63,451 nucleotides of DNA from an uncultured archaeon (GTDB lineage: Archaea; Iainarchaeota; Iainarchaeia; Iainarchaeales; VGJJ01). Positions 1-63,451 of this stretch are shown here, piece by piece. Made by a program: the position numbers and the translations under genes. The notes below the pieces were generated by a model, which saw nothing but the letters and a program-made list of their open reading frames with translations, had not been told where the DNA came from and searched no databases. Numbering within the stretch: the first letter of the stretch is position 1; the number at the start of each line of letters is the position of its first letter. Location of the stretch: positions 1 through 63,451 of the forward strand of contig CAYIIU010000003.1 of assembly GCA_964363635.1 (NCBI GenBank), given 5' to 3'.

Positions 1-228
1 TTCACTCCCATCGCCGACCCCATTGACTTTGGAAAAATTGTTCAAAATTTTCAACAGAGTCCCCTGTTCATTTTAGTTATCGCCATTTTTGCCGTGCTTG
101 GAATATACATCGCACTCAACCGGGAACAATTCTCCAAGAAGATTGAAACCTATGTGATTGAACACTCGGAATTCAAAACGAAACCCAAACAGGACATTGA
201 TGCGGATTTGGGAGCGGACGAGGCGTAG
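1..228 (+). CDS. 3' end of a CDS entering from the left edge (hypothetical, one hydrophobic helix)
   Basis: Frame 1 is open from base 1 to TAG at 226-228. My translation ends ...SPLFILVIAIFAVLGIYIALNREQF...GADEA. No family recognised. Confidence 0.35.
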   Translation, partial: FTPIADPIDFGKIVQNFQQSPLFILVIAIFAVLGIYIALNREQFSKKIETYVIEHSEFKTKPKQDIDADLGADEA

Positions 229-233
229 TACGC

Positions 234-719
234 ATGGACACGAAACCCTCGCCGCTATTTCTTATTATTTTAGCCGGATTAGGAACCGCACTGCTTTCTC
301 CCATCAATGCGAACGGAACCCCCATATTCGTTTTAGCCATTCCATTTGCTATTTTGGCAACTATTTTGTACACAAAAGAAGACGGCATCATGGTGGGCGT
401 TGGTGCGAGTGCGGCAGGCGCGTTGCTGCTTCAATCCATGGAATTTTGGGACATGATTAGTTATGCACTGGCCGCGGGAATCATCGTTTTAGTATACGAT
501 GCCATTTATCCCAAGAAAAAAGAAGATATTTCAGCTATTTTATTTGCCGTGTTAGGCGTATTAGTGTATGAATTCATCCGCGAACTCTCGACGAGGCAAA
601 CGATTCTCTTCCGGCCGGAATTATTTTTAGGAACCAACCCCGCATTGGGATTGCAAATCCTCGCGAACGTTTTTGCGACGGGAATACTTCTTTCGTTTTA
701 CCATTCACCCAAAAAGTAG
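234..719 (+). CDS. hypothetical polytopic membrane protein
   Basis: 161-aa ATG ORF with 4-5 hydrophobic segments (LFLIILAGLGTALL, IFVLAIPFAILATILY, ALAAGIIVLVY, AILFAVLGVLVYEF, LQILANVFATGILLSF). Confidence 0.5.
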   Translation: MDTKPSPLFLIILAGLGTALLSPINANGTPIFVLAIPFAILATILYTKEDGIMVGVGASAAGALLLQSMEFWDMISYALAAGIIVLVYDAIYPKKKEDISAILFAVLGVLVYEFIRELSTRQTILFRPELFLGTNPALGLQILANVFATGILLSFYHSPKK

Positions 720-736
720 ACAAAAAAAATAATTCA

Positions 737-964
737 TTAATGGAACCCAAAATTTCCAAAGATTTCTCTCCAGAGCAAATCGAAGCGGCCGGAAAAAATT
801 TCTGCCCAGCGGGCGCCGGTAAGGTCGGACACGGCGATGAGGGCAATAATTCCCACGATCAAGTAGACCCAGCGCTTGTCCACATTCGTCAGCCAGAGGT
901 TGAGCGCGTAGTAGAATACGAGCAGCTCAAAAATGAGCGACCAGCCGAAGATGCCTTCAATCAT
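737..964 (-). CDS. small two-helix membrane protein (hypothetical)
   Basis: 75-aa ATG ORF with two hydrophobic helices. The overlapping + ORF 740-1090 has a less protein-like composition. Confidence 0.35.
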   Translation of the reverse strand: MIEGIFGWSLIFELLVFYYALNLWLTNVDKRWVYLIVGIIALIAVSDLTGARWAEIFSGRFDLLWREIFGNFGFH

Positions 965-1171
965 GAAAGAGAATACGCTCCCAAATGCTTAAAACAACAT
1001 TATGTAGCTGGCCAGTTTCGGAACCCTTTAGAAAAGGGCCAAGCAAACCATTGGTTTGCGGGCCCCGTAAAACCAAAATGGTTTTACTAGGGTTCATCGA
1101 AACTTTTGTTCGAACTTTTTTCAAAAGTTCGGCTGGCCGCTGCGAGAAACGGGTACTGCTTCGCAGTACCC

Positions 1172-1576
1172 CTATTTTCCGAAAGTCTTTGCTTTTTTGA
1201 TGCCCTCGTGAAGAATGCCCTCAAAGGGAATCTTTCTCCATTTCAAGAGGTTTTGAATGGAATAATCATCCGTGTAGACTTTCACTTTTTCCCTCCGCGC
1301 AACCATCTCTAGTGCGAGACCGATTAGGCTTTCATCGGCGCGTGAGAGACGTTTAACACCGTATTTGCGGGCGAGAGCTTGAACGGCCTGAATGGTCGCC
1401 ATGCACGGGTCCTGAAAATGAAAGTCGAATTGTTGAGAGGCGGCTTCCAAGCGCAAACGGGAGAGGTTTTCCTTCACTTCGGAGTCGCAAGCGAGGGTAA
1501 TGTAATACGCATGCTTTTTAGAAAAAGGAAACGAAGTAGCATTGATGAACACCGCGGCATCGAGGAGGATATTCAT
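1172..1576 (-). CDS. Nob1-like PIN-domain endonuclease (no zinc ribbon)
   Basis: N-terminal LLDAAVFI, then SRADESLIGLA and VYTDDYSIQNLL. I associate the TDDYxIQN string with Nob1-type PIN domains. The protein ends 20 aa later with no CxxC ribbon. Confidence 0.65.
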   Translation of the reverse strand: MNILLDAAVFINATSFPFSKKHAYYITLACDSEVKENLSRLRLEAASQQFDFHFQDPCMATIQAVQALARKYGVKRLSRADESLIGLALEMVARREKVKVYTDDYSIQNLLKWRKIPFEGILHEGIKKAKTFGK

Positions 1577-1617
1577 ACGCTGAAATAGGGGTTAAAGTTG
1601 ATAAATGGAAAGGATGA

Positions 1618-2526
1618 ATGAGGAGTATGCCACCGTTCAAAAAACAAATGCAGGAGAAACTCGCCCATGCGCTAAGCAAAAGTGAATCAGAAATGCTCCC
1701 GGCATCCTTTCAACGGCTGGGACACATCGTTATTTTACGTTTGCGAAAAGAATTAGTCCCATACAAAAAAATAATTGGAGAAGCTGCCATTACATGTGTG
1801 CCGGGAACTAAAACGGCGTGTGTGAACACGAGAAAAATTGAATCGGAATTTAGAAATCCCAACATTAAATACGTGGCGGGAGAAGACTATTTAGAAGTCG
1901 ACCATCACGAACACGGATGCGTGTTCCGGTTTGACGTGACCAAGCTGATGTGGTCGATGGGAAACATGAATGAGAGAAAACGAATGTACGAAATGGTAAC
2001 GCCCAACGAAACGGTCGTGGATTTCTTCGCGGGCATTGGATACTGGAGCATTCCTATTGCCAAAAACACGAAAGCAAAGCACGTGTATGCGATTGACGCG
2101 AATCCTGACTCGATTGCCGCGCTGCGCGTCAACAAAAAATTGAATAAGATTCCCGACTCCAAAATGACGATTGTTCAAGGCAAATGCGAAGAAGTCGCTC
2201 CGAGTTTAGGACGCGTGGCGGATCGAATCATATTAGGATACATTCCCGCACCCGTGTTCGCGCTCACGGCGGCGTTTCACACACTCAAACGTGGGGGAGG
2301 GGTTATTCATTACGAGGGCGTGTGTGAAGAGGGAAAATACGAAGAATTGTTGCAAGATGTGCGCGCGCAGGGGGAACCCTTAGGATGGAACGTCGAATTG
2401 ATGAACGCCCAACAGGTGAAAAGCATGGCCCCCCACAAGTGGCACTATGTGTTGGACATCCGCGCGACGCCGATTGACTATAATGAAGGCGTGATGGAAT
2501 TCCAAAGAAGAAAAAATAATTATTAA
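1618..2526 (+). CDS. trm5: Trm5/Taw2(TYW2)-family tRNA position-37 methyl/aminocarboxypropyl transferase
   Basis: Class I SAM-binding motif VVDFFAGIGYWSIPIA followed by YAIDANP. Length is 302 aa. Taw3 is encoded nearby. The start could be the ATG at 1627. Confidence 0.75.
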   Translation: MRSMPPFKKQMQEKLAHALSKSESEMLPASFQRLGHIVILRLRKELVPYKKIIGEAAITCVPGTKTACVNTRKIESEFRNPNIKYVAGEDYLEVDHHEHGCVFRFDVTKLMWSMGNMNERKRMYEMVTPNETVVDFFAGIGYWSIPIAKNTKAKHVYAIDANPDSIAALRVNKKLNKIPDSKMTIVQGKCEEVAPSLGRVADRIILGYIPAPVFALTAAFHTLKRGGGVIHYEGVCEEGKYEELLQDVRAQGEPLGWNVELMNAQQVKSMAPHKWHYVLDIRATPIDYNEGVMEFQRRKNNY

Positions 2527-2646
2527 TTAGCTTGCGCTTCAATAGGACTTTTTACTCTTTCCACCCTCTACTTGCAGTATGCAAATTTTTATCTCAATAT
2601 CGAAACCACTACTTCGACTCGAAGATAAAAATATCCGGTGACTGTT

Positions 2647-3465
2647 CTATTTCTTGAAAACGAACAAATGCTCGTGCATAATCAAGTGAAAATTGTGCTT
2701 TTTGGATAGGCTTTTCCAGTATGGTGTTGCATTGCAGTTGTATTGCGCTTTGATGATGTCTTCTTTGAGTTTGAATCCCGATTCAAGGAATTGGTTCATC
2801 GTTTGATAGGCTAAAGATTGGTACATCCCTTTGAGCCGTGTATCTCCAATCAAAATAGCGCAATATTTCTCCGGTTTAAGCACGCGATGAAGTTCTTGAG
2901 CCACTTTTTTCATTTCAGCTAAAAATGCAGAAATATTGAGGTTTGAAAGGTCATCTTTAGCTGGAGTGTATTGGATAATATTAGCATAAGGTGGGTGCGC
3001 GACGACTAAATCAACTGAATTATCTTCAATTTTAGACAAATTTCGTGCGTCTCCTTGAAACAATTCAATATTTTTTGTTGAACTAAAATCTAATCGATTC
3101 CAAGTCAGCATCAAGGCGTCTTTGTTGGTGTCAATTCCAATTCCTTTTCGATTAAGTAATTTAGTTTCAATCATCGTTGTTCCGCTACCACAAAAGGGGT
3201 CGAGAACGGTATCATTTTCCTGTGAATATCGCAAAATCATGTTACGGGGGATTTGGGGAGCAAAATTACCCCGATATTTGGCATTAAATCCGTGTGTTGC
3301 CCAGTCTCCTCGTTTAGGAAATGAAAATGCAGTCGTATATTCTACTTCAAAATTTTCGGGTTGGAGTTTTTCAAGAATTGGTTTTTGGAGAGTAAATTCA
3401 CTCTCAGCGATAGTTATTTTTTTGCCAATGTTTTTTTCGTATTCTGAAACAGGGATTGATCGCAT
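2647..3465 (-). CDS. DNA methyltransferase (amino-methyltransferase, N6-A or N4-C)
   Basis: VLDPFCGSGTT (motif I) lies about 60 aa before DLVVAHPPYANI (motif IV, xPPY). It is co-oriented with the Dam-like methylase and a PD-(D/E)XK ORF. A Trm11-like RNA methylase cannot be fully excluded. Confidence 0.7.
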   Translation of the reverse strand: MRSIPVSEYEKNIGKKITIAESEFTLQKPILEKLQPENFEVEYTTAFSFPKRGDWATHGFNAKYRGNFAPQIPRNMILRYSQENDTVLDPFCGSGTTMIETKLLNRKGIGIDTNKDALMLTWNRLDFSSTKNIELFQGDARNLSKIEDNSVDLVVAHPPYANIIQYTPAKDDLSNLNISAFLAEMKKVAQELHRVLKPEKYCAILIGDTRLKGMYQSLAYQTMNQFLESGFKLKEDIIKAQYNCNATPYWKSLSKKHNFHLIMHEHLFVFKK

Positions 3466-3508
3466 AATTTATCAACAAACAGTTATGGTTTAAACCTACG
3501 TAAAATTT

Positions 3509-4327
3509 CTAATAACCTTGACGAATAAGCAATTCATTTACGGGGCCGCGTTTATCTGATTTACAGTTAATCATTCGATTTGCTTTAATGGTGCTTTTTT
3601 CAGAATCTGAAAAGAGTTCATCGATAATAGGAGTGTGAGAATTGCTAAGCATTACTTTTATACCATTCTTTGCCAAAGAAGTGAATGTTTCTTTGAGTCG
3701 AATTTGGTCATCAATCGTAAATGACTGTGAAGTATACGCGGTGAAACTCGCTGTTTTGGTAACGGGAAGATAAGGAGGATCAAAATACGCAAAATCATCT
3801 TTCTTAGCCAATCGAGTTATCTCAGAAAAATCACCGCAAAACAATTTTGCTTTTTGAAGCGCGCGAGACGCGTTTCGAATGCCTTCAACATCCACAATTT
3901 TAGGATTTTTGTATCTTCCAAAAGGAACATTAAATTTTCCTGATTTATTCTCACGATATAATCCATTAAACGCCGTTTTATTGAGATAGATAAATCGTGC
4001 GGCTTGTTCAACGGAATCTAAGGGTTCCCATTCACGGATTTTATAAAATGCTTCAGAAGTGTTAGAATATTTTCTCTTTTTCAATTCTTCAATTAGTCCA
4101 GTAGGCTTTCGTTTGACCACTTCATACGCGTTCATTAGTCGCGGATTCAAGTCGGCTAAAACAGCGTTTTTGATTCTCCCTTGATTAAAAAGTTCAAAAA
4201 AAAGTGCTCCACCACCAATGAAAAACTCATGGTAAGTGTTGAAAGATTCTGGGGCTTGTGAAAGTAGACTATTCAATAATTGTCTTTTTCCGCCAGCCCA
4301 CTTGATGAAAGGTTTAGCTGCAACCAT
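3509..4327 (-). CDS. dam: Dam-family N6-adenine DNA methyltransferase (probably GATC-type)
   Basis: The N-terminal PFIKWAGGKRQLL, FFIGGGALFFEL and FAYFDPPYLP motifs are the classic D12-class/Dam signature. Confidence 0.9.
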   Translation of the reverse strand: MVAAKPFIKWAGGKRQLLNSLLSQAPESFNTYHEFFIGGGALFFELFNQGRIKNAVLADLNPRLMNAYEVVKRKPTGLIEELKKRKYSNTSEAFYKIREWEPLDSVEQAARFIYLNKTAFNGLYRENKSGKFNVPFGRYKNPKIVDVEGIRNASRALQKAKLFCGDFSEITRLAKKDDFAYFDPPYLPVTKTASFTAYTSQSFTIDDQIRLKETFTSLAKNGIKVMLSNSHTPIIDELFSDSEKSTIKANRMINCKSDKRGPVNELLIRQGY

Positions 4328-4384
4328 GCAAAAAGAAGCCTTTTTCTCTTTATAAAACGCCTGAAAGTAGACCGCCGAAAAGAA

Positions 4385-4912
4385 CTATTCCATTGGCTCG
4401 GGAAGGCCAAAATAAGAGAATGGAATCGTTCCGAAAAAATATCGGCAACCACTATTTTCAACGTATTCTAATGCATCGCGATAGGACTCGTGTTGGAACC
4501 AGTCACTTAATACATACGCATAATGCACTTTCAATCCAAGAGGTTCAACGAGTTTACGATACTGTTTAATCTTGAAAGAACATGTTTGAAGTTTCTCATC
4601 AACTGAACCGGGAGTCTCCTGAAATTTTACTTCAATAATAAATAATTCTTTAGTAGCAAAAATGATGATTGCATCATCAGGTAGGAGTTTCTTTGAAATG
4701 ATCTTAGAATAGTCAATACCATTCGATTCTAAAAATTTTGAATAAAACTTATGCTTTGAATAAGTTTGAGCGACTTTTTGACCCTTGTAAAAAATTTCAT
4801 CTCCTTCAACAGAGTATCCAGGCGACTTACTCAATAACGTCTTGACATCCGTACGTGACTCAAAATTTAGTCCATTAGCAATCGGCCTTAGACTTCCTTT
4901 TCCTTTAATCAT
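4385..4912 (-). CDS. candidate type II restriction endonuclease, PD-(D/E)XK fold
   Basis: LLPDDAIIIFATKELFIIEVKFQ gives a D...E-x-K arrangement. The gene is first in the co-directional methylase cassette. The track start at 4930 is TTG, so I use the ATG at 4912. Confidence 0.5.
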   Translation of the reverse strand: MIKGKGSLRPIANGLNFESRTDVKTLLSKSPGYSVEGDEIFYKGQKVAQTYSKHKFYSKFLESNGIDYSKIISKKLLPDDAIIIFATKELFIIEVKFQETPGSVDEKLQTCSFKIKQYRKLVEPLGLKVHYAYVLSDWFQHESYRDALEYVENSGCRYFFGTIPFSYFGLPEPME

Positions 4913-5061
4913 ATCAAAAGGACAGATCAAGAAACTTAAAAAGAGGCGTTAAAAAATCGCCCCAAAAGCCCACTCACCGCGTCCAAAAAACCATCTCGCA
5001 ATGTTTCACATCCGTTTCCATCAAGATAGCAACTCTAACATGCTGCCGTATAATTTTGATA

Positions 5062-5841
5062 TCAATCTTTTGGTTCGCGGATGACGTACAAGCGCAATTC
5101 TTGTGTAATCACGCACTTTCCATCCTTCATGTGCTGCTTCAAGAATGCGGTGAGGGCCGCTTTTTGCTCGTTGGTGATGTCTCTGCGCACGAAAGTGTTG
5201 GAAAAAACTTCGAAGGCCCATTCGGCGGACTTGAATTCAAACAAGAGAGGGACTTTCTTTACTTCAACGCTCCACTCCTGCTCCTTGCACCACTTGGGGA
5301 ATTCGACATCGAACTCTTTGCACTTCTGCACATGCGCGGGCTTGCACACTTCTTCCATTTTGGGAAGCTCGCCATCGCCGGAGGAAAAACCCACCACAAT
5401 AGGACTCCCCGCACGGGTGACGCGAACCATTTCTTTGACAATTTTGTCCCAGCGCGATTTATCGTGGTGAATGACCCACATGCAATAGGTGGATTCGGAA
5501 ACCGAATCATCAAACGGAAGACCCACGAGAGGAGCTTGCGCGACTTGAACATTGTTCAAGCGATGGTCCTTGATGAGTTTGTTCACGACCTTGATTACCC
5601 AATCGGATTCATCCACCGCAGTAATAGTCTGCGCAAGCATGGAAAATGGAAGGATTAAACGGCCGGGACCGCACCCCACATCCATGACGTGCTTTCCTTT
5701 GATTTCCGCCGCTTCGGCAATCGCGGGAAGTTCTTTCGTTTCCCTCCAAACGGAAGCTTTGACCATCTCTTCCCAGTAGTCCCAGTAGACGGAATCCTTC
5801 TTGTCTTCCGACTTGCGAGCGGTGGTGGGGCGGTAAGGCAT
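5062..5841 (-). CDS. class I SAM-dependent methyltransferase
   Basis: Motif I VMDVGCGPGRLILPF followed by ITAVDES. Substrate unknown. Confidence 0.75.
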   Translation of the reverse strand: MPYRPTTARKSEDKKDSVYWDYWEEMVKASVWRETKELPAIAEAAEIKGKHVMDVGCGPGRLILPFSMLAQTITAVDESDWVIKVVNKLIKDHRLNNVQVAQAPLVGLPFDDSVSESTYCMWVIHHDKSRWDKIVKEMVRVTRAGSPIVVGFSSGDGELPKMEEVCKPAHVQKCKEFDVEFPKWCKEQEWSVEVKKVPLLFEFKSAEWAFEVFSNTFVRRDITNEQKAALTAFLKQHMKDGKCVITQELRLYVIREPKD

Positions 5842-5891
5842 ACCATGTTTGCGTCAAACCCGCTTATAAAATCAAACTCTGGCATCCACGT

Positions 5892-6491
5892 ATGAAAGAG
5901 AGCATTTCACTCAAATTCAACGCGATCAAGACCCATGCAGCGAAAACACTGCACGCGGCAATACGCGAAAAGAAAATTGACCCCCTCATGGTGTCCATTT
6001 CAAAATTCGTGGAGAAAACAGCACACTATTTTACCACGTCCACATGCTCCGGACGCATTACATTAATGGACTTGAACGAGGACGAGAGCAAAAAAGAAAA
6101 TGTTTTTTACCGAAAATGGCATTCCATGGTGACATTCAAAGAAGTGTGGAAAGCGATTGAAGAATACTCAACCCAGGGAAATCTGTGGCTGCGACAGGAT
6201 GCGTTTGTGTATGTGATTGGCACGAACACCTGGGAAAACGTCAAACAAATCATCCGCGCGTGCCAGGAAGCAGGAGTTAAACGATATGGTGTGCACCACT
6301 TTGAGGATGAAAAGATTTTGATGGAGATTTTTGGGACGCAAAATATGAGCATCCCACTCATCACTAAAGGAAAAATGCTCGCGAACAAGGATGCGGTCAA
6401 AGAATGGGTGAAGATTGCCAACCGAAAATGGACGCGCAACGAGAACAAGCGAAAAACGTTTGAAAAAGTGCTGAAGAAATATTTGAAATAG
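5892..6491 (+). CDS. taw3: tRNA wyosine-derivative methyltransferase Taw3/TYW3
   Basis: YFTTSTCSGRITLM matches the (S/T)xSSCxGR signature of TYW3. Length is 199 aa. The TATA-like cttataaaa at 5863-5871 lies about 25 nt upstream of the ATG. Confidence 0.75.
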   Translation: MKESISLKFNAIKTHAAKTLHAAIREKKIDPLMVSISKFVEKTAHYFTTSTCSGRITLMDLNEDESKKENVFYRKWHSMVTFKEVWKAIEEYSTQGNLWLRQDAFVYVIGTNTWENVKQIIRACQEAGVKRYGVHHFEDEKILMEIFGTQNMSIPLITKGKMLANKDAVKEWVKIANRKWTRNENKRKTFEKVLKKYLK

Positions 6492-6493
6492 TT

Positions 6494-6524
6494 TTTTTGA
6501 TTAAACTTTTTATAAAAAAGTTTA
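6494..6524. terminator. palindromic bidirectional oligo-T terminator shared by convergent taw3 and the decarboxylase gene
   Basis: TTTTTGATTAAACTTTTTATAAAAAAGTTTA. The last TTA is the complement of the decarboxylase stop codon (6522-6524). T5-6 runs are present on both strands. Confidence 0.55.
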
Positions 6525-7592
6525 TTCCACGACCACAATCTTAGGAGCCTCGCGCGAGAGATTCCAACTCACTTCGGTGCAGTATGCTCCTGCATTTTCC
6601 ACCGCAATAAGGTCGCCCGTTGACAACGCCGCATGAATCTGCCCCAATTCATCCGAACCGAACATGAGAGGTCCTGCAAGACGGATACTCGTTTTTCGCG
6701 CGCCGGTTTCAGTTAATGCGAAGAAACGGTACGGATTCATGGTGATGCGCGGAAGGACATTAATCCCCGCATCAAGGAGAGCAAACGATTGTCCCTCGAC
6801 ATTTTTGACATGACAGACACGCGCAACTAATATCATCGCGTCTTCGCAAAGGAAGCGGCCGGGCTCCACGTATAACACGCGCGTACGCAGAAACTCTCCG
6901 AGGTGTTCACGAATGAGCACGGCGTATTGTTCTATTTTTTCTTTGCGCTCAATGAGGCTGGTTCGGCCGGGAAGACCGCCGCCGATGTCCACTCCCAACA
7001 GGAAAGGATATTCACGCACCACTTGAGCGAAACGAGAAATGAAATTCTTGTACGAATTGAGCGTTCCGCTCGTGCCCGGGTGGCCGTGGAGCACAACAAC
7101 CTGCAAACCTACTGTTGCGAGATGCTCAATCGTTTTACGAATCTCATTCGGAGAAAAACCAAAACGATGATTATCCATGCGCACGCGCAGACCCACAGAC
7201 AGCGGTTTCATTGGAGAAAGACGCGAGACTTGCTCCGCGTGCGATAATGAATCCAGAATGATGAGGGCATTCTGCGCGAGGGCCTCTTTTATTTCCTCAT
7301 CTGAAGAAGCACAGCTGTTGAAAATTTTCTGCCCAGAAAAGGATTTGACTGCTGCGAGTTCTCGTGCGGAAACGCATTCGAAGCCGGATTCCATTTTGTT
7401 CAACGAATGAAGGATTTTTTCATGAGGATTCGTCTTTACCGAGTAGCAAATGCGTACTTTTTGGGCAATGTTTTGCAGCGCGTCCGCGAGCTCAAAATAA
7501 TGCGTTTGAGAGACGCGGGGCATCAGCACCCAGAAAGGAGTAGGCTGTTCACGTGCAAGTTCAGCCAGCCATTGCTTATCGCGGGCGTTCAT
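6522..7592 (-). CDS. PLP-dependent Orn/DAP/Arg-decarboxylase-fold protein
   Basis: Motifs CYSVKTNPH (PLP lysine), HGHPGT, DIGGGLPG, EPGRFL and AGAYC. At 356 aa it is short for the family. Confidence 0.75.
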   Translation of the reverse strand: MNARDKQWLAELAREQPTPFWVLMPRVSQTHYFELADALQNIAQKVRICYSVKTNPHEKILHSLNKMESGFECVSARELAAVKSFSGQKIFNSCASSDEEIKEALAQNALIILDSLSHAEQVSRLSPMKPLSVGLRVRMDNHRFGFSPNEIRKTIEHLATVGLQVVVLHGHPGTSGTLNSYKNFISRFAQVVREYPFLLGVDIGGGLPGRTSLIERKEKIEQYAVLIREHLGEFLRTRVLYVEPGRFLCEDAMILVARVCHVKNVEGQSFALLDAGINVLPRITMNPYRFFALTETGARKTSIRLAGPLMFGSDELGQIHAALSTGDLIAVENAGAYCTEVSWNLSREAPKIVVVE

Positions 7593-7646
7593 AGAAAGGC
7601 TCCTTGGGCAAACCCTTAAAGCCGATACGGAACCCCATTCTAAGTG

Positions 7647-8219
7647 ATGAAATCCATGAAAATGACCCCGCCCCCACGCGGAAGGGGAGTTTTAGGACGA
7701 ATACGAGCGTACTTCCGACGCCCCACGCTCAACCAAGGACACGTGGAGAAACGAACGGAATGGTTAGTGAGACAGCACGGCCGCCACCCGCGTGTATCGG
7801 CATTCAACGAGATGATTCGACTTTCACGAATGCCGGATGAGGCGGCCAAACGGGCGATGAGCGATGAAGATACGGACATGAGTGTAGTCGTCAATTCCTC
7901 TGAACGAGTGCCGCGAAAAACATTATTTGAATTGGAAAAAACCGTGCTCGACAAAGGAGTGGAAGAGGCCGCGATGTCGGTGTCGATGCAATATCCTTCA
8001 CTCGCGGAAATATTGCTGCAAAAAAATGACTTCGTGGCGTTTGTAAACGCCAATTGTTTGCACGAAAAATGGAAAAAAAATTTGTTACAACTTTCGGAAA
8101 CCAATCCGAATGTGCGCGCGGTGGGATTGCTGCTGTATCTGCGCAAAGCGTACCGCCCAACAACGAAAATAAGCGTGCGAAAATCAGTGACGCGATATGT
8201 TCCTGATGCGGTTGCATAA
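7647..8219 (+). CDS. hypothetical protein (Arg-rich N-terminus)
   Basis: 190-aa ORF from the ATG at 7647 (the track start at 7644 is GTG). Its composition is more plausible than the antisense ORFs 7640-8236 and 7891-8217. Confidence 0.4.
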   Translation: MKSMKMTPPPRGRGVLGRIRAYFRRPTLNQGHVEKRTEWLVRQHGRHPRVSAFNEMIRLSRMPDEAAKRAMSDEDTDMSVVVNSSERVPRKTLFELEKTVLDKGVEEAAMSVSMQYPSLAEILLQKNDFVAFVNANCLHEKWKKNLLQLSETNPNVRAVGLLLYLRKAYRPTTKISVRKSVTRYVPDAVA

Positions 8220-8232
8220 TTCGAAAAAAAAA

Positions 8233-9639
8233 TCAACCAAAAAACTTTGAAAGAGACGTTTGCTTCTTCGCTTCCTCGTCATCTTCGGGAATTGGGGATT
8301 CTTTGGCAGGAACTGGTTCGAGCACAGGCGCCACATCTTTCTTTTTTCGTGTACCTTTCACTTTTGCGGCGGGTTTCCCATCATCCGCATCAGCAGGAAG
8401 TTCAGTGAGTTTCATGAGTTTCTTTATTTTCGCGGAAGAAGGAGACGTGTTGAGGAGAAATGCCAATTCATCCTCATCGAAACCGAATGTTTTGACCCAA
8501 TTCTCAGGGTGGGCATCGTTTTCGATGAAAAGGGGCCAGTAAAATAACTCTTGCGCGAGACGCGAACGGGAACCGTACACGTGTTCCTGTATTTTGGCAA
8601 TCGCAGCTTTTTTGGAAGAGCCTTTCATCATGCTCAAGCGTTTTAGAATGGCGGGAAACTGGTATGAAATGAAACCATGCGCCCGTTCATTCGTACGTAA
8701 ACCCACACTCGCAACAAGGTCTCCGGAGTATTTCATGAAACCATAGTGTTGCCTGCGGAAAATGCGCCCATCAAAAATATCCGCGCGCGAAAGACCATCG
8801 TATGCGGCGGCGAGAGAGGAAGGCATGGGAAATTGGCGCGGAATGTTTTCATCGACCCATTTTTTGAGCAAGTCAGGGTCCACTTCCACACTATTTCGCG
8901 TGCGGCGAATTTCACTCAACGAAGACGAGACAAACAACGTGCGAATGGCATTGAAAATATTATCCGTCCGTTCACGATAGCCGGAATTTTGAACATCTTC
9001 CAACGTGATTTTGTTGGTTCCCCGCGAAAGGGCTTCCAAATCGAGAAGGGCGGCGCGCATGTCCCCGGAGGAATTTTTGGCGAGCTCATTGATGGAGACC
9101 GCGTCATAATCCACACCCTCTTTTTCGGCCACTTCGCGGAGGAATTTGGCCACGGTAGGATAGGGAATCTTTCGCAGCTGAATGACTTTGCAGTACGTAC
9201 GAATGCCCGCGAGGCGTTTGTCGCCGTAAATGTCATTCGCCGTAAGGATGATGGGATTACGCCCTTCTTTGAGAACATCGAGAATAGCACTCAAACCACC
9301 CTTGTCATCACTGCCGTGGACGCCGTCGACTTCGTCGAGGAGAATGAGACGAAGGGCACCGGTGAAAGACGCATTCACGGCGGCGCCCTTGACAACCTTT
9401 TCAATAATTTCCTTATTCCGCGTGTCCGAGGCATTGAATTCAACGATGGACCACCCCTGTTCGCGTGCAATCGTGTGCGCGGAAGTCGTTTTTCCCACGC
9501 CGGGCGGCCCCACGAGCAACAGGGGCTTCTGGGGATTGCCCTGACGCCAACCACTGGCCCACATTCTAACTTCGGTCATCGCCTCAGGATTTCCCACGAG
9601 CCCGCTCAACGAGGTTGGAACATGCTTCTCGACCCACAT
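8233..9639 (-). CDS. rfcL: replication factor C large subunit
   Basis: WVEKHVP...L, Walker A LLLVGPPGVGKTTSAH, Walker B LILLDEVDG and an acidic/basic C-terminal tail, which is the archaeal RfcL layout. Confidence 0.9.
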   Translation of the reverse strand: MWVEKHVPTSLSGLVGNPEAMTEVRMWASGWRQGNPQKPLLLVGPPGVGKTTSAHTIAREQGWSIVEFNASDTRNKEIIEKVVKGAAVNASFTGALRLILLDEVDGVHGSDDKGGLSAILDVLKEGRNPIILTANDIYGDKRLAGIRTYCKVIQLRKIPYPTVAKFLREVAEKEGVDYDAVSINELAKNSSGDMRAALLDLEALSRGTNKITLEDVQNSGYRERTDNIFNAIRTLFVSSSLSEIRRTRNSVEVDPDLLKKWVDENIPRQFPMPSSLAAAYDGLSRADIFDGRIFRRQHYGFMKYSGDLVASVGLRTNERAHGFISYQFPAILKRLSMMKGSSKKAAIAKIQEHVYGSRSRLAQELFYWPLFIENDAHPENWVKTFGFDEDELAFLLNTSPSSAKIKKLMKLTELPADADDGKPAAKVKGTRKKKDVAPVLEPVPAKESPIPEDDEEAKKQTSLSKFFG

Positions 9640-9677
9640 ACGACATTATATATCTCAAAACAGCATAAAAAGAGAGT

Positions 9678-10109
9678 ATGGCTGCCCAACGAAATCCACG
9701 AATGGCGCGAACGCCCACCCCATTTCGATTTATCCGCGGAGGACGACCCGTCGCACGACCGCGATCGGTTGAAAAGCCGCAAGTACGATACAAGCGGATT
9801 GGGGCCGTGGTGCGGGCGAGCAATCCCCAATTCAATTTTTCCATTCGAACTATTCAAAATAGTCAAACGAAAGCCGTTCGAGTGCTTTTTGGACGCACGA
9901 GCAAACAAACGAAGAGAACGGAATGGCGAATCATGTCCATCCGGGACTACAACCGAGAGTTTGCCAAAAAAGCACCGGGTAAAGGAGAGAAAAAAATCCA
10001 GATACTCACGAGTTCGGCTACCATGCTGGCCCAGCACCCGGATATTTTTTCGCACTTAGGACATGAACTGCTGAAGAGTGCCGTCCACATTGTGGCAATG
10101 GCTGCGTAG
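9678..10109 (+). CDS. hypothetical basic protein
   Basis: 143-aa ATG ORF. The TATA-like attatatat at 9645-9653 lies about 29 nt upstream of the ATG, a leaderless-type spacing. Confidence 0.4.
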   Translation: MAAQRNPRMARTPTPFRFIRGGRPVARPRSVEKPQVRYKRIGAVVRASNPQFNFSIRTIQNSQTKAVRVLFGRTSKQTKRTEWRIMSIRDYNREFAKKAPGKGEKKIQILTSSATMLAQHPDIFSHLGHELLKSAVHIVAMAA

Positions 10110-10156
10110 TTATTCCACGAGAATAGGGTAAAGCAAAAATAAATTAAAAAAAAGAA

Positions 10157-10564
10157 TTATTCGCGCGATTCTATTTTCACCGTCACAGGATTTTGATTCG
10201 AGTAGTGACCATCAAACCCTGCTATTTCGCAATCGCGCAGCGTCACAGTAGGTTGAGAAGTTTGCGCGACAAACAACGCGCCCCCATCCCCCTGAATAGT
10301 GGAGCCTTGGCAGTCAATCACTAAATCACTCTCCACTAAAGTAAAATATTCCACGTGATGAATGGCATCGCCGCAAAGACGAAGAGACGAAGACAAGGTG
10401 TACGGTTGAAGAGTGGAATAATTTACACAATCCTGCGGAGGAAGCGAAACCGTTCCCCCCACGACATTTCCTACGGCATTGCGCTGCTGAATAAACGAAA
10501 AGAAGAAAACAATCGCCAGCACGACCGCACCCACGAAAACCCAGTCAAACCACGAATGACGCAT
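10157..10564 (-). CDS. membrane-anchored secreted protein with beta-helix-like repeat
   Basis: N-terminal helix WVFVGAVVLAIVFFFSF, then LVIDCQGSTIQGDGG...VTLRDCEIAGF, which resembles parallel beta-helix repeats. Confidence 0.45.
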   Translation of the reverse strand: MRHSWFDWVFVGAVVLAIVFFFSFIQQRNAVGNVVGGTVSLPPQDCVNYSTLQPYTLSSSLRLCGDAIHHVEYFTLVESDLVIDCQGSTIQGDGGALFVAQTSQPTVTLRDCEIAGFDGHYSNQNPVTVKIESRE

Positions 10565-10575
10565 CGTTCAACACC

Positions 10576-10857
10576 TTACAGGAACTCCACATCGCTCGTG
10601 GATTTCCCCTTCATGGCTTTCAATTTCTCCGCGAGCTCTTTCATGGATTGAGAGGCGTTTTCACTGGACGCGTGCGCAGGAGCGGCGGTTGTTCTCGGAG
10701 CGCGCTTCTTTATTTCATTAATCTTCTCCATGGAACCCTCGGGAAGCGGACCGTGGTACAGGCACTTTCGGCACGTGGGGCCGTTCGCCGAAGAGGCAAA
10801 ATCCATGGAACCGCACTGAGGACAATATTTGAATTGCATACGCTTAACACGCCCCAT
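10576..10857 (-). CDS. zinc-ribbon protein
   Basis: YCPQCGS...GPTCRKC (CxxC-x14-CxxC) near the N-terminus, followed by a charged tail. Confidence 0.5.
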   Translation of the reverse strand: MGRVKRMQFKYCPQCGSMDFASSANGPTCRKCLYHGPLPEGSMEKINEIKKRAPRTTAAPAHASSENASQSMKELAEKLKAMKGKSTSDVEFL

Positions 10858-10872
10858 TCCACGCTCAACGGA

Positions 10873-11730
10873 CTACTCGTTCATCTCCGGAAAAAGCTGC
10901 GATTTTGGTTCGTGACCCAATTTATTTTCCTCGCGCTCGACAATTTTTCGCATGACTTCCAACTCTTTATCCTTATTCTGCAAACGTTGGATGCAATAAT
11001 AGTAGGCGTTGATGATGGCATCAAAGTCTAATCGCCTCTTGAAACCCAAGCGGGCGATTTCTTCGAAATACAACCGTGTCAAACGCACCGCGACTTCCTC
11101 GTCCGCCAATTCAGAACCCATCATCTTGGAAATGCTGGGAACGTGCCTAACGGCCTTTGAAACGGGCTGAACATTTCCCAACGAACTCATCTCGGTTTTC
11201 AACGCAGACAATTCGCGCATGACCTTATTCAACGACTCTTTCGTCTCCGAAGAAAGTTTGGCGTTGGATGCCGTAGGAGAATAGATGGGAACTTTTCGCA
11301 CCACCACATGAGGGACTTTCCGCACGACGACTTTTGTTTTGGTAATCGTCCGCGTACGTGTTTTCGTTTTGCCGCGGGCTTTCTCCGGGTGTTCAATGGC
11401 ATTGCGCGAGGACTTCCACAATTTTACCGCACCCTCAAACGTGTTCCCCTGCTGAATCTGTTTGCGCACGAACAAGTTGTACATGGAAAGCTCGCGCTTA
11501 GGCTGCGCGCCTTTCGTCTTCAAATTTTTTATTTCATTGGACAATTTTGAAAACTCGGCCTTGATATCTTTGGTTTGTGTGGCCGTTCGTTTAGAGGCGC
11601 GGTCCATTTCCTTGGCCACGCCTTTTCGCACGTCTTGAACATCTCCTTTCAACGAGCGAACTTGCTTTCGAATCTGCTTCCCCGCAATCTTTCCGGGACT
11701 CCCCGCTCGTTTCCTTGTCTTCTTGGCCAT
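10873..11730 (-). CDS. hypothetical Lys/Arg-rich protein
   Basis: 285 aa. It contains an internal VVVRKVP/VVVRKVP duplication and a PKRELSMYNLFVRKQI...VKLWK string that looks HMG/YABBY-like by eye only. Confidence 0.5.
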   Translation of the reverse strand: MAKKTRKRAGSPGKIAGKQIRKQVRSLKGDVQDVRKGVAKEMDRASKRTATQTKDIKAEFSKLSNEIKNLKTKGAQPKRELSMYNLFVRKQIQQGNTFEGAVKLWKSSRNAIEHPEKARGKTKTRTRTITKTKVVVRKVPHVVVRKVPIYSPTASNAKLSSETKESLNKVMRELSALKTEMSSLGNVQPVSKAVRHVPSISKMMGSELADEEVAVRLTRLYFEEIARLGFKRRLDFDAIINAYYYCIQRLQNKDKELEVMRKIVEREENKLGHEPKSQLFPEMNE

Positions 11731-11824
11731 AACAAAAACCTCTCAACAGGTCATAAAGGATTTTGAGACTTTTAAAGGCAACACTGACGGGGGTGTTTTA
11801 TTAACGGAGAAAAGGGGAAATGGG

Positions 11825-11932
11825 ATGATGAGTCACGCGTGCTTGATGTGCAACGGGAAGATGTATGAAAACAAATGCAAGACCATTTGCCCCAACTGCG
11901 GGAGCAAGATGGACTGCTCGGACTTGTTCTGA
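11825..11932 (+). CDS. 35-aa zinc-ribbon miniprotein (tentative)
   Basis: MMSHACLMCNGKMYENKCKTICPNCGSKMDCSDLF (CxxC...CxxC). The longer track ORF starts with TTG inside the divergent gene. The A/T box ttttattaac lies about 24 nt upstream. Confidence 0.3.
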   Translation: MMSHACLMCNGKMYENKCKTICPNCGSKMDCSDLF

Positions 11933-11985
11933 ACGACGCGGACGGGTTGCTTGCATATAAAAAGACCAAAAACCGTCTCAAAGAC

Positions 11986-13464
11986 ATGAGTATACCCCCC
12001 GCCCGACGTCAAACGCGATTGCGGTCAGCTCCTCCTCGACTTGAAAAGGCTCCATCGAACACGCGCAAATTAACCCGCACTCTGCGACAACCAAAACCCA
12101 TTCCACTGATGCATCCAAGCAGGATGGAGAAAGCCGGACTGCAATTGGCCGCGTTTGAAAATCGCACCGACCGAATGAATCGACGGTCCTTTCTCCCGGC
12201 GCTCAACTCATGGGAAATGGACCAGCGCCGGGAGCAAATTCGAGGAATGACACCCAAACAATTGCGCGAGTTTGTGGGAAAACTCAACCCCGACGAATAC
12301 AAAATTGAACAAGTGCACGTACGAAAAGGCGTTCCAGTGAACGTGAATGTGCGCACGAACCAAACGATTCGCGTGCAGAAACGAAAAGGCAGTCCGGTCA
12401 AAAGCATCACGCTCACCAACTATGGAAAATTCACCAAACTTTTTTCAGATCCTGCCGGAAGACCATGGCAGTCGATGGATGCGCAGCACCGTGAACGGAT
12501 GGTCGAGTACACGCTGAAAACCATGGACAAATATCTTTCCTCGAGTAAACATATCGTAGAAGAAGGACCCCGCATGCCCGCACGGCGTTTACGGGTGAAT
12601 GAAGTGCGGAGCCGCAGACTCCCAACGCTGGAAAATATGATTGCTCAACTTGGAAAACGAATCGAATCGGACTCATACGTGCTGCGCGAAATGAAAAAAG
12701 AGGGAAACGACCCCGTGATGACCCAGCAGATGGAGAAAATGCTCACCGGAATGAAAAACCGTGCAACTATTTTGAAAGGAATTTTTAATGGACTGAAGGA
12801 TGGAACGTATGAAACGATTGCCAAGCGAGCGGAACGAAAACATGCGAGAAAACAGGACACGCGGGCAGCACGCGAAGATATAGAAAAACGAAATGAAGCG
12901 GGAGGACGAGCAATTGCAGAGGAATGGACGCGGCGTGCACGCGAAATAAAACAGCTTCCCCAATTTACTGAATCAACACACGAACGATTGAAAAAACAGG
13001 TGCTGACTCCAGAACAAGTGTCACGCGCCACGCAGAATCTCAATCGAATTTTAGATGAATTAACACAGCAAACGCAGGCGCGTTATCGGGAAGAAACGCT
13101 GCACGAATTACGGAAAATTGTGCGCAGAATAATAGAAAATAATCCTGAAATCGACCCGCGAGCTGCATTCGCGCAAGCGGTGCAGGGGGCAGCGCGGCAA
13201 GACCGGGCGCGGCGGCCATCTATTTCCCTCCGAACCGTTTTTGCAAATGAAGAAGAGGCAAGGAGGAGCAAACTCACCCAAAATTCCGAGCGGGTGGTTG
13301 ACTTGGAAACCAGCAGATTTCTTCCAACTAGAGCACCACCCCCCAATCGAGCAGAACCACAAGGGGTTGAAGTGAAAAAAGAGCCAGCCTATGCACGCAG
13401 ACGAAAGGAATGGGTGCGCGCGTGGAGACGATGGATTAGCCGCCGACAACGAAAAGAAGAGTAA
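11986..13464 (+). CDS. hypothetical highly charged (R/K/E-rich) protein
   Basis: Long ORF. I start it at the ATG at 11986, with the TATA-like atataaaaa at 11955-11963 about 27 nt upstream. The track ATG at 11875 would overlap the zinc-ribbon ORF. Confidence 0.5.
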   Translation: MSIPPARRQTRLRSAPPRLEKAPSNTRKLTRTLRQPKPIPLMHPSRMEKAGLQLAAFENRTDRMNRRSFLPALNSWEMDQRREQIRGMTPKQLREFVGKLNPDEYKIEQVHVRKGVPVNVNVRTNQTIRVQKRKGSPVKSITLTNYGKFTKLFSDPAGRPWQSMDAQHRERMVEYTLKTMDKYLSSSKHIVEEGPRMPARRLRVNEVRSRRLPTLENMIAQLGKRIESDSYVLREMKKEGNDPVMTQQMEKMLTGMKNRATILKGIFNGLKDGTYETIAKRAERKHARKQDTRAAREDIEKRNEAGGRAIAEEWTRRAREIKQLPQFTESTHERLKKQVLTPEQVSRATQNLNRILDELTQQTQARYREETLHELRKIVRRIIENNPEIDPRAAFAQAVQGAARQDRARRPSISLRTVFANEEEARRSKLTQNSERVVDLETSRFLPTRAPPPNRAEPQGVEVKKEPAYARRRKEWVRAWRRWISRRQRKEE

Positions 13465-13524
13465 GCACTCACCCACCGAGTTTCGCACCACTAACGAATT
13501 AATACTCGATGCACTTTCTTAGTC

Positions 13525-14169
13525 ATGGACGCCATTATTCTCGCGGGGGGAAAAGGTTCACGCATGGACGCGGATAAACCGAAAGCGCTGGTGGAAGTTC
13601 AAGGAAAAACAATATTAGAATGGCAGCTGGACTATGTCCTCCCGCACGTAGAAAAAATAGTGTTGGCAGTGGGGTTCAAAGGAGAAATGGTCGAATCGTT
13701 TGTACGTGAAAAATACTTTGGAAAAAATATTGTGTGCGCCAAAGAAGACGGCCCATTAGGAACGGCCGGGGCGCTGCGCAATGCCCTCGAACACACGAAG
13801 AGCGATTTCGTTCTCGTACTTAACGCGGATGACTTGACAGATATTGACATTCCAAAGCTTTCAACAGCAAAAGAAAATACCATTTGCGTCTGCCACCCGC
13901 GCCTGCAGTTTGGACTCGTCAAAAGCAAAAACGGCTACGCGGAGTTTGTGGAGAAACCCCTGCTGAAAGAACGCGTATCGTGCGGATGGTACCTGTTCAA
14001 CCGCACGCACGTAGAAGCGGTATTGCCCAAAAAAGGAAGCTTGGAATACGACGTTTTCCCCTCCATCCGATTGCGCGTGTATCCCCACAATGGATTTTGG
14101 AAACCACTCAATTCGCCTAAAGACATGGAAGAAGCAGAAAAAATGGATCTGAAAAAAGTGATGGGTTAG
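13525..14169 (+). CDS. sugar-1-phosphate nucleotidyltransferase
   Basis: MDAIILAGGKGSRM (the LAGGxGxR motif), PLGTAGAL and VLNADDL. Confidence 0.85.
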   Translation: MDAIILAGGKGSRMDADKPKALVEVQGKTILEWQLDYVLPHVEKIVLAVGFKGEMVESFVREKYFGKNIVCAKEDGPLGTAGALRNALEHTKSDFVLVLNADDLTDIDIPKLSTAKENTICVCHPRLQFGLVKSKNGYAEFVEKPLLKERVSCGWYLFNRTHVEAVLPKKGSLEYDVFPSIRLRVYPHNGFWKPLNSPKDMEEAEKMDLKKVMG

Positions 14170-14171
14170 CA

Positions 14172-14855
14172 TTACGAAAAATTTCGAATCCACGAAAGAG
14201 TTTCGTGAAATAATTTTTGCTCCGTCCCCTCTTCATTAAAATTGTGGCCCGCGTCAGGAATGATAACGTGCTCTTTCGCCACACGGACGCGAGACAAATA
14301 TTTCTTCGCTCCAGCCACTAAAACACCCTTGCCAGCTGAAATAATCTTAAGCGGAACGTTCCACTCCTCGACAAGATGCAGGGCTTTTTGGGGAGTTAAT
14401 TTCTTGGCGTCTTTGATGTACGAATCCGAGACACGCATGGGAATGCCCCAGTCAATGAAACGCATCCCTGATGAGGGGTCTTTCCATACCTCTTTTTGAC
14501 GATAAATCCGGGCAACATCAAAAGAGGGGTCCCACCACACTACTGCTGTAGCGGGTGATTTAGAAAGCAAAATAGAAGGGCCACCATAACTGTGCCCCAC
14601 TAGAAATATTTTAGTAAAACCTCTTTTTCGAAAGTAATCGTATACGGTGCGCGTATCGCTTCCATGAATAGAAAGACTCGCATCAAAGAAATTTCGCGCC
14701 TTTTTGCCTTCGCAATATAGGTCAAAGCGGAAAACATTGAACCCTTTTTTTGAAAAATATGCAGCAGCGTTGAAAAATTGGTGCTCGTTGCGGTGGCCAG
14801 TGAGGCCGTGGACGAAAAATGACTTCCTCCGTGGCCTAAAGGCCACGGTATCCAT
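14172..14855 (-). CDS. alpha/beta hydrolase
   Basis: FFVHGLTGH and the nucleophile elbow LVGHSYGGP, then a C-terminal IIPDAGHNF (His). The track start at 14936 is TTG and the extension is built of hairpin repeats, so I use the ATG at 14855. Confidence 0.7.
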   Translation of the reverse strand: MDTVAFRPRRKSFFVHGLTGHRNEHQFFNAAAYFSKKGFNVFRFDLYCEGKKARNFFDASLSIHGSDTRTVYDYFRKRGFTKIFLVGHSYGGPSILLSKSPATAVVWWDPSFDVARIYRQKEVWKDPSSGMRFIDWGIPMRVSDSYIKDAKKLTPQKALHLVEEWNVPLKIISAGKGVLVAGAKKYLSRVRVAKEHVIIPDAGHNFNEEGTEQKLFHETLSWIRNFS

Positions 14856-14938
14856 ATGGGCAAGAACGTCACTTGCTCGCGCGCTCGCTCGCCAAACAAT
14901 GGGCGACAAAGGTCGCCCTAAAGGGCGAGGTATCAACC

Positions 14939-14969
14939 TTTTTCGCCGGCCTTTTTTCTAAAAAGGCCG
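14939..14969. repeat. TTTTTCGCCGGCC-hairpin repeat, copy 1
   Basis: TTTTTCGCCGGCCTTTTTTCTAAAAAGGCCG is 30/31 identical to 44866-44896. Confidence 0.7.
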
Positions 14970-15097
14970 AATGATAATTTTTTTGGAGCGTGGTGCGCTT
15001 GACGTGAACGTGCCACAAATCATCTTCTTGTCGGAAGTAGGAATCTCAAGGCTTTTTTCCATAGGAAACCCGGGAATAGTGAGTTAAAAAACCAAAT

Positions 15098-15114
15098 GGA
15101 ACCTACGGCGGTTT
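15098..15114 (+). repeat. GGAACCTACGGCGGTTT 17-mer, copy 1 (upstream of hicB)
   Basis: Exact 17-mer shared with 55922-55938. Confidence 0.7.
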
Positions 15115-15165
15115 CGCATCCAAAAACTAATAGTCTTAATAGGAAGATTGGGATACAAGTTGGTC

Positions 15166-15390
15166 ATGCGTATGAAAACATTTGATGTGGTGTTGGAACG
15201 CGGAGAAGATGGATGGTACGTCGCAGACGTCCCTGCACTCACTGGATGCCACACTCAAGGAAAGACCAAAAAAGAAGCGATGAAAAACATCAAAGAAGTC
15301 ATCGAACTCTGTTTGGAAATGGTAAAAGAACGCAAAGCAAAAACCAAGACCGGCTTTATTGGCATTGAAAAGGTCTCGGTGTATGCTTAA
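15166..15390 (+). CDS. hicB: HicB-family antitoxin
   Basis: FDVVLERGEDGWYVADVPALTGCHTQGKTKKEAMKNIKEVIELCLE is typical of the HicB/UPF0150 N-domain. It overlaps hicA by 8 nt. Confidence 0.8.
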   Translation: MRMKTFDVVLERGEDGWYVADVPALTGCHTQGKTKKEAMKNIKEVIELCLEMVKERKAKTKTGFIGIEKVSVYA

Positions 15391-15598
15391 TGCCATTAAA
15401 ACTGAAAAATTCATCCGAATCCTTCACAAGATGGGATTTAAGGAAATGCGCCAGCGCGGTTCACACAAATTCTTTGAACACGCAGATGGAAGAACGACCG
15501 TCGTTCCGTATCACTCTGAAATCCACGAAGGGCTACTAACCAAAATAGTCAAGCACGATTTGAAAATGAAACGAGAAGAATTCATGAAATTTATTTGA
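15383..15598 (+). CDS. hicA: HicA-family mRNA interferase toxin
   Basis: KFIRILHKMGFKEMRQRGSHKFFEH...TTVVPYHS...L contains the conserved GSH. The ATG at 15383 overlaps the hicB stop (ATGCTTAA). Confidence 0.85.
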   Translation: MLNAIKTEKFIRILHKMGFKEMRQRGSHKFFEHADGRTTVVPYHSEIHEGLLTKIVKHDLKMKREEFMKFI

Positions 15599-16004
15599 AC
15601 GGATTGAAACCCATTTTCTTCAAATTTTCAATGGGAAAAAATAAGGGTCGGGGAAGATTATCCCACTCGCACCATTTCCACCCATCGCATTTATTCGGCT
15701 CCATTATTTGGGGTTCGCCGTGCTCCAAATCCGTGATGACAAACAACGTGGCATAATGCTTTCCTTCACTCTCCATCACATCATTGGTGTACGGCCCTTG
15801 CGTCAATGCGGAAATGGACAAACCTGTTTCTTCCAGCATCTCGCGGCGCGCACAGCCCGCTACACCCTCTCCAAACTCTAAATGCCCCCCGGGAAAACCC
15901 CACATTCCAGCGGCATGCGAGCCTTTGCGTTTTCCGAGCAACACTTTATTGCCGCGACGCACGATTACCGCAACCCCCACGCGCGGGTGCTTTTCATCTG
16001 ACAT
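15591..16004 (-). CDS. NUDIX hydrolase
   Basis: The Nudix box GGHLEFGEGVAGCARREMLEETGL is present. Confidence 0.9.
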   Translation of the reverse strand: MSDEKHPRVGVAVIVRRGNKVLLGKRKGSHAAGMWGFPGGHLEFGEGVAGCARREMLEETGLSISALTQGPYTNDVMESEGKHYATLFVITDLEHGEPQIMEPNKCDGWKWCEWDNLPRPLFFPIENLKKMGFNPFK

Positions 16005-16005
16005 A

Positions 16006-17121
16006 TTAGTTCTCCATCACTTGCTCTGAAAAATTCACCGTAATACGTTTCGTCCGGCCGCGGCCGGAGAGGTCGGTGGTGGTCGTCACGGCCTTGCGCT
16101 TTTCCAATTCCACGAGAAGCTCGCGAATACGCCTGTCACTTAATCCAAATCCCTGCGAGGCCAGTTTGACGTACAAATCATTGGAAGGAACATTTTTCCC
16201 GCCGAGCAAAAACAAACCCTTCAAAACCATCTTGTGCGAATCCGACAAATATGGAATAGATTTCTGCACCGCGTGCGTTTCCGAGTCCTCAAACGCCGCC
16301 CTCACGTGCTCTTCGGAAATTTCGGTTGCGTTGGCGCGCTCCGCATTGCGCGCCGCTTTGCGAAGCGTTTCAATGGCCACGCGGCAATCGCCCCCGCGCT
16401 TGGAAGCGTGGCCGGCGATCAAACCAAGTGCATCTGCGGAGAGTGCATGGGGAACGAGCGCAAGCGCCGCTCGTTCACGCAAAATATCTTTCAGCTGCTG
16501 CGGGGAATATGGAACAAACTCCACCGTTTCGTGCGAGAAGCTGCTGCGCACGCGCGCATCGAGACGCGAGGGGATGCTGGTGTCGTTGGAAATGAGAATA
16601 ACAGGAATCCCCACGCGGCCATTTTCGGGAATACGCAAAATATCATACATCAAATCGTTTCCATCGTTTTCCATCAACTGGTCAAACTCATCAAAAACAA
16701 GCACGGGAACAAAATTGGCAAACTTCAAACCCTCCAAGACTTTCTGGTACAACTCACTCGTGCTCATCCCGCGTGCGGGAACGGGACGCTCCACGATCCG
16801 CGTCAATTCTGCCAAAACGGATTGCCGGGTGTTGTAGCCATAACAGTTCAAATAGACGGGTTTCACGCGGCCGGAAAATTCCTTCAACTGGCTCACGACA
16901 TATTTTAATGTAGCGGTCTTTCCGGCGCCGGGCGGACCGAAAACGAAAACATTAGAGGCCTTACCTCCCTCCGCGAGGGGCTTAAGGGCATAGACGAGGG
17001 AATTGATTTGCGACTCACGATGAGGGAGAATTTCGGGGATGAAATCCGGTGAAAGCGCCCGTTCGTCTTTGAAAATGGTATTCTCACGCACAACACGGGC
17101 AAATACATTCGAGGATGCCAT
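16006..17121 (-). CDS. cdc6: Orc1/Cdc6 replication initiator
   Basis: Walker A FVFGPPGAGKTATLKYV, Walker B LVFDEFDQL and a C-terminal winged-helix region. Length is 371 aa. Confidence 0.92.
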   Translation of the reverse strand: MASSNVFARVVRENTIFKDERALSPDFIPEILPHRESQINSLVYALKPLAEGGKASNVFVFGPPGAGKTATLKYVVSQLKEFSGRVKPVYLNCYGYNTRQSVLAELTRIVERPVPARGMSTSELYQKVLEGLKFANFVPVLVFDEFDQLMENDGNDLMYDILRIPENGRVGIPVILISNDTSIPSRLDARVRSSFSHETVEFVPYSPQQLKDILRERAALALVPHALSADALGLIAGHASKRGGDCRVAIETLRKAARNAERANATEISEEHVRAAFEDSETHAVQKSIPYLSDSHKMVLKGLFLLGGKNVPSNDLYVKLASQGFGLSDRRIRELLVELEKRKAVTTTTDLSGRGRTKRITVNFSEQVMEN

Positions 17122-17133
17122 AAATAACTAAAG

Positions 17134-17146
17134 CCCGCCGTAGGTT
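17134..17146 (-). repeat. AACCTACGGCGGG, third copy of the 12-mer core, in the cdc6 promoter
   Basis: The minus strand reads AACCTACGGCGGG directly downstream of the ATTATAA box. A partner ACGGCGG lies on the + strand at 17165-17171. Confidence 0.6.
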
Positions 17147-17151
17147 ATAAT
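17145..17151 (-). promoter_or_regulatory. TATA-like box of cdc6 (leaderless spacing)
   Basis: The minus strand reads ATTATAA, centred about 27 nt upstream of the cdc6 ATG (17121). It is immediately followed by the repeated AACCTACGGCGG motif. Confidence 0.4.
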
Positions 17152-17246
17152 CCTCACTTTTTTCACGGCGGTGCGGGGAGAGTGGGGAAAAGATTAATGG
17201 TGTCAGCCAACAAAATGCTTAAATATTTCTATTGAATGCATGTGGA

Positions 17247-19262
17247 ATGAAAACTACTCACCATTTACTCAAACTAGTTAGTGTGACCGTTGTTTTGGTT
17301 GTTTTAGCCAGCGTCACACCCATTGCATTTGCCCAATTCGGATGGTATCAAGGAAACCCCGCTACAGGGCTCGTGACAGGAACCAGTGAAGACAATACGA
17401 TTAATCCCCCACAGGAAAGAGTTTCACCCCAAGATTATTTGGGGCCGGAACAGTCTATTCCGCAAGCACCCCAAGGATATGGACCGCAGCCCGGACCGAG
17501 GGAGAGTGGATACAACCAAGGACCGCCATCGTTTGATGATCGACAATTCTCTCAAATGTTTGGATTGCAATTACCCAGCGACCAGCGCGAACAACTCTCA
17601 TTTTCAGATTTTGGAGTCAGCGAAGATGATGCGATTAATGCTGCCATACGCGAACGCGTGTCGCGGTCCATCTTCGAAGATATTGATGAAGACGTATTAG
17701 CAGGATACGCTCCCAATTGTTTAAAAAACAACGAAAGTGAAATCGTAGAAGATATTATGTCCCGCATCGGAAGCAATGCGGACTTTTCCAAGGCATGCAC
17801 GAATGCGGAACGAATGGTCACGCGCGCCACGGAAGCATCAACTTTTTGCGACGAGCTTCCTAAATTATTTGAAAAAATGGGCCCCCAAGAAGGAGAATTC
17901 AAACTCACGTGCCCTCCGTCAAAGGAATCCATTATCCAGTTATGCGAAACGAAAGTAACAGAACAAGTCGAACGAGAAAAGGCACGATTCGAAAAAGATT
18001 CAAAGAAACGCTGCGAACAGCAAGCCAAGATGGGACAAAAATCCTGCGAGCGGGATGCTCAACAGCGGAAGCAGCAAGAAGAATGGCAAAACCAGCAATG
18101 GGAAAACCAGCAACAAAACTGGAACCAACCCAATCCGGGCGATGGGGGAAACAATAACTATCAACCACCCCCCGATGGAGGAAACAATACCAATTACCAA
18201 CCCCCACCCGATAATGGGGGCGGAGACCCGAATGCAGGAGAACCGGGCAGTGGAGAAGGAGGAGGAAGCCCCCCCACGGGAGGATTTACATACGGTGACC
18301 CGGGATTGGGAGGAGACCCGTATGCCACGCCGCAAGGAAACTACCCACAACCGTATCCCGAGCAACAAGGACCTAATGGATTTGAACAAGGAGGATTTGG
18401 ACCTTCGCAAGGACCCGAAGGATTTGGAGGAGGACCGGGCTTTGGGGGCGGCGGACCCGGATTTGGCGGACCGGGAGTGGATTTCATGGACTACTGTGAA
18501 GAAGGTTCCTTCAATGAAAGCGGATTCATCACTACTTGCGTAGAAGGAGATGCCGAACACAATCCGGTGTCCCAAATGCAGGAACAAAGCGCCGTCATGT
18601 GCGAAGTGCAATCACGCTTCATGATGAACGAATTTGAAAACGTGTGCGAACAAATGGAAGAAGGAAAAAATAATTGCGCCGAAAACGCCGAAAAAGCAGT
18701 AAAATTCGCTGAAAAACAACTCGCACAATGTAAAAAACAAACCAGCAACGACCAAATACGCGACCATGTCGCGCAACGCGTGAAACATATCTGTACGATA
18801 GACCGCGTCAAAGCAAAACTCAGACAAACATCCAAATTAGCCGAAGCCAAAGAATTAGAAGCCATCGATGAAATAGCCAAATTATCAGAATATTTCACCG
18901 ATGAAACAGGAGACGCGGTAACGGGAACGGTGACTGAAAAATTGGTCAACGTGGCCGAGGTCACCCAACAAACCGAAGAAAAAAATGACCGCGAAAAGAA
19001 GGACATGGTGTATGGAATAGGAAAGTTCTTTGGATTGAATGCAGGAAATGAAAAAGAAAAAGCCACTCGATTCAAAGAACAAGCCGAAGAACTGAGGAAG
19101 AGCGCCCAGCTCCTTGAAAAAGCGGGAAATGGAATCCAAAACTCGTCAGCGCAAAATGATTTAAGAAAACAAGTGGATGGATTAGAATCCCGCGCTGAAG
19201 AATTAGATGGGTCTGCCAACGAAATTGAAAGCACGGGAGGAGCATTCGGCGGACAAGTGTAA
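17247..19262 (+). CDS. secreted/surface protein with Q/N/G/P-rich low-complexity core and coiled-coil C-terminus
   Basis: Signal/anchor MKTTHHLLKLVSVTVVLVVLASV, Cys-containing helical modules on both sides of the NNNYQPPPDGG / GGPGFGG repeats, and a K/E-rich tail. The track start at 17232 is TTG. Confidence 0.65.
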   Translation: MKTTHHLLKLVSVTVVLVVLASVTPIAFAQFGWYQGNPATGLVTGTSEDNTINPPQERVSPQDYLGPEQSIPQAPQGYGPQPGPRESGYNQGPPSFDDRQFSQMFGLQLPSDQREQLSFSDFGVSEDDAINAAIRERVSRSIFEDIDEDVLAGYAPNCLKNNESEIVEDIMSRIGSNADFSKACTNAERMVTRATEASTFCDELPKLFEKMGPQEGEFKLTCPPSKESIIQLCETKVTEQVEREKARFEKDSKKRCEQQAKMGQKSCERDAQQRKQQEEWQNQQWENQQQNWNQPNPGDGGNNNYQPPPDGGNNTNYQPPPDNGGGDPNAGEPGSGEGGGSPPTGGFTYGDPGLGGDPYATPQGNYPQPYPEQQGPNGFEQGGFGPSQGPEGFGGGPGFGGGGPGFGGPGVDFMDYCEEGSFNESGFITTCVEGDAEHNPVSQMQEQSAVMCEVQSRFMMNEFENVCEQMEEGKNNCAENAEKAVKFAEKQLAQCKKQTSNDQIRDHVAQRVKHICTIDRVKAKLRQTSKLAEAKELEAIDEIAKLSEYFTDETGDAVTGTVTEKLVNVAEVTQQTEEKNDREKKDMVYGIGKFFGLNAGNEKEKATRFKEQAEELRKSAQLLEKAGNGIQNSSAQNDLRKQVDGLESRAEELDGSANEIESTGGAFGGQV

Positions 19263-19397
19263 AACTAGACAAAAACTATTTTTTCAAAAGGGGAGCAATC
19301 CCCTTTTCCCTTTCTTTTTCTCGGCGGTTTACCCTCCCCCCGCGAGTATATAACGAACCACACGCATGAGAATGTATCCCCCACGGAGGTGGAAGAT

Positions 19398-19601
19398 ATG
19401 AGCTTAGAAAACTGGATGAGTACACGAAAGATGATTTTGCTGTCGGAAAAGACCGAGAAACTGTTTGACCAGCTGACGCAAACCCCTAACTTCCATGGAA
19501 AACGAGCGGAATTGTATGACACATTGAGCAAAATGGCATTCATCAAACGCGGGTTCGTGGCCAGCGTGGTAGACAACTTTGGCGTTCCTATGATTGCGTA
19601 A
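19398..19601 (+). CDS. hypothetical small protein
   Basis: ATG at 19398 preceded by GGAGGTG (19385-19391) at SD-like spacing, with the TATA-like gagtatataac further upstream. Confidence 0.45.
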   Translation: MSLENWMSTRKMILLSEKTEKLFDQLTQTPNFHGKRAELYDTLSKMAFIKRGFVASVVDNFGVPMIA

Positions 19602-19728
19602 AATGTTTTTTCCAAGGCTTTTCCACAAAAAGGCCGAATTACACTTACAAAAGTTCACCCCTTTTGTCAGAATAACACATATCTCGGAGCGGGCGAAGGC
19701 TCACGCCCCTCCAACCCTCAAATTTTTG

Positions 19729-19818
19729 CAAACCAAGCAAACTAAACTTTTTAGGAAAAAAGTTTAATCAAAAATGCAGTAGGTTTGCTGGCATGATAAA
19801 CCACGGGTTTACCATGAA
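19729..19818. repeat. composite hairpin repeat, left copy (flanks pilin cluster 2)
   Basis: Modules are CAAACCAAGCAAA, the palindromic element, GTTTGCTGGCATG and ATAAACCACGGGTTTACCATGAA. Confidence 0.6.
19743..19774. repeat. inverted copy of the same palindromic element
   Basis: TAAACTTTTTAGGAAAAAAGTTTAATCAAAAA is the reverse-orientation copy. It sits inside the composite repeat upstream of the pilin cluster. Confidence 0.5.
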
Positions 19819-19944
19819 ATTTGATAAAACGCCTACATAAGGATTTGTGGGCAAACCCTCAACAGTAGTCTGCCGAACGACCAAATGGATAATTTGGGCA
19901 AAATTTCCCCTAGTTTTAAACCTTTTTCGGTCGCATGAGAAAGA

Positions 19945-20127
19945 ATGAATGGCTTTTTACGCGAAAAACGTGCACAGATTTCAATCGAACTCATTATCGT
20001 GATGGCAGCCGTGGTCGCAGTCGTATTACTGCTCGTGACGCAGCTGCAGGATTCGAGCGAAAAGGGAATCAACAAACTCTCCAAGAAAACAAAAGACGTG
20101 TTCGACCAAATCGATGCCATTGATTAG
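19945..20127 (+). CDS. small archaeal type IV pilin (class III signal peptide)
   Basis: MNGFLREKRAQISIELIIVMAAVVAVVLLLV has a basic-Ala/Gly-Gln cleavage context followed by a hydrophobic helix. Length is 60 aa. Confidence 0.75.
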   Translation: MNGFLREKRAQISIELIIVMAAVVAVVLLLVTQLQDSSEKGINKLSKKTKDVFDQIDAID

Positions 20128-20128
20128 C

Positions 20129-20560
20129 ATGCCAAAAATAATCAAACGAAAAAAGAAAAATAATGAAAATGCAGGCCAAGTGTCTGTTGAAGCATTATTG
20201 CTTTGGGCCGCACTTGCAGGAATGCTCGCACTTTTTACACCAGCATTCGCGCACGCGATGGATGCATACACGCTTCTAGCACGCACAAACCAGTATACTG
20301 CGTTTTCAGATGAACTGGAGAAAAATATGGAGTGGCTATCCTTCTCCGCGCCCGGAAGCCAAGTGCAAATGCGCGTTCCCGACATAGAGGGAATGGAAAT
20401 AACCATTTTGGTGGATGAAATTGACATCGAATTCGATGACGATTCGTTTTCACACACGAAAACAAGGACCATTGCCTCACCAATTCCCATCGAGGGGGAA
20501 ATTATCTTGGGAGAAACAATCACATTGCTTCGCGAAGAAGATAAAATCACCATTCGATGA
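20129..20560 (+). CDS. pilin-like protein (class III signal peptide)
   Basis: MPKIIKRKKKNNENAGQVSVEALLLWAALAGMLALF. The ATG at 20129 lies directly after the upstream stop (20125-20127). Confidence 0.65.
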   Translation: MPKIIKRKKKNNENAGQVSVEALLLWAALAGMLALFTPAFAHAMDAYTLLARTNQYTAFSDELEKNMEWLSFSAPGSQVQMRVPDIEGMEITILVDEIDIEFDDDSFSHTKTRTIASPIPIEGEIILGETITLLREEDKITIR

Positions 20561-20867
20561 GAATGTATTGGCTTTCCAACGTTCCATTATGCATGCGCTG
20601 GGCAAAGCAAGCCACCGAATGCATTTTTTGTGGAAAAATAGGAATAGTGGAGAATGAAACCACGGAAGATGGAAGAATTTCATGCGCGACGGAGGGCAAA
20701 TTGCCTTCTCCCAGCAGCCAAACACCCAGTAAATCGCTGCACGCGACTTCGGGAAGCAAGGATGTGGAATTATTCGCTGTGGGAAACGAATGTGAAACAA
20801 AATAAAAACTGGAAAAAAGCAAAAGGGCAATAATCAATTCAAATAAAAGAAAAAATCCTTTACGCAC
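20547..20867 (-). CDS. pilin-like protein
   Basis: The N-terminus MRKGFFLLFELIIALLLFSSF is prepilin-like. GTG start overlapping the upstream stop. Confidence 0.55.
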   Translation of the reverse strand: MRKGFFLLFELIIALLLFSSFYFVSHSFPTANNSTSLLPEVACSDLLGVWLLGEGNLPSVAHEILPSSVVSFSTIPIFPQKMHSVACFAQRMHNGTLESQYILIEW

Positions 20868-21312
20868 AGGAAATCACATCCAAAAAAACGGATTCCATTG
20901 CAGAAGAAAGAAATATGGGACGGCGGACACTCGCACATGTTTCATTTTCATCCACCGCACGAGAAAAATAATTGACATCAAATGAAATATGATGAAGTGA
21001 AACACGTGCAATAAGGGTTGAAGGAGCGCCTGCCGATGAAAGATTCTGCAAACACGATTCGCTCAACACGTATGAACGTACGCGCTGGAGTGCATCATCA
21101 AAAACCGCACAACCTTTCCAAGGTTGCGTGTGATGCGTTAAAATGAGTGCGTCGCTCAACGCGATGCTTGTTTCCAGCGCGCGGGATTTTTTCCATTCCC
21201 CAAGTTGTGCGTTCACATGTTGAGCGGAGTCGGACCAAACGACGCTCAACACGAGCATCCACGCGAGGAAAAGAAGGAAGGCCTCGACGCCCAACAAATG
21301 GCCCCTACCCAT
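20860..21312 (-). CDS. pilin-like protein
   Basis: The N-terminus is MGRGHLLGVEAFLLFLAWMLVLSVV. Confidence 0.55.
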   Translation of the reverse strand: MGRGHLLGVEAFLLFLAWMLVLSVVWSDSAQHVNAQLGEWKKSRALETSIALSDALILTHHTQPWKGCAVFDDALQRVRSYVLSESCLQNLSSAGAPSTLIARVSLHHISFDVNYFSRAVDENETCASVRRPIFLSSAMESVFLDVISCA

Positions 21313-21583
21313 AGTGATTGGAATCCCCTCCTAAAACAAGCAGAAAAGAAGAATGGGGCTGGTTTAACGCATAAGCGTAGTCGAGGCAGTCCCGTGAAGA
21401 GGCAAGAACAAAATGGTTCACGGCCGCATCCGCGAGGGAGCTGCACCGCAATGCTGACCATTTTTCCAGTAAAACTTTTTGGGCGTTTTCGGATGCGAGG
21501 CGATGGTCATCGATGACAGTGGCAAAAAATGCCAGCACTCCGAGCAGCGCGGAGAAAATTAAAATAAATTCAAGTGTTTGCAT
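21305..21583 (-). CDS. pilin-like protein (short)
   Basis: The internal ATG at 21583 gives MQTLEFILIFSALLGVLAFFATV. The upstream part of the track ORF overlaps the preceding gene. Confidence 0.45.
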   Translation of the reverse strand: MQTLEFILIFSALLGVLAFFATVIDDHRLASENAQKVLLEKWSALRCSSLADAAVNHFVLASSRDCLDYAYALNQPHSSFLLVLGGDSNHYG

Positions 21584-22157
21584 GCAAAATTTCTCCAGCG
21601 CAGGGCCAATCTTTTTGGAAAGTGGTGGTGCAGATGCGATAACCAATAGGAAGAGCGAATAATGTGTTAGCATCGCGCGAACGGATGCGCATGTGGAGAA
21701 CATTCGTACCAAACAATCCGCCGGTGTAGGAATATTCGCCGTAGCGTTCAACCTGCGAAACAGGAAGAACTAAAACGTGCGACGCGGAATGAAATGAAAG
21801 CAAATTGGCAGGAGTTTGCGGAGAAAAAAAGAGCGAAAGATAATTGGTTTGTGCGAGTACGGAAAAACCTGTTTCATAATGGAATGAATCATCGTGCGCG
21901 ACTTCAACACTGGACAAATAATCCAGCACGCGCTGGTTGATATTCACCTTAATGGTTTCCGGAGGAAGATTGGCGAGCAAACCTGCATGCAATTCGCCGC
22001 GAATAATGGCATCAACGTTTGTTTCCATCTCGAAGCGGCGGAAGGAGAGGTGGCGAATAACAGCGTCATCAAATGCAGGGACGGGCCAAGAGGAGGATAG
22101 TGCAATAATGGGAGCGAGGAGAAGAAAGAAGAAGAATGAAACGAAGCCTTTAGACAT
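21570..22157 (-). CDS. pilin-like protein
   Basis: The ATG at 22157 gives MSKGFVSFFFFLLLAPIIAL. The track start at 22178 is TTG. Confidence 0.55.
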   Translation of the reverse strand: MSKGFVSFFFFLLLAPIIALSSSWPVPAFDDAVIRHLSFRRFEMETNVDAIIRGELHAGLLANLPPETIKVNINQRVLDYLSSVEVAHDDSFHYETGFSVLAQTNYLSLFFSPQTPANLLSFHSASHVLVLPVSQVERYGEYSYTGGLFGTNVLHMRIRSRDANTLFALPIGYRICTTTFQKDWPCAGEILHANT

Positions 22158-22408
22158 AAAGGGTTGGGTGAGGGGCAATAACTAAAAACATAGGGAAAAT
22201 TTTGCCCCAATTCCATGCCCGATTCCATACGGGGCCGGAAGTCGCCGGCCGCGCGACCTCTTTTTCGCGAACCTTTTCCTAAAAGGCTCGGGCACTCGGA
22301 TTTTCGCCAACCTTTGCTTGCAAAGGTTGAGGGCCACTCGGAGGTAGGGCCCCTGCTTCGCAGGAGCCCAGACGAACGCATAATAAGGCTTTTTGACGTT
22401 TAACACGT

Positions 22409-22990
22409 ATGAGCCTCGAAAATCAAGAGCTGACGGACCTGCTGATCAGCTGGATTTCGCTCTCCGCCGCATTCGCATTCGTATTCTCGGACGGCGGGTT
22501 AAGCGTGACTAGTTTTGGAAACGCCCTCGCCATTGCCGCACTGGCCGTTGGAACCGGATTCCTACTCCACGAATTGGCGCACAAATATGCGGCGATTCAC
22601 TTCGGAGCGAAGGCAGAGTATCGCGCGTGGAATTTGGGGCTCGTCATTGCATTGGCATTTGCTATTTTCGGAGGATTTATTTTCGCCGCGCCGGGAGCCG
22701 TGTATATTTTCGGGAAACGTGTAACGGATGAGGAAAACGGGATTATTTCGGTGGCAGGACCGGCGATGAATATTGTTATTGGAATTATCTCATTTTTAAT
22801 CGCGGGAGCATATGGGCAGGCATCACAAATAGGAAATGTGGCTAGCGTGGTTGGGAGCATCAACCTCTATTTGGCGATGTTTAATTTGCTCCCGTTTTTT
22901 GTGCTGGACGGAGCCAAAGTATTTGCGTGGAACAAAATCGTGTGGGGAATACTATTTTTCCCGCTGGTTTTTTTCATTTTCTTTTTGTGA
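22409..22990 (+). CDS. site-2-protease-family (M50) zinc metalloprotease
   Basis: LLHELAHKYAA (HExxH) in a TM helix and NLLPFFVLDG (the NxxPxxxLDG motif). Confidence 0.85.
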   Translation: MSLENQELTDLLISWISLSAAFAFVFSDGGLSVTSFGNALAIAALAVGTGFLLHELAHKYAAIHFGAKAEYRAWNLGLVIALAFAIFGGFIFAAPGAVYIFGKRVTDEENGIISVAGPAMNIVIGIISFLIAGAYGQASQIGNVASVVGSINLYLAMFNLLPFFVLDGAKVFAWNKIVWGILFFPLVFFIFFL

Positions 22991-23008
22991 AACAGAAAAA
23001 AGCGCCGC

Positions 23009-23039
23009 TTTTTGATTAAACTTTTTCCCAAAAGTTTTA
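23009..23039. terminator. palindromic oligo-T terminator copy between convergent M50 and cdc48
   Basis: TTTTTGATTAAACTTTTTCCCAAAAGTTTTA. A half-copy, TTTTCAAAAAAGTTTA (23111-23126), ends in the cdc48 stop codon. Confidence 0.5.
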
Positions 23040-23114
23040 ATTAATATTCTTTGATTGAACTTCATTGTAAACCGAAAGGTTTACGATGCCAGCAAACATC
23101 ATTTGCTTGGTTTT
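23009..23114. repeat. composite hairpin repeat, right copy in inverted orientation
   Basis: The reverse complement contains AAACCAAGCAAAT, GTTTGCTGGCATC, GTAAACCTTTCGGTTTACAATGAA and the palindromic element. Confidence 0.6.
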
Positions 23115-23123
23115 CAAAAAAGT

Positions 23124-25577
23124 TTAGCGCACGTAGTTCGGCTTGAACCCTTCGGGGGATTTTGATTTCTTGTAATCCGCATACGCCTCTACGGCTTCGG
23201 TCGGAACGGATGCGTTCATCTTATTTAGAACCATTTCAAAGTTTTCTTTAGTAACTTGGACTTTGATTTGGGATAGTTTCGTCCTGACGTGAGCGATTAA
23301 ATCATTGATCTTTGAAATTTTCAGTGCGGGCGCCCCTCCGGCTACACTGGCGAGAATCATTTCCCGAACAGCATCATCTTGGATGTTGTCGGATATCTGC
23401 ATCGTCGAATTCGCCAAGTCGCGGATTCTTTTTGAATCAGGATCGGTGTCGATCAATTTGGCCATTTCCGAAAGGTTCGTTGCCACATCCTCTAAAATCA
23501 TTTTTTCCTGAATGACAATCAGCCCTGCCTCGCGGGTAAGGTTCGCTAAATCGGCCCCGGAGAAACCCGTTGTTCTTTTGGCCAGTTCACGCACGGAAAC
23601 GGATTTATGGATGGGCATCCCACGCAAGTGAATGGCAAGAATTGCCTCTCTCCCTTTTTCATCGGGGGATTTGACCAGAATCTCCTTGTCAAAGCGCCCC
23701 GGCCTCTTGAGAGCGGGGTCGATTAGATCTGGACGATTCGTCGCGGCGATGACGACGACATTTTTCAACGGCTGTATCCCGTCCAATTCGGTGAGCAGCT
23801 GGTTGACGATTTTTTCGCTGGTGCCCGTGCTGTCGAGGCCGGAACCCCTTTCATGAGCGATGGCATCGAATTCATCAAAGAAAATGATGCAGGGAGAGAC
23901 TTGTCTGGCTTTTTTGAATATTTGCCGAATTCCTTTTTCCGTTTCGCCGACCCATTTATTCACTAATTCGGGGCCGCGGACCGAGATAAAATTAGCACCC
24001 GTCTCGGTTGCTACTGCTTTTGCCAGAAGCGTCTTTCCGTTTCCGGGGGGACCGTATAATAGGACGCCCGTCGGCGGACGAATCCCCACTTCGGTGTATC
24101 TTTCAGGGTATTTCAACGGCCACTCCACCACCTGTTTCAGCTCTGCCTTGACATCCTCCTGCGCCCCAACATCCGTCCAATTGACGTCGGGAATCTCCAC
24201 CGCCACTTCGCGCAGCGCCGAAGGTTGGACTTCTTTCAATGCGTCTTCAAAATCCTTGTGCTGCACTTCCATCTTTTCTAAAACATTTTCAGGAATCTGC
24301 TCGTCTTCCAAATTAATTTCTGGCAAATACCTGCGCAGCGCTTTCATCGCCGATTCTTTGGCGAGTGCAGTGAGGTCAGCTCCCACAAAACCATGGGTGA
24401 TGCCGGCAAAATAATCCAAATTCATGTCTTTAGCGAATGGCATCCCCCTTGTATGAATCTGCAGAATTTCTTTCCGGCCTTCCTTATCCGGAATACCAAT
24501 CTCAATCTCGCGATCGAAACGACCCGGCCGGCGCAAGGCTTCGTCTAAACTATTCACACGGTTCGTGGCCGCGATTACGATGACATTCCCCCGCGACTCC
24601 ATCCCATCCATAAGCGATAAAAGCTGCGCGACGACACGGCGCTCGACTTCACCCACCACTTCCTCCCGTTTAGGTGCAATCGCGTCGATTTCATCGATGA
24701 AAATAATCGAAGGAGCATTGTCTTCTGCCTCCTTGAAAATTTGGCGCACGCGCTCTTCGGCTTCCCCGACAAATTTGCTCATGATGGCCGGAGCTGAGAC
24801 GGAAATAAAATGCGTCTGCGTCTCATTCGCCACGGCTTTGGCCAGAAGCGTCTTTCCCGTGCCGGGGGGACCGTGCAACAACACACCCTTGGGAGGTTCG
24901 ATTCCCAGTTTGCGGAACAACTCGGGGTGGCGCATGGGGAGCTCGATCAGTTCACGCACTTTGTTGACTTGGCCTTTCAATCCACCCACATCATCATAGG
25001 ATTTTCTGGCCACCGTTTCCAATTCTCCCTTGATGGGTTCATCCTTCAACACAAACTGCGTGAAGTCGGTAATCTTGACGATACCCCGAGGGTTGGTTTC
25101 AATGACGCGGTAAATGAAACCCGATCCGAAGACGGTGATCCACACGTTGTCTCCGCGTGAAAGGGGGCGGCCGATAAATGTCTTTTTGAGAATACGCTCG
25201 TACCCGGAGGCGATGATGTGGACATCCTGCGTGGGAGCGAGCACTACTTTTTGGGCCTCTTTGAATTGCGCCGGGCGGACAATGACCTTTTCTCCGAGAT
25301 TCACTCCCGCGTTGTGGCGAATAAGATTGTCCATGCGGACCATGTCCTTCCCCTCATCTTCCGTGCGGGCGGGCCACACGATGGCGGCCGTTTTTTTGGT
25401 GCCTTCAATCTCCACAATGTCCCCGCTCGTGATTCCCAACACTTGCTTGGATTTCCGGTCCAGCGTGACGATGTTTCTTCCTACATGCGTGGGGGAAGGC
25501 TCCTGCACCTTCAACGTGACGGCACGCTTGTCCGGAACGGGGGGAGCATTGATTAATGGATTGGGAAAATTGGACAT
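23124..25577 (-). CDS. cdc48: Cdc48/VCP-like AAA+ ATPase (two AAA domains)
   Basis: Double-psi barrel N-domain, [17 protein letters not shown] and [17 protein letters not shown] Walker A motifs, and two DExx Walker B motifs. It carries an extra C-terminal extension of about 90 aa. Confidence 0.95.
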
Positions 25578-25668
25578 CTAATACCTATACGCCATTGGGG
25601 GTTTTTAATCCCTCCAAATGAGGGGCTACATTAATGGAACCTTTTTTCTAAAAAGGTCATCAAAAAAT

Positions 25669-26484
25669 TTATTTTTTAGTTGAAATGGGGTGAGTGGTGA
25701 ACTCTCCCGGCGGAAGGGCAGCGACTAATTCGTCGAGTGGAATGGAAACGGGCGGAGATTGCTTCTCCAACCATTTTTGATAGGATTTTGCCACATCCGT
25801 TTTGGTTTTTTCTCCCGCAGACAATTCAGACACATGCTGCGCGAGGGCTTTGACGCACGCAAGGGGGCCGCAGAGCACGCGAAAACCATCCTTGGTTTCC
25901 TGCACGCCCCAACCCATCTTGAAATCGGGGTCGAACCATTTTCGTTCTCCATGAATGATGAATGCCCCGCGGCCCAAACTTTCTCCCGAAGGGGCTTTCT
26001 TGGAAACTTGAGAAGGTTTCACCGCATACACGCGAACGCTCAACAAACCTTTTTTCCACACCGAAGAAAATAATCCCGCGAATGATGCGGCATCGTCAAA
26101 ATCTTCCTTGGAGGGTTTCTTTTTATCACATTTCAAAATACAATGAGGTGCGCCGTGAACATCCGCGTGAAAATACCAATCATTGTCTTCCATGTGACGC
26201 TTAACGAGTGCCTCATTGGAGTGCGCATCGCGCCCGCCCACGATCAACAAACCATTCCGCGTGCAGCACCAGCGGAATTTTTCAAACCACTCTTTGGAGC
26301 GGCGCTTCTCGGGGGCTTTCTTATCCGCAATATCTGTTTTCTTCGCGAGCACGGCGAGCTTGTTTTCCACTTCACGCATGCCCGCTTCGGCCCCTTTCAT
26401 TTTGTGGCGCAAACGCTTGGCTTCATCAAAAAAAGATTGGGAATTTTCCTGCGCGGACTTGCGAATGTTGAGGACGAGCTTCAT
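25669..26484 (-). CDS. NFACT-R/DUF814-type protein (C-terminal half of an Rqc2/NEMF/FbpA-like factor)
   Basis: Coiled-coil N-part, then WFEKFRWCCTRNGLLIVGGRDAHSNEALVKRH...WYFHADVHGAPHCILK, the DUF814 core. No NFACT-N domain is encoded upstream. Confidence 0.7.
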   Translation of the reverse strand: MKLVLNIRKSAQENSQSFFDEAKRLRHKMKGAEAGMREVENKLAVLAKKTDIADKKAPEKRRSKEWFEKFRWCCTRNGLLIVGGRDAHSNEALVKRHMEDNDWYFHADVHGAPHCILKCDKKKPSKEDFDDAASFAGLFSSVWKKGLLSVRVYAVKPSQVSKKAPSGESLGRGAFIIHGERKWFDPDFKMGWGVQETKDGFRVLCGPLACVKALAQHVSELSAGEKTKTDVAKSYQKWLEKQSPPVSIPLDELVAALPPGEFTTHPISTKK

Positions 26485-26487
26485 ACA

Positions 26488-28728
26488 TTATGAAACGGCT
26501 GGAGGCTTTTTAGAGGAACGCGTTGCGCGCGGTTTCTTGGGCGTTTTCGCCGCGGAAGAAGGAGAGGGTTTGGGAGGGATAAAAGAAGGGCCGATTACAC
26601 GCGGGCCCGAAGAAGAAAGGGGGGTGGAAACTGCAGAAGATGGTGAAATTATTTTGGAGGGCATCGCGGTGGAAGCTGCGTTCTTTTCTGCAACGCTTTT
26701 TTTCCACGCATCCTTGCTCGGACAATCATAATTGACGCAAATTTCCATCTTAAATTTCTTTCCCGCCAAACGTATGAGCGGGGCCTTGTTGCACACCGGA
26801 CAGATTTTGTTCGTGGGATAGAGTGTTCCTTTTTGCGGCAAGGGAAACGTGGTGCGGCAATTGGGAAACTGGTCGCAGCCGAGGAAACGCTTCTGCGTCG
26901 CGGCAGCTTTGCGCATCACCAGTTGTCCTTTTTCGCAATTGGGGCACTTCCCCATCGTGTCTTGCTTGAAAAGCGCTTTTTTCAAATCCAATGAAATGGC
27001 ACTCTTGTTGAGGAGAAGCTGATCAAGCACGTGCAACAGCATGACGCGGGAGTCGTCCACGACTTTTGTTTTTTTGGTTTTTCCGCCCGCAACGTCATCC
27101 ATTTCGTGTTCGAGTTCCGCCGTCATCTTGGGTTCGGTGACAATTTTGGAATGCTTCTCCAGCGAATCGATGACAGCAAAAGCAATCTGATTGGGTTCAA
27201 TACTCTTGATACCGGAAATATATTGGCGCTCATATAATTTTTGAATGATGGTTGCTCTAGTAGCTTTGGTCCCGAGGGAATTCTCTTCCATGAGCTTCAA
27301 CAAAGCGGATTGAGAGTAGCGCGCAGGGGGCTGCGTTTCCTTCCGAGGCATTTCAATTTGATTCACTGGAACCACATCTCCTTCTTTCAACGCGGGCAAA
27401 ATGGTTTCTTTCAACTCCGAAAAAGGATACACGGCCTTCCACCCTGCGAAAAGAATAGTTTGCCCCGTTGCGGTGAAAGGTTCGGATTTTATTTCGAGTT
27501 CAACGGAAGTGTTTTCGGTTTCCGCATCGGGCATGAATGTGGCAAGAAAGCGGCGTGCCACAAGGTCAAAAAATTTCCATTCCTTATCGCCTATTTTTCC
27601 CTTTTCGGGAACTTTCGTTGGATGCACGGGGGGATGGTCGGTGGTGTTCTTAGGGCCCTTGGATGGGTTAAGAGGCGCGGAGAGAATTCCTTCGACGAAA
27701 GGAACGTACACTTTCTCGTTTTTCAACTCCTCCAAATGCTCACGCAAGTTCATCGTGGAGGGGTATGTTTGATTGTCCGTTCGCGGATAGGAGATGTACC
27801 CGGCCATGTACAACGATTCCGCCGTATTCATTGCCTGGCCCGCGGTAAAGCCCAATGCGGATGCGGCGCGGAGCATGGTGGTGGTATCAAAGGGGATGGG
27901 GCGTGCAATCATTCTTTTTTTCTTGGAAACTTTTTTGACTAGGGCTTTTTTTTCATCTTTAATTTTATCGAATATTTCGCGTGCGACTTTTTCCTCAAAC
28001 ATTTTTCCATTTTTGTGAAACGCGTCGAACAAAATACGGTCTTTCTCCGCGTGCGCGATTATTTCCCAGTAGGGCTGCACCACGAATGCAAGACGTTCCT
28101 TTTCGCGGTTGACAATGAGCGCGAGCACAGGAGTTTGTACGCGTCCTACCGAAATGAAATCCTTCCCCATGCGATTTCCCATAATAGAAACAAAACGCGT
28201 CAACGCCGCACCCCAAATCAAATCGATTTCCCTTCGCGCATCGGCGGAGTCGGATAAGTTGTAATCCACTTTCACAAGCTCATCAAAACTCTTCACCAAT
28301 TCCTTGGGAGTCATCGCGGAAAAATAGGCACGCTCCACGTTCACGTTTGGATTGACTTCCTGCACGATTCTCAACGCCTCCACGCCAATGCTTTCTCCTT
28401 CTCGGTCGGCGTCCGTGGCGATGATTATTTTGGTGGCGCTTTTTCCCACGTCTTTCATCAACGCGGCAATGGCGGCGTCATTGGGCGAATACAGAATGGG
28501 CGCCTTCGCCAGCTCTTTCAAATCGGTGCCCTTCCAATAACTATACTGCTTGGGAAAATCCACCTCTACAATGTGTCCGCGCAGGGGAATAACCGTGCTT
28601 TCCTCCACGCCACGCGTGAAGGAGTAATACTTGACGAAACCGCGCGCTTGCGAACGAGTGGTCTTTCCTCCCAAAACCTCGGCGATGCGCTGGCCCGCAA
28701 GATTCTTTTCGGCGATGATGAGTTGCAT
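26488..28728 (-). CDS. topA: type IA DNA topoisomerase with C-terminal zinc ribbons
   Basis: TOPRIM start MQLIIAEKNLAGQRIA, DADREGE, the active-site context YISYPRTDN, and CPNC/CPVC ribbons followed by a basic S/P/K tail. The track start at 28749 is TTG. Confidence 0.9.
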   Translation of the reverse strand: MQLIIAEKNLAGQRIAEVLGGKTTRSQARGFVKYYSFTRGVEESTVIPLRGHIVEVDFPKQYSYWKGTDLKELAKAPILYSPNDAAIAALMKDVGKSATKIIIATDADREGESIGVEALRIVQEVNPNVNVERAYFSAMTPKELVKSFDELVKVDYNLSDSADARREIDLIWGAALTRFVSIMGNRMGKDFISVGRVQTPVLALIVNREKERLAFVVQPYWEIIAHAEKDRILFDAFHKNGKMFEEKVAREIFDKIKDEKKALVKKVSKKKRMIARPIPFDTTTMLRAASALGFTAGQAMNTAESLYMAGYISYPRTDNQTYPSTMNLREHLEELKNEKVYVPFVEGILSAPLNPSKGPKNTTDHPPVHPTKVPEKGKIGDKEWKFFDLVARRFLATFMPDAETENTSVELEIKSEPFTATGQTILFAGWKAVYPFSELKETILPALKEGDVVPVNQIEMPRKETQPPARYSQSALLKLMEENSLGTKATRATIIQKLYERQYISGIKSIEPNQIAFAVIDSLEKHSKIVTEPKMTAELEHEMDDVAGGKTKKTKVVDDSRVMLLHVLDQLLLNKSAISLDLKKALFKQDTMGKCPNCEKGQLVMRKAAATQKRFLGCDQFPNCRTTFPLPQKGTLYPTNKICPVCNKAPLIRLAGKKFKMEICVNYDCPSKDAWKKSVAEKNAASTAMPSKIISPSSAVSTPLSSSGPRVIGPSFIPPKPSPSSAAKTPKKPRATRSSKKPPAVS

Positions 28729-28782
28729 AGGTAACCTAAGGTAATCCAAACATTATTAACGGGTAGCACGTTTAACTAGAGT

Positions 28783-29061
28783 ATGAAACAAATTATTCTC
28801 ATCGCTATTGCAGCACTTGTATTAAACCTCATTCCGAGTGGAGCAATATGTACGGATGGAGTGAATTTTGGATATTGTATTGAATATAAAGGATTCCCAT
28901 TCCATTCTATCTTCTCCACCGAAGGAGAATTCGATATTTTCCCGACAAGTTATGCTGAAAATATCCGGAGCGAACGAATTATTGGAACGATTGCCAACAC
29001 TATCATTGCAGGGGCAATCGTCCTCATTATTTCACGCGCGAGAGAAAAAAAGAAACACTAA
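28783..29061 (+). CDS. small membrane protein (hypothetical)
   Basis: 92 aa with hydrophobic N- and C-terminal helices. Confidence 0.4.
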   Translation: MKQIILIAIAALVLNLIPSGAICTDGVNFGYCIEYKGFPFHSIFSTEGEFDIFPTSYAENIRSERIIGTIANTIIAGAIVLIISRAREKKKH

Positions 29062-29528
29062 AACCGTTTCTGAAACGACGTGGGAGGAAGGGCGTTCGTC
29101 TTCTTGATTACGGAAAGCACGGGCATGCTTTTCAGTTCGCGCACACCATCCACATTTCCTAAATCGTCGAGGACTCGTTTAACATGCGTCATATCGGGGC
29201 ACAACAACTTGAGCATGAAATTATGCTCACCCATGAGCTCGTGAAATTCTACAACCTGTTCCATATCGCTTAAACGCTTGGAAATGTTTTTGTTTTTCCC
29301 GGGTTCGGTTTTTAACAATACGAAAACGGGTTTGGCAAAACCGAGGACGTCGAGGTTAAGGTCCGCGGAAATAGTGTTGATAATTCCTTGACGTTTCAAA
29401 CGCTCAAATCTTTTTTTGATGGCCACATCCGTAAGACTGGTTTCGCGCGCGAGCTGAGAAAAAGAGGAACGACCATCATCAAGCAAGCGGCCGAGCAGCA
29501 GGAGGTCAATTTTATCGAGCGAAACCAT
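29058..29528 (-). CDS. Lrp/AsnC-family transcriptional regulator
   Basis: HTH region LDKIDLLLLGRLLDDGRSSFSQLARETSLTDVAIKKRFERLKRQGII plus a RAM-like C-domain. The TATA-like ttttataga lies about 25 nt upstream. Confidence 0.85.
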   Translation of the reverse strand: MVSLDKIDLLLLGRLLDDGRSSFSQLARETSLTDVAIKKRFERLKRQGIINTISADLNLDVLGFAKPVFVLLKTEPGKNKNISKRLSDMEQVVEFHELMGEHNFMLKLLCPDMTHVKRVLDDLGNVDGVRELKSMPVLSVIKKTNALPPTSFQKRF

Positions 29529-29636
29529 GCTAGTAAGATGATTTTATTCTATAAAATGGTTTGGATTCCATACCAACGCTCAACGCGCGAATTCGTTGAA
29601 ATAAAGCATTTTAAGGGCATTCCACGCAAGATAGGA

Positions 29637-30443
29637 ATGGCAGCGAGCAAAAAGACATCGGAAAGCAAAGGGCACGTTTCGAGTACGATTAATTTTGACG
29701 CACTCCAGGCTACACTTGAAAATGCCGTGAAGAAAAACACTCCCAACAAGGAAAAATTCGGCATTGCATTTTCGGGTGGATTAGACTCGGGAACGATTGC
29801 ATTTTTGGCTGGAAAAATTTCGAAAAACGCTGTGCTATTATGCGTGGGTTTTCCGGGAAGCTCCGATTTGAAAAGAGTACGGCCGCTGGCAAAGAAAATG
29901 AAGATGAAACTGGTTGTGCATGAATTGAATGAAAAAGAAATGATAGAAAATTATGCGCACGCGAAAAAGATTTTGAAGACTGATGATAAATTACAGTGCA
30001 CGCTCGGAGCAGTCAATTTGACCATTGCAAAATTGGCGCACGACGAAAAATTGACGCACGTTTTCGTGGGGTCGGGAGCAGATGAACTGTTCTGCGGATA
30101 CGGAGCATTTGACAAATGCCGCGGCGATTCGGACGCGTGCGAGAAGCTGCGCACGGAAAAGATGACGAATGTGCATGAGCATGATGTGAAACGGGAAATT
30201 CGATGCGCAAATGAATATGAAATCACGTTGCACGCACCCTATTTAGATGAAACATTTGCCGCACTTGCGTTGAAAGTTCCGGCACTGGAAAATTTACAAG
30301 GAAAATACGGGCATGTTCGGAAGAACACCCTTCGCGTGCTGGCCGAAAAAATGGGCGTTTTGAAAGAAATCGTTCATGCACCCAAAAAAGCCATGCAGTA
30401 TGGGAGCGGCACCCAAAAAGCGATTAAACGCAGCATCAGGTAA
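29637..30443 (+). CDS. asparagine-synthase-C-domain-like PP-loop ATP pyrophosphatase (no glutaminase domain)
   Basis: IAFSGGLDSGTIAFLAG (SGGxDS PP-loop) and FVGSGADELFCGYGAF. The start is uncertain (29538, 29556 or 29637), and the track start at 29388 is TTG inside lrp. Confidence 0.7.
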   Translation: MAASKKTSESKGHVSSTINFDALQATLENAVKKNTPNKEKFGIAFSGGLDSGTIAFLAGKISKNAVLLCVGFPGSSDLKRVRPLAKKMKMKLVVHELNEKEMIENYAHAKKILKTDDKLQCTLGAVNLTIAKLAHDEKLTHVFVGSGADELFCGYGAFDKCRGDSDACEKLRTEKMTNVHEHDVKREIRCANEYEITLHAPYLDETFAALALKVPALENLQGKYGHVRKNTLRVLAEKMGVLKEIVHAPKKAMQYGSGTQKAIKRSIR

Positions 30444-31056
30444 AAACTTGGCTGACATCCAGCTTTGAATATGGAGTGCTCCCGGGCAAAGAGTTGCTTC
30501 CAAGGACATCAAACACTTCCACGTTGCAATTCACGAACGATGGGGTAATGACAATATTCTTGTGAATGACAAATGGACGGGAAACCGTTAGTGAACTGTT
30601 GGAGGATGCGCGGGTGCAGGACAAAATACCATACGCGCGTTTATCATCGCGAACGGAAGGGGATGTGAGCGCAAGGCCTTCGAGGCGGTTCTGCATATAC
30701 ACACTCAAATTGACGTCGCAGTTGGTGCCAAAATTCGTATTCATGTAGAGCGTGGCGTTGTCCCAATAGGCTTCAACGGCGTCATTGAATTCCAGCGTAT
30801 CATAATTGGTTGGAACACAGTTGGGACCAGGAGGAGGAAGCTGGGTCGCTATTTTTTGGAGAATAGCATCCGAAGCAAAATTCTCCAATGCATTGCGGAC
30901 CATAAACCAATCTTTGGAAAGCGATTGGCTCACGACGCCCAATTCGGCCGAATGAAATTGGGTGTTGTACTGCACGGATTGGGAATAAAAAAAAGAAATG
31001 AGAAAAATGACCGCGAAAGCAGACACAAACACCGAAAAGAAACCGCGGGAAATCAT
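30436..31056 (-). CDS. pilin-like protein (class III signal peptide)
   Basis: The ATG at 31056 gives MISRGFFSVFVSAFAVIFLISFF. ATGA overlap with the upstream gene. Confidence 0.6.
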   Translation of the reverse strand: MISRGFFSVFVSAFAVIFLISFFYSQSVQYNTQFHSAELGVVSQSLSKDWFMVRNALENFASDAILQKIATQLPPPGPNCVPTNYDTLEFNDAVEAYWDNATLYMNTNFGTNCDVNLSVYMQNRLEGLALTSPSVRDDKRAYGILSCTRASSNSSLTVSRPFVIHKNIVITPSFVNCNVEVFDVLGSNSLPGSTPYSKLDVSQVFT

Positions 31057-31367
31057 GGGGACTCCACGCACACTGTCTGCACGGCCCAATCAAACTGGTC
31101 TGTGGGATCGAGGGGCGTTGTGGTGACGAGGGGACGGAAACCAATGTCGCAGGCGCAGGATTTGAGAGAAGCAGAACAACTAGAAGAACCATCAGGTCCT
31201 CCGTAAAACCATGCGACAACCGCATCCTTGGCTTGAATTTGAAGCAATTGTTGCGCGGGAGAATACATGGGTTTGGATGCATGAATCAGAAGTGAAAACA
31301 ATAACACGACGACAATGGCGCCATAGACCATGTCAACCGAAAAAACAAATCCGCGCACGTTAAACAC
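31053..31367 (-). CDS. pilin-like protein
   Basis: MFNVRGFVFSVDMVYGAIVVVLLFSLL. GTG start with an 8-nt overlap with the upstream gene. Confidence 0.55.
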   Translation of the reverse strand: MFNVRGFVFSVDMVYGAIVVVLLFSLLIHASKPMYSPAQQLLQIQAKDAVVAWFYGGPDGSSSCSASLKSCACDIGFRPLVTTTPLDPTDQFDWAVQTVCVESP

Positions 31368-32091
31368 CCCACACGCGGAAGTTCAAATCCGTCAAATATT
31401 GAGGGCAAAGACCATCCATGCATTCGCGCAAATCCCCTGCAGAAGGATGAAATGGAAAAATCAGCATCCGGCGCTGAATCATTAAATAGGGGTTTCCACG
31501 AATATTAGGCGTCAAAAAACGAAGGGTGCTTCCATCGGAGAGCAAGGCATTCATATCAATGTAAAAATCAGAAGAAAGACCCAGCTGCGGAGGGCGAACG
31601 GAGCTGCGGCTATCTATTATACAATTTTCTAAGCTTGAAAGTTCATTATCGTACAACCAGCCGCGGGGATAGTATGTCAAGGAAGGGGCAGGGGGAAATC
31701 CAGGCACGTGAGGAGGGAAGGTTGCCTTAAACTCTGCATTGGGACCGCAGCGAGCGTTGAATTGTGAAGGAAAAACATCAAGAACATCACAATCCGGATC
31801 GGGGACCGTATCGCCGCAGATGGAGGTAGAGCCCAAAAAATTACAGCGGTTAGGATCACCGTCGGGAATACCATAACATTCGGGCGGAGTGAACTGCACG
31901 AGAAAATCGCTCCGGCTAACTAAATTATTGGAACCCAGCAAGGCTTCGGAAAGCAGCTGGCGGGAATTCCTCTCCTGCTGGCCGTAAAAAATAGATAATT
32001 CGGAACTGCTCAAAATGAGACCGATGGCCAACGTGAAAATAGCCGCCGCCAAAACCACATCGAGCGACCAAAATTGTCCGCGGGAATTCAT
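31360..32091 (-). CDS. pilin-like protein (class III signal peptide)
   Basis: The N-terminus is MNSRGQFWSLDVVLAAAIFTLAIGLIL. Confidence 0.65.
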   Translation of the reverse strand: MNSRGQFWSLDVVLAAAIFTLAIGLILSSSELSIFYGQQERNSRQLLSEALLGSNNLVSRSDFLVQFTPPECYGIPDGDPNRCNFLGSTSICGDTVPDPDCDVLDVFPSQFNARCGPNAEFKATFPPHVPGFPPAPSLTYYPRGWLYDNELSSLENCIIDSRSSVRPPQLGLSSDFYIDMNALLSDGSTLRFLTPNIRGNPYLMIQRRMLIFPFHPSAGDLRECMDGLCPQYLTDLNFRVWGV

Positions 32092-32606
32092 GGCTTGACC
32101 TCGATGGAGAATGCATCAAAACATCCAGCAACATTGAACGAATGATTGTCATCATAGTTGGAATGAATAATAGTAATAGAATTCACATCGATATCGTAGG
32201 TAAGGCCGGCGTCGACTCCGCGCACCAACGCATGAAAATTAATCTCGGAAGCATTAATATCCCAATCGACGGAACAAGGAATGCCCGGCTGCGTTCCAAC
32301 AGCGCGAACCGTTTCAAGCAACGTGATGCCGGTGGAACGAACATTCTCATCCAAATAAATGGGCAAAAGAGACCCAACGAACAGGGAAGCGGTGGGCGGA
32401 TACTCGCCTGCCTCATAATAGTAACCTCCCGCATACGAGGCCAACCAATGTATCTGCTGCAGGTTTTCCCGAACCTGCTGACGAATAGAAATTTCTTTCT
32501 GCACATCTTCAAAACGATCCAAGACACTCGAAAAAACATTCAGCACGATAAGCAGGACGAGGAGAGCCAACAATAAATCCAATCCTGACTGGCCTTTAGA
32601 ATGCAT
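32088..32606 (-). CDS. pilin-like protein (class III signal peptide)
   Basis: The ATG at 32606 gives MHSKGQSGLDLLLALLVLLIVLNVF. Confidence 0.65.
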   Translation of the reverse strand: MHSKGQSGLDLLLALLVLLIVLNVFSSVLDRFEDVQKEISIRQQVRENLQQIHWLASYAGGYYYEAGEYPPTASLFVGSLLPIYLDENVRSTGITLLETVRAVGTQPGIPCSVDWDINASEINFHALVRGVDAGLTYDIDVNSITIIHSNYDDNHSFNVAGCFDAFSIEVKP

Positions 32607-32701
32607 ACATCCCAAAACAACAATCTGCCGTATTTAATCATTCGGCCTCTATTGAAAAAAATACGGCACGGAAGGATGAAAACCGCCATCGAAAACGGCT
32701 C

Positions 32702-33670
32702 TTAATAAGGACCATAAAACCACAAAATAGACGGAACAAGAATAAACATTCCCGCATCGAGCGAAAGGTCAAACGATTGAAAGACGCGGCGAAGGGAATA
32801 AGAAGCCAGGATTACCCCGGCAGCCGAGAGACCGCCTACCAAAAAAACACCCAGCACTTGGAAAAGAACCCACCCATGCGGGGAAAACGAAAAAGAAAGA
32901 GGGTTGGAATGCTTCCACACGATAAATGTGAATACGATACACCCGCCAAAAACGGCCAGCAAAAAATACCAGGGAATAATGGTCACATCGCCCAACGACG
33001 CAGCCACGGCACTGCGAATCGAACCGTTCAATGAGGCTAAACCGATGCTGAAGACCAAGTTGCTCACTCCCATCGAAAGAGATGCGCGGCCGGAAAGCCA
33101 ACCCACATTCACGAGGCCGGGGCCCACACCCGGAAGGAGGCCTGAAAAACAACCAATGCATGCATCGCGGATTTTTTGAACGCGCGAATGGCGAACATAA
33201 ATGGAATGGCGCGTCCACGAGACGCCCCACCACCCCAAAAAGAACGCAGGAAGAACCGCTGACACCACGCGTTCGTGCAGGAGCCACCAGCCCGAGATTA
33301 GCAGAATAATTCCACCAATCCCATTCAACGGACTTTTTGGAAACGAAGCCCAAAACCAAAAAAATACCGCTAGAAGCAAGATAGGAAAAACAAAACCATC
33401 CAATGAACTATTAGAAAAAAATTGCGAATAAACCAGCAAACCCACAAAAGCAATGAAAAAACCAACCAGAACATCCTCGCGAGAGGAATGCTCCTGCGAA
33501 AACAACGCATGAACCACCCCCACGGAAGCGAGGCCGATGACCAGCCACACCCACGCATTTCCGCCCAACACGGAAAACCAAATGAGCAGCGGAAAAATAG
33601 TGGGAAGACCCAGACGCGTGAAAAAAACGCCGATAAAAACGCCGCACGCCAATTCAAGGAGCATCTTCAT
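32702..33670 (-). CDS. polytopic membrane protein inside the pilus locus (function unknown)
   Basis: At least 8 hydrophobic segments. The internal GLLPGVGPG string is faintly TctA/DUF112-like by eye only. Confidence 0.5.
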   Translation of the reverse strand: MKMLLELACGVFIGVFFTRLGLPTIFPLLIWFSVLGGNAWVWLVIGLASVGVVHALFSQEHSSREDVLVGFFIAFVGLLVYSQFFSNSSLDGFVFPILLLAVFFWFWASFPKSPLNGIGGIILLISGWWLLHERVVSAVLPAFFLGWWGVSWTRHSIYVRHSRVQKIRDACIGCFSGLLPGVGPGLVNVGWLSGRASLSMGVSNLVFSIGLASLNGSIRSAVAASLGDVTIIPWYFLLAVFGGCIVFTFIVWKHSNPLSFSFSPHGWVLFQVLGVFLVGGLSAAGVILASYSLRRVFQSFDLSLDAGMFILVPSILWFYGPY

Positions 33671-34028
33671 CACGCTCAACAAGAGAAAGGTGCATGGACT
33701 CTACAATGCATAATCGGCCGCGCGGCGTAAGCACCAGCGAGGCGCGGATGAAAAAATAATCATGCGGAAAAACAAACAATGATGAAGGAGGGTGCCTGAA
33801 ATAGCATGTAATGAGACCATTGTTCTTGACATCAAACACTAAACTTTCACCTGAAAAATGAGGACGCTCGACAAAACCGGAAAATTGAATCCGATGCGGA
33901 AGGGGGAGTGCAAAGGCTTCAGAGACAGAGGAAAGAGAGGAAACCGAATGCGTGTCCAGCGACTCCACCAACGCGCCAGACGCCACCGCTAGAACCAGCC
34001 AGCCCAGCCACGCATACTCCTCATGCAT
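33654..34028 (-). CDS. hypothetical membrane-anchored protein (possible OB-like fold)
   Basis: N-terminal helix WLGWLVLAVASGAL, then FSGFVERPHFSGESLVFDVKNNGLITCYF. Confidence 0.4.
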   Translation of the reverse strand: MHEEYAWLGWLVLAVASGALVESLDTHSVSSLSSVSEAFALPLPHRIQFSGFVERPHFSGESLVFDVKNNGLITCYFRHPPSSLFVFPHDYFFIRASLVLTPRGRLCIVESMHLSLVERDEDAP

Positions 34029-34072
34029 GAGCGCGTTGGGCGTGCAAAGAAATTAAAAGCTAGGGGAAAAAA

Positions 34073-35278
34073 TTATGGGACTACGACAAATGTGTCCGTC
34101 CGAATATTGTTCCCTTTATCAGCCGCCAATTCCTCACCATTAAAAACGGCGGGGTTACTGCCAATATAGTCAAAATGAGCAACATGGGAAATAGCAACGA
34201 GCTTGTAACTGGGACCGACTTGCAGGCCAAGGGCGGCAGGATTGATTAAATAATTATGCAAAATGGGCGGAGTCATATTTTCAATATTGACTGGGGGCAC
34301 ATTTTGTATAGCAAAAGCGGGCGAACTAGGGACCGCATACGATACCACCAGCGCATAGGCCTGCGGAATAACTGTGTCGTTAGGAGTACTCCCATATTGG
34401 ATTACATGCATTGTTGCAGCGGGGAATAATTTAGGGTTGGAAGGATTCAATAGTTCTTGGACCACCAAATCATATCCTGCAGGAGTATTGTCAATCCTCT
34501 CGCATAAATCATTTGAACCCGGCAAATCTTCGCAGATTGCAATGAGTTGTACAGAAGACATTCCAAGATAACTAGTATTGGCAAGAACGAGGTCATTTAG
34601 CTGAACACCTACTGTTGAAATCGAACTTTGTTGAATGGAAGAGGGTAGTGGTGTTAAAGCCGTGGAAAGGATATCCACATACGGCGAACCACCCGGCAAA
34701 CAACCAGTCGTGCTAATTAGTTGGCAGCTGTTGAGGCATGCCAAATTGCCGGTAGTGCCCGGCACCAACGAAGCGCACGTCGCTCCACCAAAATCAGATC
34801 CATCGCATATTTCAGGAGGAACCGCGGCGGGATCAATAACCCCATTTCCGCACCCGGGAGCAACCGGCGCCCCGCACGCCACGAGGCCGCCGCAATACGG
34901 ATTATCGGCATGGTCCCAATCGATCTGGACCTGAGAATACGAACGCAGCGATGCCACCGCATCGCACACTTGCATGCATCCGGGAGGGCGGCCATTCAAA
35001 CCGACCTGCAGTTCCTCATCGACATATCGGTCCCAATTTCCACTCGTGCGGACGTGAATTTTAATACCATTTCCAGCAAGGACCTCAGGAGTAACTTGAT
35101 TAATTTTTACGCGCAAGTTGCTTTTCTCGACGAATGGAAGAATGGCCAGCTTCGCCACGTACGCAGCGTTTGTTTTATTCTGGTTCTCAACATATGGAAT
35201 GACAATAGCGAGGACGACGACTAAAACAAACGAAACGACAAGCAATACTTCAATACTCGTTTGACCGCGTGTGTGCAT
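34073..35278 (-). CDS. large type IV pilin-like protein with Cys-rich repeat
   Basis: MHTRGQTSIEVLLVVSFVLVVVLAIV is a class III signal. The internal segment is CGNGVIDPAAVPPEICDGSDFGGATCASL...C...C. Confidence 0.75.
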   Translation of the reverse strand: MHTRGQTSIEVLLVVSFVLVVVLAIVIPYVENQNKTNAAYVAKLAILPFVEKSNLRVKINQVTPEVLAGNGIKIHVRTSGNWDRYVDEELQVGLNGRPPGCMQVCDAVASLRSYSQVQIDWDHADNPYCGGLVACGAPVAPGCGNGVIDPAAVPPEICDGSDFGGATCASLVPGTTGNLACLNSCQLISTTGCLPGGSPYVDILSTALTPLPSSIQQSSISTVGVQLNDLVLANTSYLGMSSVQLIAICEDLPGSNDLCERIDNTPAGYDLVVQELLNPSNPKLFPAATMHVIQYGSTPNDTVIPQAYALVVSYAVPSSPAFAIQNVPPVNIENMTPPILHNYLINPAALGLQVGPSYKLVAISHVAHFDYIGSNPAVFNGEELAADKGNNIRTDTFVVVP

Positions 35279-35280
35279 GA

Positions 35281-35856
35281 TTAGCTCGCATTAAAATCAA
35301 TAATATAACGGAAATTGCCGCTCGAAAAATAACGGCCTGCCATTCTAAAAGTCTGCGTAAAACCGGACTGGCCGACATCCAGAGTAAATGACGCATCGGG
35401 GGCCGCATCGCCTTGGCAGCGAAGTTCAACAAAAGAAGGAAAGACAAAATCTTTAGAGCAAAGCATGGCAATAGCGGGGTCGGAAGGATTTTCAACGCAA
35501 TCCGCAGGCGCCTGTCCGGTGGCATCAAACACGTCCGAATTCAATGGAAAAGTAATGCCGACATTTTTACCGTTGTTGTTGCAAAAGAATGTGCTTCCCT
35601 TGGGAAGATAAATATCCACAATTTGGCGGGAATCGCCCGGAATAATAGTCATGTTGCTGATGGAAGAAGCAATGACCTTCAACCCCGCGTCTGCAAAACC
35701 AACCTTACTCACATCATCCATAGCGAATTGCACGCGCTGGCCCAAGGGGACAACGACCGCAGCCATAATAACGAGCATGAAAATGAGGACGAGAATGAAT
35801 TCTAAACTGGCTTGGCCGCGCGAACCGGACGAAGCAAAACGCATCGTGGTTTTCAT
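35281..35856 (-). CDS. type IV pilin-like protein
   Basis: MKTTMRFASSGSRGQASLEFILVLIFMLVIMAAVVV. ATGA overlap with the peptidase stop. Confidence 0.75.
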   Translation of the reverse strand: MKTTMRFASSGSRGQASLEFILVLIFMLVIMAAVVVPLGQRVQFAMDDVSKVGFADAGLKVIASSISNMTIIPGDSRQIVDIYLPKGSTFFCNNNGKNVGITFPLNSDVFDATGQAPADCVENPSDPAIAMLCSKDFVFPSFVELRCQGDAAPDASFTLDVGQSGFTQTFRMAGRYFSSGNFRYIIDFNAS

Positions 35857-36986
35857 GAGACCCAACCCCATGCCAGAGGACCATCGCCCAAAGCATTCAA
35901 CAAAACATACGCGAGCAACACGGCGGGAGCGAAGGGAGCGGAGGCTTTGACTTTAATCGTGTCATCCAACAAGCCTTCTTTTACCGCGTGTTGCAACTTG
36001 GCAATCTGATCGGGATACACTCCCGCGGCCTGCCGCGGGTCCGCCCACGATTCTCCGGAAGGATGGATGATGCGCATAATGGTTCCTAAATCACGGTCCA
36101 TTCCTGCCTTAATAATGGTTTTGAACGAGACGCTACGTTCACGCACGACTTTCCCGTCTTTCAAGCCAATCCACTCGCCGGGAATGTCCCCGTCTTGCAA
36201 ATCGGAAATTTTCTTCCGTGCGGAGAGTACGTGGCGCTGAGCAAAACCATACCACGCGAGCAAAAAATTGACTAGGAGCAAAACACCCAAAACAGATGGA
36301 ATGAGACCCCATGAAATAGCCGAAGTAAGAATTCCAAACACAGAAAGAAAGGCCAACCCCTTCCGAATCACACCCGGAACAAAACCCGCTGCGAGCAATA
36401 CGAGAATAAGGAATAGGGGAGAAACAGAAAGCTGATTCAAGACGTGCGTGAACAAGACGATCAACAAACCCCATTCGAGCGCACGCAGAAAAGCGTCGCG
36501 TGTGATTTGCACAAACTCTTTTCGATGGGATTTATGGTTAAGAACGGTGAAAGCGAGAAAGGCGGAGTAGGGCATGAGCGCGATGACACTGCCCATGAAC
36601 AAATTGAGCATGAAAAAAGGCAGTGTGCTTGCCACGATGAGTTCACGTCCGCCGAAAACAAATGAAAAATGAAAAAAAGAGCCCAGAACAAACGGATTGA
36701 ATGGATTCAGCGCCGCGAGGCCGGTGAAAAGTTTGACGTCCCCTCCCGCCCATGCTCCCGCGCGCCAAAAGATGTACGCAAGGATGAACACGGCAATAGT
36801 CAATACCGCAGACCATGCTAAGGGGGATATGGATTGCGTGAAATAGGATTCATACGCCGCAAGACTCAAACCAAGAACAATCATCCCGTACGAAACCCAA
36901 TCGGGAATGATGCGCTCCTTGAAATCCGTGTACGTGGAAATGGATAATCCGACAATTGAAAGAAGAAACGAAACGAGCGGAAACAC
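35853..36986 (-). CDS. A24-family prepilin peptidase (PibD/EppA/FlaK-like) with an inserted soluble domain
   Basis: Two catalytic Asp contexts, YTDFKERIIPD and AWAGGDVKLF. A hydrophilic segment of about 90 aa sits before the last helix. GTG start. Confidence 0.8.
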   Translation of the reverse strand: MFPLVSFLLSIVGLSISTYTDFKERIIPDWVSYGMIVLGLSLAAYESYFTQSISPLAWSAVLTIAVFILAYIFWRAGAWAGGDVKLFTGLAALNPFNPFVLGSFFHFSFVFGGRELIVASTLPFFMLNLFMGSVIALMPYSAFLAFTVLNHKSHRKEFVQITRDAFLRALEWGLLIVLFTHVLNQLSVSPLFLILVLLAAGFVPGVIRKGLAFLSVFGILTSAISWGLIPSVLGVLLLVNFLLAWYGFAQRHVLSARKKISDLQDGDIPGEWIGLKDGKVVRERSVSFKTIIKAGMDRDLGTIMRIIHPSGESWADPRQAAGVYPDQIAKLQHAVKEGLLDDTIKVKASAPFAPAVLLAYVLLNALGDGPLAWGWVS

Positions 36987-36990
36987 GGGG

Positions 36991-37167
36991 CTAATCCCCC
37001 AAGAAACTCGTCACGGTGGCGATGCGGAACTCTTCAATATTCTTTTCCGCCACTTGAGCAATGCCAACGACTTGGAAAGCCAGCAGCGCGGCGATGGTGG
37101 CGAGGACTACTCCAAATGCGACCGTGAGGAGGTACTCCAATGCAATCTGCGCGCGCTGTTCCATCAT
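36991..37167 (-). CDS. small type IV pilin (58 aa), not in the ORF track
   Basis: My translation is MMEQRAQIALEYLLTVAFGVVLATIAALLAFQVVGIAQVAEKNIEEFRIATVTSFLGD, from ATG 37167 to TAG 36991-36993. Confidence 0.75.
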   Translation of the reverse strand: MMEQRAQIALEYLLTVAFGVVLATIAALLAFQVVGIAQVAEKNIEEFRIATVTSFLGD

Positions 37168-37236
37168 GTGGGGGTGTCTGCCTAAAATGTTAAAAAAAAA
37201 TATTGCTGCCGCGGCTGCGCGGCAACAACCTATGAA

Positions 37237-37407
37237 TTAGGGAAAGTTCCCTGTGATCTGGTGTTTGAACGTATTGATGTTGTTGTTGATAATCGTGTTC
37301 GTCTGTCCGGTGGAACCAATGATGATAAGCAACACAATCGTCGCGATGAGCACCGCACCTCCAATCAATAAGAGATATTCGAGAGCTCCTTGTCCTTTTT
37401 GATCCAT
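37237..37407 (-). CDS. small type IV pilin (56 aa), not in the ORF track
   Basis: My translation is MDQKGQGALEYLLLIGGAVLIATIVLLIIIGSTGQTNTIINNNINTFKHQITGNFP, from ATG 37407 to TAA 37237-37239. Confidence 0.8.
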   Translation of the reverse strand: MDQKGQGALEYLLLIGGAVLIATIVLLIIIGSTGQTNTIINNNINTFKHQITGNFP

Positions 37408-37425
37408 TTTTTTCCCTCCTCCTCA

Positions 37426-37590
37426 TTAGTTTGTCTGATTAATCACAGCATTCGACTGGTTCTGCAAATCCACTGACACGGTACTAAACACCCCTTTGAG
37501 GATTAATCCTGCAATGGTGGCGATGACAATGGCAATTCCCACGACCAGCAATGTTTCCATGGCCGTTTGACCGCGATTTTCATTCCACAT
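37426..37590 (-). CDS. small type IV pilin (54 aa), not in the ORF track
   Basis: My translation is MWNENRGQTAMETLLVVGIAIVIATIAGLILKGVFSTVSVDLQNQSNAVINQTN, from ATG 37590 to TAA 37426-37428. Confidence 0.75.
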   Translation of the reverse strand: MWNENRGQTAMETLLVVGIAIVIATIAGLILKGVFSTVSVDLQNQSNAVINQTN

Positions 37591-38522
37591 CAGAGACCCG
37601 ATCCTACGATGGTGCCAACCAGTATTTGCGACAGAAAGAATACTGTGTAAGCGAGCATAAGCAACAAAGGGATGTATAAAAGGCTTTTGGAAAGCTTGCC
37701 GTCGCGCATCGCCCCAATCATCACGGAAGCGGCCACGGCGATGATGAAAATGTACCCTTTAATGGCAAAAATAATCATGTCACGCGCCCCTTTCACTTTG
37801 GACAAATCCGCACCCGTGACGGCACCCGTGTTGGCGGATGTGCGAATCAAAAAGTCAATAACCACGGAAACTAATCCGAAAATGAACGGCGCCACCATCA
37901 CTCCCGCAGCGACCATAAAAATAACCTGCAAAATGGTTTTGGATTTCCGCTCCGCGGAGATCCGGTTCATTTCACGCACATCCTGCGAAATATCATCCAG
38001 AATTTCAGCGAGCTGCGCACCCGCACGGACGGTGTCTACAATAATCGTAATAACACGCCCAACGAGACGCGAATCCACATTGCGCGTGAGCGACAAAAGA
38101 GAGTTTTCAAAATTCTCGCCCTCTTCCAACTTTCGCAATACTTTTTTCATCTCATCCGAAAGGGGGCCGTACTGCGCCGAGGCCACTTCACGCAGCGCGT
38201 ACTCGTACGTGGAGCCCGTTTTGAGCGTGTCGGAGATTTGCTTCAACGCATCGGGAAGAGCCTCTTCAATGGCATCGATGCGCGAACGGCCCTTAATGTA
38301 TGGGTAACCCACCATGGCATCAAGCACAATGGCAAACGCCAAGATGCCCAACAGGGGTTCGTTGATTTTAAGTATGGCCGAACCGGCGAACACGAGCAAA
38401 CCCAATGCGAGCGCTGCGATGAAGGAGCCCACGAGCCAGAGCAGAGGTGGAACATCCAAGTTGGCCTGCTGCATGTAATAGGCGTACTTCTCCAATGGTG
38501 TTTTTTTTTCAAAGATCCCCAT
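37590..38522 (-). CDS. T2SSF-domain platform protein (TadC/EpdK-like)
   Basis: ALPDALKQISDTLKTGSTYEYALREVA...LSDEMKKVLRKLEEGENFENSL is a T2SSF repeat, flanked by TM helices. Confidence 0.8.
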   Translation of the reverse strand: MGIFEKKTPLEKYAYYMQQANLDVPPLLWLVGSFIAALALGLLVFAGSAILKINEPLLGILAFAIVLDAMVGYPYIKGRSRIDAIEEALPDALKQISDTLKTGSTYEYALREVASAQYGPLSDEMKKVLRKLEEGENFENSLLSLTRNVDSRLVGRVITIIVDTVRAGAQLAEILDDISQDVREMNRISAERKSKTILQVIFMVAAGVMVAPFIFGLVSVVIDFLIRTSANTGAVTGADLSKVKGARDMIIFAIKGYIFIIAVAASVMIGAMRDGKLSKSLLYIPLLLMLAYTVFFLSQILVGTIVGSGL

Positions 38523-38543
38523 AAAACTATCAACTCACATACC

Positions 38544-39734
38544 CTACACGCGCGGCTGGCTGATATACAAATAGTACGCCAGACCTCCCAGCAATGAGGG
38601 CATAATCAAAAAATAAAAAATGAGAACAATCGGAGGCGTGAGCGGGAGGCTTACTCCCAACGGAAGACCACCGTTGACAATCGCCGCCATGACACCCACA
38701 AAAACGGGCATGACGATTCCCATGAAAATGAAAATGACTCCGAAAAAATTTAATTTTTCCGAATAGTCGCGCACTTTCATACGCAGGTCGAATGAAACAT
38801 CGCTCGCAATGGTTCCCATAATCTCCGAAAGGTTTCCACCCGTGCGCAAGGCGCGCATAATATGCCGCAACGCATTGGCAAGAGGCTTCGACTGCGTGCG
38901 CGCGGCAAAATGACGCAGCGCATCTTTTGTATCCGTCCCTTCTTCAATCTCCGAAATCGTACGCGTAAATTCCTGCGAGAGCACCCCATAATCGGCCTTG
39001 GCAATGGTTTGAAGGGTTTTATACAACCCGATTCCGGCGCGCAGCTCGGTAGCCATATGCCGGAGTGCGAATGGAAGTTCAGTAGAGCAAATATCCCCGC
39101 GCTTTTGGGCATTGGATTGAGGAATAATAAAACCCACAAAAATGGCTACGAGCATGAGAAAAAACGCCCCAAAGAAGGGAATGATGTATGAAAGAGCAAC
39201 GACGGTCGGGCTTAGCACCTGCTGGCGCTGCTCCGCCAGATAGCGCAAAAGGAGGAAGAACAATTCTCCAAACGAAAAAGAGACGATAAGGACAATGACG
39301 GAAACGACTGAAATGAGCGCGACCCATTGCTTAGGAGAATAGGGCATGTTGGCCGAGTACAAATAATAATTCAGCGACTTCATTTGGGGAAGCGTCTCCA
39401 TAAATTTTCCAATGCGCTCAAACAGACCATGCAGAGAAAAATACAAGTGTCCAAGGATGCGGATGTAGGGGGATTTTCCATCACGCAGGGATTCGACACT
39501 TTGCACCTCTACATTTTTTTGACCCGAACCCGAAATAATCCCCTTCAGCTCGCCCAACTTTCCTTCCACTTCATTGAACTCCAACCCTTCCGTGCGGTAT
39601 TTTGATTTCATCCTATTTACAATGGTATCAATCTCACGGTCGGAAAGCTCTTCCTGAATCTCGTCTGCTGCAGAAAACTTTTTCTTTTTCTCCTCGATGC
39701 GGGAACGGATGCCGGAAAACTCTTCATTAGGCAT
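38544..39734 (-). CDS. T2SSF-domain platform protein (TadB/EpdJ-like)
   Basis: LPFALRHMATELRAGIGLYKTLQTIA...SQEFTRTISEIEEGTDTKDAL plus TM helices. Confidence 0.8.
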   Translation of the reverse strand: MPNEEFSGIRSRIEEKKKKFSAADEIQEELSDREIDTIVNRMKSKYRTEGLEFNEVEGKLGELKGIISGSGQKNVEVQSVESLRDGKSPYIRILGHLYFSLHGLFERIGKFMETLPQMKSLNYYLYSANMPYSPKQWVALISVVSVIVLIVSFSFGELFFLLLRYLAEQRQQVLSPTVVALSYIIPFFGAFFLMLVAIFVGFIIPQSNAQKRGDICSTELPFALRHMATELRAGIGLYKTLQTIAKADYGVLSQEFTRTISEIEEGTDTKDALRHFAARTQSKPLANALRHIMRALRTGGNLSEIMGTIASDVSFDLRMKVRDYSEKLNFFGVIFIFMGIVMPVFVGVMAAIVNGGLPLGVSLPLTPPIVLIFYFLIMPSLLGGLAYYLYISQPRV

Positions 39735-42136
39735 TAGACATTCTCCAAAAAATCCCGAGACAATTGAGAGACGGTTTTCATATCGCGCACGTTCCTATCC
39801 ACCAGACCTTGAAGGAATCGTTCGCGTCTTTTTAACTCCCCTTGCATTTCGACCTGAGTTTTACCCGTTAATTGAGCCAACCGCTCAAAATATTTCACAG
39901 GCATGTTGGTGCGGGACATTTCGTCCTTGACCGCATCCCACTCAAACACGGTTTCGGTGCGGGCCTTTCCCTCCAACACGCCGTGAACCTCGGCAATCTC
40001 CATGATTCTACGATATGTCCCGCGCTGCGAAGAATGAAATAAGTTCTCAACGATGACAAAATTCAAACCCGAAAGCATGACTTCAGGAACACTCATGGGA
40101 GGACTGGTTACGCGTACAAGGGTTTCCTGCGCCGAATTGGCATGAATCGTTCCCATCGAATTACCTACAATTATCCCCTCGGCCACAAAATTATGGGGCA
40201 TTTTCCCTGTTTCGTTGGATTCGTTTACCGTTAGATCATACACGAAACCAGAATAAGATTTCACATCAATTGAAACAATTTCATCCATGACAACATCCGA
40301 ATCCAAAACGGAGTCGCCCAAAAAATTCTGTGTCCAATCACTTATATCATTTTCGATACGCAGTGGACAAGCAACGTGCTGACCAATAACTAATGTTTCT
40401 GCTAATCTCCGAACGATTTTCTCTTCAAAACAATAAAACGGATGATTTCCCGTCGCAGTAATTTCGTTACCAGAAGCCAATTTTATATGGTATACCATTC
40501 CTTCAAACGGCTTACGACGAGCCTGCACAATGGAAGACCGGAATAGTTTCCCATTGGAATCAATCGAAGTAATGTGCTCATTCTCAATCGAACAAACATC
40601 CCATTCGCCTTCTTTCCATGAAGAATGGTCCAGTTTTGAATCGACAAACGAACCGATTTCCAAGATACCGGATGTAAGGGGTATTTTGGCATCTCCAATC
40701 AAACAACCATCGTGACCCGTGTTCATCGCGGTGAACAGGGAGAACGCTTCATCATGGCGGACTTCACCCACAATGATTCGGTCCGGGCGCATACGCAAAC
40801 TATTTTTGGTGAGAATGTCCAAGGTTATTTCTCCCTTTCCTTCCAAACCGGGAGGGCGGCCTTCCAAACGAATCCAGTGGCGCAATGGCAACGAGAGTTC
40901 GGACGTGTCTTCAATGGAAATAATACGCTCATTCGAGGGAATGAAGGAACACAAGACGTTCAATAAGGTTGTTTTTCCCGAAGAGGTTCCTCCGGAGATG
41001 AGAATGTTGGCCGGCTGCGTTCCAAGACCATCCACGCACAACCACAAAAAAGCGGCCACATCCACGGAGAGCGTTTTGTAATTGATTAAATCAACAATCG
41101 AATACGGGTCCGAGCGGAACTTTCGAATGGTGAGAGTTGAACCGGACACCGAGGCGGGGGGAATCGTCGCATTGACACGCGAACCATCCGGCAAACGAGC
41201 ATCCAAGAGAGGGGAAGAAATATCCACGCGACGCCCAACCTCACGGGCAATTCGATTAACCAAATCCTGCACTTCATTGTCGTTTGTGAATTCCACATTC
41301 GTAATCATCATGTCGTATTTGCGGTGAAACACATACACGGGAACATTTGGACCTATTACCATGATTTCTTCGAGCTTATCATCCTTGATCAGGGAGTCAA
41401 TGAGACCATACCCGACCATCTCCGATACCACGGCCTGCGCATAAAAATCAAACTTGGTGGAAGGAACTTTCAATTCGGGAGACGCACGCAAAATCTCCAA
41501 CACCTGCTGCGCGTACACATTTCTTTTTTGCTCCGGGTCGCGAATACGATACGGGGTAATACTGATGAGCCGCGTCGCAGCCTCTTTGAGCGTGTTGATG
41601 ATGGCCCGCTCACTCACGGTGGGACGTGCCACTGGAATGGTGTAATACATGAGGGGCTCGCCCTGCACGCGGTAAATTTTGGCGTCGCCATACTCATCGA
41701 TAAGCGTTTTCGGCTTGTCCGACATCAACTGTTCAAACGTGTCGACTTTTCCTTTGGACATTTCCTGCAATTGCTGCACGACTTTAGAAGGCGAAGCAAA
41801 CGCGGAGGACGTGGGACGAGGAGCAATATCCTTATCGGGAGTGGGAACAAATTCAGGAATGGAAATAGAAGCCGTTTCGACACGCGACTCCATACGTGCA
41901 ACGGGGGAAACGGAAGGAATCCCTCCGGCAGAAGTGTAGGATGAAGGAGGAACAAACCCAGTGTTTCCCGAACTGGAACGAAGGGCGTTGATTTTACGCA
42001 CCAACTCGTCAATGTTTTCTCCCGCAGGAGCGGCAGGAATTTCGGTTTTGACGGAAGAAACCTTAGGCTTCAATGAAGCGGGGGAACTACCCGATGGAAC
42101 GAGCGGTTTTACTTGGAGAGAGGTGTTTTCACTCAT
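39734..42136 (-). CDS. CpaF/TadA/VirB11-family type IV filament assembly ATPase, intein-containing precursor
   Basis: Walker A ISGGTSSGKTTLLN, Asp box/Walker B RPDRIIVGEVRHDEA, and a His-box AMNTGHDG...SMGTIHAN split by 182 aa. The N-terminal extension of about 140 aa is S/P-rich. Confidence 0.9.
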   Translation of the reverse strand: MSENTSLQVKPLVPSGSSPASLKPKVSSVKTEIPAAPAGENIDELVRKINALRSSSGNTGFVPPSSYTSAGGIPSVSPVARMESRVETASISIPEFVPTPDKDIAPRPTSSAFASPSKVVQQLQEMSKGKVDTFEQLMSDKPKTLIDEYGDAKIYRVQGEPLMYYTIPVARPTVSERAIINTLKEAATRLISITPYRIRDPEQKRNVYAQQVLEILRASPELKVPSTKFDFYAQAVVSEMVGYGLIDSLIKDDKLEEIMVIGPNVPVYVFHRKYDMMITNVEFTNDNEVQDLVNRIAREVGRRVDISSPLLDARLPDGSRVNATIPPASVSGSTLTIRKFRSDPYSIVDLINYKTLSVDVAAFLWLCVDGLGTQPANILISGGTSSGKTTLLNVLCSFIPSNERIISIEDTSELSLPLRHWIRLEGRPPGLEGKGEITLDILTKNSLRMRPDRIIVGEVRHDEAFSLFTAMNTGHDGCLIGDAKIPLTSGILEIGSFVDSKLDHSSWKEGEWDVCSIENEHITSIDSNGKLFRSSIVQARRKPFEGMVYHIKLASGNEITATGNHPFYCFEEKIVRRLAETLVIGQHVACPLRIENDISDWTQNFLGDSVLDSDVVMDEIVSIDVKSYSGFVYDLTVNESNETGKMPHNFVAEGIIVGNSMGTIHANSAQETLVRVTSPPMSVPEVMLSGLNFVIVENLFHSSQRGTYRRIMEIAEVHGVLEGKARTETVFEWDAVKDEMSRTNMPVKYFERLAQLTGKTQVEMQGELKRRERFLQGLVDRNVRDMKTVSQLSRDFLENV
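40160..40705 (-). mobile_element. mini-intein (182 codons) in the pilus ATPase
   Basis: It starts at Cys478 (TGT, 40703-40705; CLIGDAKIPL). It has ITATGNHPFY (TxxH-like block B) and GFVYDLTV...HNFVAEGIIVGN ending in Asn659 (AAT, 40160-40162), followed by Ser+1. Excision restores GHDGSMGTIHAN. Confidence 0.8.
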
Positions 42137-42340
42137 ACAATCGCGAAAAAAAGAAAAAATACGTCAATATAAACCAACCTTTTGCGAAAAGGTTGATCAA
42201 AAGCCAACGTGGGGATTTACATTGTAAATCCCCGATAGTTGTCCTTCCGAACGGGTTCAGTTCAACCTTTGAATTAGGTTAATCAAATATTGGACACCAT
42301 TCGCGAATGACACCCAAACTTCCGCACGGCCGCAGGTTAG

Positions 42341-42367
42341 CGGCCTTTGAAAAAAGGCTGGCGAAAA
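42341..42367. repeat. TTTTCGCC(A)GCC-hairpin repeat, inverted degenerate copy
   Basis: The reverse complement reads TTTTCGCCAGCCTTTTTTCAAAGGCCG. Confidence 0.55.
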
Positions 42368-42507
42368 CCCTACTCTGCGAATCCGTCCAATAGTTTCAGC
42401 AAAAGCATGACCAAAAAGGCCTTTTGAATGGATTTAGACGGCCAATCGACAAAATCCTAGCAGATTTATATACGACAACTCGTTCAACGAGAGAAGAAGA
42501 GGCCCAT

Positions 42508-42930
42508 ATGCACCGAATCATGCTATTCAGACTTGGAACAAGGGACGTCCACCTGCCCAAACTATTTGGAGCATTCATTATGTTAGGAGCGGCCATGATG
42601 ATGGTACAAAGCCTCGCAGGAATGTTCGATTCGTGGGAAAACGTGCACGCAATACACGCATGCATTGATGCGGCGAACACGGAAACGGTCTCGATTCAGG
42701 ATTGCCAGACGATTGCATATTACGGACTCGGAATTTTACTCCGCGCCAATCAATACCGCTTGACGGATTTGCAAGTCGTGAGCGGATTACTCCCGCATGT
42801 GGCGAACGTATTCTTCTGGGTCGGAGGATTTATCATCGGGCTATTGCTTTACCGCTCATGGAGAATTTTGATTCCCATTGAAGAAAGCATCACCAACATC
42901 CGCACGCCGCGATGGAAGAAGAAACGATAA
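42508..42930 (+). CDS. hypothetical membrane protein
   Basis: The ATG at 42508 gives MHRIMLFRLG..., with helices LFGAFIMLGAAMMMV and VFFWVGGFIIGLLLY. The track start at 42424 is TTG. Confidence 0.45.
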   Translation: MHRIMLFRLGTRDVHLPKLFGAFIMLGAAMMMVQSLAGMFDSWENVHAIHACIDAANTETVSIQDCQTIAYYGLGILLRANQYRLTDLQVVSGLLPHVANVFFWVGGFIIGLLLYRSWRILIPIEESITNIRTPRWKKKR

Positions 42931-43019
42931 TTAAAATTAAAAAAAATAATTGAAAACAAAAAATAGAAAAAGAAGGGGAAAATTAATCCCCATTCTTTGA
43001 AATACTAATTTCTATTTTA

Positions 43020-43050
43020 TTTTTGATTAAACTTTTTCCTAAAAAGTTTA
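43020..43050. terminator. palindromic oligo-T terminator copy between convergent 42508-42930 and dnaG
   Basis: TTTTTGATTAAACTTTTTCCTAAAAAGTTTA. The terminal TTA is the complement of the dnaG stop (43048-43050). Confidence 0.55.
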
Positions 43051-44535
43051 TGCTACGATAATTTTGACTTTACTCTTTTCCATCTTCCCTTTCTTCACAC
43101 CCACAATTAATTGAACGTTGCTTTTTTCTGCGGCGTCAACCAATCGCTTCGTGACAATCCCATCACACACGATTGTGTGAACATTTTTCGCGGAGGCGAG
43201 CTTTTCGACCATATCCTTCACAGGAACAGAGGCGAGCTCTTTCTTATTCGCATCCAAAAATTTGGCGAGCTTCTTCCCTTTGACTTGGTCAATCAAACCC
43301 GCATATTCTTTCGAATCGACTGAAGACTCCACTGACTCGGCAACCGTGTCAGCGCCGCCCTGCACTTCGAATGTAGGCAAGGGCTTTCCGCCCGTTGCTC
43401 CAAAACGCGGACGAATATTTGAACGTGCCTCCGGAGCGGGAGCATCCATGTCTCGCTCGATTCCGCGAGGAGAATCAAATCCGCGAGGCATGTCTCGGCC
43501 ATGCATCGGACGCCCCATGCGGGGAGAAAATCCTTCGTCGCGTGAACGGGAATGCGGGTCCATTCTTCCGCGGGAATCTTCGCTCATTTCATCATCCATT
43601 CCGCGGCCGCGCATCGGGCGCATCTCATCGCGTCCGCGCGGTTGTGAACGGGAGTCCATTCGGTCGCTGTGGCTCATCCCGCGCTGGGTTTCTCTTCCGG
43701 AGACGCCAATGGAATCCAAGAACGTTTGAATGGGAACACGTCTGCGCAAAGCTTGAATGATTTCCTTCTGCTGCAGCTCTTCCACTTCTTTTCCATCCGG
43801 TGCCACGCACACAAACGGAACGATAGCAATCTGATGCAGCTTTCGTGCGTTCAATTCTCCGCCGCGGTCGCCATCAACAAATAACACGATTGTTTTTCGC
43901 CTTGACAACGAGACGATGTCCTGCGAAATGCGCGAACCGCCCATTCCAATGACATTTTTGATTCCGTGCTTGAGCAAGTTCACGACATCCGCGCGGCCCT
44001 CCACGACAATCACTTCATCATTCGTTTCAATATCCGGACCCGCGGACAAACGGTCGCGGCCGAACTCTACTAAGGCGCCGGCGCGCGCGTCGGAGCGGAT
44101 TTCTTCCGTCAACGTGTCGATTTCAGGTGTCTGTTCGAGTTTGAGTCGCGAAAGAAGCTCTTTGGCCCGCTTCGCGATGTCCGCACGCTTGTTTTGTCGA
44201 ACGTCTTCAATAGTGGTCACGCGAAACTGCGATTCGCAAGGACCGACTTTGTCAACGGTTTCCATCGCAGCGGCCAACACACTCGTCTCGGCCATATCCA
44301 TGGACGTGGGAATGAAAATTTCTCCATTGGTGTTTCCCCCTTCCGGGTGAACATTCACTTCAATCCGCCCTACACGTCCTTTCTTTTGCAATTCGCGCAA
44401 ATCCATCTCCTCTCCTAAGAGGCCTTCACTCTGTCCGAAGACGGCGCCGACAATGTCAGGTTTGTCAACGACGCCTTTAATCGTAAACTGAATCTTAATC
44501 ATGTATTTGACTGCGTCAACATACGTTTTAGCCAT
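43048..44535 (-). CDS. dnaG: archaeal DnaG primase (TOPRIM) with an internal R/G/D/M-rich insertion
   Basis: KYMIKIQFTIKGVVDKPDIVGAVFGQSEGLLG is the archaeal DnaG N-terminus. TOPRIM motifs VIVVEGRADV and LFVDGDRGGE are present. I start at the ATG at 44535 because the track start at 44568 is TTG. Confidence 0.88.
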   Translation of the reverse strand: MAKTYVDAVKYMIKIQFTIKGVVDKPDIVGAVFGQSEGLLGEEMDLRELQKKGRVGRIEVNVHPEGGNTNGEIFIPTSMDMAETSVLAAAMETVDKVGPCESQFRVTTIEDVRQNKRADIAKRAKELLSRLKLEQTPEIDTLTEEIRSDARAGALVEFGRDRLSAGPDIETNDEVIVVEGRADVVNLLKHGIKNVIGMGGSRISQDIVSLSRRKTIVLFVDGDRGGELNARKLHQIAIVPFVCVAPDGKEVEELQQKEIIQALRRRVPIQTFLDSIGVSGRETQRGMSHSDRMDSRSQPRGRDEMRPMRGRGMDDEMSEDSRGRMDPHSRSRDEGFSPRMGRPMHGRDMPRGFDSPRGIERDMDAPAPEARSNIRPRFGATGGKPLPTFEVQGGADTVAESVESSVDSKEYAGLIDQVKGKKLAKFLDANKKELASVPVKDMVEKLASAKNVHTIVCDGIVTKRLVDAAEKSNVQLIVGVKKGKMEKSKVKIIVA

Positions 44536-44564
44536 ATTTTGTATCAACTCTTTTTGGTAACGAG

Positions 44565-44846
44565 TCAACGAGAGTTCAGAATTTGTTCAATGCGTTCACG
44601 CGGAAGCGGAATATCCAAAACTTTTTTGGACGAAGAATGACCTTTACTTATTTTTACTGGAACGCCAAACAGGCGCGAGCATTCTTTTTCGAGTTCCGCA
44701 TTGGCTTGATTTTGTTGCGGACGTGAAACCACGTGGACGTGCCACATGTTTGTCCAGATGTCTTTTTTCACAAAACCAAAAATTGGCTTGCGGGGATGCA
44801 CCGAAATGCTCAATGAGGATTTCGGCACCCGACTCAACACCTTCAA
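44565..44846 (-). CDS. DUF167/YggU-family protein
   Basis: HVHVVSRPQQNQANAELEKECSRLFGVPVKISKGHSSSKKVLDI resembles the DUF167 core (..GKAN..L...L......v.i..G..s..K.i.i). TTG start. Confidence 0.55.
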   Translation of the reverse strand: MKVLSRVPKSSLSISVHPRKPIFGFVKKDIWTNMWHVHVVSRPQQNQANAELEKECSRLFGVPVKISKGHSSSKKVLDIPLPRERIEQILNSR

Positions 44847-44865
44847 ACGGATAAGCGTGAATACT

Positions 44866-44896
44866 ATTTTTCGCCGGCCTTTTTCCTAAAAAGGCC
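44866..44896. repeat. TTTTTCGCCGGCC-hairpin repeat, copy 2
   Basis: The sequence is TTTTTCGCCGGCCTTTTTCCTAAAAAGGCCG. Confidence 0.7.
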
Positions 44897-44992
44897 GTTG
44901 AACAAAGCCCGAATCTCGGACTCTATGAAAGGAATAGAGATGAATGTGTTTAAAAACCGGGTTGCGAGGGTAAAAGCCCTCAAAAAGGCAAA

Positions 44993-45667
44993 TTAGCCCA
45001 CTTTACGGCGGCGGACGAGATTTTTATGCGACCAACGGGAACGCGAGGTAATGGCACGCTTGCCGGACGGGTGCGGAGGAACATAGTATTTAGGGGGCAC
45101 GTGCTTCCACATGTCACGGGCGATTTTCTCGCGAAGGAAACAGAGGCCGTCGTTTAACGAGTAATCAAAAACAGGACTTTCGGAAACAAGCGAGGAATCG
45201 CGTTTTCCCAATTGTACGATGCGCGCGGGACGAGGATCAATATGCCACACTTTTTCCACGAATAAAAAATTTTTTTGAACAAAATTTAACACAATGTATT
45301 CGGATAATTGAGCAATGCCCGCTTTGCGCAGCTTTGCTTGACGCTTGGCATTGAAATTAAACGGCGACCACGCGGAAGGAACATTATCCAACGGATGATA
45401 ACTCGCCCACTCCATCGAACGAGTGTTGGGATCGACGCTCAGACTCATGGTTCCAAGTTTAAATCCTAGAGCAACGCGCGCGTGCTGAATGACCTTACGA
45501 ATATTTTTGTTGGAGAAAAAACGAATGAGAGGAAAGTCCTTTGAGTTAAATGACGGGCGCACCGATTTTTCTCCTACGAATAGAGTAGCTGAAACAAATT
45601 CTTTGGGGTGGTGAGTAGGTTGGACGCGCGCAACGACCCACACACCAAGAAGAGGTTTGTCATCCAT
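44993..45667 (-). CDS. hypothetical protein
   Basis: 224-aa ATG ORF with a basic C-terminal tail. No family recognised. Confidence 0.5.
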   Translation of the reverse strand: MDDKPLLGVWVVARVQPTHHPKEFVSATLFVGEKSVRPSFNSKDFPLIRFFSNKNIRKVIQHARVALGFKLGTMSLSVDPNTRSMEWASYHPLDNVPSAWSPFNFNAKRQAKLRKAGIAQLSEYIVLNFVQKNFLFVEKVWHIDPRPARIVQLGKRDSSLVSESPVFDYSLNDGLCFLREKIARDMWKHVPPKYYVPPHPSGKRAITSRSRWSHKNLVRRRKVG

Positions 45668-45741
45668 GAAAATACACTAGCGGACGAGTATATATTTATC
45701 GGCGGAAGACGGCTTATTAACTTGGAAGATGTGAACACAAC

Positions 45742-46149
45742 ATGACCCACTATAACAAGGGAGCGAATGCGGAACGGGAACTGCTTCAAACCCTTTACAA
45801 CGCAGGAATGGCCGTTTGTAGAGCGGCGGGGAGTGGAAAAGGAAAGGATATGATTCCCACGCCCGATGCCATTGCACTCACGAATGGAAAAATTTATGCG
45901 TTCGAATGCAAAGCGTGGAAAGCGGATAACTTGAGCATATCCCACACGCAAATGAATGATTTGGAAAAATGGTGCTCCCTTGCAGGAGCTGAATTGGTCA
46001 TCGCATGGAAGATTCCCCGACAGGGATGGAGATTCATGAAGAAGGACGACTTCCACGTGAATGAAAAAAGCTATGCCATCCACCGCGACAGAGCCTTTGC
46101 GGTGGGAAAAAAGATCGAGCATTTCCTCGTAAAACCCCTCGAAATTTAG
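45742..46149 (+). CDS. hjc: Holliday junction resolvase Hjc
   Basis: KGANAERELLQTLYNAGMAVCRAAGSG...PDAIAL...IYAFECKAW shows the E...D...E-x-K catalytic pattern of Hjc. Confidence 0.88.
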   Translation: MTHYNKGANAERELLQTLYNAGMAVCRAAGSGKGKDMIPTPDAIALTNGKIYAFECKAWKADNLSISHTQMNDLEKWCSLAGAELVIAWKIPRQGWRFMKKDDFHVNEKSYAIHRDRAFAVGKKIEHFLVKPLEI

Positions 46150-46170
46150 TCCGAAAAACCAACCCTTAAA

Positions 46171-46359
46171 ATGGATTTGTCGTGTATTAGCTGTATGAAC
46201 CAACCCTTGGAAATGACCATCGCCGAGCTCGAACAGCTGCGCACGAAACAACCATCGTACAGGGCCAAAGTCTATTTAGAATGGGCCATCGAAAACTTGA
46301 AGAAATTCCACGCACTGGACCAAGTCGAAGGCATCGTGAACAAAAGCAAAAAACAATGA
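46171..46359 (+). CDS. hypothetical small protein
   Basis: 62-aa ATG ORF directly after hjc. No family recognised. Confidence 0.3.
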   Translation: MDLSCISCMNQPLEMTIAELEQLRTKQPSYRAKVYLEWAIENLKKFHALDQVEGIVNKSKKQ

Positions 46360-46383
46360 ACAAAAATTGTTCAAAATCTTTTT

Positions 46384-47058
46384 TTACACAAGCGTTGCAA
46401 CAAACATGAGCACCACGCCAATGAGGGCCATGACGATGAAGATGATGACGGAGTCAATCGTGAGAACGCTTCCAAAGTTCACGATGAACAAAAACAAATC
46501 CGCGAGAACGAATAACACTCCGAATGCGAGCAGGGCCATGGAAATCATTCGGTTTTGATTACCCACGCCGCGCAATTTTATTTCATCCTGATCGACTTTC
46601 ACCTGCTGAACATCCTTTCCCAGCTCATTCACGCGCACGCGAATCCTCTCGGCGAGATCAGTGAATTTTGAAACAGTATCACCGGTTTGCGTTTCAAAAT
46701 TCCTTCGCTGCATAGAGACTTGATTCTCGTACTCCTGCAAATCCTTCTTGATGGTTTCCGCCATCCCTTTCGTAGAGGCCTGCACGGCAGACTGGGCTTG
46801 CTGCTGCACATAGACATTGAGATTGTTTTTCTCCGCATCCACATCCTGCTTCACAATTTTGGAAATTTCGCTTCTCAACAAGGCAAACGTGTCGGCTTGC
46901 GCCAAAAGAAGAAGACGCTGGGCCTTCTGGGGCTCCACTCCCAATTGCTGCAAGGTTTGGAGAATCTTTTCCTCGGACTCTCCTTCGCGCACCATCGTCT
47001 GAATAATCTCAATGATGCTCGGCTCGGCGCTGGAAGAAGACGCGGGAATGGGGGGCAT
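46384..47058 (-). CDS. tail-anchored coiled-coil protein (hypothetical)
   Basis: Long Q/E/K-rich helical region followed by two C-terminal hydrophobic helices. Confidence 0.5.
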   Translation of the reverse strand: MPPIPASSSSAEPSIIEIIQTMVREGESEEKILQTLQQLGVEPQKAQRLLLLAQADTFALLRSEISKIVKQDVDAEKNNLNVYVQQQAQSAVQASTKGMAETIKKDLQEYENQVSMQRRNFETQTGDTVSKFTDLAERIRVRVNELGKDVQQVKVDQDEIKLRGVGNQNRMISMALLAFGVLFVLADLFLFIVNFGSVLTIDSVIIFIVMALIGVVLMFVATLV

Positions 47059-47867
47059 TAGGAAACACTTCCATTGGAATCCGATGATGCATTGGCATCG
47101 GCGCTCGAATTGATATCCACTAATGCGTTCGTGTCCATGAAATTATTTTCATCCGAAACATTAAGATCCATCGCATTCACGTCCGGGTCGGGCAAAACGA
47201 GAATGCTATACTCACGCTTCACCAGCACGTTCGAAGGAGTGAAAACCCGTATTTTAAATGAGAGGTTCTCACGTGAAACAAGGGGAGTAAACGTGAGAAG
47301 AACCGAACTCTCCCCATCCGGAGAAAGACCCCACTCCGAAATGGGAGGATTGACCCCCCACGCAGGGTTGTCCAACTCAAGAGAGGCGCTCACCATATGG
47401 GAAACGGCATCCAAACTTTTTCCGGTTAAACGAACGAAAACGGGCTTGTTCTGCGTCCCGAGGGGGTCCACTTCTAATGTAACTGAAATAGCCGGAATGG
47501 CATTGCCGAATGTGCCTGCCAGCACCACAATTTGACGGGAAAGATGATAGGGTGCACTCACTTGAAGCGTATATTTTCCATCCACCAAAAATTGGTGGTC
47601 AAGGGTAATGGGTTTTGTTTCGCGGGAAAGGAGAATATCAATCACTTGCCCCCCCACAATCTTCCCATCCACTACATAGGAGACCGTGACGCTACGAATG
47701 GCGTGGACCGAATCGTTCGTCACAAGGATGCGATCCGCTTGACCAGTGGGATCCGACAAGATGTTCAATCCCGAATTGAAAAACAAAAAATACAGCAGGC
47801 TCCCGCCGAATGCTATCAGAATGACAGCCATGGCCCTCATGATCTTTTGGCGGCGAAGCTCATTCAT
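47058..47867 (-). CDS. membrane-anchored extracellular protein (hypothetical)
   Basis: The ATG at 47867 gives MNELRRQKIMRAMAVILIAFGGSLLYFLFF. The longer track ORF would overlap the GTPase gene. Confidence 0.5.
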   Translation of the reverse strand: MNELRRQKIMRAMAVILIAFGGSLLYFLFFNSGLNILSDPTGQADRILVTNDSVHAIRSVTVSYVVDGKIVGGQVIDILLSRETKPITLDHQFLVDGKYTLQVSAPYHLSRQIVVLAGTFGNAIPAISVTLEVDPLGTQNKPVFVRLTGKSLDAVSHMVSASLELDNPAWGVNPPISEWGLSPDGESSVLLTFTPLVSRENLSFKIRVFTPSNVLVKREYSILVLPDPDVNAMDLNVSDENNFMDTNALVDINSSADANASSDSNGSVS

Positions 47868-47985
47868 GGAGGTAAAATGAAATTCGTGTTTTTTAAGGGC
47901 GTGGTTTAATACAGCGGGTTTTCCCCGGGCTTCATTGCAAACCATTGATTTGCGATGCCAGCAAAGCAAATGCTTTGCCCGGTTC

Positions 47986-48744
47986 TCAAAAGGCCGGAGT
48001 GATGCCCTGCTGCCAATCCTGAATGAGTTTGATGGCCGCAGAATGAACATCGGGAACCCCGCCGCGCTGGATTTTGTTCCAGTGTTTGGCAAGCGTTTCA
48101 AGTTGCTCATCCCCATCTCCTTTCGCCGCGACACCGTATGTCCTGACAAGCCAATCCTTCCAATAAGGGTGGTCGGGCAGCCATTCGAGCAATTCCATCG
48201 CTAAAGTGATGACGTCCTTCAATTGGTTTACCGACTTTGCATTAAACAGCATGAGTTTGAATGAATCGTGCTCGGCGATGGGAATGACACCCGGCGTGTC
48301 AATCAAGTAAACATCTTCTTTCAATTTCACAAATGCTTTTCCGCGGGTGAAACCGGCTTGTTTACTGGTGGGAGCGGCGTGACGCCCAGACAATGCGTTA
48401 ATGACACTCGACTTTCCTGCGTTAGGATAGCCAATCACGGCGATTTTTCCGCCGTCTTTCAAGCGCGAAAAAATGAGCGAACGCAAACGGTTGATATTTT
48501 TCTTGGGTGCGCACGAGATTGGAATCGAATCAATCTCCTCTTTCTTGAACTCTTCAGAAGCAGGATTTTTTCCGTGCAGCAAATCCATCTTGTTCAGCAC
48601 GACGATGTACGGAATCTTGTTGCGCGAAAGAAAATTTTCCATCTCGGCGTTGCGCATGAAAGACGCAAAACGCGCATCGACGATTTCCAAAACAAGATTG
48701 GCGTCCTTGACGGCTTCGAACGCATGACGAAAGAGGGAGGACAT
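47986..48744 (-). CDS. circularly permuted GTPase (YlqF/RbgA/MJ1464-like ribosome-biogenesis GTPase)
   Basis: G4 VLNKMDLL precedes G1 GYPNAGKSSVINAL and G3 LIDTPG. Confidence 0.85.
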   Translation of the reverse strand: MSSLFRHAFEAVKDANLVLEIVDARFASFMRNAEMENFLSRNKIPYIVVLNKMDLLHGKNPASEEFKKEEIDSIPISCAPKKNINRLRSLIFSRLKDGGKIAVIGYPNAGKSSVINALSGRHAAPTSKQAGFTRGKAFVKLKEDVYLIDTPGVIPIAEHDSFKLMLFNAKSVNQLKDVITLAMELLEWLPDHPYWKDWLVRTYGVAAKGDGDEQLETLAKHWNKIQRGGVPDVHSAAIKLIQDWQQGITPAF

Positions 48745-48755
48745 AACTCAACTGG

Positions 48756-49121
48756 CTACAAGAGCTTTAAATGACCCGTGTATTTTTTGAGTTCGTTCTC
48801 GTTCGCGGGGCCAATACCAATGCACGTTTTCGTGTTGGGAGCTATTTGCGTGTGGCCGGCATCGGTGATGAGGGCGGCGGGAAATTTTGATTTGACTTGT
48901 TCGAATAATTGCAACAATTCCTTTTCATTGTCAACTTTCACCACAATTTTCTGCATCCCTTCATCCAACCATTCTTGATACTCGTTTCCCCACTTTCGCT
49001 CCTGCGATTTGAGGAATGCGGCGATGGACGCATGGGCAACTTGAGCGCAGGTCTTCCCATTTCCCATTTTGAGGTCTTTGCGAACGACTAAAACTTGCGT
49101 GTACATGCTGACTTCACCCAT
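48756..49121 (-). CDS. pth2: archaeal-type peptidyl-tRNA hydrolase Pth2
   Basis: Motifs VVRKDLKMGNGKTCAQVAHAS...KIVVKV...ITDAGHTQIAPNTKTCIGIGP. Confidence 0.9.
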   Translation of the reverse strand: MGEVSMYTQVLVVRKDLKMGNGKTCAQVAHASIAAFLKSQERKWGNEYQEWLDEGMQKIVVKVDNEKELLQLFEQVKSKFPAALITDAGHTQIAPNTKTCIGIGPANENELKKYTGHLKLL

Positions 49122-49162
49122 GGGAAGTATTTAACTCTGACACATTTAGCATGGACACTAGA

Positions 49163-50170
49163 CTATCGATATTTTTCCAAAAGCTTGCGCATGCGAGCAA
49201 GAGCTTGTCGATTTAGTTTTGAAACATAGCCCTTGGTCACACCCATTTCTACAGCAACCGCTTTGAGAGACTCCCCAAGGACGTTATGAGCAATGATAAC
49301 ATCCTGCTCTTTACTGGGAAGACGATCATACGCGAGCAATAAAACCTCTCGCCATCCTCTTGAACCGACTTTTCGACTGGCCAATAAATCTTCTATATCA
49401 AAAGGCGACCGCTCCCCACCGGATTCAAGCGAATGAATAGAGGCAATTCGACCCTTATTGCGCGAATACCCCTCCGCTGCATTCCTTGTTCGAAATACAT
49501 CTCCCACGGACTGCTTAACATATTGCCGCAAAACTTTCAAAAAATCAATTCCAAGATCAGCATTAAACCGCTGACATTTAAGCATCAAATCGGCTTGGAT
49601 ATCGGAATACAACTCATCTACTTCCTGCCTCAATCTATTAGGATGAATATAGTTTCTTAACGCATTTCTAATTACACCTCTCACGAATACTTTATTTTTT
49701 TCGATTAAAGCAAACGCTTCTTCTCTCGTTCGATAAATGGGGGGAGTTGGACGAGTATTAATAACACCGCCTTTCGAAAGGAGAGCGGTAACGCGATTCG
49801 CATTTTCTTTTCCGGCTGCGGCGGTTAATTCAATACGAAACGTTTTGAGGCCTTTGATGTAAATACGATAGTCCGTAGAGGTCAGTTCAGCCGCGTGTTT
49901 TTTGTAAATTTTTTCAGCCGTTTCTAATGCTTGAATACGGCCTGCGACGAGCGTCCGATAGGCCCTAAAAAAACTAATTCGTTCAGGTGGGGAGAGACGG
50001 GAAGAAAGAAGTCGAACTTGTTCTTCGACTGCTTTTTTCGTGGCCGGAGAACGTTTAACGCGCCCCGGTTTAGACCAGTGAGGGATGCGCGTTTGGGCGG
50101 TGGATAAAAAACGAAGATTGGCCGCTTGATGGGCCTTCATTAAATAATTAGGAGTGCTTTTCGGGGGCAT
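49163..50170 (-). CDS. sigma-70-family-like protein (region 2-like + region 4 HTH) with an N-terminal extension of about 150 aa
   Basis: ELYSDIQADLMLKCQRFNADLGIDFLKVLRQYVKQSVGDVFR is region-2-like. LPSKEQDVIIAHNVLGESLKAVAVEMGVTKGYVSKLNRQALARMRKLL is a region-4-type HTH. Confidence 0.6.
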   Translation of the reverse strand: MPPKSTPNYLMKAHQAANLRFLSTAQTRIPHWSKPGRVKRSPATKKAVEEQVRLLSSRLSPPERISFFRAYRTLVAGRIQALETAEKIYKKHAAELTSTDYRIYIKGLKTFRIELTAAAGKENANRVTALLSKGGVINTRPTPPIYRTREEAFALIEKNKVFVRGVIRNALRNYIHPNRLRQEVDELYSDIQADLMLKCQRFNADLGIDFLKVLRQYVKQSVGDVFRTRNAAEGYSRNKGRIASIHSLESGGERSPFDIEDLLASRKVGSRGWREVLLLAYDRLPSKEQDVIIAHNVLGESLKAVAVEMGVTKGYVSKLNRQALARMRKLLEKYR

Positions 50171-50220
50171 TCACTCACTAGACGATTGAGCTATTAATAA
50201 GATTTCGGAATGCCCAAAAA

Positions 50221-50631
50221 TTACTGATTCGGACGATAAATTTCCGAATCGGGATTGGAGGCGTTGTCCGTGGCCTGCGTCTGCGCGGGGGCGGGGATGG
50301 ACTCCCCACTGGCCATTTTGACATCGCGCAAGACGACTGTTTTCGTGACGCCGTTATCCTCCCACAAGGAGGAGAATTTCTTGGACTCATGGAGACCCAA
50401 CCATAATTGACGCACGGTGGGGTGCTCGTATCCTTTGAGGGTGTACATTCGGCTGTATCCCAGCAAAATACGATCTCCTTGAATGGCTTTAATGGTAAAA
50501 AGAGGGGTTCCATCCTTCAGTTGTTCAAGTGTTTCGCCCTCGTTCACGGTAAAAGACTTGGTATCGCGCTTCTTGGCAAAAGGAGGCTTCCAATCCTGCA
50601 TTAACGATTCGACTTCAACCACGGCGTGCAT
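50221..50631 (-). CDS. hypothetical protein (co-directional, upstream of the sigma-like gene)
   Basis: 136-aa ATG ORF. No family recognised. Confidence 0.45.
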   Translation of the reverse strand: MHAVVEVESLMQDWKPPFAKKRDTKSFTVNEGETLEQLKDGTPLFTIKAIQGDRILLGYSRMYTLKGYEHPTVRQLWLGLHESKKFSSLWEDNGVTKTVVLRDVKMASGESIPAPAQTQATDNASNPDSEIYRPNQ

Positions 50632-50767
50632 ATATTCAACCCCTTAAATTCCATAACAACCCTGAGCGGATTCGTCAGAATAACGGTTTCAAGATATATA
50701 AGCTTAGGGTCGACGAATGGCGAACCGCTTCCTGAGGGTTTAAAGCGAGGAAAACCGTTTAACGAAC

Positions 50768-51850
50768 ATGGGCTTCCTTCAACTCCTCGAAAACGCCATC
50801 ACCTACATCCAACGCGTGCAAAAAAGGCACGACCAGCTGGGCATAACCTTGCGTGAAAATGGAAAAAAAGGCCTCTCAACGAATCACGGGGAAAAAACGC
50901 TGGAAAAAACCATCTCGCAGCCAATCGTGAAAACATTGAACGAGGGAAAAATCGCCGGGGTGGACTCCGGGTTTGCCGGGCAATCATTTTACTCCCTCGA
51001 TTTGATGCTGCTGCGCACGACGGGAGCGTGTTTCACGTACGAAAAAGGAAAACTTGCGTCTTCACTTTATCATCCGGAAACATCTTCACTTCCGGAACCC
51101 ATCATCAACACGCAGGGATTGGAACGCGAAGACTTCCACAAGTTCGTTTCACTCACACGACTGCAAGCGGAAATACTCTGCGCCACAGAAATGATTGAAA
51201 CACAAAAACCAAATGCACTCTTCATCGACGGAAGCCTCATACTCCATCCGATGGACAAACCTTCCTCGGAATCCGCGCTCGGAAAAGAATATGAGAAAAC
51301 GATTGCGGGGTTTGTGAAATTGTATCTCACGGCGGAAAAAAATGCGTGTACACTCATTGGGGCGATTGAAGATTCGCGCTCGACAAGGTTAGCAGAATTG
51401 CTGCATGAACAGCAAATGATTACGATGGAAAAAAATGAAGTATTATCCGACGTTTCCTTGTTGGATAAGGCACTCAATGCCGGTGAAAGGAGCATTGTTT
51501 TTTCATTGACGGAAAACAAAGAGAAACACGCGATATTGAATGACTTTCCTGCGAATTGGGCCGCGCAATTGCACGCGTGCTACGTGAAACCCTCGCAGTG
51601 GGACTATCTACTGCGAATCGAATTCGTATGCACACCCGAAAACGCCATCGCGACAGCAAACCGCGCCAGCAGCATCGCCTTCGCCCAGAGTGCGGTGCAC
51701 AAGGATTATGCGTTTCCATCCGTTTTGATTGAGGCGGATTTGCGTGCTGGATTGAAACCGGAAGAAGTGGAATTGGTTAGCGACAAGATTCTTTCTAAAT
51801 TGGGAAGACACACATTGCGTTTGAAACGGCGCGATAGACGGCCGTTTTGA
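50768..51850 (+). CDS. nurA: NurA 5'-3' nuclease
   Basis: IAGVDSGF and ALFIDGSLILHP (catalytic Asp contexts of the NurA domain). Length is 360 aa. HerA is encoded nearby. Confidence 0.75.
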   Translation: MGFLQLLENAITYIQRVQKRHDQLGITLRENGKKGLSTNHGEKTLEKTISQPIVKTLNEGKIAGVDSGFAGQSFYSLDLMLLRTTGACFTYEKGKLASSLYHPETSSLPEPIINTQGLEREDFHKFVSLTRLQAEILCATEMIETQKPNALFIDGSLILHPMDKPSSESALGKEYEKTIAGFVKLYLTAEKNACTLIGAIEDSRSTRLAELLHEQQMITMEKNEVLSDVSLLDKALNAGERSIVFSLTENKEKHAILNDFPANWAAQLHACYVKPSQWDYLLRIEFVCTPENAIATANRASSIAFAQSAVHKDYAFPSVLIEADLRAGLKPEEVELVSDKILSKLGRHTLRLKRRDRRPF

Positions 51851-51867
51851 AAACCCAAAAATAAACA

Positions 51868-52434
51868 CTAAAATAAGTCAATCAATGGAACAAAGACAAA
51901 CTTTTTTTTGCGATAACCAACCAGCAGCAAATTGTCGGTACGAATCCCCGTGCGCTTATGCACTAACTCGGCGGCAGTGGCCAATTGTTCAATCGTCGTA
52001 CCATTTTTTTGGGCGAGGCGACCAAAATACAACTGCCCGCGCCGAGTGGTGTGCTCCAAAACCTCTTCGACAGAAGGATAGTCTTCCTTGGACATTGCAA
52101 CAATATTTTTATCGATAGCATATGCCTTAGGCATGATGAGCTGATACTCTTTGGGGGGATAGACTTTGTTGTGGGACTTTACCTTACTAAAAATAATACG
52201 CAATGTTCGCTGCGCACTCGCATCATGAACCCACTTAAGAGCAACTGGAATCACGGACGTTTTAGACAAATCAATTTCACGCACACGCGTACCACGGGGA
52301 AAATGCTCATGAGGATTTTCTTCAACAATGCCACGGTGATCAATATTCCTAAATTGATTAAACGCTCGACGAATACGCTCAGCATGGTAACGAAGACGGT
52401 CTAAAACGCGACGAGGGATGCGGCGAAGAACCAT
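51868..52434 (-). CDS. hypothetical protein between nurA and herA
   Basis: 188-aa ATG ORF with an Arg-rich N-terminus. The antisense + ORF 51985-52404 is less protein-like. Confidence 0.45.
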   Translation of the reverse strand: MVLRRIPRRVLDRLRYHAERIRRAFNQFRNIDHRGIVEENPHEHFPRGTRVREIDLSKTSVIPVALKWVHDASAQRTLRIIFSKVKSHNKVYPPKEYQLIMPKAYAIDKNIVAMSKEDYPSVEEVLEHTTRRGQLYFGRLAQKNGTTIEQLATAAELVHKRTGIRTDNLLLVGYRKKKFVFVPLIDLF

Positions 52435-52516
52435 ACTATTGTTTTAATTTCAATCTTTATATTCCGGCGCCCCACCCCCCATACCCTTAAAACGGATTAA
52501 ACCATACTAGAAAAAT

Positions 52517-54073
52517 ATGCCCGAAAAAGAAGAAGAAATAGGAACGGTGGTATCCAATCTTGAGGGGCCGTCCCCCAACCAAGTGGATTTTGTCGTATTA
52601 AACGGAAAAGTCCACCGCGGGCAATTCGTGGAAATACCCTACTCGGAAGGAACGCTCATAGGAATGGTGACGAATGTTCTCAAAACCAACAAATACTTCG
52701 AACGCGCCGACGCGGTAAAAGAGTTCGAGGCGCAGGGAACCAAATTATTCGAACAATTTCCGGTGCACGACTGGGAGTACATCATGGCGGTGACAACGCC
52801 GCTGGGTGTGTTTACGAATGAAAACAAAATCAAACGCACCACATTCCCCCCAAGCCCGGGAAGCAAGGTGTTTAACGCGCAACCCGAAAGTTTGGTAAGA
52901 TTTCTTGGCTTTGATGAAGAAAAAGGACTAGAATTAGGAAACATGGAATTTCATCCGGTTAAAGTTAAACTAAATTTATCTCGATTATTACAGAAACATT
53001 TTGCGATCCTCGCTCAAAGTGGAAGCGGTAAAAGTCACTTTATTTCGTGCCTGCTGGAAGAATTGCTTACGCGAAAAAAAGAAAATGGAAGAGTGGCCAT
53101 CGTGGCGTTTGACGTGCATGGGGAATATACTAATTTCGCGGAACCCGTGATGGACGCCAAATACACCGACTATTCCAAACACACACGGCTGATTCGCGCA
53201 CGGGATTTGCGCATTGGCGTTCCCAAAGTAAGCGCGGGAATGTTTTACTCCCTTTTGCCTAACGCATCACCCGCACAGAAGCGCGAATTGAGCAAAGTGC
53301 TGCAACGGCTGCAGCAAAAAATGAAAGACGGACAAGGACCCTACGATTTGAATGACATCAAAGGAGAATTGCTCGCGGAAATGGGAAGCAAAGATGCGAA
53401 GGAAAGCGTTATTGCCGCGCTCATCGGGTGGTTACATGAACTGGACGATTTGCAATTGTTTGGAAAAGCGGACAACCCATCTCTATTGGATTTGGTCCAG
53501 CCCGGCGTTCTTACGGTCGTGGATTTGTCGGACATTATCCACCAGCACAAGAAACAAGTGATTGTGGCGTATTTGTCGAATCGATTATTTTACGAACGAA
53601 GAGCGAAACGAATTCCTCCCGTGACCATTGTGTTGGAAGAAGCGCACAACTTCATCCCGCAGCAGATTGCAAAGGAAGGAAGCATCACGAAAGGGATTAT
53701 GCGCACGATTGCACGCGAAGGAAGGAAGTTTGGGGTGAGCTTGTGCCTTATTTCCCAGCGGCCGATACAACTTGACACGACGACACTATCGCAATGCAAC
53801 ACCCAATTACTTTTGCGCATCACCAACCCGTACGATATCAAACACATCGGCGAATCGGCCGAAGGATTGTCCGCGGAAAGCTTGGGAATGCTCACCTCGC
53901 TGCGCGTCGGAGAGGGCTTATTAATCGGCGAAGCGGTGAACGCCCCCACGTTCTTCAAAATACGTCAACGGAATTCGCAACCTTCTCAACACGAGGGAAC
54001 GCTGGAGAAAGCGAGCATTGATTTCGAAGAGAATGAACGGAAGAACAAAAAGGAAACGGAAGATTTGTTGTAG
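52517..54073 (+). CDS. herA: HerA helicase/translocase (FtsK-HerA superfamily)
   Basis: HAS-barrel-like N-terminus, Walker A ILAQSGSGKSHFISCLLEEL and Walker B TIVLEEAHNF. Confidence 0.85.
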   Translation: MPEKEEEIGTVVSNLEGPSPNQVDFVVLNGKVHRGQFVEIPYSEGTLIGMVTNVLKTNKYFERADAVKEFEAQGTKLFEQFPVHDWEYIMAVTTPLGVFTNENKIKRTTFPPSPGSKVFNAQPESLVRFLGFDEEKGLELGNMEFHPVKVKLNLSRLLQKHFAILAQSGSGKSHFISCLLEELLTRKKENGRVAIVAFDVHGEYTNFAEPVMDAKYTDYSKHTRLIRARDLRIGVPKVSAGMFYSLLPNASPAQKRELSKVLQRLQQKMKDGQGPYDLNDIKGELLAEMGSKDAKESVIAALIGWLHELDDLQLFGKADNPSLLDLVQPGVLTVVDLSDIIHQHKKQVIVAYLSNRLFYERRAKRIPPVTIVLEEAHNFIPQQIAKEGSITKGIMRTIAREGRKFGVSLCLISQRPIQLDTTTLSQCNTQLLLRITNPYDIKHIGESAEGLSAESLGMLTSLRVGEGLLIGEAVNAPTFFKIRQRNSQPSQHEGTLEKASIDFEENERKNKKETEDLL

Positions 54074-54095
54074 CCCCCCCGGACTCGCGTTTATT

Positions 54096-55070
54096 CTATT
54101 CAATCGACCCACCCAGCTTTTTGATGATAGCATGTTTGTTCTCTTCAATGATTTGATGTATTTCCATTCCACGGTTTTCAAGGCATAAAAAGACAAACTT
54201 GGAGAATTTTTCAAATTCTTTTGATAATTGCACTCGCTCAAGCAGGGCAATGCAGCTCGCACGATTGGAAAGATTGACAATCGCACGCGGGAAACCATTC
54301 TTTTGCAGCATCCAATTTAGGATCTCCCTGCCCGTGCGCCCATTCCCGTCTTCGAAGGGGTGAATCAACTCAAATCGCGCGTGAAACTCGGAAGCAAATT
54401 CAAGCGGGTGCATTTTTGGGCTATTTTTATTCATCCACTCCAACAACTTTTCCATTTCACTTTCAACTTTATCCGCTGGAACTGGCCTTACTTTTGATGC
54501 CGTAATGAACATAGGCCCCAAACGATATTCTCCAGGATGTTTCTCCGGAAATCCATCCAAAATAGCAGCGTTGATTTTTTTGATGGTGCGTTCATTGATT
54601 TCATTAATCCTCTTTGATACCTCTGCTGCTTTTTTCATATTTTCAATTTCGCGTATTTCATCCACTTTCTTTCCGGCAACCGAAGAACCCTTTGTCAGCA
54701 CCAATAAGGCTTCTTGCAGACTTAAAGAATTTCCTTCCACCGAAGCGCTCCCTTGCGCATAACGCACAAATTCATCTTCCTTGAACGATTCAAATCCGCT
54801 GGGAAAAAAATCCGATAGGAGAGAATAGTCTATTTTCAACCGTTCCAAGGACAGAACGTCAGGAAAAGATAATACGCGTGGATGAAACTGCTCCTGCATC
54901 TGTTTAGCCTGTTCCAGTGTCTTCTTTTGGATAAACAATTCAAGCCCTTCTTTCATTCTTCCCAAGGCTTGCCCTTTGTTCCCAAGGAGAACACTTATCC
55001 TCTTCTTTTTCACTCGGTCTTCTAAATAGAAGTAAGGGGTACCCTTGATTCGGCGCTTTGAAATAAACAT
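54096..55070 (-). CDS. Fic-domain protein (probable AMP-transferase, auto-inhibited class)
   Basis: Canonical Fic motif IHPFEDGNGRTGREIL and an upstream SASVEGN that fits the inhibitory (S/T)xxxE(G/N) helix. I use the ATG at 55070 because the track start is TTG. Confidence 0.88.
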   Translation of the reverse strand: MFISKRRIKGTPYFYLEDRVKKKRISVLLGNKGQALGRMKEGLELFIQKKTLEQAKQMQEQFHPRVLSFPDVLSLERLKIDYSLLSDFFPSGFESFKEDEFVRYAQGSASVEGNSLSLQEALLVLTKGSSVAGKKVDEIREIENMKKAAEVSKRINEINERTIKKINAAILDGFPEKHPGEYRLGPMFITASKVRPVPADKVESEMEKLLEWMNKNSPKMHPLEFASEFHARFELIHPFEDGNGRTGREILNWMLQKNGFPRAIVNLSNRASCIALLERVQLSKEFEKFSKFVFLCLENRGMEIHQIIEENKHAIIKKLGGSIE

Positions 55071-55260
55071 AGAATAAGTTAACACCAAAAAGGTTAAAAA
55101 ATGGTATTTTGGCTAAATTTGGTGTTAACCACGTAGAGAAGGGTTACGGGAATTTCCGCTTTTGGAAGACGGGCTCGCTGACGTTAGTGCACAGTGTTGT
55201 TCAAATCACCCATCTTTAGCACACCTCACAGATTATATAGAAAATACTCGTGCTTCCTTT

Positions 55261-55842
55261 ATGGTGATTACCGCAAGAACCATTCTAAAGACCCGGTTCG
55301 GGGATTTTCAAGTGGCGTATCATAAAACAAAATATGGAAGCGCGGTAAGCTTTTCTAAAGGAGACATTTCAATAGGAACACCCGTTGTCCGATTCAACTC
55401 GGCCTGTCTATTTGGAGAGGCATTTCATTCGCTGCATTGCGATTGCGAACACCAACTTACTGAAACAATGCGACTCATAAAAGAGAATGATAGTGGCACA
55501 ATTATTTATCGCTACCAAGAAGGACGAGGCATTGGTCTCGAGAAAAAAATTAAAGCGATGGAAATCGAACGCACACAAAATATGGATACCGTTGAAGCAT
55601 TCAAAAAACTGGGACTAAAAAAAAGCGATTATCGAAACTTTAAAGCGGAAGTCCAAGCATTGAAAGACCTAAAATCAAGCAAAACAATTGAGACATTTTC
55701 GGGAAATCCAAAAAAAATAAAAGCACTTGAGGATGCGGGATACAAAATCACCAAAATATTATCCGGTAAACCATCGGATTTCAGCCCGCGCGCAAAAAAA
55801 GAACGAGCGGCTAAAGAAAAGAAAATGGGATACCACTATTAA
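55261..55842 (+). CDS. ribA: GTP cyclohydrolase II
   Basis: VVRFNSACLFGEAFHSLHCDCEHQL (three Zn cysteines), YQEGRGIGLEKKIKA, DTVEA and GNPKKIKAL are collinear with E. coli RibA as I recall it. Confidence 0.85.
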   Translation: MVITARTILKTRFGDFQVAYHKTKYGSAVSFSKGDISIGTPVVRFNSACLFGEAFHSLHCDCEHQLTETMRLIKENDSGTIIYRYQEGRGIGLEKKIKAMEIERTQNMDTVEAFKKLGLKKSDYRNFKAEVQALKDLKSSKTIETFSGNPKKIKALEDAGYKITKILSGKPSDFSPRAKKERAAKEKKMGYHY

Positions 55843-55921
55843 CCAGTCCGGTCATCGGGACGATTCGTAAGCGTCAGGTGGTGATGAATTAGCCCCGCCT
55901 CGCGGACTTGCACCGAACTTC

Positions 55922-55938
55922 GGAACCTACGGCGGTTT
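55922..55938 (+). repeat. GGAACCTACGGCGGTTT 17-mer, copy 2 (upstream of ORF 55986)
   Basis: Exact 17-mer shared with 15098-15114. Confidence 0.7.
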
Positions 55939-55985
55939 ACCCCTCCCGAAGGGATATAGCGCGGGGATTTTTTCTATTTCTTCGT

Positions 55986-57293
55986 ATGTCTCCCCATACG
56001 TTCAGTCTAGTGGCAGTGTCGGCCCGCGATGAGCGAAAAACCATTGATGTTACGTTCACGAACAACTCACAAAAAAAGACTAAACCATTTCCATTTTTCC
56101 CATCCTTTTACCTCCCCCGCACTTCCACTACTCCGTTTGAAAAAATACTTGAAACCATTTCCAAACCTCCATTGCAAACCATTCCGCACCCGCACAGCAC
56201 GCAAGTCATGTGCGGCACGTGGGGGGAATTGAAAAACGTGGCGCAACAAGTTCATACAAGCACGAATTATTTTCCCCAATTAATCGAACCCGAAAGGCAA
56301 TTCTTACTCACGCAAAATTGGAGATACTTTCAAACATTTGATGAAAAGCTTTCACCGCTCAATGAAGCGTTCATGGATACACTCATTCCGGGATTTGTCG
56401 AACCATTGTACACTACCCTAAACGGCGCACGCGCGCACAACCCAAAAATAGAACAGGAACTCCGTGAGCGCATGGTCGCCAGTCATGAATTATTCCTTCC
56501 CTACACGGATGCACCCATTTCATCCAACGAACAGATAGAAATGATTCTCAACAACTACATGTTCGCCAACCACCGCGCAACACCATTGCAAAAAGGGAAT
56601 TTTACCACGACTTCAATGTGGTCACACGCCCAACGGACCCGCGCAAATGAAATTTTTTCTCAAACACCTATACAAGGGGAAGGAAAATGCGAGTGTTGTA
56701 AACCTACTAACCTTTTTTACGCGTCATTACAAGACGGAAGTATCGTGGACACGCGCGTGACACAAGATGGAGTGTACATTCACACGAACAACATCACTCA
56801 AGGCAACGATTACCACGAAGCACATGCGGGAAAAGAAAAACGCTTGGCGCGACAGCGAGAGTTTGGACTTTCAACCATTCCAATTGGCCCGTTATTTCGC
56901 AACGAAAAAATATCATTATCACTTAACGAGGCGCGGAATGAAATCAAACAAGGAACCCTTGCGGCGGAAATTAATCTGACGAATGCATATTGGAAATGCG
57001 CTAAACAACCATTCGTGTTTGATAAAATTCGCCAAAGTCTTGCCGCGCGAGCACAGCTGCATGACGTGCAACAGAACGCGCTCACGCAACCCTATTTGAC
57101 GCAGTTCCAGCTCGCCTACACGTCTCAAGTCCAGAAGGACCCACTCGTGCAATTGCATACCCTCGCGGCGCGCCGGACGAAGGATTGGGAGTTAAATCTG
57201 GCCAACCACCTGATTTTCCACCCCACCGAATGGAGAGAGGCCACCCACGCCCAACTCTTAGAAAAGGCTATCCTAGGAACTAAGCTACTTTAA
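55986..57293 (+). CDS. hypothetical protein (faint family-B-polymerase N-terminal-like strings)
   Basis: The ATG at 55986 begins a 435-aa ORF. KPFPFFPSFYLP and YFPQLIEPERQFLL resemble PolB N-domain strings by eye only. No polymerase motifs were seen. Confidence 0.5.
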   Translation: MSPHTFSLVAVSARDERKTIDVTFTNNSQKKTKPFPFFPSFYLPRTSTTPFEKILETISKPPLQTIPHPHSTQVMCGTWGELKNVAQQVHTSTNYFPQLIEPERQFLLTQNWRYFQTFDEKLSPLNEAFMDTLIPGFVEPLYTTLNGARAHNPKIEQELRERMVASHELFLPYTDAPISSNEQIEMILNNYMFANHRATPLQKGNFTTTSMWSHAQRTRANEIFSQTPIQGEGKCECCKPTNLFYASLQDGSIVDTRVTQDGVYIHTNNITQGNDYHEAHAGKEKRLARQREFGLSTIPIGPLFRNEKISLSLNEARNEIKQGTLAAEINLTNAYWKCAKQPFVFDKIRQSLAARAQLHDVQQNALTQPYLTQFQLAYTSQVQKDPLVQLHTLAARRTKDWELNLANHLIFHPTEWREATHAQLLEKAILGTKLL

Positions 57294-58350
57294 TTATTTT
57301 TTGCAAATTTTCCACAAACTCTCCGCTATCCACAAAGTAGTTAGGATATGCTTTTCTCAAGTCAGTAGTGGTATCTGCCCCAACTAAAACGACATCATAT
57401 TCTTTTCTTCCTCTAAATCTTTTTTCAGCTTCAGCATAGGCTAGGATTGCTTTTCCTTCCTGGCTTTTTGTATACGACGTAAAGTTCAATTTTTCGCCCA
57501 CAATATCCAGTTCGAGTAAAAAAAATTGCACTTTCTTTTGTTTAGTCTTCATTTCCTGTTCAAAAACTCTTATTGCAGCTCCCCAACCAGTCATTTTTTT
57601 TATTACATTAAGTTCAGCCTCTTTTTTCTTAATTTGTGAGTATAGCTCTTTTTCGTCAGTAGGGGTATTTGGAACCGGTGCACAGCCTTCCATTTTGGCA
57701 AAAGCAGTGCTTACTAATCTAAAAAATTCCATCCACTCTTCTTGCCCTTCATTAGACTTTATGGCTTGCCGAGTGAAGAAATCCACTGTTTCAATAGCTG
57801 TTGCCCAAATGTGTTGCAATTTTGATCTTATCTGAATTTCAACAAGCAGACCATTATACTCTTTCTTGCCTTTATCACTAAAATATTTGTAAATTATATG
57901 AATACTTCTGTAACCATCTTGTTTCGGGTTTTCCACATAGTCTTTCTCTCCGACTCGCTTATGCTTCAAATCCCCTTTTAGATAATAATCCTGATAAAGT
58001 TTTCTTACTTGTGAAACGTTTGCCAAAACTGCTCTGCACCCACCAATATCTTGCATTTGAGACAATTTCATCGTCGGAGGTCTGCCGTTATAGCTTCGTT
58101 TTAGTTTATTGATAATTGCAGGAACACGCTTCAGCCGCTGTGCGGTAAATGCATTTTTATCGACGCTGGTTGCTTTGCTTTTTAGTCTGATTTTGAATAC
58201 ATGCATCGGGTAACTGTGGATAGCCCTCCAATTATCTAAAATTTCGATTGCCGTATTTTTTTCTTCTTCGGAGCTAGATTCACTAATCAAAATATCGCCT
58301 GCACGGTTAATCCGTTCTTTTGAATACCCCTTTGGTTTTGTCCAAGCCAT
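57280..58350 (-). CDS. stand-alone RelA/SpoT-family nucleotide pyrophosphokinase (SAS/toxSAS-like) with a C-terminal extension of about 140 aa
   Basis: Synthetase motifs are in order: QRLKRVPAIINKLKR, MQDIGGCRAV, DGYRSIHIIY and VEIQIRSKLQHIWATAIE. No HD hydrolase domain is present. Confidence 0.85.
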   Translation of the reverse strand: MAWTKPKGYSKERINRAGDILISESSSEEEKNTAIEILDNWRAIHSYPMHVFKIRLKSKATSVDKNAFTAQRLKRVPAIINKLKRSYNGRPPTMKLSQMQDIGGCRAVLANVSQVRKLYQDYYLKGDLKHKRVGEKDYVENPKQDGYRSIHIIYKYFSDKGKKEYNGLLVEIQIRSKLQHIWATAIETVDFFTRQAIKSNEGQEEWMEFFRLVSTAFAKMEGCAPVPNTPTDEKELYSQIKKKEAELNVIKKMTGWGAAIRVFEQEMKTKQKKVQFFLLELDIVGEKLNFTSYTKSQEGKAILAYAEAEKRFRGRKEYDVVLVGADTTTDLRKAYPNYFVDSGEFVENLQKIIKVA

Positions 58351-58583
58351 TATACATCAACGTCGGCGCATTATTTAAACCTTCATTTTGCGCGGTTTTC
58401 TAAAAGTCACTTTTTTGGCTTAAAATTGGTTTAAAAGGCATTTAATGTCATTTTACAAAAATAGCCGACTTTTCCAAAAAACAATTTGATGTTTTGCGCG
58501 GTTTAAGTATGCGACCGAATAATTCTTTTTCTCCCTTCTCCAAAAGGCTGTTTTATATAGGTTTCCCAGCGATTTTCATCTGT

Positions 58584-58790
58584 ATGGCAACCATTACTCG
58601 CTTTGAACAAACGCGAATCATCGGAGCCCGAGCGTTACAACTCGCTTTCGGCGCCCCCGCGTTGCTCACCAACAAGAAAGTACTCTCTCCCTACGATTTG
58701 GCCAAGGCCGAATTCGACGAAAAAGTCATCCCCCTATCCGTTATCCGAAACCTGCCCAACGGACAGCACATTCGATTAGAGGTGAACTAA
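58584..58790 (+). CDS. rpoK: DNA-directed RNA polymerase subunit K (Rpo6)
   Basis: MATITRFEQTRIIGARALQLAFGAPALL. The track start at 58494 is TTG. Confidence 0.88.
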   Translation: MATITRFEQTRIIGARALQLAFGAPALLTNKKVLSPYDLAKAEFDEKVIPLSVIRNLPNGQHIRLEVN

Positions 58791-58792
58791 CT

Positions 58793-59116
58793 ATGGGTAA
58801 ATCCGTTCCTAAAGGAATCAAAAGCAAAGCCAACATTATCCTCAAAGAAATGCCCGCGGATTTCAATGAAAGTTTCGAAAACAATAAGTTGAAAGTCAAA
58901 GAACTCAAATTACCTTTTTCAAAGTGGACCACGAATGTGATGGCCGGATTCATGACGCGCCACCACAAGAAAGCACGCAAAGCCGAAGAAAAGAAAGAGA
59001 ATGCTCGCAAGAAAACTGAACTCGTGATGAAAGAACATCCCGATATGAAGAAAACTGCGGCACCCGTGATGCATATGCGCATCGAAAAGCAGGCTGAAGA
59101 AGCTGTTAAGGAATAA
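58793..59116 (+). CDS. rps17e: 30S ribosomal protein S17e with a K/E-rich C-terminal extension
   Basis: MGKSVPKGIKSKANIILKEMPADFNESFENNKLKVKEL...NVMAGFMTRH matches the eS17 N-terminal pattern. Confidence 0.75.
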   Translation: MGKSVPKGIKSKANIILKEMPADFNESFENNKLKVKELKLPFSKWTTNVMAGFMTRHHKKARKAEEKKENARKKTELVMKEHPDMKKTAAPVMHMRIEKQAEEAVKE

Positions 59117-59158
59117 AATTCCCCAATTCTTCCCATTTTTATTTTACAACTCATCTTG

Positions 59159-61522
59159 TCAAATTATTTTCGTCCCGCTGTCAATCAACTTGTTCAACGG
59201 AATGGTAATCCCATCTTCATTCTTCTCGCGCTGCATCACATATAACGAGCCGGTCGCGGCCTTTTCGATTTCTGACGAATGCGTAATCACAAACACTTGA
59301 TCCACGAGACTCGGCAATCGTTCACGCAGCATGAATGAAAGGGCTTGAACAGATTTCGTGTCCAAATTGTGCGTGGGCTCATCTAAAATAATCCACGAAA
59401 GCTGGCGCGTGAGGACGAAAGCAATGGCCATCCTCAGAGCGAGCGCGGCGGCACTGCGCTCTCCGCCCGATAAGGAGGATTCGGCCGAAATCCAATTGCC
59501 GCTTTTCTCTTTGACGGTGAGCACGTAATCATTATCCTGAATGAGGACCTTCGCTAGGGAGAAATCCTCGTACGGATACACCGACGGCCACAACTCCTGC
59601 AACGCCGCATTGATGGCCTCAATCACTCCCTCGCGCAATTGCTGCTGCGTGACCACTAATGATTGGGAAAACACCCCTAATACTTCCTCCACACTCTGCG
59701 CGTGCGACAAACGCTGATGCAATTCTGCTTTTTGTGCGCCTAATTTTTCTGCGCCTGCCACCCGTTCACTTAACTCGTGCACCATGCTTGAAACTAATTG
59801 CATTTCACGCGCACACGCATCGGTTTCGCTTGAAATGGTGGAGAATTTGGAAAAAAGTTGATTATACTCCCCGCGCGCCGGGGCAAAAGTTTTCAATGAT
59901 GATTCATTTTCAACTAATTGTTTGTCCACGAGCGCCATTTCGTCTTTGACTTTGAGCATTTCCAACGCTTTATCCAATTTTACGCCACGTGAACGCAATC
60001 CATCCATTTCTTCCGCGGAAGGAAGGGAACCAAACCGCTCTAATGAAGATTGAGCCAGCGCCACATCCTGCACCGCGATGGAAATCTCCTTCTCGATGAC
60101 TTCCCCATCCTTGGCTTTGGACAAAAGCACCGCCATGCGCTTCTCCTCATCTTCGAGCGTGCGCAAAATAGTCTCGCACCCATTCTTCTCTGTAAGAATT
60201 TTAGAATACACTGCAGAAAAATCAGCCATCTGCTGCAAAATATTTTTTTTGTGTTCGCCTAAATCATGCAAGAGCTTTCCCTTGTGCGCGGGATTTATTT
60301 CCTGTTTGCATGTTGGACAATTGGCGTGCAACGAGGCAAAGGATTTCTCATCGTTGGATAATTCAACGAGTTGAGCGTCGAAAACCTTCTGCGCGGAAAC
60401 GATTTCTTGGATTTTTTCTAACGCCGACGCGTGCTTTGCTTTCAATTCTCCTTTTTGCTGGATCACTTTCTGCTGCGTATCGACGAGTTGGGGATACGAA
60501 CTCCCTCCATACGAACGTGACCACTCGCTCAAACGAGATTCGGACAATTCTTTCCGCTGCGCAGCGCGCTGGAGCTGCAGCTCCAACAAGCGGTGCTGCT
60601 CCTGCTTACTCGCGTACTCTTTCACGCGCAGGTGAACAACGTTTTTTTCATTTTCCAGCTCTGAAACATTTTTCTGAGCCAAATCCGCATGCTGTTTCTC
60701 AAAAACAGACCATTGGCCGTGCAACACGTCCTTTTTGGATTTTAACGTGTGCACGCGCTGCGAAATCGTTTCAAGTTTTTTGACCTTTTCCTCGGCGGCG
60801 GACTTTTGACTGGTTAAAAGTAATTTTTGCTTGCTTAATTCTTCTCTTTTTGTTTCTAATTCGCGATGCTTGGACTGTTGTTCCATGAGACGTGAACGCA
60901 AGTCATTCACATCATGGTTTTGCATCGCGAGTTCAAGCTGCGCGAGAACATGTTTATCACTCTCTTGGCTTTTGCGGAATTGGTTGAGGACTTGATTTGC
61001 ATTAGCGCGCACCGTTTCGTATTTTTGCAAATCCAAGAGCTCATCAAACTTCTTTTTCCGGTCCGCAGGATTGAGTTTGAGAAAATAATCCACCTGATTC
61101 TGCTCCGAATACACGGCGCGCGAAAACAATTCATAGGTGACTTGCAGCTCGTGCTCGACGCGCTCGGTGACTTGACTTGGTTTAGGCCCCACCAACAAAT
61201 TGTCATTGAGATAGAGTCTCCCTTCATTCGTACCGGTGCGTTTTACGATGCGCTCCACGCGATACTTATTATCGCCGATGCGAAAGCACACCTCCACACG
61301 GGCTTGGTCCGCGGAAACGGGCTTGCGCATGAGCAAATCATCGGTGGAAACACGCCTGTTTTGAAGCGCGGGGAAGGTTCCGAAGAGGCCGTAGCAAAGC
61401 GCATCCGTTACGCTCGACTTGCCGGAGCCGATCACTCCCACCATGACATTTGTTCCCTTCCGGAACTTTAACGTAGAATTCTTGTGGGTCTTCCAATTCT
61501 CTAAAGTAATGGAATCAATCAT
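59159..61522 (-). CDS. rad50: Rad50 ATPase
   Basis: Walker A GVIGSGKSSVTDAL, long coiled coils, zinc hook NCPTCKQE, signature SLSGGERSAAALALR and Walker B WIILDEPTHNLD. Confidence 0.9.
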   Translation of the reverse strand: MIDSITLENWKTHKNSTLKFRKGTNVMVGVIGSGKSSVTDALCYGLFGTFPALQNRRVSTDDLLMRKPVSADQARVEVCFRIGDNKYRVERIVKRTGTNEGRLYLNDNLLVGPKPSQVTERVEHELQVTYELFSRAVYSEQNQVDYFLKLNPADRKKKFDELLDLQKYETVRANANQVLNQFRKSQESDKHVLAQLELAMQNHDVNDLRSRLMEQQSKHRELETKREELSKQKLLLTSQKSAAEEKVKKLETISQRVHTLKSKKDVLHGQWSVFEKQHADLAQKNVSELENEKNVVHLRVKEYASKQEQHRLLELQLQRAAQRKELSESRLSEWSRSYGGSSYPQLVDTQQKVIQQKGELKAKHASALEKIQEIVSAQKVFDAQLVELSNDEKSFASLHANCPTCKQEINPAHKGKLLHDLGEHKKNILQQMADFSAVYSKILTEKNGCETILRTLEDEEKRMAVLLSKAKDGEVIEKEISIAVQDVALAQSSLERFGSLPSAEEMDGLRSRGVKLDKALEMLKVKDEMALVDKQLVENESSLKTFAPARGEYNQLFSKFSTISSETDACAREMQLVSSMVHELSERVAGAEKLGAQKAELHQRLSHAQSVEEVLGVFSQSLVVTQQQLREGVIEAINAALQELWPSVYPYEDFSLAKVLIQDNDYVLTVKEKSGNWISAESSLSGGERSAAALALRMAIAFVLTRQLSWIILDEPTHNLDTKSVQALSFMLRERLPSLVDQVFVITHSSEIEKAATGSLYVMQREKNEDGITIPLNKLIDSGTKII

Positions 61523-61646
61523 TTGACAGTATTAGGTTGGCAGGAGATTAATACGTTCCTATACTCAAGGCGATTTGGCATAAATAGCCTTAAAAAGGCA
61601 AATAAAGCAATATTATCGTTAAGTAATATTAATTAATGGTGATATA

Positions 61647-62813
61647 ATGTCAAACCCCTATGACCCCCAAAGTCCGGCTAAACCAGATTATTTTGGAGGC
61701 CGAAAGCACATCCTTCACGTGGCTAAGGAACGAATCGAAAAAGCAATCGAACAGAAGCAATCCGGCGGAATACTCGTTTTTGGCCATCGTGGCGTAGGGA
61801 AAACATCCCTCGTCAATAAAATCATCAGCCTGACCAAAATAGAAGAGAAAGATGAAAACAGACTTACTATCTATCGAAGATTAAGTAAAACAACATCGGA
61901 CAATGAACTTTATCAGATTATTACCGAAGACCTTGTTGAAGAAATTAATCATCGAAAAAATATTGTAGATAAAGCTAAAGATATTGCAAAAACAATCACG
62001 TCGGCAAAAGCTTTTGAAATTGAATTCACCATTTCCGAAGAGTTCAAACAAAAAAGTGCTTTCCATAAATGGCGCACGCTCATACGAACATTAAAAGGAG
62101 TTGAATTCATTCTAGTAGCAATTGATGATGCAGACAACTTATCACATGAAGCATTGGGAGAATTAAAAACAATTATAGAAGAACAAAATGCGACACCAGT
62201 TATTCTAGTCGTCTCCGGCGGAATTGAATTTGAATCGAAGTTGGTAGAGGAATATTCTCCAATTGCACGTGTTTTCTCTGGAGCAAGTTTTAACCTTGGG
62301 GAATTCACCCTAGAAGAAACAAAAGAAGTTCTAGAAAAACCACTCAAAAATAATCCAACCGTTAGATGGACAAACGATGGAATACTAGAGGTTCAAACTC
62401 TCTCGAGAGGATACCCCTATCTTGTCCAATGCCTCGCACATGCTAGTTTCATAGAAAATGGAACAATTGACCGAAAAAGAGTCGCTGATTCACTTGATGC
62501 AGCGCTCAAACTGGGCAGCCCTTGGTTGAACCATGAATTAAAAAGTGCTTCAGACACCGATATTGGCTGTTTTCTTAAAATCATTGACTTAAATCTGGAC
62601 ATACTCAAAAATAGTGACATGGCAAAAGTCGGCGTACAGCCGGTTTACATCGGCCGACTCGTTAAACTAAAAGTGGTTGAACAAATAAGTCGAGGAAGAT
62701 ACAAATTGATTAAACCACCAATCGTTGCATTCTACCATAGCCTCAAAAGAGGACTTTTACCAGCCATCAATCGAAAAGGAATGCAAAGTAAACTGTCAGC
62801 CGAAATTAAATAG
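61647..62813 (+). CDS. orphan AAA/Arch_ATPase-like NTPase with a C-terminal winged-helix-like region
   Basis: YFGGRKHIL...ILVFGHRGVGKTSLVNKI (Walker A), ILVAIDDADNL (Walker B) and RGYPYLVQCLAH. Confidence 0.75.
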   Translation: MSNPYDPQSPAKPDYFGGRKHILHVAKERIEKAIEQKQSGGILVFGHRGVGKTSLVNKIISLTKIEEKDENRLTIYRRLSKTTSDNELYQIITEDLVEEINHRKNIVDKAKDIAKTITSAKAFEIEFTISEEFKQKSAFHKWRTLIRTLKGVEFILVAIDDADNLSHEALGELKTIIEEQNATPVILVVSGGIEFESKLVEEYSPIARVFSGASFNLGEFTLEETKEVLEKPLKNNPTVRWTNDGILEVQTLSRGYPYLVQCLAHASFIENGTIDRKRVADSLDAALKLGSPWLNHELKSASDTDIGCFLKIIDLNLDILKNSDMAKVGVQPVYIGRLVKLKVVEQISRGRYKLIKPPIVAFYHSLKRGLLPAINRKGMQSKLSAEIK

Positions 62814-62819
62814 TCACAA

Positions 62820-63080
62820 TTAGAGAAGCGTCATGCCTTCAACTTCCACACTCTCCACGGAGGGAAGTTGTTCGATCTCTTTAGTCAAAAGTTCAATGGC
62901 ATCGTCTTTCTTCTCGGGAATCAAATAACCGGCCTTTAACACAACAATACCAAATCCAATGGGAGCGCGCTGCACGTCCTTGCATTCGCCATTTTTGCAC
63001 GCGCGGAGCTCTTTCTCCGTCTGTTCCAAGTTTTCCATGTCTTTAGGATTGACTTTGAAAATGATGAAGGTTTTACCCAT
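62820..63080 (-). CDS. ef1b: translation elongation factor aEF-1beta
   Basis: MGKTFIIFKVNPKD...PIGFGIVVLKAGYLIPEKKDD...VESVEVEGMTLL. ATG at 63080. Confidence 0.85.
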   Translation of the reverse strand: MGKTFIIFKVNPKDMENLEQTEKELRACKNGECKDVQRAPIGFGIVVLKAGYLIPEKKDDAIELLTKEIEQLPSVESVEVEGMTLL

Positions 63081-63107
63081 AAAGGTCAACTCTCAACGAA
63101 TACAGAA

Positions 63108-63257
63108 CTACGGTCCCACAAACCCTTCACTGGAATAAAGCTTGGACGAAGCGCGGCAATGGGCGCAGCGCACAATCTTGACCTTCGTGTTGGCGGGGTT
63201 GGGAAATTCGACGAAATCATCGATGACTTGCTTATTGCATGATGTACATGTCTTCAT
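63108..63257 (-). CDS. 49-aa zinc-ribbon protein upstream of aEF-1beta, not in the ORF track
   Basis: My translation is MKTCTSCNKQVIDDFVEFPNPANTKVKIVRCAHCRASSKLYSSEGFVGP (CxxC...CxxC). From memory, a small Zn-ribbon gene commonly precedes aEF-1beta in archaea. Confidence 0.55.
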   Translation of the reverse strand: MKTCTSCNKQVIDDFVEFPNPANTKVKIVRCAHCRASSKLYSSEGFVGP

Positions 63258-63396
63258 AGACGAAAACCCCTGAGAAACGAATATAAATGAAACTCAGAGG
63301 GGCCTGAAAACCTCTTTGAAAGGGCTAAATGTCAGCCATTAAAACACGCGTTTAATAGGCTTTGTCGACCATTTTTTTATAGTTAGAGCAACGGTT

Positions 63397-63451
63397 GGCC
63401 CCGTAGCTTAGTCTGGATAGAGTGTCGGGCTTCGGACCCGAAGGTCGGGGG
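63397..63451 (+). tRNA. tRNA-Arg (anticodon UCG), 3' part cut by the window edge
   Basis: Folded by hand: acceptor GGCCCCG, U8, D-arm GCUU/AGUCUGGAUA/GAGU, anticodon stem UCGGG/CCCGA, loop CU-UCG-GA, variable AGGUC, and the start of the T-stem GGGGG. A/T-rich boxes lie at 63351-63381 upstream. Confidence 0.8.

Follow-up and report, generated by a model that had tools for sequence, protein, structure and literature searches.

What kind of surface filament does a small groundwater archaeon of the Iainarchaeota (Diapherotrites, DPANN) encode in a long array of pilin-like and secretion-type genes, and why do two genes without an evident role in pilus assembly lie in the middle of it? A filament of this kind may serve attachment to a host cell; a free-living habit has been considered for some Diapherotrites (PMC6349945). 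In the window (the whole stretch of 63,451 nucleotides that was analysed), the pilus operon consists of 15 genes spanning positions 30436-42136, all of them on the minus strand, with intergenic distances that range from -37 to +86 bp and comprise both gaps and overlaps. Every ORF listed by a first-pass annotation, made from the sequence alone, was found at its coordinates and on that strand. Its count of 17 genes has to be lowered to 15, which is also the sum of its own listing; the gaps are too small for extra genes.

The gene neighbourhood, whose conservation the annotation had proposed to check, proved to be stable. The core order of the operon recurs in every one of the 60 distinct Iainarchaeota loci that extend far enough downstream, and about eight genomes, with identities of 27-56%, have the full 15-gene order. 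This result indicates that the ORFs of the operon are not due to chance. In the Hydrothermarchaeales, which are the closest non-DPANN relatives, the order ATPase, T2SSF, T2SSF, short pilin is preserved. When compared with NCBIfam equivalogs, the proteins of the locus all scored far under the cutoffs, and therefore belong to a distant lineage.

The assembly core

The first part of the operon contains the following features:

39734..42136, minus strand: CpaF/TadA/EpdL-like secretion ATPase, 800 aa with intein, 618 aa spliced (Pfam T2SSE, 1e-39)
40160..40705, minus strand: mini-intein of 182 aa in the His box of the ATPase, CLIGD...IIVGN with Ser at +1 (Pfam Intein_splicing, 5e-17)
38544..39734, minus strand: platform protein 1, 396 aa, single T2SSF domain (Pfam, 5e-20), approximately the N-terminal half of fused FlaJ/UpsF
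37590..38522, minus strand: platform protein 2, 310 aa, single T2SSF domain (Pfam, 4e-17), approximately the C-terminal half of fused FlaJ/UpsF
37426..37590, minus strand: short pilin, 54 aa, MWNENRG/QTAMETLL (Class_IIIsignal, 6e-4), in 60 of 85 related loci
37237..37407, minus strand: short pilin, 56 aa, MDQKG/QGALEYLL (Class_IIIsignal, 5e-7, over the gathering score)
36991..37167, minus strand: short pilin, 58 aa, MMEQRA/QIALEYLL, recognised by its motif, in 77 of 85 related loci
35853..36986, minus strand: EppA-like prepilin peptidase, 377 aa (Pfam Peptidase_A24, 5e-14, and Arc_PepC, 5e-7)

Pfam searches confirmed the expected families of ATPase, platform and peptidase (T2SSE, T2SSF twice and Peptidase_A24). 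About 150 aa at the N-terminus of the ATPase are disordered; the protein has a Walker A motif (GGTSSGKT) and a His box (MNTGHDG/SMGTIHAN). Against the PDB, the spliced protein scored 258.7 bits with CpaF, 244.1 with afGspE and 196.6 with FlaI, in alignments that run unbroken through the splice junction; the closest solved structure is thus that of bacterial CpaF.

The intein, which takes up 182 of the 800 residues, had been overlooked by the first-pass annotation. Its translation was checked, it is also matched by the NCBIfam intein N- and C-terminal models, and no homing-endonuclease domain was found in it. In relatives, the same site of the ATPase holds either a 460-aa LAGLIDADG intein or no intein, and the mini-intein of the window corresponds to the 460-aa form less residues ~124-410.

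The platform is split, as the annotation had claimed: two adjacent single-T2SSF genes are colinear with the N- and then the C-terminal half of fused FlaJ/UpsF. In fact, platform protein 1 aligns with positions 55-245 of the 484 of NCBIfam UpsF, and platform protein 2 with positions 271-478 of UpsF and 192-462 of the 465 of ArlJ. The two proteins are mutually homologous (hhalign, 99.5%), and an exact copy of the first is present on an independent Hainich groundwater contig. Two single-T2SSF platform genes together with short pilins define the clade that joins Epd-like and Tad systems (PMC6668835); two platform genes also occur in some DPANN subsystem-4A loci.

As regards the short pilins, the 56-aa protein is the most conserved of the three (78 of 85 related loci, 42-84% identity) and is likely to be the major pilin. 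These pilins carry Q at +1 and E at +5, and two of them show G/XXXXEY, a pattern typical of Flp pilins. The peptidase combines an A24 domain, with a GGDVKL motif, and the archaeal C-terminal domain. It matched NCBIfam EppA over its full length with 62.9 bits, as compared to 42.7 bits and the N-terminus only for FlaK; FlaK in the PDB was matched at 2e-5. Peptidases of the EppA type are confined to clade 1 organisms (PMC4858521).

The platform, the short pilins, the EppA-like peptidase and the CpaF-closest ATPase all support the Epd/Tad-type filament with split platform that the annotation had proposed. On these sequence features, the operon very probably encodes an Epd-like type IV pilus of Iainarchaeota, belonging to System 1 and to ATPase clade 1. 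System 1 has been reported from methanogens, Thermococcales and DPANN (bioRxiv 10.64898/2026.04.22.720090).

Larger pilin-like proteins and neighbouring genes

Six larger pilin-like proteins are encoded downstream of the peptidase, and further genes of interest flank the array:

35281..35871, minus strand: pilin-like protein, 196 aa, ..SRG/QASLEFILV, motif in 57 of 60 orthologues (60 distinct loci)
34073..35278, minus strand: pilin-like protein, 401 aa, MHTRG/QTSIEVLLV, motif in 14 of 16 orthologues
32088..32615, minus strand: pilin-like protein, 175 aa, ..SKG/QSGLDLLL, motif in 9 of 10 orthologues
31360..32091, minus strand: pilin-like protein, 243 aa, MNSRG/QFWSLDVVL, motif in 16 of 17 orthologues
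31053..31367, minus strand: pilin-like protein, 104 aa, ..VRG/FVFSVDM, motif in 9 of 9 orthologues
30436..31089, minus strand: pilin-like protein, 217 aa, ..SRG/FFSVFVS, motif in 7 of 7 orthologues
42508..42930, plus strand: small membrane protein, divergent, upstream of the ATPase, with a 140-aa conserved core
19945..22178, mixed strands: second pilin-like cluster, 60 and 148 aa on the plus strand, 106, 150, 148 (doubtful) and 202 aa on the minus strand

All nine pilin-like proteins of the array that the annotation had named have [KR][GA] followed by a hydrophobic helix, and in the orthologues of the six larger ones the class III motif is preserved together with its +1 residue. The 196-aa protein, which has no Pfam family, is conserved phylum-wide and is a candidate minor pilin. 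In the 401-aa protein, the conserved pilin part covers residues 1 to ~135, and the remainder (residues ~136-401) is a lineage-specific extension made of a Cys-rich stretch and then a P/N/S/V-rich domain. Its 16 orthologues are 114-189 aa long and align to residues 1 to ~140 only; no homologue of the extension was found in the 85 loci, and Pfam and PDB searches with the protein gave no match. A second assembly holds the identical gene with the same neighbours. This protein is a candidate tip adhesin.

The gene of the 217-aa protein ends the array, and an AsnB-like gene is convergent to it. At the other end, the 42508..42930 membrane protein belongs to no Pfam family. The 8 relatives listed have it at the same position, with 64-94% identity, and it is perhaps linked to the pilus locus. 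The first-pass annotation had also counted six more pilin-like genes in the second cluster. Five of them have plausible class III signals, consisting of [KRN][GA] and then Q, F or H with a hydrophobic helix; the one at 21305-21751 is doubtful. In the related loci compared, a homologue was found for the 60-aa gene alone. The proteins of this cluster are probable further substrates of the same EppA-like peptidase.

The OB-fold and TctA-like gene pair

Both genes whose role the annotation had called unknown can be assigned to families:

33654..34028, minus strand: membrane-anchored OB-fold protein, 124 aa, N-terminal TM helix and five-stranded OB barrel (AF2 pLDDT 82)
32702..33664, minus strand: derived TctA-family (DUF112-like) polytopic membrane protein, 320 aa from ATG 33664 or 326 aa from TTG 33682

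The top Foldseek matches of the 124-aa model were RPA32/14, the ExoVII OB domain, the AspRS anticodon OB domain and Stn1/Ten1 (E~1e-4, prob 1.0), and by hhalign the protein matched, at 93.9%, the PF01336-positive OB family that other Iainarchaeota have in this place. According to the predicted structure, the fold is of the nucleic-acid-binding type; flanking charges suggest that the barrel probably faces outwards.

The polytopic protein has no direct Pfam match, and its model (AF2 pLDDT 77) gave no PDB fold match by Foldseek. It aligned over its full length with the PF01970-positive Iainarchaeota family (hhalign 96.7%, E 3e-10), as compared to less than 1.5% for each of three other membrane families used as controls. 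It retains the motifs LPGxGPG, SNLVFS, VRS and the C-terminal PSILWFY; the regions of the TGLxPGIHxNT and HSF..LPGH motifs are gone, and of the 102 columns that are conserved in the canonical family of Iainarchaeota only 20 are kept. It is therefore highly derived, and a search of 1.84 billion representatives gave only 20 relatives. The canonical partner families match PF01336 and PF01970 directly, the latter over the whole profile.

In 31-32 of 36 species-level loci of Iainarchaeota, the pair comes after the pilus genes, on the same strand and 2.7-6 kb past the platform genes; in the window it has pilin genes on either side. The single-TM OB-fold gene is always directly upstream of the TctA-like gene and overlaps it. 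A JAB gene, which follows TctA in most relatives, is absent from this locus.

The same arrangement, a small single-TM OB-fold gene directly upstream of a polytopic TctA-family gene, is found in MMJJ_13020 and MMJJ_13030. These two genes are essential for natural transformation of M. maripaludis, as are its Epd pili, and a TctA homologue is essential in Methanoculleus too (PMC10133366). A DNA-transporter role of the pair is a hypothesis even in Methanococcus. The canonical Iainarchaeota members share PF01336 and PF01970 with the Methanococcus pair, and from these common families and the identical two-gene architecture we infer that the pair of the window belongs to the same families and is putatively orthologous. 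Unlike the Methanococcus pair, which is not beside pilus genes, that of the window is embedded in the pilus operon, and its TctA copy belongs to a derived subclade (320 aa vs. about 395 aa) that has lost the N-terminal signature motifs. The other members of the Methanococcus transformation set that were searched for (nuclease, MinD/ParA-like and ArtE) were not found in the window. By analogy, a DNA-uptake role of the pilus is a real possibility, at a little short of an even chance.

Among the other explanations, that of an Epd-like pilus serving adhesion only is the most probable, although we consider it rather unlikely. The pair would then be accessory to biogenesis or anchoring, for instance as a membrane scaffold or as a helper of pilin modification or export, with no DNA transport, and the transformation defect of the Methanococcus mutants would be indirect, via pilus loss. 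In fact, surface attachment by the Epd pilus is documented in M. maripaludis, and the paper on the OB/TctA mutants is silent on piliation. The position of the pair between pilin genes, with which it is co-inherited phylum-wide, is as expected of a structural accessory, and many transporter-family motifs are lost from the TctA-like protein of the window. However, the OB fold resembles specifically the nucleic-acid-binding OBs (RPA, ExoVII, aaRS anticodon, Stn1/Ten1), with PF01336 in relatives, TctA-like proteins are in no TFF survey's list of pilus components, and the Methanococcus pair, encoded apart from the epd genes, is the sole membrane transporter recovered by the transformation screen.

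It is improbable that the TctA-like protein is a solute importer, for an organic acid or another small molecule, as is bacterial TctABC, and that its place in the operon is meaningless. PF01970 does take its name from a tricarboxylate transporter, and the canonical family of Iainarchaeota covers its profile from end to end, but TctB and TctC partners are missing, the overlapping OB-fold gene always precedes the TctA-like gene, and 32 of 36 species-level genomes have it linked to pilus genes. For archaeal TctA-like proteins lacking TctB/C, a different function has been argued (PMC10133366).

Still less probable is a bindosome-like pseudopilus on which substrate-binding proteins with class III signals would be exposed for nutrient scavenging. 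A 2026 survey proposes a widespread functionalisation of archaeal TFFs with such proteins, and the 401-aa pilin does carry an extra domain; however, the nine pilin-like proteins show no match to solute-binding families, the BasE and BasF profiles score far under cutoff, and there is no ABC transporter within or adjoining the locus.

An archaellum or other rotary or motility filament is hardly credible: NCBIfam FlaI gives the top raw score of the ATPase (298 bits) and JGI auto-annotation calls the homologues 'FlaI', but the cutoff of that equivalog is 550, far over this score, the platform is split and not a fused FlaJ, the peptidase is EppA-like and not FlaK-like, and pairwise the ATPase is nearer CpaF than FlaI. 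Among the 15 proteins and the flanking genes scanned, there is also no match to archaellin or FlaF/G/H families, and this reading is effectively refuted. Clustering of ATPase and platform with archaellum sets in the company of archaellum partners, and pilins devoid of cleavage sites, were what the first-pass annotation had named as contrary to its claim; no such partners were found, and the nine pilin-like proteins have cleavage-type motifs.

Relation to known systems and proposed mechanism

In M. maripaludis the Epd components are spread over several loci, whereas here ATPase, platform, major pilins and peptidase are in one array. With respect to that system, the Iainarchaeota ATPase carries an intein, the operon includes the OB/TctA-like pair, and no FlaH/MinD-like second ATPase is near the locus. 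Bacterial Tad/Flp loci share the order ATPase, platform, platform (tadA-tadB-tadC), a CpaF motor, which is the best solved-structure match of the ATPase, pilins of about 55 aa, two of them here with G/XXXXEY, and a dedicated peptidase with larger pseudopilin-like proteins downstream. Unlike them, the Iainarchaeota locus has no secretin (RcpA), RcpB/C, TadD, TadG or TadZ, and its peptidase, which has the Arc_PepC domain, is of the archaeal EppA type. The platform order, with the N-half encoded first and the C-half second, reverses the tadB-tadC assignment of Denise et al.

A surface DNA-binding module and a polytopic channel downstream of a type IV pilus, as proposed here, recall bacterial ComEA/ComEC. 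ComEC has an N-terminal OB domain (DUF4131). However, ComEA/ComEC have no sequence or fold relationship to the OB/TctA-like pair. By Pfam, no Competence, DUF4131 or HhH domain was found in the locus, and the DUF4131 match of one relative is non-significant (E 0.16). Liberibacter takes up DNA with the support of Tad/Flp pili (PMC8513845), and Flp pili are cited among those serving bacterial transformation (Angelov 2015).

We propose that the intein would be excised by splicing to give an active hexameric ATPase, and that the peptidase would cut the prepilins behind their [KR][GA] motif. From the short pilins, a thin filament devoid of globular heads would then be assembled by the ATPase and the TadB/C-like platform. 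According to two reports, a single CpaF-type motor in bacteria drives both extension and retraction of such a filament (PMC11300603, PMC12019362). The larger pilin-like proteins may prime or cap the filament, and the 401-aa protein may display its lineage-specific domain at the tip. The OB protein would bind DNA brought to the surface by the pilus, and the TctA-like permease would carry it across the membrane; these import steps are proposed because of the analogy with the Epd pili, MMJJ_13020 and MMJJ_13030 of M. maripaludis. Taken as a whole, the reading of an Epd-like pilus operon that includes an OB/TctA DNA-uptake mechanism is one that we favour slightly.

The pilus itself is of a known kind, and its operon-level fusion with a candidate archaeal DNA-import pair appears to have no earlier description. 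If this reading is true, the pilus of this archaeon would double as a DNA-uptake machine.

Conservation of the pilus gene array and filament type

The minus-strand open reading frames between 30436 and 42136 have exactly the coordinates reported in the first-pass annotation. That annotation counted 17 genes, although its own list sums to 15, and 15 is the number that we found; adjacent genes overlap by no more than 37 nt and are separated by gaps of no more than 86 nt, so that there is no room for an extra gene. Except for the gene count, the earlier observation is confirmed. The Pfam families T2SSE, T2SSF and Peptidase_A24 were all matched in the expected proteins: T2SSE in the ATPase (800 aa, 39734-42136), T2SSF once in either platform protein (396 and 310 aa), and Peptidase_A24 in the 377-aa peptidase, which also carries Arc_PepC, an archaeal C-terminal domain. 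The class III cleavage motifs attributed to the pilins were found in nine proteins of the locus, which show a short charged leader with [KR][GA] at its end and then a strongly hydrophobic helix, with Gln at position +1 in seven of the nine and Glu or Asp at position +5 or +6, again in seven of the nine.

Gene neighbourhoods in related genomes, whose comparison had been proposed, were analyzed in 80 loci fetched from species-representative genomes by means of a platform-protein profile. All 60 distinct loci having enough downstream sequence keep the core order, in which the ATPase gene is followed by the two T2SSF genes, the three short-pilin genes and the genes for the A24 peptidase and the 196-aa pilin-like protein. 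The complete 15-gene order is found in about eight genomes (the downstream genes being 27-56% identical), and the orthologues of all six larger pilin-like proteins retain both their class III signal and their residue at +1. The members of the array are genes under selection rather than chance open reading frames. An exact copy of a platform gene is present on a groundwater contig from Hainich well H52, and the ATPase relatives carry the names Candidatus Diapherotrites or Iainarchaeum, which assigns the window to a DPANN archaeon of this phylum. Complete genomes of the group measure about 1.0-1.2 Mb.

The reading of the locus as an Epd/Tad-like filament is supported by its split platform, its pilins of 54-58 aa, its EppA-like peptidase and its ATPase, which among solved structures is closest to CpaF. 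Two single-T2SSF platform genes derived from gene fission, unusually short major pilins and a similar gene order define a clade formed by the Epd-like and Tad systems (Denise et al.; PMC6668835). The two platform proteins are homologues of each other (hhalign 99.5%), the first aligning with the N-terminal half of FlaJ/UpsF and the second with the C-terminal half; a PDB sequence search with these T2SSF proteins gave zero relatives. The short pilins (54, 56 and 58 aa; as short pilins we considered proteins of about 55-75 aa with a class III signal and no globular domain) have cleavage motifs with Q+1/E+5, and PF04021 (Class_IIIsignal) matches one of them above threshold and a second one sub-threshold. 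Two of them show the G/XXXXEY pattern of bacterial Flp pilins. Residues 5-363 of the peptidase align to positions 4-328 of the 334 of the NCBIfam EppA model with 62.9 bits, which exceeds the score obtained with FlaK (42.7 bits) and stays well under the equivalog cutoff (450). Peptidases of the long EppA type are confined to organisms with the "clade 1" system (Makarova et al.; PMC4858521), which corresponds to the Epd-like System 1 found in methanogens, Thermococcales and DPANN (2026 survey; bioRxiv 10.64898/2026.04.22.720090). When compared to solved structures, the spliced ATPase (618 aa) scores best with CpaF (258.7 bits), followed by A. fulgidus GspE (afGspE, 244.1 bits) and FlaI (196.6 bits); with NCBIfam models it gives 298 for FlaI and 241 for the TadA family, both under cutoff, and on these pairwise and profile scores its placement with EpdL/TadA (clade 1) is tentative. 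All proteins are far under the NCBIfam equivalog cutoffs, which points to a distant lineage of this kind of filament.

Two platform genes have also been ascribed to some DPANN loci of "subsystem 4A", and the locus might alternatively be a two-platform DPANN form of subsystem 4A instead of System 1. An archaellum would have FlaB, FlaF/G/H and a fused FlaJ. Neither archaellin nor FlaF/G/H gave matches among the 15 proteins and the scanned flanks, so that the archaellum-type partners put forward in the first-pass annotation as contrary evidence are absent there, and the archaellum equivalog thresholds are failed (FlaI 298 vs. 550, ArlJ 72 vs. 400, FlaK 43 vs. 330). A bacterial Tad/Flp system would have the outer-membrane secretin RcpA, RcpB/C, TadD and TadZ; secretin and Tad-specific families are absent from all 15 proteins, and the organism here is an archaeon. 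As for the second ATPase (TadZ/FlaH/MinD-FleN-like), the KGGxGK[ST] motif occurs nowhere in the 63 kb and the family is not among the scanned flanking genes; since this gene usually stands alone elsewhere in the genome (Makarova et al.; PMC4858521), not finding it in the window says little.

The OB-fold and TctA-like pair

The first-pass annotation had left the roles of a 124-aa anchored protein and of a polytopic membrane protein open, and had suggested structure prediction for both. This identified the former as an anchored OB fold and gave for the latter a model without PDB match. The two genes are co-directional and overlapping, with the OB gene directly upstream:

33654-34028, minus strand: 124-aa anchored OB-fold protein
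32702-33664/33682, minus strand: TctA-like polytopic membrane protein

The AF2 model of the 124-aa protein (pLDDT 82) consists of an N-terminal membrane helix (residues 3-27) followed by a five-stranded OB barrel, for which the top Foldseek matches, with probability 1.0, are OB domains of the nucleic-acid-binding type, namely RPA32/14, ExoVII, AspRS anticodon domains and Stn1/Ten1. Its family aligns to a PF01336-positive OB family with an hhalign probability of 93.9%, and the flanking charges suggest that the OB domain faces outwards.

The relationship of the polytopic protein to TctA, to which synteny provided the first clue, was visible only when family-versus-family profiles were used. A direct Pfam search with this protein and its nine closest relatives was empty; a HMMER search of 1.84 billion representatives with its profile gave 20 relatives, all of one narrow family and none bridging to TctA; Foldseek matched its model to nothing in the PDB below E 0.1; and hhalign of the family with a single TctA sequence aligned the LPGxGP motif alone, with a probability of 3.6%. 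The profile-profile comparison with a PF01970-positive Iainarchaeota family gave instead 96.7% (E 3e-10) over the full length, as compared to less than 1.5% for all cross-controls and for three other membrane-protein families of the same loci. These profile comparisons support homology of the polytopic protein to the TctA family, although it is strongly derived. The place of the pair is taken, in Iainarchaeota more distantly related, by three genes, encoding a member of the OB family, a TctA-like protein of about 395 aa and usually a JAB-domain protein, and here the TctA-like protein spans the whole TctA profile PF01970 (1.6e-43). With respect to this canonical form (e.g., 19189-20394 in the relative locus L004), the TctA-like protein of the window subclade measures about 320 aa, lacks the regions of the N-terminal signature motifs TGLxPGIHxNT and HSF..LPGH and, in the window, keeps 20 of 102 conserved columns. 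In the same subclade, four additional pilin-like genes have been gained downstream, and the pair has pilin genes on both sides.

Linkage was determined in 36 loci with at least 7 kb of downstream sequence. The TctA-like gene lies on the same strand, 2.7-6 kb past the platform genes, in 32 of them, and the OB gene is directly upstream of it in 31. The third gene, which encodes a Prok-JAB (MPN metalloprotease-like) protein, directly follows the TctA-like gene:

L002, 18198-18578: Prok-JAB gene
L004, 20401-20766: Prok-JAB gene
Most other relative loci: Prok-JAB gene in the same place

The OB-TctA-JAB triad is thus present in most Iainarchaeota loci. JAB is lacking in the window, where tblastn over the 63 kb revealed no copy, and in L010. 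Outside DPANN, the closest ATPase relatives come from Hydrothermarchaeales and similar archaea, which have the ATPase, T2SSF, T2SSF and short-pilin core in common with the Iainarchaeota:

L087, 10001-15539: Hydrothermarchaeales-type locus
L088, 10001-15556: Hydrothermarchaeales-type locus

In both, the ATPase measures about 1040 aa and has T2SSE twice among its Pfam matches; after it come two genes with a single T2SSF domain each and an open reading frame of 69-76 aa. Neither a peptidase nor the OB/TctA pair adjoins the core in these two loci, which indicates that the linkage between pilus and pair is not universal in System 1.

Motor intein, 401-aa pilin-like protein and other genes of the window

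The ATPase gene contains a predicted intein, recognized by an N-terminal Cys, a block B TxxH, a C-terminal Asn followed by Ser, Cys or Thr, insertion in a conserved motif and a contiguous host protein after removal:

40160-40705, minus strand: mini-intein of 182 aa, ATPase residues 478-659

It is located between MNTGHDG and SMGTIHAN, which jointly form the His box, starts with CLIGD, has TGNH as block B and ends with VGN followed by Ser; intein models of both Pfam and NCBIfam match it, and the spliced ATPase aligns gap-free to CpaF and FlaI. The penultimate residue is Gly and not His, in the window copy as in all full-length homologues at this site. Many relatives have, at exactly the same site, a 460-aa intein with a LAGLIDADG endonuclease, of which the window intein corresponds to the form without residues ~124-410, and the closest relatives (exteins 88-92% identical) are intein-free. 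In other homologues, the first residue of some mini-inteins is Ala or Met and not Cys (P0108, P0112). Such a distribution is typical of an intein that invades, decays and is lost, and the coexistence of full-length, mini and empty states among relatives makes it usable as a population marker. The pilus motor would be unable to work unless the predicted intein is spliced out. Compared with the OB/TctA linkage, the motor intein is a minor curiosity.

The 401-aa pilin-like protein (34073-35278, minus strand) is exceptional in length, since its 16 orthologues measure 114-189 aa and none has its extension. This extension (residues ~136-401, ~265 aa) comprises a stretch rich in Cys and, after it, a region rich in Pro, Asn, Ser and Val, and includes ten cysteines, some of them in a CGNG...C...C stretch; four N-glycosylation sequons are present in the whole protein. 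No relatives of the extension were found by BLAST in 85 loci or by sequence searches of Pfam and the PDB. An assembly artefact was excluded by an identical gene on an independent contig from a second assembly, and the extension is therefore a recent, real addition. The 401-aa protein is a plausible candidate for a tip adhesin.

Other features of the window are the following:

42508-42930, plus strand: small membrane protein (140-aa conserved core), divergent from the ATPase gene
19945-22178: second pilin cluster
50768-61522: DNA-repair cluster with NurA (50768-51850), HerA (52517-54073) and Rad50/SMC-like (59159-61522) genes
54096-55088: Fic-domain gene, within the repair cluster and between repair genes

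The small membrane protein, for which there is no family assignment, is 64-94% identical and in the same position in the eight relatives listed, and is more conserved than most pilus genes. Six pilin-like genes had been attributed to the second cluster; five of them show convincing class III signals and the sixth does not. Just upstream of the cluster (17232-19262, plus strand), a predicted secreted protein of 676 aa, without Pfam family, has a signal-like N-terminus, a long low-complexity centre rich in Gln, Asn, Gly and Pro, and a charged, coiled-coil-like C-terminal half. A Peptidase_M50 gene (22409-22990, plus strand) also adjoins the cluster. In the Methanococcus transformation screen, MMJJ_13210, annotated as "Peptidase family M50", received one transposon insertion (PMC10133366), a parallel that may be a coincidence. 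Elsewhere, the window encodes CDC48, NFACT, topoisomerase I, Lrp/AsnC, an AsnB-like PP-loop protein, DnaG primase and PTH2. Rfam gave a single match over the 63 kb, a partial tRNA cut by the window end (63397-63451), and no complete tRNA or other Rfam RNA gene; likewise, ARAGORN reported no tRNA.

A possible role in DNA uptake

Archaea lack ComEC, and for this reason it is, to our knowledge, not known by which route DNA passes their membrane in natural transformation; the sole candidates so far come from one Methanococcus transposon screen, in an organism where the OB-fold and TctA-like genes are unlinked to pilus genes. In M. maripaludis, this screen, together with clean deletions and complementation, identified two genes essential for natural transformation. 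One of them, MMJJ_13030, encodes a "TctA family protein" with 11 TM helices and adjoins the other, MMJJ_13020; the Epd pilus genes are likewise essential, as is a TctA homologue in Methanoculleus, and the TctA-like protein was proposed to be the DNA transporter that had been missing in archaea (PMC10133366). In Iainarchaeota, the pair resembles MMJJ_13020/13030 at the level of Pfam families, both of which are shared, and of two-gene architecture. The Methanococcus pair is located apart from the pilus genes, whereas that of Iainarchaeota is built into the pilus operon. We found no report, in the literature searched, linking TctA-like proteins to DPANN or to type IV filament loci. The pilus itself is a new member of a kind already known; what sets the locus apart as a variant is that the OB/TctA-like pair is joined to the pilus genes in one operon, along with the intein of the motor, and this joining is the part worth follow-up.

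A mechanism can be proposed in which the mini-intein would splice out of the ATPase, the EppA-like peptidase would trim the prepilins, and the CpaF-like ATPase and split platform would build a thin filament from the short pilins, primed or capped by the larger pilin-like proteins. In Caulobacter, CpaF alone powers both extension and retraction (PMC11300603; PMC12019362). The outward-facing OB domain might then catch the DNA delivered by the pilus, and the TctA-like protein might carry it across the membrane. We tentatively propose, as a possibility slightly short of an even chance, that in Iainarchaeota a single operon encodes a complete archaeal competence machine, in which a retractable pilus of the Epd-like kind would be coupled in transcription to an OB-fold receptor for DNA at the surface and to a DNA channel of the TctA family.

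The pair could instead be an accessory of pilus assembly, considering that PMC10133366 is silent on whether the mutants are still piliated. The divergence of the window TctA-like protein, with its 20 retained canonical columns of 102 and its two lost N-terminal motifs, also speaks against DNA uptake. The other Methanococcus transformation genes, encoding a MinD-like protein, a thermonuclease and ArtE, were not found in the window, and the repair nuclease NurA is the only nuclease among the scanned flanking genes. Moreover, for some Diapherotrites a free-living lifestyle and a capacity for nucleotide synthesis are possible (PMC6349945), and therefore neither host attachment nor nucleotide scavenging is to be assumed. 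That the 124-aa and polytopic proteins are a split ComEC homologue was rejected, since the ComEC/ComEA domains (Competence PF03772, DUF4131 OB, HhH) gave zero matches at E ≤ 1 in the window proteins and there is no fold match; a functional analogy of the pair to ComEC remains conceivable.

The presence of the OB/TctA families inside an Epd-like pilus operon in nearly every sampled Iainarchaeota genome provides guilt-by-association support, from a distant lineage, for the Methanococcus candidates, and the canonical (~395 aa) and derived (~320 aa) pairs offer natural variants for complementation and biochemistry. The linkage also changes the view of the DPANN pilus, so far presumed to serve host attachment, which becomes a possible device for DNA uptake, with a bearing on gene flow and nutrient scavenging in ultra-small archaea. 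If the competence reading is true, the gene linkage across the phylum would be a first piece of evidence from comparative genomics, obtained independently of Methanococcus genetics, for the OB/TctA-like pair as the archaeal equivalent, long sought, of ComEA/ComEC, and the uptake of DNA, as genes or as nucleotides, would be a core trait of this DPANN lineage.

Follow-up and report, generated by a model that had tools for sequence, protein, structure and literature searches.

A sigma-70-like protein with an orphan N-terminal domain, encoded in a fixed chromosomal slot of Iainarchaeota-type archaea

Archaea start transcription with TBP, TFB and TFE, which makes the role of a sigma fold in these organisms a puzzle. 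What, then, is a gene for a sigma-70-like protein doing in an archaeal chromosome, directly upstream of the gene for peptidyl-tRNA hydrolase (PTH2)? The DNA analysed here – 63,451 nucleotides in all, referred to below as the window – comes from an uncultured archaeon, and the MAG nearest to it bears the label Ca. Iainarchaeum (phylum Iainarchaeota). A first-pass annotation had called such a gene unexpected, which overstates the case, because sigma-70 genes in DPANN archaea, mainly Woesearchaeota, were already published in 2021 by Castelle et al. (fam00359, PMC8204110), and rpoS-annotated genes are also on record from DPANN viruses and one prophage (PMC12647753). Sigma-like genes in DPANN are thus already known; what is new is the architecture of this family and its population behaviour.

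A sigma fold behind an orphan domain

The open reading frame is confirmed on the minus strand (Table 1), and both peptides first singled out as sigma regions lie within it, at residues 186–227 (region 2) and 284–331 (region 4). The claim of a region 4 is upheld by Pfam PF04545 (sigma-4), which matches residues 282–329 above its gathering score (30.5 against 24.1 bits) and finds every one of the six family members (best E=8e-12); among the structures in the PDB, the sequences nearest to this domain are the sigma-4 domains of WhiG and FliA. Region 2 owes its backing to other models: Pfam PF04542 taken alone stays below detection for the window protein and matches only two of the six members (best E=1.7e-5), whereas the NCBIfam model of the sigma-70 superfamily, TIGR02937, clears its cut-off of 42.9 bits with a score of 47.2 and spans residues 154–331, that is, positions 5–165 of its 165. 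When the family profile is aligned by hhalign with 24 genuine sigma factors, columns 149–343 match with a probability of 99.85% (E=1e-30), and the segment annotated as region 2 falls in register with regions 2.1–2.3. Foldseek searches of the PDB with the AF2 model return sigma factors as every top match, namely SigH, SigE and SigL.

Table 1. Features of the sigma-like gene and its slot (window coordinates)
Feature	Position	Strand	Residues	Remarks
136-aa gene	50221..50631	(-)	136	Upstream slot boundary; core gene, outside the sigma module
TATA-like box TATTAATA	50192..50199	(-)		-29 from ATG; preceded by purine-rich CGAAA
Sigma-like gene	49163..50170	(-)	335	pI 10.3; ATG start; coordinates include the stop codon
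Orphan N-terminal five-helix bundle	49766..50170	(-)	1-135	AF2 pLDDT 87.5
Sigma-2-like domain, regions 1.2/2.1-2.4	49475..49726	(-)	149-232	hhalign in register; TIGR02937 coverage
Linker, low-confidence, probably disordered	49361..49474	(-)	233-270	Position of region 3.2/ECF linker
Sigma-4 domain with helix-turn-helix	49166..49360	(-)	271-335	PF04545
PTH2 (peptidyl-tRNA hydrolase)	48756..49121	(-)		Downstream slot boundary; PF01981, E=1.3e-41

Profile searches that assigned only a generic helix-turn-helix (HTH) would have pointed elsewhere, but they came out the other way, with both sigma-2 and sigma-4 found by TIGR02937 and hhalign. Stand-alone HTH models do poorly – KORA scores 21.8 against a threshold of 26.7, and GerE matches one of the six members at E=0.054 – and are outscored by the sigma models, which moreover span two domains. 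Nor does the protein resemble a particular ECF group, as the specific models remain far under their cut-offs (TIGR02984, 26.4 against 183.75; TIGR02985, 23.5 against 126.4; TIGR02983, 17.9 against 141.55) and Pfam Sigma70_ECF is weak (three of six members, best E=0.0014). Judged by its sequence, the protein is a true sigma-70-family member of bacterial ancestry, not a generic HTH protein. No second sigma-like open reading frame occurs within the window.

The N-terminal part of about 150 residues had been described as unrelated, in agreement with the searches: no N-terminal-only match occurs among the best 150 of an exhaustive full-length profile search, and the model has no significant fold match in the PDB (best E=0.43) or in BFVD, the viral set (best E=0.27). 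It is nevertheless the best-conserved part of the family, with a mean pairwise identity of 45–48% over residues 1–100 – 23 of which are invariant across the alignment – against 24% for sigma-2, the least conserved folded domain. The first 57 residues are strongly basic (pI 11.5) and include the invariant R20, F21, R28, W32, R37, K39 and R40. This conservation makes the N-terminal domain, which is specific to the family, a likely interface and, together with the defined architecture, a handle for further work.

Behind it, the sigma-2-like domain has not kept the canonical motif of region 2.3, the consensus F-x-T-Y-A-x-x-R-I aligning to F-L-K-V-L-R-Q-Y-V. Since ECF sigmas likewise diverge in regions 2.3–2.4, the missing motif is no proof that sigma function has been lost. 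The linker that follows is indel-rich in the family alignment, with pLDDT <50 at residues 234–272, and the recognition-helix motif of sigma-4 differs by allele (KGYV, ESYV, KSQV or ESRV).

One slot, divergent alleles and empty sites

The neighbours originally named are those found by Pfam: PTH2 (PF01981), an MMR_HSR1/RsgA GTPase (E=7e-22) and NurA (E=3.8e-10). The PTH2 gene probably begins at the ATG at 49106 (MYTQ...), to judge from its homologues, which start with MYTQ or MSYTQ, each preceded by a TATA of its own at -29. Archaeal genes flank the sigma-like gene on both sides over 63 kb, with Orc1/Cdc6 (two copies), RFC, Cdc48, Hjc, archaeal DnaG, an archaeal prepilin peptidase and HerA/NurA/Rad50 as markers; bacterial rpoB or rpoC is absent from the 63-kb window. 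The same order – small open reading frame, sigma-like gene, PTH2 – is shared by the window and loci L001, L002, L008, L016/L017 and L006. The slot of L008 additionally holds a LAGLIDADG-like open reading frame and a duplicated pth2 5' end, and a methyltransferase gene (L001) or an EamA gene (L002) lies between pth2 and the GTPase gene.

Expression signals at the slot are of the kind seen elsewhere in the window. The position of the TATA-like box relative to the ATG implies a promoter of the native archaeal type and a putative leaderless or near-leaderless mRNA. Matching geometry is found at the PTH2, NurA, GTPase, HerA and RelA-like genes, an A/T peak at -30 to -26 upstream of genes appears window-wide, and the sigma-like copies at other loci each have their own A/T box in a 29–50-nt spacer. 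The gene is in this way wired to an archaeal promoter, and such native signals provide a second handle.

The 136-residue protein encoded upstream, 63–96% identical across loci, has no match in Pfam, NCBIfam, PHROG or PADLOC. Its gene is real, strongly conserved and co-directional, as first noted; the idea that it forms an obligate pair with the sigma-like gene fails, because it adjoins PTH2 at four loci that have no sigma-like gene (L005, L007, L009 and L012). For a core gene that persists alone in this manner, both a two-gene module and a role of its product as an anti-sigma were considered and ruled out. No anti-sigma gene adjoins the sigma-like gene, with no match to an anti-sigma family in Pfam or NCBIfam, and PADLOC assigns the sigma-like gene to no defence system.

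The suggested check on whether homologues are widespread showed that they are not: the family is tiny, since 1.84 billion representatives include just six clusters of it, which all come from close relatives of the 'Ca. Iainarchaeum' MAG. As to pairing, the 136-aa open reading frame adjoins the sigma-like gene in the shared slot but also occurs without it. Loci carrying the family were found by scanning collections for the GTPase and the small open reading frame; patterns made from the sigma-like protein returned nothing from genome and metagenome contig collections, which reflects a limitation of the patterns rather than absence. The resulting sample is small, with seven sigma-like sequences and about ten loci (L007 and L010 being one contig). 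Searches of IMG/VR contigs, GenBank phages and PLSDB plasmids turned up no relatives.

At the four empty loci the gene is cleanly absent, and an ORF-free spacer joins the small open reading frame to PTH2, measuring 50–62 nt in L005, L007 and L009 and being longer and T-rich in L012. L001, which has the gene, and L007, which does not, are 91–95% identical in their flanking genes. Where present, the reading frame is intact in seven of seven copies – the six complete ones encode 321–352 residues – and is hence not that of a decaying gene. The sigma-like gene is a dispensable accessory gene in one fixed chromosomal slot, and near-identical genomes that carry the gene, carry a strongly differing allele or lack it altogether amount to a natural experiment.

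How different the alleles are becomes clear from their flanks. Between genomes with 73–95% identity in the flanking genes, the sigma-like proteins are 26–44% identical, as against 71–96% for flank proteins, and dN is 0.60–0.97 compared with 0.02–0.25 (dS being saturated for most pairs). For L002 and L016, in which flank dS is 0.6–1.1 and sigma dN 0.89, DNA identity drops from 80–97% to about 40% immediately beyond the TATA box that both share and is restored where PTH2 begins, so that the borders of divergence coincide with the edges of the open reading frame. The trees also conflict: the sigma tree contains the split {L002, L008} in 500 of 500 bootstraps, a grouping obtained by NJ from the two longest sigma branches and thus open to long-branch attraction, whereas the flank tree unites {L002, L016} in 492 of 500. 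Similarly, the sigma-4 fragment of L006 is nearest to the L008 allele (43%), its flanks to L001 (92%). Neither this divergence and tree conflict nor the presence/absence polymorphism had figured in the first-pass annotation. Allele replacement through recombination in the flanks, or a long-lived polymorphism, fits these data better than simple vertical descent, although an episodic burst in rate could mimic allele replacement.

The gene had further been described as A/T-richer than its neighbours, which holds modestly: its GC content is 0.447 against 0.471 for the window, its GC3 is 0.38 against 0.55–0.62 in adjacent core genes, and the gene ranks eighth lowest of 68 (z=-1.6). GC3 lies below that of the flanks in all five genomes. 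Low GC3 is also a property of the R-M, SoFic-like and PDC-S33-like genes of the window. Compositional deviation and patchy distribution are what would fit an accessory gene acquired horizontally, as had been suggested. An 8-nt repeat, GTCTAGTG, brackets the open reading frame (50176–50183 and 49156–49163) and occurs three times in the window, where 0.23 occurrences would be expected. As a target-site duplication it was rejected and is treated as chance, because local junction shuffles give p=0.10 and no flanking repeat exists at the other sigma-carrying loci.

Known systems for comparison

With bacterial sigma-70 factors, both the two-domain ECF (group 4) type and group 3 (FliA/WhiG), the protein has in common a sigma-2 domain, a flexible linker and a sigma-4 domain. 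It differs from them in its archaeal host and its 135-residue orphan basic N-terminal bundle, and its gene in being dispensable, hypervariable and without an adjacent anti-sigma; moreover, it comes near the cut-off of no specific sigma subfamily model. A published parallel in host terms is fam00359, likewise a sigma-70-type gene borne by genuine DPANN genomes, with mis-binning excluded by archaeal context and without an anti-sigma (PMC8204110). Unlike that set, reported mainly from Woesearchaeota, the present gene, a possible member of fam00359, belongs to an Iainarchaeota-type clade, and the paper describes neither a fixed slot nor this N-terminal domain, nor any presence/absence polymorphism or allele incongruence. 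The rpoS-annotated genes of DPANN viruses (PMC12647753) resemble it as divergent sigma-like genes of the DPANN gene pool – a likeness drawn at the level of annotation – but lie on viral contigs, whereas our gene stands alone in a chromosomal slot.

In pattern, the locus recalls fungal MAT idiomorphs and bacterial pherotype loci, which, by analogy, also have divergent alleles of DNA-binding regulators at one locus between conserved flanks, sharp borders of divergence and an allele phylogeny discordant with that of the genome. The likeness goes no further than the pattern: in the present case null alleles are common, and there is no known cognate signal, receptor or mating function.

What the protein may do

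The reading that we prefer, and hold to be about evenly balanced between right and wrong, is that a sigma factor has here been domesticated into an exchangeable DNA-binding regulator and does not work as a sigma. Three proposals had been made at the outset – repurposing as an ordinary regulator, a factor acting on a bacterial host's RNA polymerase, and a virus or plasmid remnant – and the first of them appears to us the most likely. On this view, a sigma-70 protein derived from bacteria has kept its sigma-2/linker/sigma-4 fold and acquired a basic five-helix N-terminal domain peculiar to the lineage. Within a narrow Iainarchaeota-type DPANN clade, its gene is an accessory one between the 136-aa gene and pth2, presumably expressed from the archaeal TATA promoter that it carries, with deeply divergent alleles sharing the slot, clean loss in some genomes and a spread discordant with host phylogeny. 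Up to this point the view follows from the homology, distribution, divergence, incongruence and promoter geometry set out above; what the protein does is an inference. The protein itself would have no canonical sigma action and may bind DNA sequence-specifically through the sigma-4 helix-turn-helix; the N-terminal bundle might contact a conserved cellular partner or nucleic acid, or mediate oligomerisation, and the fast-changing sigma-2 and sigma-4 surfaces would follow shifting targets.

Unlikely, in our estimation, is that the gene is cargo of mobile elements or viruses, that is, a transcription or immunity factor of the DPANN mobilome, repeatedly deposited in a pth2-adjacent recombination hot spot and diverging in an arms race. 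Presence/absence polymorphism, allele incongruence, a GC3 as low as that of the R-M, SoFic-like and PDC-S33-like genes and the variable surroundings of the slot in L008, L001 and L002 would suit such cargo, as would matches to PHROG phage sigma families 351 and 1740 (E=4e-10 and 1.4e-7) and the rpoS-annotated genes of DPANN viruses and a prophage (PMC12647753). However, the PHROG matches are no stronger than those to cellular sigmas, the slot is a single-gene cassette that shows neither an integrase nor att-like repeats nor any further gene of an element, the 8-nt repeat at its flanks is no more than chance would give (p=0.10) and missing at other loci, the viral, phage and plasmid collections named above hold no relative, and all six copies of known context sit in one and the same chromosomal slot. 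Rather improbable is an archaeal specificity factor, whose sigma-2-like domain or N-terminal bundle would dock on archaeal RNA polymerase (RNAP) or on TBP/TFB/TFE, with sigma-4 picking promoters. The clamp coiled-coil, conserved in all multisubunit RNAPs and the docking site of sigma-2 in bacteria, is one candidate site; sigma-2, linker and sigma-4 have all been kept, not sigma-4 alone, conservation of the N-terminal domain points to a partner that is conserved as well, and the acidic-hydrophobic pattern of the region 2.2 helix is partly retained, E186, D190 and I191 being identical in the window protein and P0002 and similar in other type-A members. Against this stand the 24% identity of sigma-2, the opposite of what a polymerase-docking surface should show, the absence of the gene from close relatives, and the fact that TBP, TFB and TFE fully serve archaeal initiation. 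On its side, again, Castelle et al. regard the mechanism of DPANN sigmas as open (PMC8204110). A variant in which archaeal docking combines with a variable sigma-4, so that exchangeable idiomorph-like alleles would each choose their own promoters, we regard as just as improbable.

A functionless relic under relaxed constraint, heading for loss, has a slim chance of being right: dN near saturation, repeated loss and atypical codon usage would be in keeping with it, but neutral DNA so diverged would be riddled with stops, whereas all seven frames are intact, the N-terminal 100 residues retain their identity of 45–48% and 23 invariant positions, and every copy has kept its own TATA box. An assembly chimera with bacterial DNA, the possibility raised against the annotation from the start, deserves next to no credence, because the slot and its gene order recur in six assemblies that different projects produced independently; the archaeal promoter layout and the archaeal genes to either side over 63 kb speak against it too, and nothing was found in its favour. 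Very improbable, finally, is a canonical sigma working outside the archaeal cell as an effector on the RNA polymerase of a bacterial partner. The known DPANN hosts are archaea; no signal peptide, secretion-associated context or other link to export was noticed at the locus, the determinants of region 2.3 are not conserved, and a large basic N-terminal domain of this kind is unknown in sigmas. On the other hand, the fold is that of a canonical bacterial sigma, proteins that interact with a host typically evolve fast, and DPANN archaea are often symbionts (PMC8204110).

Should the protein engage the archaeal polymerase after all, it would blur the line that textbooks draw between initiation in bacteria and in archaea and, if it docks there, be the first sigma-type specificity factor on an archaeal polymerase. 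If it is, as in our preferred reading, a mere HTH regulator, it would offer a clean case of sigma factor domestication after inter-domain transfer. No donor lineage for such a transfer emerges, the nearest sigmas outside the family matching at E of at least 7e-10. These sit on short, bacterial-looking contigs, one beside a gene for an Hpt-domain protein and one beside RmuC.

Identity of the sigma-like protein

The protein encoded by the sigma-like gene is basic (pI 10.3, with 11.5 for residues 1–57), and the first-pass annotation had recognised in it two peptides, resembling sigma regions 2 and 4. The Pfam model Sigma70_r4 matches residues 282–329 with 30.5 bits (gathering score 24.1) and Sigma70_r2 by itself gives no Pfam match; the NCBIfam sigma-70 superfamily model TIGR02937 covers residues 154–331 (model positions 5–165 of 165; 47.2 bits vs a curated cut-off of 42.9). 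Profile–profile alignment of the family – that is, of the full-length homologues sharing its N-terminal domain – with 24 genuine sigma factors gives a probability of 99.85% (E=1e-30, 187 columns), and places the supposed region 2 peptide in register with regions 2.1–2.3. Sigma-4 of WhiG and FliA is matched by PDB sequence search, and the top Foldseek matches of the AF2 model (pLDDT 74) are all sigma factors. The window protein is therefore a two-domain member of the sigma-70 family – as first proposed – and not a generic HTH protein devoid of region-2 similarity.

It belongs to the sigma-70 superfamily by homology, any role as a sigma being putative; it fits none of the specific sigma-70 subfamilies, and an anti-sigma partner is absent. 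Sigma-70 genes of DPANN archaea have been published (PMC8204110), in a study that also records missing anti-sigmas and poses the mechanism of these sigmas as an open question. When 1.84 billion cluster representatives were searched exhaustively with an HMM, only six full-length family members (321–352 aa) emerged; the rest of the best 150 matches, with E-values of 7e-10 and above, are ordinary sigmas aligned over the C-terminal 190 residues only. Conservation in the family peaks over the first 100 residues (mean pairwise identity 45–48%; 23 of the 32 invariant positions lie there), drops to 33% in sigma-4 and is lowest, at 24%, in sigma-2 and the linker. A separate model of residues 1–135 shows a five-helix bundle with high confidence (pLDDT 87.5), for which neither the PDB (best E=0.43) nor a search of viral structures (best E=0.27) gave a significant fold match.

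Presence, absence and divergence between related loci

Gene content is archaeal across the entire 63-kb window, which carries two Orc1/Cdc6 genes, RFC, Cdc48, Hjc, archaeal DnaG, an archaeal prepilin peptidase with pilus genes, PTH2 and HerA/NurA/Rad50. With the adjacent GTPase as anchor, five related contigs from MAGs were retrieved, of which one bears the label Candidatus Iainarchaeum (phylum Iainarchaeota, within DPANN). The order small ORF–sigma-like gene–PTH2 is common to the window and to L001, L002, L008 and L016/L017, loci from related assemblies; in L006, truncated at a contig edge, the sigma-like C-terminus immediately precedes PTH2. Because this order recurs in loci from separate sequencing projects, and the window is archaeal throughout, an assembly chimera with bacterial DNA was excluded, its probability being negligible.

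In L005, L007 (one contig with L010), L009 and L012 the gene is missing and the small ORF immediately precedes PTH2, across an ORF-free spacer of 50–62 nt in the first, second and third of these and of about 150 nt, T-rich, in L012. The flanks are 91–95% identical between L001, where the gene is present, and L007, where it is absent. The gene is dispensable in this group.

Where it is present, its divergence does not follow genome relatedness. Between loci, PTH2 is 77–96% identical, the GTPase 71–94%, the small ORF 63–96% and NurA 73%; the sigma-like protein, between the same close relatives, is 26–44% identical, with dN of 0.60–0.97 vs 0.02–0.25 in the flanks. The window and L002 have GTPases 94% identical and sigma-like proteins 26% identical. 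Between L002 and L016 (flank dS 0.6–1.1, flank dN 0.02–0.07, sigma-like dN 0.89), DNA identity is 80–97% across the small ORF with its stop codon and on through the TATA box of the sigma-like gene, about 40% over the entire sigma-like ORF, and back up at the PTH2 start. Neighbour-joining bootstraps of the sigma-like protein support the split {L002, L008} (500/500), incompatible with the flank splits {L002, L016} (492/500) and {L001, L008} (476/500), and the L006 sigma-4 fragment is 43% identical to the L008 allele vs 30% to that of its near relative L001. We read this pattern as allele replacement via the conserved flanks, or as long-lived polymorphism; the sample is small, and part of the pattern could stem from long-branch attraction or rate bursts.

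This population behaviour is our chief new result. In the literature searched we found no report of a sigma-like protein with such an N-terminal-domain architecture, of a sigma-like family limited to an Iainarchaeota-type clade, of a fixed chromosomal slot for such a gene, or of its presence/absence and allele-incongruence pattern.

Possible role of the gene

In bacteria, sigma-2 is the polymerase-docking and DNA-melting domain. We give an even chance to the sigma-like protein being a sigma-4-based DNA-binding regulator, whose sigma-4 would supply the DNA binding and whose N-terminal bundle would touch a conserved partner or nucleic acid. We favour this reading because sigma-2 is the least constrained part of the family, which does not retain the region 2.3 motif of canonical sigmas, because the gene is dispensable, and because alleles differ (Y, Q or R) where the canonical ‘ESRV’ recognition motif has its arginine – changes that suggest shifting specificity. 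That the gene is instead mobile-element cargo seems unlikely. In favour are the variable slot, the LAGLIDADG-like insertion in L008 included, and the sigma-like genes already published from DPANN viruses (PMC12647753); against it, no element genes were found in the slot, and no relatives in IMG/VR contigs, GenBank phages or PLSDB plasmids.

A TATA-like box, TATTAATA, lies at -29 from the sigma-like ATG, with CGAAA just before it; the same geometry recurs at PTH2, NurA, the GTPase, HerA and other window genes (A/T peak at -30 to -26 across window genes), and the 29–50-nt spacer of each copy elsewhere carries its own A/T box. Given this shared geometry, the gene is set up for archaeal, probably leaderless, transcription. 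An effector acting on a bacterial polymerase, one of the explanations first offered, we regard as very unlikely. The earlier interpretation, sound in its domain assignment, is supported in part. A role in which the protein serves the archaeal transcription machinery is quite improbable; a relic under relaxed constraint is slightly less probable again, and the reading frame is intact in all copies.

Base composition and surroundings of the slot

GC3 of the sigma-like gene lies under that of the flanks in 5/5 genomes (0.35–0.46 vs 0.42–0.64). In the window it is 8th lowest among 68 genes; other genes of low GC3 there include a probable restriction-modification module and those for a SoFic-like Fic protein and a PDC-S33-like RelA/SpoT protein.

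Features of the window and of the compared loci
Locus	Feature	Coordinates	Strand	Remarks
Window	Methylase–nuclease cluster	2647-4930	-	N6/N4 DNA methylase, D12-class adenine methyltransferase, PD-(D/E)XK nuclease; GC3 0.29-0.35
Window	T2SSE type IV pilus/secretion ATPase	39734-42136	-	Intein_splicing domain, aa 520-659, E=5e-17
Window	PTH2	48756-49121	-	
Window	GTCTAGTG, 8-nt direct repeat	49156-49163, 50176-50183	-	
Window	Sigma-like ORF	49163-50170	-	335 aa; contains both first-pass peptides
Window	Small ORF	50221-50631	-	136 aa
Window	188-aa ORF	51868-52434	-	GC3 0.43
Window	Fic-domain protein	54096-55088	-	PADLOC SoFic, E=1e-31; several PDC-S04 models
Window	RelA/SpoT-domain protein	57280-58350	-	356 aa; GC3 0.33; full-length PADLOC PDC-S33 match, E=4e-121
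Window	Second Orc1/Cdc6-like AAA gene	61647-62813	+	GC3 0.32
Window	tRNA gene	63397-63451	+	Cut by window end
L001	SAM methyltransferase	3394-4056		PTH2-GTPase interval
L002	EamA transporter	1778-2650		PTH2-GTPase interval
L008	Insertion	6569-7637		Between sigma-like gene and PTH2

The methylase–nuclease cluster is the low-GC3 minimum of the window and, from its content, probably a restriction-modification module. The RelA/SpoT product is, by its profile match, a candidate bacterial-type alarmone-synthetase-like defence protein in an archaeon; its gene and that of the Fic protein hint at a small defence islet at 54–58 kb.

The L008 insertion, in which a 312-aa ORF bearing LAGLIDADG motifs (PF14528, E=4e-5) comes after a duplicated PTH2 5' end (MYSQVLVVRNDLKMGKGK...), looks like a homing-endonuclease-type insertion in the same slot. 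The PTH2–GTPase interval has a different cargo gene in each of L001 and L002 and none in L005, L007 or the window; the stretch from small ORF to GTPase as a whole is a variable region. The small-ORF protein, very strongly conserved, 89% identical to that of L002 (low-complexity C-terminal tail included) and with no family match in any library searched, is a lineage-specific core gene product. The 188-aa ORF, of low GC3, lies on the opposite strand between NurA and HerA and matches no family; L007 has a weak homologue of it (124 bits), and in L005 and L008 none was detected. The direct repeat exactly brackets the sigma-like ORF; it occurs three times in the window vs 0.23 expected (local shuffle test p=0.10), and the other loci have no equivalent around the gene. 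Elsewhere in the window, the pilus/secretion ATPase carries an intein, and the second Orc1/Cdc6-like gene, of very low GC3, adjoins the tRNA gene at the end of the window, possibly marking the boundary of an integrated element.

Follow-up and report, generated by a model that had tools for sequence, protein, structure and literature searches.

Introduction

CapRel is among the best-understood bacterial immune proteins that sense a viral structural protein directly, and all experimental work on CapRel of which we are aware is bacterial. To our knowledge, ultra-small archaea largely lack CRISPR-Cas and restriction-modification (R-M) systems. Compact defence systems made of a single gene are reported to be enriched in the DPANN group (PMC12988326). 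CapRel and PhRel toxSAS enzymes block translation through pyrophosphorylation of the tRNA CCA end (10.1101/2021.04.30.441581; PMC9712102), and the roles of the catalytic and autoinhibition residues of CapRel(SJ46) are known from mutagenesis (Zhang et al. 2022, PMC9712102). On archaeal CapRel, the literature surveyed offers only a passing remark, "even some archaea" (10.1101/2021.04.30.441581). Published surveys of archaeal and aquifer defence name neither CapRel nor the defence candidate PDC-S33 in their main texts, nor do the supplementary files covered for the archaeal survey.

Here we describe a CapRel-like gene from Hainich groundwater, where its host is an archaeon of the Diapherotrites/Iainarchaeum lineage. 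The whole stretch of DNA analysed, hereafter the window, comprises the 63,451 nt of contig CAYIIU010000003.1 (assembly GCA_964363635.1). Feature coordinates are collected in Table 1.

Results

Domain architecture of the CapRel-like protein

The initial annotation had described a stand-alone synthetase-like gene with four synthetase motifs in order and without an HD hydrolase domain. The frame, of 356 aa on the minus strand, was confirmed in the sequence, and all four motifs were found in its translation: QRLKRVPAIINKL (residues 71-83), DIGGCR (101-106), GYRSIH (146-151) and EIQIRSKLQHIWA (171-183). RelA_SpoT (PF04607) was the sole significant Pfam match (E=1.7e-17, residues 71-184), in agreement with the lack of a hydrolase domain, and Pfam and curated family-model searches found no HD, TGS or ACT domain in the 356-aa protein. 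Another ORF of the window (6522-7592) is also exactly 356 aa long but is unrelated to the CapRel-like ORF.

Table 1. Features of the CapRel-like locus, in window positions.
Feature	Position	Strand	Basis or remark
CapRel-like ORF (putative fused toxSAS toxin-antitoxin), 356 aa	57280..58350	(-)	sequence, Pfam, PADLOC, PDB sequence, AF2, Foldseek
toxSYNTH (RelA/SpoT synthetase) domain, residues 1-200	57751..58350	(-)	PF04607
toxSYNTH key residues	R72 58135-58137; R106 58033-58035; G-loop Y147 57910-57912	(-)	map to SJ46 R79/R116/Y155
Anchor helices joining toxin and sensor domains, residues 201-260	57571..57750	(-)	AF2 helices and SJ46 alignment
Pseudo-zinc-finger (predicted sensor/antitoxin) domain, residues 261-324	57379..57570	(-)	AF2 elements; topology as in PMC9712102
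YXXY neutralisation motif (predicted), Y335-P-N-Y338	57337..57348	(-)	aligned to SJ46 Y352/Y355
TATA box TTTAAATA	58372..58379	(-)	22-29 nt upstream of ATG, read from sequence
Proximal cassette motif ACCGCGCAAAA	58386..58396	(-)	directly upstream of BRE/TATA
Distal cassette motif copy	58492..58502	(-)	106 nt from proximal copy, near the cassette's upstream end
Whole inserted cassette (promoter region and ORF), 1.27 kb	57269..58542	(-)	missing from related genomes
Orphan host gene, flanking, lineage-restricted, 435 aa	55986..57293	(+)	final codons reach 14 nt into cassette
rpoK (RNA polymerase subunit K/Rpb6), flanking host gene	58584..58790	(+)
S17e, next after rpoK	58793-59116

In a PDB sequence search, the protein matched the two CapRel(SJ46) entries (7ZTB_A/9ERV_A), aligned over query residues 9-350 and chain residues 14-367 with E=5e-45 and an identity of ~31%. 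An AF2 model of the 356-aa protein (pLDDT 92.1, pTM 0.89) recovered the same entries in Foldseek, where they are named Salmonella tRNA pyrophosphokinase CapRel (E ~3e-23, TM 0.67-0.69, 362-367 columns). These were the only full-length structural matches, housekeeping small alarmone synthetase (SAS) structures covering just ~183 columns in the N-terminal half. Compared with the open crystal form, the model aligned over its full length at a global rmsd of ~10 Å. The PADLOC PDC-S33 HMM, used without a curated cut-off, matched residues 1-353 over profile positions 1-342 of 349 (E=4.3e-121, 402.6 bits).

The C-terminal extension of about 140 aa, to which the initial annotation had assigned no function, turned out to be homologous to the CapRel anchor helices, pseudo-zinc-finger domain (pseudo-ZFD) and YXXY antitoxin/sensor region, and its function need therefore no longer be called unknown. 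In the AF2 model, the anchor region consists of helices at residues 204-220, 233-247 and 249-259. The pseudo-ZFD has three main strands (274-282, 287-294 and 318-324), with a helix (295-311) between strands 2 and 3 and a short strand (261-264) ahead of them, which matches the topology described in PMC9712102. No Cys or His occurs in residues 261-324, which makes this a pseudo-ZFD without zinc ligands. Residues 336-339 form a short helix; this helix and the rmsd from the open crystal form would both be compatible with a closed, autoinhibited state in which YXXY is docked between the two arginines.

Residues validated in CapRel(SJ46) are almost all kept. On the toxin side, A77, R79, R116 and Y155 correspond to A70, R72, R106 and Y147 of the archaeal protein, and an alignment revealed no substituted catalytic residue; on the C-terminal side, V338, L339, A341, A351, Y352 and Y355 correspond to V321, L322, G324, A334, Y335 and Y338. 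The single change, A341 to Gly324, is conservative, both residues being small. Across 145 homologues, the mapped residues vary little or not at all: no variation was seen at R72 and Y147, and R106 and the YXXY motif are nearly invariant. The full-length CapRel(SJ46) alignment, the AF2/Foldseek matches and the kept residues thus support the fused CapRel-type toxSAS reading that had been proposed, and at the level of sequence and predicted fold the product joins the known CapRel family as a new member from an archaeon.

Conservation and selection

The conservation profile along the protein resembles that of CapRel, with the pseudo-ZFD lowest. Pairwise identity in this domain is 0.55-0.64 within the archaeal clade (0.70 overall) and 0.19-0.26 in bacteria; in an enterobacterial CapRel pair, the sensor domain is 47% identical vs 70% overall (PMC9712102). 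The archaeal sensor domain is thus less variable than that of the enterobacterial pair. Together with the purifying selection on this domain (below), the lower variability is as compatible with a conserved trigger, or with a role outside defence, as with an arms race.

Comparing the window with a syntenic relative (L081), we obtained dN/dS values that are approximate because dS is near saturation: 0.058 for the CapRel-like gene, next to 0.051 for HerA and 0.070 for NurA, and, by region, 0.033 for core residues 66-200 and 0.108 for the pseudo-ZFD. The dS of the CapRel-like gene (1.27) was close to that of its neighbours. The gene is under strong purifying selection, and its sensor domain is also under purifying selection.

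A single-gene insertion with sharp boundaries

The gene had been described as an A/T-rich islet that converges on the neighbouring ORF with a 14-nt overlap and has no separate antitoxin-like gene beside it. The overlap was found as described. The GC content of the gene is 0.373 vs 0.472 for the rest of the window, and related genomes have clean empty sites. The intervals between the orphan gene and rpoK measure 74 bp in L096 and 48 bp in L097, and no CapRel remnant was seen between these two genes in either genome. Homology between the window and the closest relative, L094, ends at 57268 and restarts at 58543. However, the intergenic region of L094 includes a stretch of N that marks a scaffold gap, as well as a repeat element of another kind, which makes it unreliable as an empty site, and the argument therefore rests on L096 and L097. 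These comparisons indicate that the CapRel-like gene is a single-gene insertion in the Diapherotrites/Iainarchaeum chromosome.

Copies in different genomic contexts share homology up to limits 130-195 bp upstream of the ATG and ~0-36 bp from the stop codon. The transferred unit, described here for the first time, comprises a promoter of ~190 bp and the ORF. Its boundaries are sharp and it carries no recombinase; no terminal inverted repeats were seen at the cassette ends. The sequence AAAAGGCT occurs at both window junctions and was considered as a target-site duplication, unconvincingly, since a near-identical CAAAAGGCAGT follows the orphan-gene stop codon in L094 and AAAAGGCT may therefore be native sequence.

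We also asked whether any neighbour recurs. None did when all window neighbours were searched by tblastn against 80 CapRel loci, or when 1876 neighbour ORFs were clustered de novo. Likewise, no recurrent partner, antitoxin or hydrolase was found when 150 proteins encoded immediately beside the CapRel-like genes were scanned with PADLOC and Pfam. Consistent with the earlier description, no antitoxin-like gene lies beside the gene in the window or in the 80 related loci. The orphan gene is not a partner of the CapRel-like gene: it has only 23 homologues, with one named match, from Diapherotrites, and several of the 23 are on contigs equal in length to contigs with HerA homologues; no homologue of it occurs in the 80 CapRel loci, and the C-terminus of its product differs between occupied and empty sites. 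L094, L096 and L097 hold homologues of both the orphan gene and HerA. A SoFic-type Fic gene lies two genes from the CapRel-like gene, in a variable segment. One clade member has a defence-island-like context and another adjoins R-M genes; at other archaeal loci, most genes around the cassette have housekeeping functions and do not form defence islands.

Distribution and horizontal spread

The archaeal CapRel clade is tight (55-88% identity) and includes DPANN phyla, Methanoperedens/Methanosarcinales and, rarely, bacteria. Some clade members bear the label "Patescibacteria" or "Gammaproteobacteria"; among these, L036 is truly bacterial, L041 is probably a mis-binned archaeal contig, and L049 could be either. 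In a neighbour-joining (NJ) tree of the CapRel-like proteins, phyla are intermixed, and Methanoperedens copies group with Micrarchaeota copies. The CapRel-like protein is 68-76% identical across phyla, whereas HerA is 54-60% identical within Diapherotrites, which argues for spread of the clade by horizontal transfer between phyla. The compact clade has thus moved horizontally among DPANN phyla, Methanoperedens/Methanosarcinales and, rarely, bacteria. Carriage by viruses was considered and rejected: the only close IMG/VR match (73% identity) lies on a "giant-virus MAG" contig whose genes look like a cellular defence island.

A conserved promoter with phased repeats

Of 65 upstream regions, 59 have the motif TTTAWAWA with its start at -29/-30, and the distance of the TATA box from the ATG predicts a leaderless or near-leaderless mRNA. 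Upstream of the TATA box, the cassette promoter has phased direct repeats of CCGCGCAAA, with two to four per promoter in the same orientation and at spacings of approximately whole numbers of helical turns. The repeats are kept from DPANN to Methanoperedens while synonymous sites are saturated. These patterns indicate that the cassette carries its own archaeal promoter, conserved across phyla.

We found no match to the promoter-module pattern in viral contigs. Among the first 120 metagenome matches listed, 35 precede CapRel-like genes and 6 are located at the ends of contigs. For the remaining 79, chance or a match within coding sequence is the simplest explanation, and no alternative cargo was found in these 120. 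Because a single-gene unit that crosses phyla cannot use a host-specific regulator, the CapRel-like protein may itself bind the CCGCGCAAA repeats, which would then be operators like those of autoregulated toxin-antitoxin systems. Another possibility is that the repeats are recognised by some mobilisation machinery. We therefore raise, as a tentative possibility, that the archaeal clade is a self-contained, self-regulating mobile defence cassette whose repeats have one of these two roles. Either role, if true, would be a novelty both among toxSAS systems and among the defence genes of archaea.

Discussion

Proposed mechanism and alternatives

We consider it likely that the gene encodes an archaeal CapRel-family fused toxin-antitoxin that works like CapRel(SJ46). 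From this homology we infer the tRNA substrate, toxicity, autoinhibition, viral trigger and defence phenotype. At rest, the pseudo-zinc-finger domain at the C-terminus would be folded back onto the N-terminal synthetase domain, with the YPNY (YXXY) turn placed between R72 and R106 so as to block the ATP adenine site. A virus-encoded protein, which in the bacterial paradigm is the major capsid protein, would bind the sensor domain and keep it open. [quoted passage not shown]

A CapRel fold may also serve purposes other than antiviral sensing. The gene could be a selfish cassette for addiction or stabilisation, or it could act as a switch that arrests growth in response to a conserved cellular or symbiosis-related protein. 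The relatively conserved sensor domain and the purifying selection would suit such a role, as would the position of the cassette mostly among housekeeping genes, its spread together with its own promoter as a self-contained unit and the clustering of Methanoperedens with Micrarchaeota copies. DPANN are episymbionts, and the clade is common to their possible hosts, Methanoperedens/Methanosarcinales. However, all characterised fused CapRel proteins are abortive-infection defence proteins, the match to a PADLOC defence-candidate model is full-length, and SoFic, R-M or defence-island neighbours occur at some loci. Low GC and presence/absence among close relatives are also typical of defence genes, and we regard a non-antiviral role as unlikely.

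The substrate is a separate matter. According to Kurata et al. (10.1101/2021.04.30.441581), toxSAS that modify tRNA cannot be told from those that modify nucleotides by any sequence signature, and it is therefore family membership that points to tRNA. The identical catalytic fold and this lack of a clear signature in tRNA-using enzymes would allow a toxic nucleotide pyrophosphokinase of the FaRel/Tas1 type, which makes (pp)pApp and drains ATP. Such an activity is nonetheless improbable: the protein is homologous over its full length to CapRel(SJ46), an enzyme shown in vitro to pyrophosphorylate tRNA, tested members of the clade formed by CapRel and PhRel specifically inhibit translation, (pp)pApp synthetases bear strongly differentially conserved motifs (10.1101/2021.04.30.441581), and none of them was among the sequence matches to solved structures. 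A housekeeping SAS making (p)ppGpp for a stringent-like response of archaea is suggested by the RelA_SpoT Pfam domain and a weak similarity to RelQ/RelP/YjbM. We find this very hard to credit, as the protein falls far under the cut-offs of both housekeeping-SAS and long-RSH models (58 bits vs 320 for the YjbM equivalog NF053588, 15 vs 499 for spoT_relA TIGR00691), SAS structures match the N-terminal half only, no hydrolase adjoins the gene at any locus, and the gene is not a core gene but an AT-rich insertion that close relatives lack. That RSH enzymes are rare in archaea, as had been stated in the initial annotation, agrees with PMC3153485 and also speaks against such a role.

An intact CapRel-type protein under purifying selection in a DPANN archaeon is a concrete and compact candidate for an antiviral system of ultra-small archaea. 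The archaeal clade may provide a handle for finding the viral triggers, and hence the viruses, of DPANN. The cassette would also serve as a clear-cut case of a minimal defence unit that can be transferred, and raises questions about its regulation and movement.

Comparison with known systems

Long RSH enzymes (Rel/RelA/SpoT) combine HD, synthetase and TGS/ACT domains, whereas the window protein has the synthetase without HD/TGS/ACT. RelQ and RelP (YjbM/YwaC; PDB 5DEC, 6EWZ) share the catalytic fold over ~180 residues (target-normalised TM ~0.7), but at ~200-230 aa they have no C-terminal sensor/antitoxin domain; their product is (p)ppGpp and, unlike the window gene, they are not mobile insertions. 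A homologous toxSYNTH domain is found in the bicistronic toxSAS systems (M. tuberculosis CapRel:ATcapRel, Phrann PhRel Gp29:Gp30, FaRel2 and PhRel2), in which the antitoxin is a separate adjacent gene, whereas the window protein is fused and has no conserved neighbour. PDC-S33, matched over its full length, is a computational phage-defence candidate.

The closest described system is CapRel(SJ46) (Salmonella prophage; PDB 7ZTB, 9ERV; Zhang et al. 2022, 2024). The two proteins are similar in length, at 356 and 373 aa respectively for the window protein and SJ46, and share the domain order of toxSYNTH, anchor helices, pseudo-ZFD, YXXY and C-terminal helix, as well as the ATP-coordinating arginines, the G-loop tyrosine, YXXY and the interface residues, although A341 is Gly in the window protein. 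Both are single ORFs without a separate antitoxin, and in both the sensor domain is conserved least. The window gene differs in its archaeal (DPANN) host and archaeal promoter, with a TATA box and a predicted leaderless arrangement, in its chromosomal location among housekeeping genes whereas SJ46 is in a prophage, and in the less variable sensor domain of its clade.

The Gene Encodes an Archaeal Member of the CapRel Family

The ATG-initiated ORF encodes a protein of 356 aa, and its translation carries the four synthetase motifs in the order given in the initial annotation (QRLKRVPAIINKL, DIGGCR, GYRSIH and EIQIRSKLQHIWA). The hydrolase was likewise correctly described as missing: Pfam and NCBIfam scans returned no HD, TGS or ACT domain, and RelA_SpoT (PF04607; E = 1.7e-17, residues 71-184) was the sole significant Pfam domain. 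When PDB sequences were searched, the two CapRel(SJ46) entries 7ZTB_A and 9ERV_A matched over the full length (query 9-350, chain 14-367, E = 5e-45), and housekeeping SAS enzymes aligned to residues 67-191 only. Classification against family profiles, a check proposed with the initial annotation, gave a full-length match to the PADLOC candidate family PDC-S33 (E = 4e-121) and scores far below the cut-offs of the NCBIfam YjbM equivalog (58 vs 320 bits) and spoT_relA (15 vs 499 bits) models.

An AlphaFold2 model built from an alignment of 145 sequences was confident (pLDDT 92.1, pTM 0.89). Its sole full-length matches in Foldseek were 7ZTB and 9ERV, "Salmonella tRNA pyrophosphokinase CapRel" (TM 0.67-0.69, 362-367 columns), followed by RelQ/RelP-type structures covering ~183 columns. 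The global rmsd between the model and the CapRel crystal form was ~10 Å, as expected if the two domains are oriented differently; the CapRel(SJ46) crystal form was described as open, and AlphaFold predicted a closed state for CapRel(SJ46) (PMC9712102).

Mutagenesis has sorted CapRel(SJ46) residues into three groups, with R79 and R116 coordinating ATP and Y155 being the G-loop tyrosine (Zhang et al., 2022; PMC9712102). In a MAFFT alignment, the counterparts of the mutagenesis residues in the window protein are R72, R106, Y147, Y335, Y338, A70, V321, L322, G324 and A334, the single difference being a glycine (G324) in place of SJ46 A341. The catalytic residues R72, R106 and Y147 (SJ46 R79, R116 and Y155) are thus unsubstituted; none of the 145 homologues differs at R72 or Y147, and R106 and the YPNY motif are nearly invariant. 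The modeled C-terminal region consists of three helices within residues 204-259, a short strand (261-264), two longer strands, a helix and a third strand (274-324), a short helix (336-339) and a terminal helix, a topology matching the anchor and pseudo-zinc-finger domain (pseudo-ZFD) described for CapRel. Because residues 261-324 contain neither Cys nor His, the zinc finger is a "pseudo" one here too. Given the conserved residues and this topology, the C-terminal 140 aa are therefore the CapRel antitoxin/sensor region, and not an extension of unknown function as had been stated. The proposed reading as a fused CapRel-type protein, with a synthetase and a C-terminal regulatory domain, is supported by the full-length match to 7ZTB and 9ERV and the retention of validated residues. 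The gene adds a new archaeal member to the known CapRel family.

The Gene Is an Insertion in a Host Locus

The overlap of 14 nt with the convergent orphan gene was confirmed, with rpoK and S17e on the opposite side, and the gene is indeed A/T-richer than its surroundings (GC 37.3% vs 47.2% for the remaining window); the observations made in the initial annotation are all borne out. Named HerA homologues belong to Candidatus Diapherotrites/Iainarchaeum or unclassified "archaeon" MAGs, and an identical CapRel-like protein is present on Hainich groundwater contigs from the 0.1 µm fraction. Amino-acid identities to L081, a syntenic contig of 67 kb, were 97% for RpoK, 95% for EF1b, 93% for S17e, 92% for HerA, 88% for the CapRel-like protein, 87% for NurA, 78% for the orphan and 68% for Rad50. 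In the same comparison (Nei-Gojobori), dN/dS of the CapRel-like gene was 0.058 (dS 1.27), near HerA (0.051) and NurA (0.070), with 0.033 in the catalytic core and 0.108 in the pseudo-ZFD; these values are approximate, since dS is near saturation. Judged by these rates, the gene is functional and has diverged in step with its neighbors in the window/L081 lineage.

Coordinates of features in the window and a related contig
Feature	Position	Strand	Remarks
CapRel-like ORF	57280-58350	-
Cassette	57269-58542	-	promoter region and CapRel-like ORF
Promoter region	58351-58542		CCGCGCAAA repeats and TATA box; also found in L001-L051, L081 and 35 metagenome loci
Cassette motif copies	58386-58396 and 58492-58502
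TATA box	58372-58379
Orphan gene	55986-57293	+
GTP cyclohydrolase II-like gene	55162-55842	+	stand-alone
Fic-domain protein	54096-55088	-
Intergenic repeat	42165-42325	-
Intergenic repeat	19800-19960	-
Intergenic repeat (L094)	9336-9485
Truncated tRNA	63397-63451		3′-truncated; reaches the window's last nucleotide
Window neighbors			NurA, HerA, Fic protein, GTP cyclohydrolase II, orphan gene, rpoK, S17e, Rad50, Orc1/Cdc6-like ATPase

Among 5.8 billion proteins just 23 homologues of the orphan gene were found; the sole named one is from Diapherotrites, and several are on contigs equal in length to contigs with HerA homologues. Pfam, PADLOC and other families gave no match. Three related contigs (L094, L096 and L097) each carry HerA and the orphan, which lies directly upstream of rpoK in all three. 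L096 and L097 have the order HerA ... orphan - rpoK - S17e ... Rad50 (with an extra ORF before Rad50 in L097), and in their orphan-rpoK gaps of just 74 and 48 bp, respectively, no CapRel remnant was found. Homology to L094 breaks off at 57268 and restarts at 58543, which delimits an insert of 1.27 kb. L094 itself is an unreliable empty site because its gap contains a run of N. Insertion of the cassette changed the final codons of the orphan, whose C-terminus is ...LGTKLL* in the window as against ...LGY* in L081 and ...LGA* in L094. These comparisons show the CapRel-like gene to be an insertion in a host locus.

The segment between HerA and the orphan holds GTP cyclohydrolase II and Fic genes in the window and three unrelated genes in L081, so that the HerA-rpoK stretch is a small variable (defense) islet. 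The Fic-domain protein matches the SoFic single-gene defense model (E = 1e-31), and the adjoining GTP cyclohydrolase II-like gene, which may have a metabolic or a defense-linked role, is missing from L081. A 2026 survey found SoFic, AbiE and single-gene PDC candidates enriched in DPANN; its main text and the supplementary files covered here name neither CapRel nor PDC-S33 (PMC12988326).

Elsewhere in the window, an intergenic repeat ~110-150 nt long, which has hairpins and a conserved core, occurs twice, and once in L094. Comparison of the three copies revealed compensatory changes at 17 of 54 predicted pairs. The repeat gave no Rfam match at E ≤ 1 and no tRNA call, and could represent a MITE-like repeat of the lineage or a small RNA that lacks annotation. 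ARAGORN found zero tRNA genes in the 63-kb window; the sole Rfam tRNA is truncated.

A Compact Archaeal Clade Spans Several Phyla

RSH enzymes are reportedly rare in archaea (PMC3153485), as the initial annotation had stated, and Kurata et al. placed translation-inhibiting toxSAS subfamilies in "even some archaea" (10.1101/2021.04.30.441581). A homologue search at E ≤ 1e-5 gave 4528 matches, of which the 120 best have 353-385 aa (mostly 354-364) and, the window's own protein excepted, 68-88% identity, their named entries all being from DPANN lineages or unclassified "archaeon" MAGs. A GTDB scan (one genome per species) revealed an archaeal clade at 55-80% identity, then a gap, then bacterial homologues at 39-46%. 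Clade members come from Iainarchaeum, Woese-, Pace-, Micr-, Aenigmat- and Nanoarchaeota and Methanoperedens/Methanosarcinales, and make up only a handful of the 1464 family representatives (E ≤ 1e-30) in a library clustered at 50% identity. Since HerA, under similar constraint, drops to 54-60% identity inside Diapherotrites alone, the 68-76% identity of CapRel-like proteins between phyla indicates horizontal transfer. In a neighbor-joining tree the archaeal clade forms one group beside bacterial sequences with phyla mixed (e.g., Methanoperedens with Micrarchaeota), and in most loci the gene is AT-richer than its flanks.

At least one archaeal-clade copy, adjoined by trigger factor, lies on a truly bacterial contig (L036, CAYRHT010000001.1), and a basal copy labeled bacterial (L049), without the archaeal motif, adjoins a C5-methylase/HaeII R-M pair. 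A woesearchaeal copy (L043) is ~94% DNA-identical to one on L041. The L041 contig has an RpoD of archaeal type; it was binned as Patescibacteria but is probably archaeal. Across the loci the neighbors are mostly housekeeping genes and none recurs, in keeping with the earlier statement that there is no separate antitoxin-like partner. The viral collection IMG/VR contained a single close copy, in a defense-island-like context. This gene (L092, 73% identical) lies on a 17.7-kb contig filed as a giant-virus MAG (GVMAG-S-1041346-124) together with CARF-HTH, HEPN, STAND/Schlafen-like helicase, MazG, RadC and YhcG genes, a content that looks like a prokaryotic defense island or mobile element instead of a giant virus.

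A Conserved Promoter Module Accompanies the Gene

Nearly all archaeal-clade copies are preceded by ACCGCGCAAA(A), with TTTAAATA or TTTATATA ~6-8 nt further on. The motif begins at about -45 relative to the ATG and the TATA box lies at -29/-30, which implies a predicted leaderless or near-leaderless mRNA; 1-3 extra copies in the same orientation occur near -99 and -131. Apart from the two copies listed in the table, the exact 11-mer does not occur in the window. CGCGCAA is ~53-fold enriched in the 220-bp upstream regions (7.27 per kb, against 0.136 in the remainder of these loci), with 70 forward vs 2 reverse occurrences, and precedes only 2 of 23 bacterial homologues; in 1.32 Mb of scanned DNA, 82 of 105 occurrences of the 9-mer preceded a CapRel-like gene. 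Spacings cluster at 31-33, 53-55, 84-88 and 106-108 nt in a set whose metagenome-derived loci were chosen by the motif pattern itself. The resultant length at a 10.7-bp period, 0.76, is inflated by relatedness and falls to 0.47 with distinct spacings only.

When copies from unrelated contexts are compared, pairs ~94% identical among them, their nucleotide homology starts at the outermost motif (130-195 bp upstream) and stops within ~0-36 bp of the stop codon. The cassette ends showed no terminal inverted repeats, convincing target-site duplication or recombinase. The module was absent from viral contigs and, in the first 120 metagenome matches listed, preceded no other recurrent gene. This promoter, conserved across phyla, accompanies the gene. 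We found no description of the archaeal clade or promoter cassette, which is weak evidence as most subscription journals lay outside the search. What is added here is a compact archaeal clade that crosses phyla, and a cassette with sharp boundaries whose conserved promoter bears repeats.

Proposed Mechanism and Comparison With CapRel(SJ46)

A CapRel-type fused toxin-antitoxin is the best-supported reading. The pseudo-ZFD and YXXY motif would autoinhibit the ATP site, binding of a viral protein would lift this autoinhibition, and the freed enzyme would pyrophosphorylate tRNA 3′-CCA ends and halt translation. The comparisons presented here show that the protein belongs to the family with its functional residues intact, and that the gene is under purifying selection and has moved horizontally. 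Substrate, toxicity, trigger and a defensive role of the archaeal protein would carry over from the bacterial paradigm. Three observations speak against carrying the model over unchanged: the archaeal sensor domain is less variable than that of the enterobacterial pair examined, most of the surrounding genes are housekeeping ones, and no virus is known for these hosts. The window protein and CapRel(SJ46) are alike in anchor and pseudo-ZFD topology and in the validated residues, other than the Gly that the window protein has at SJ46 A341.
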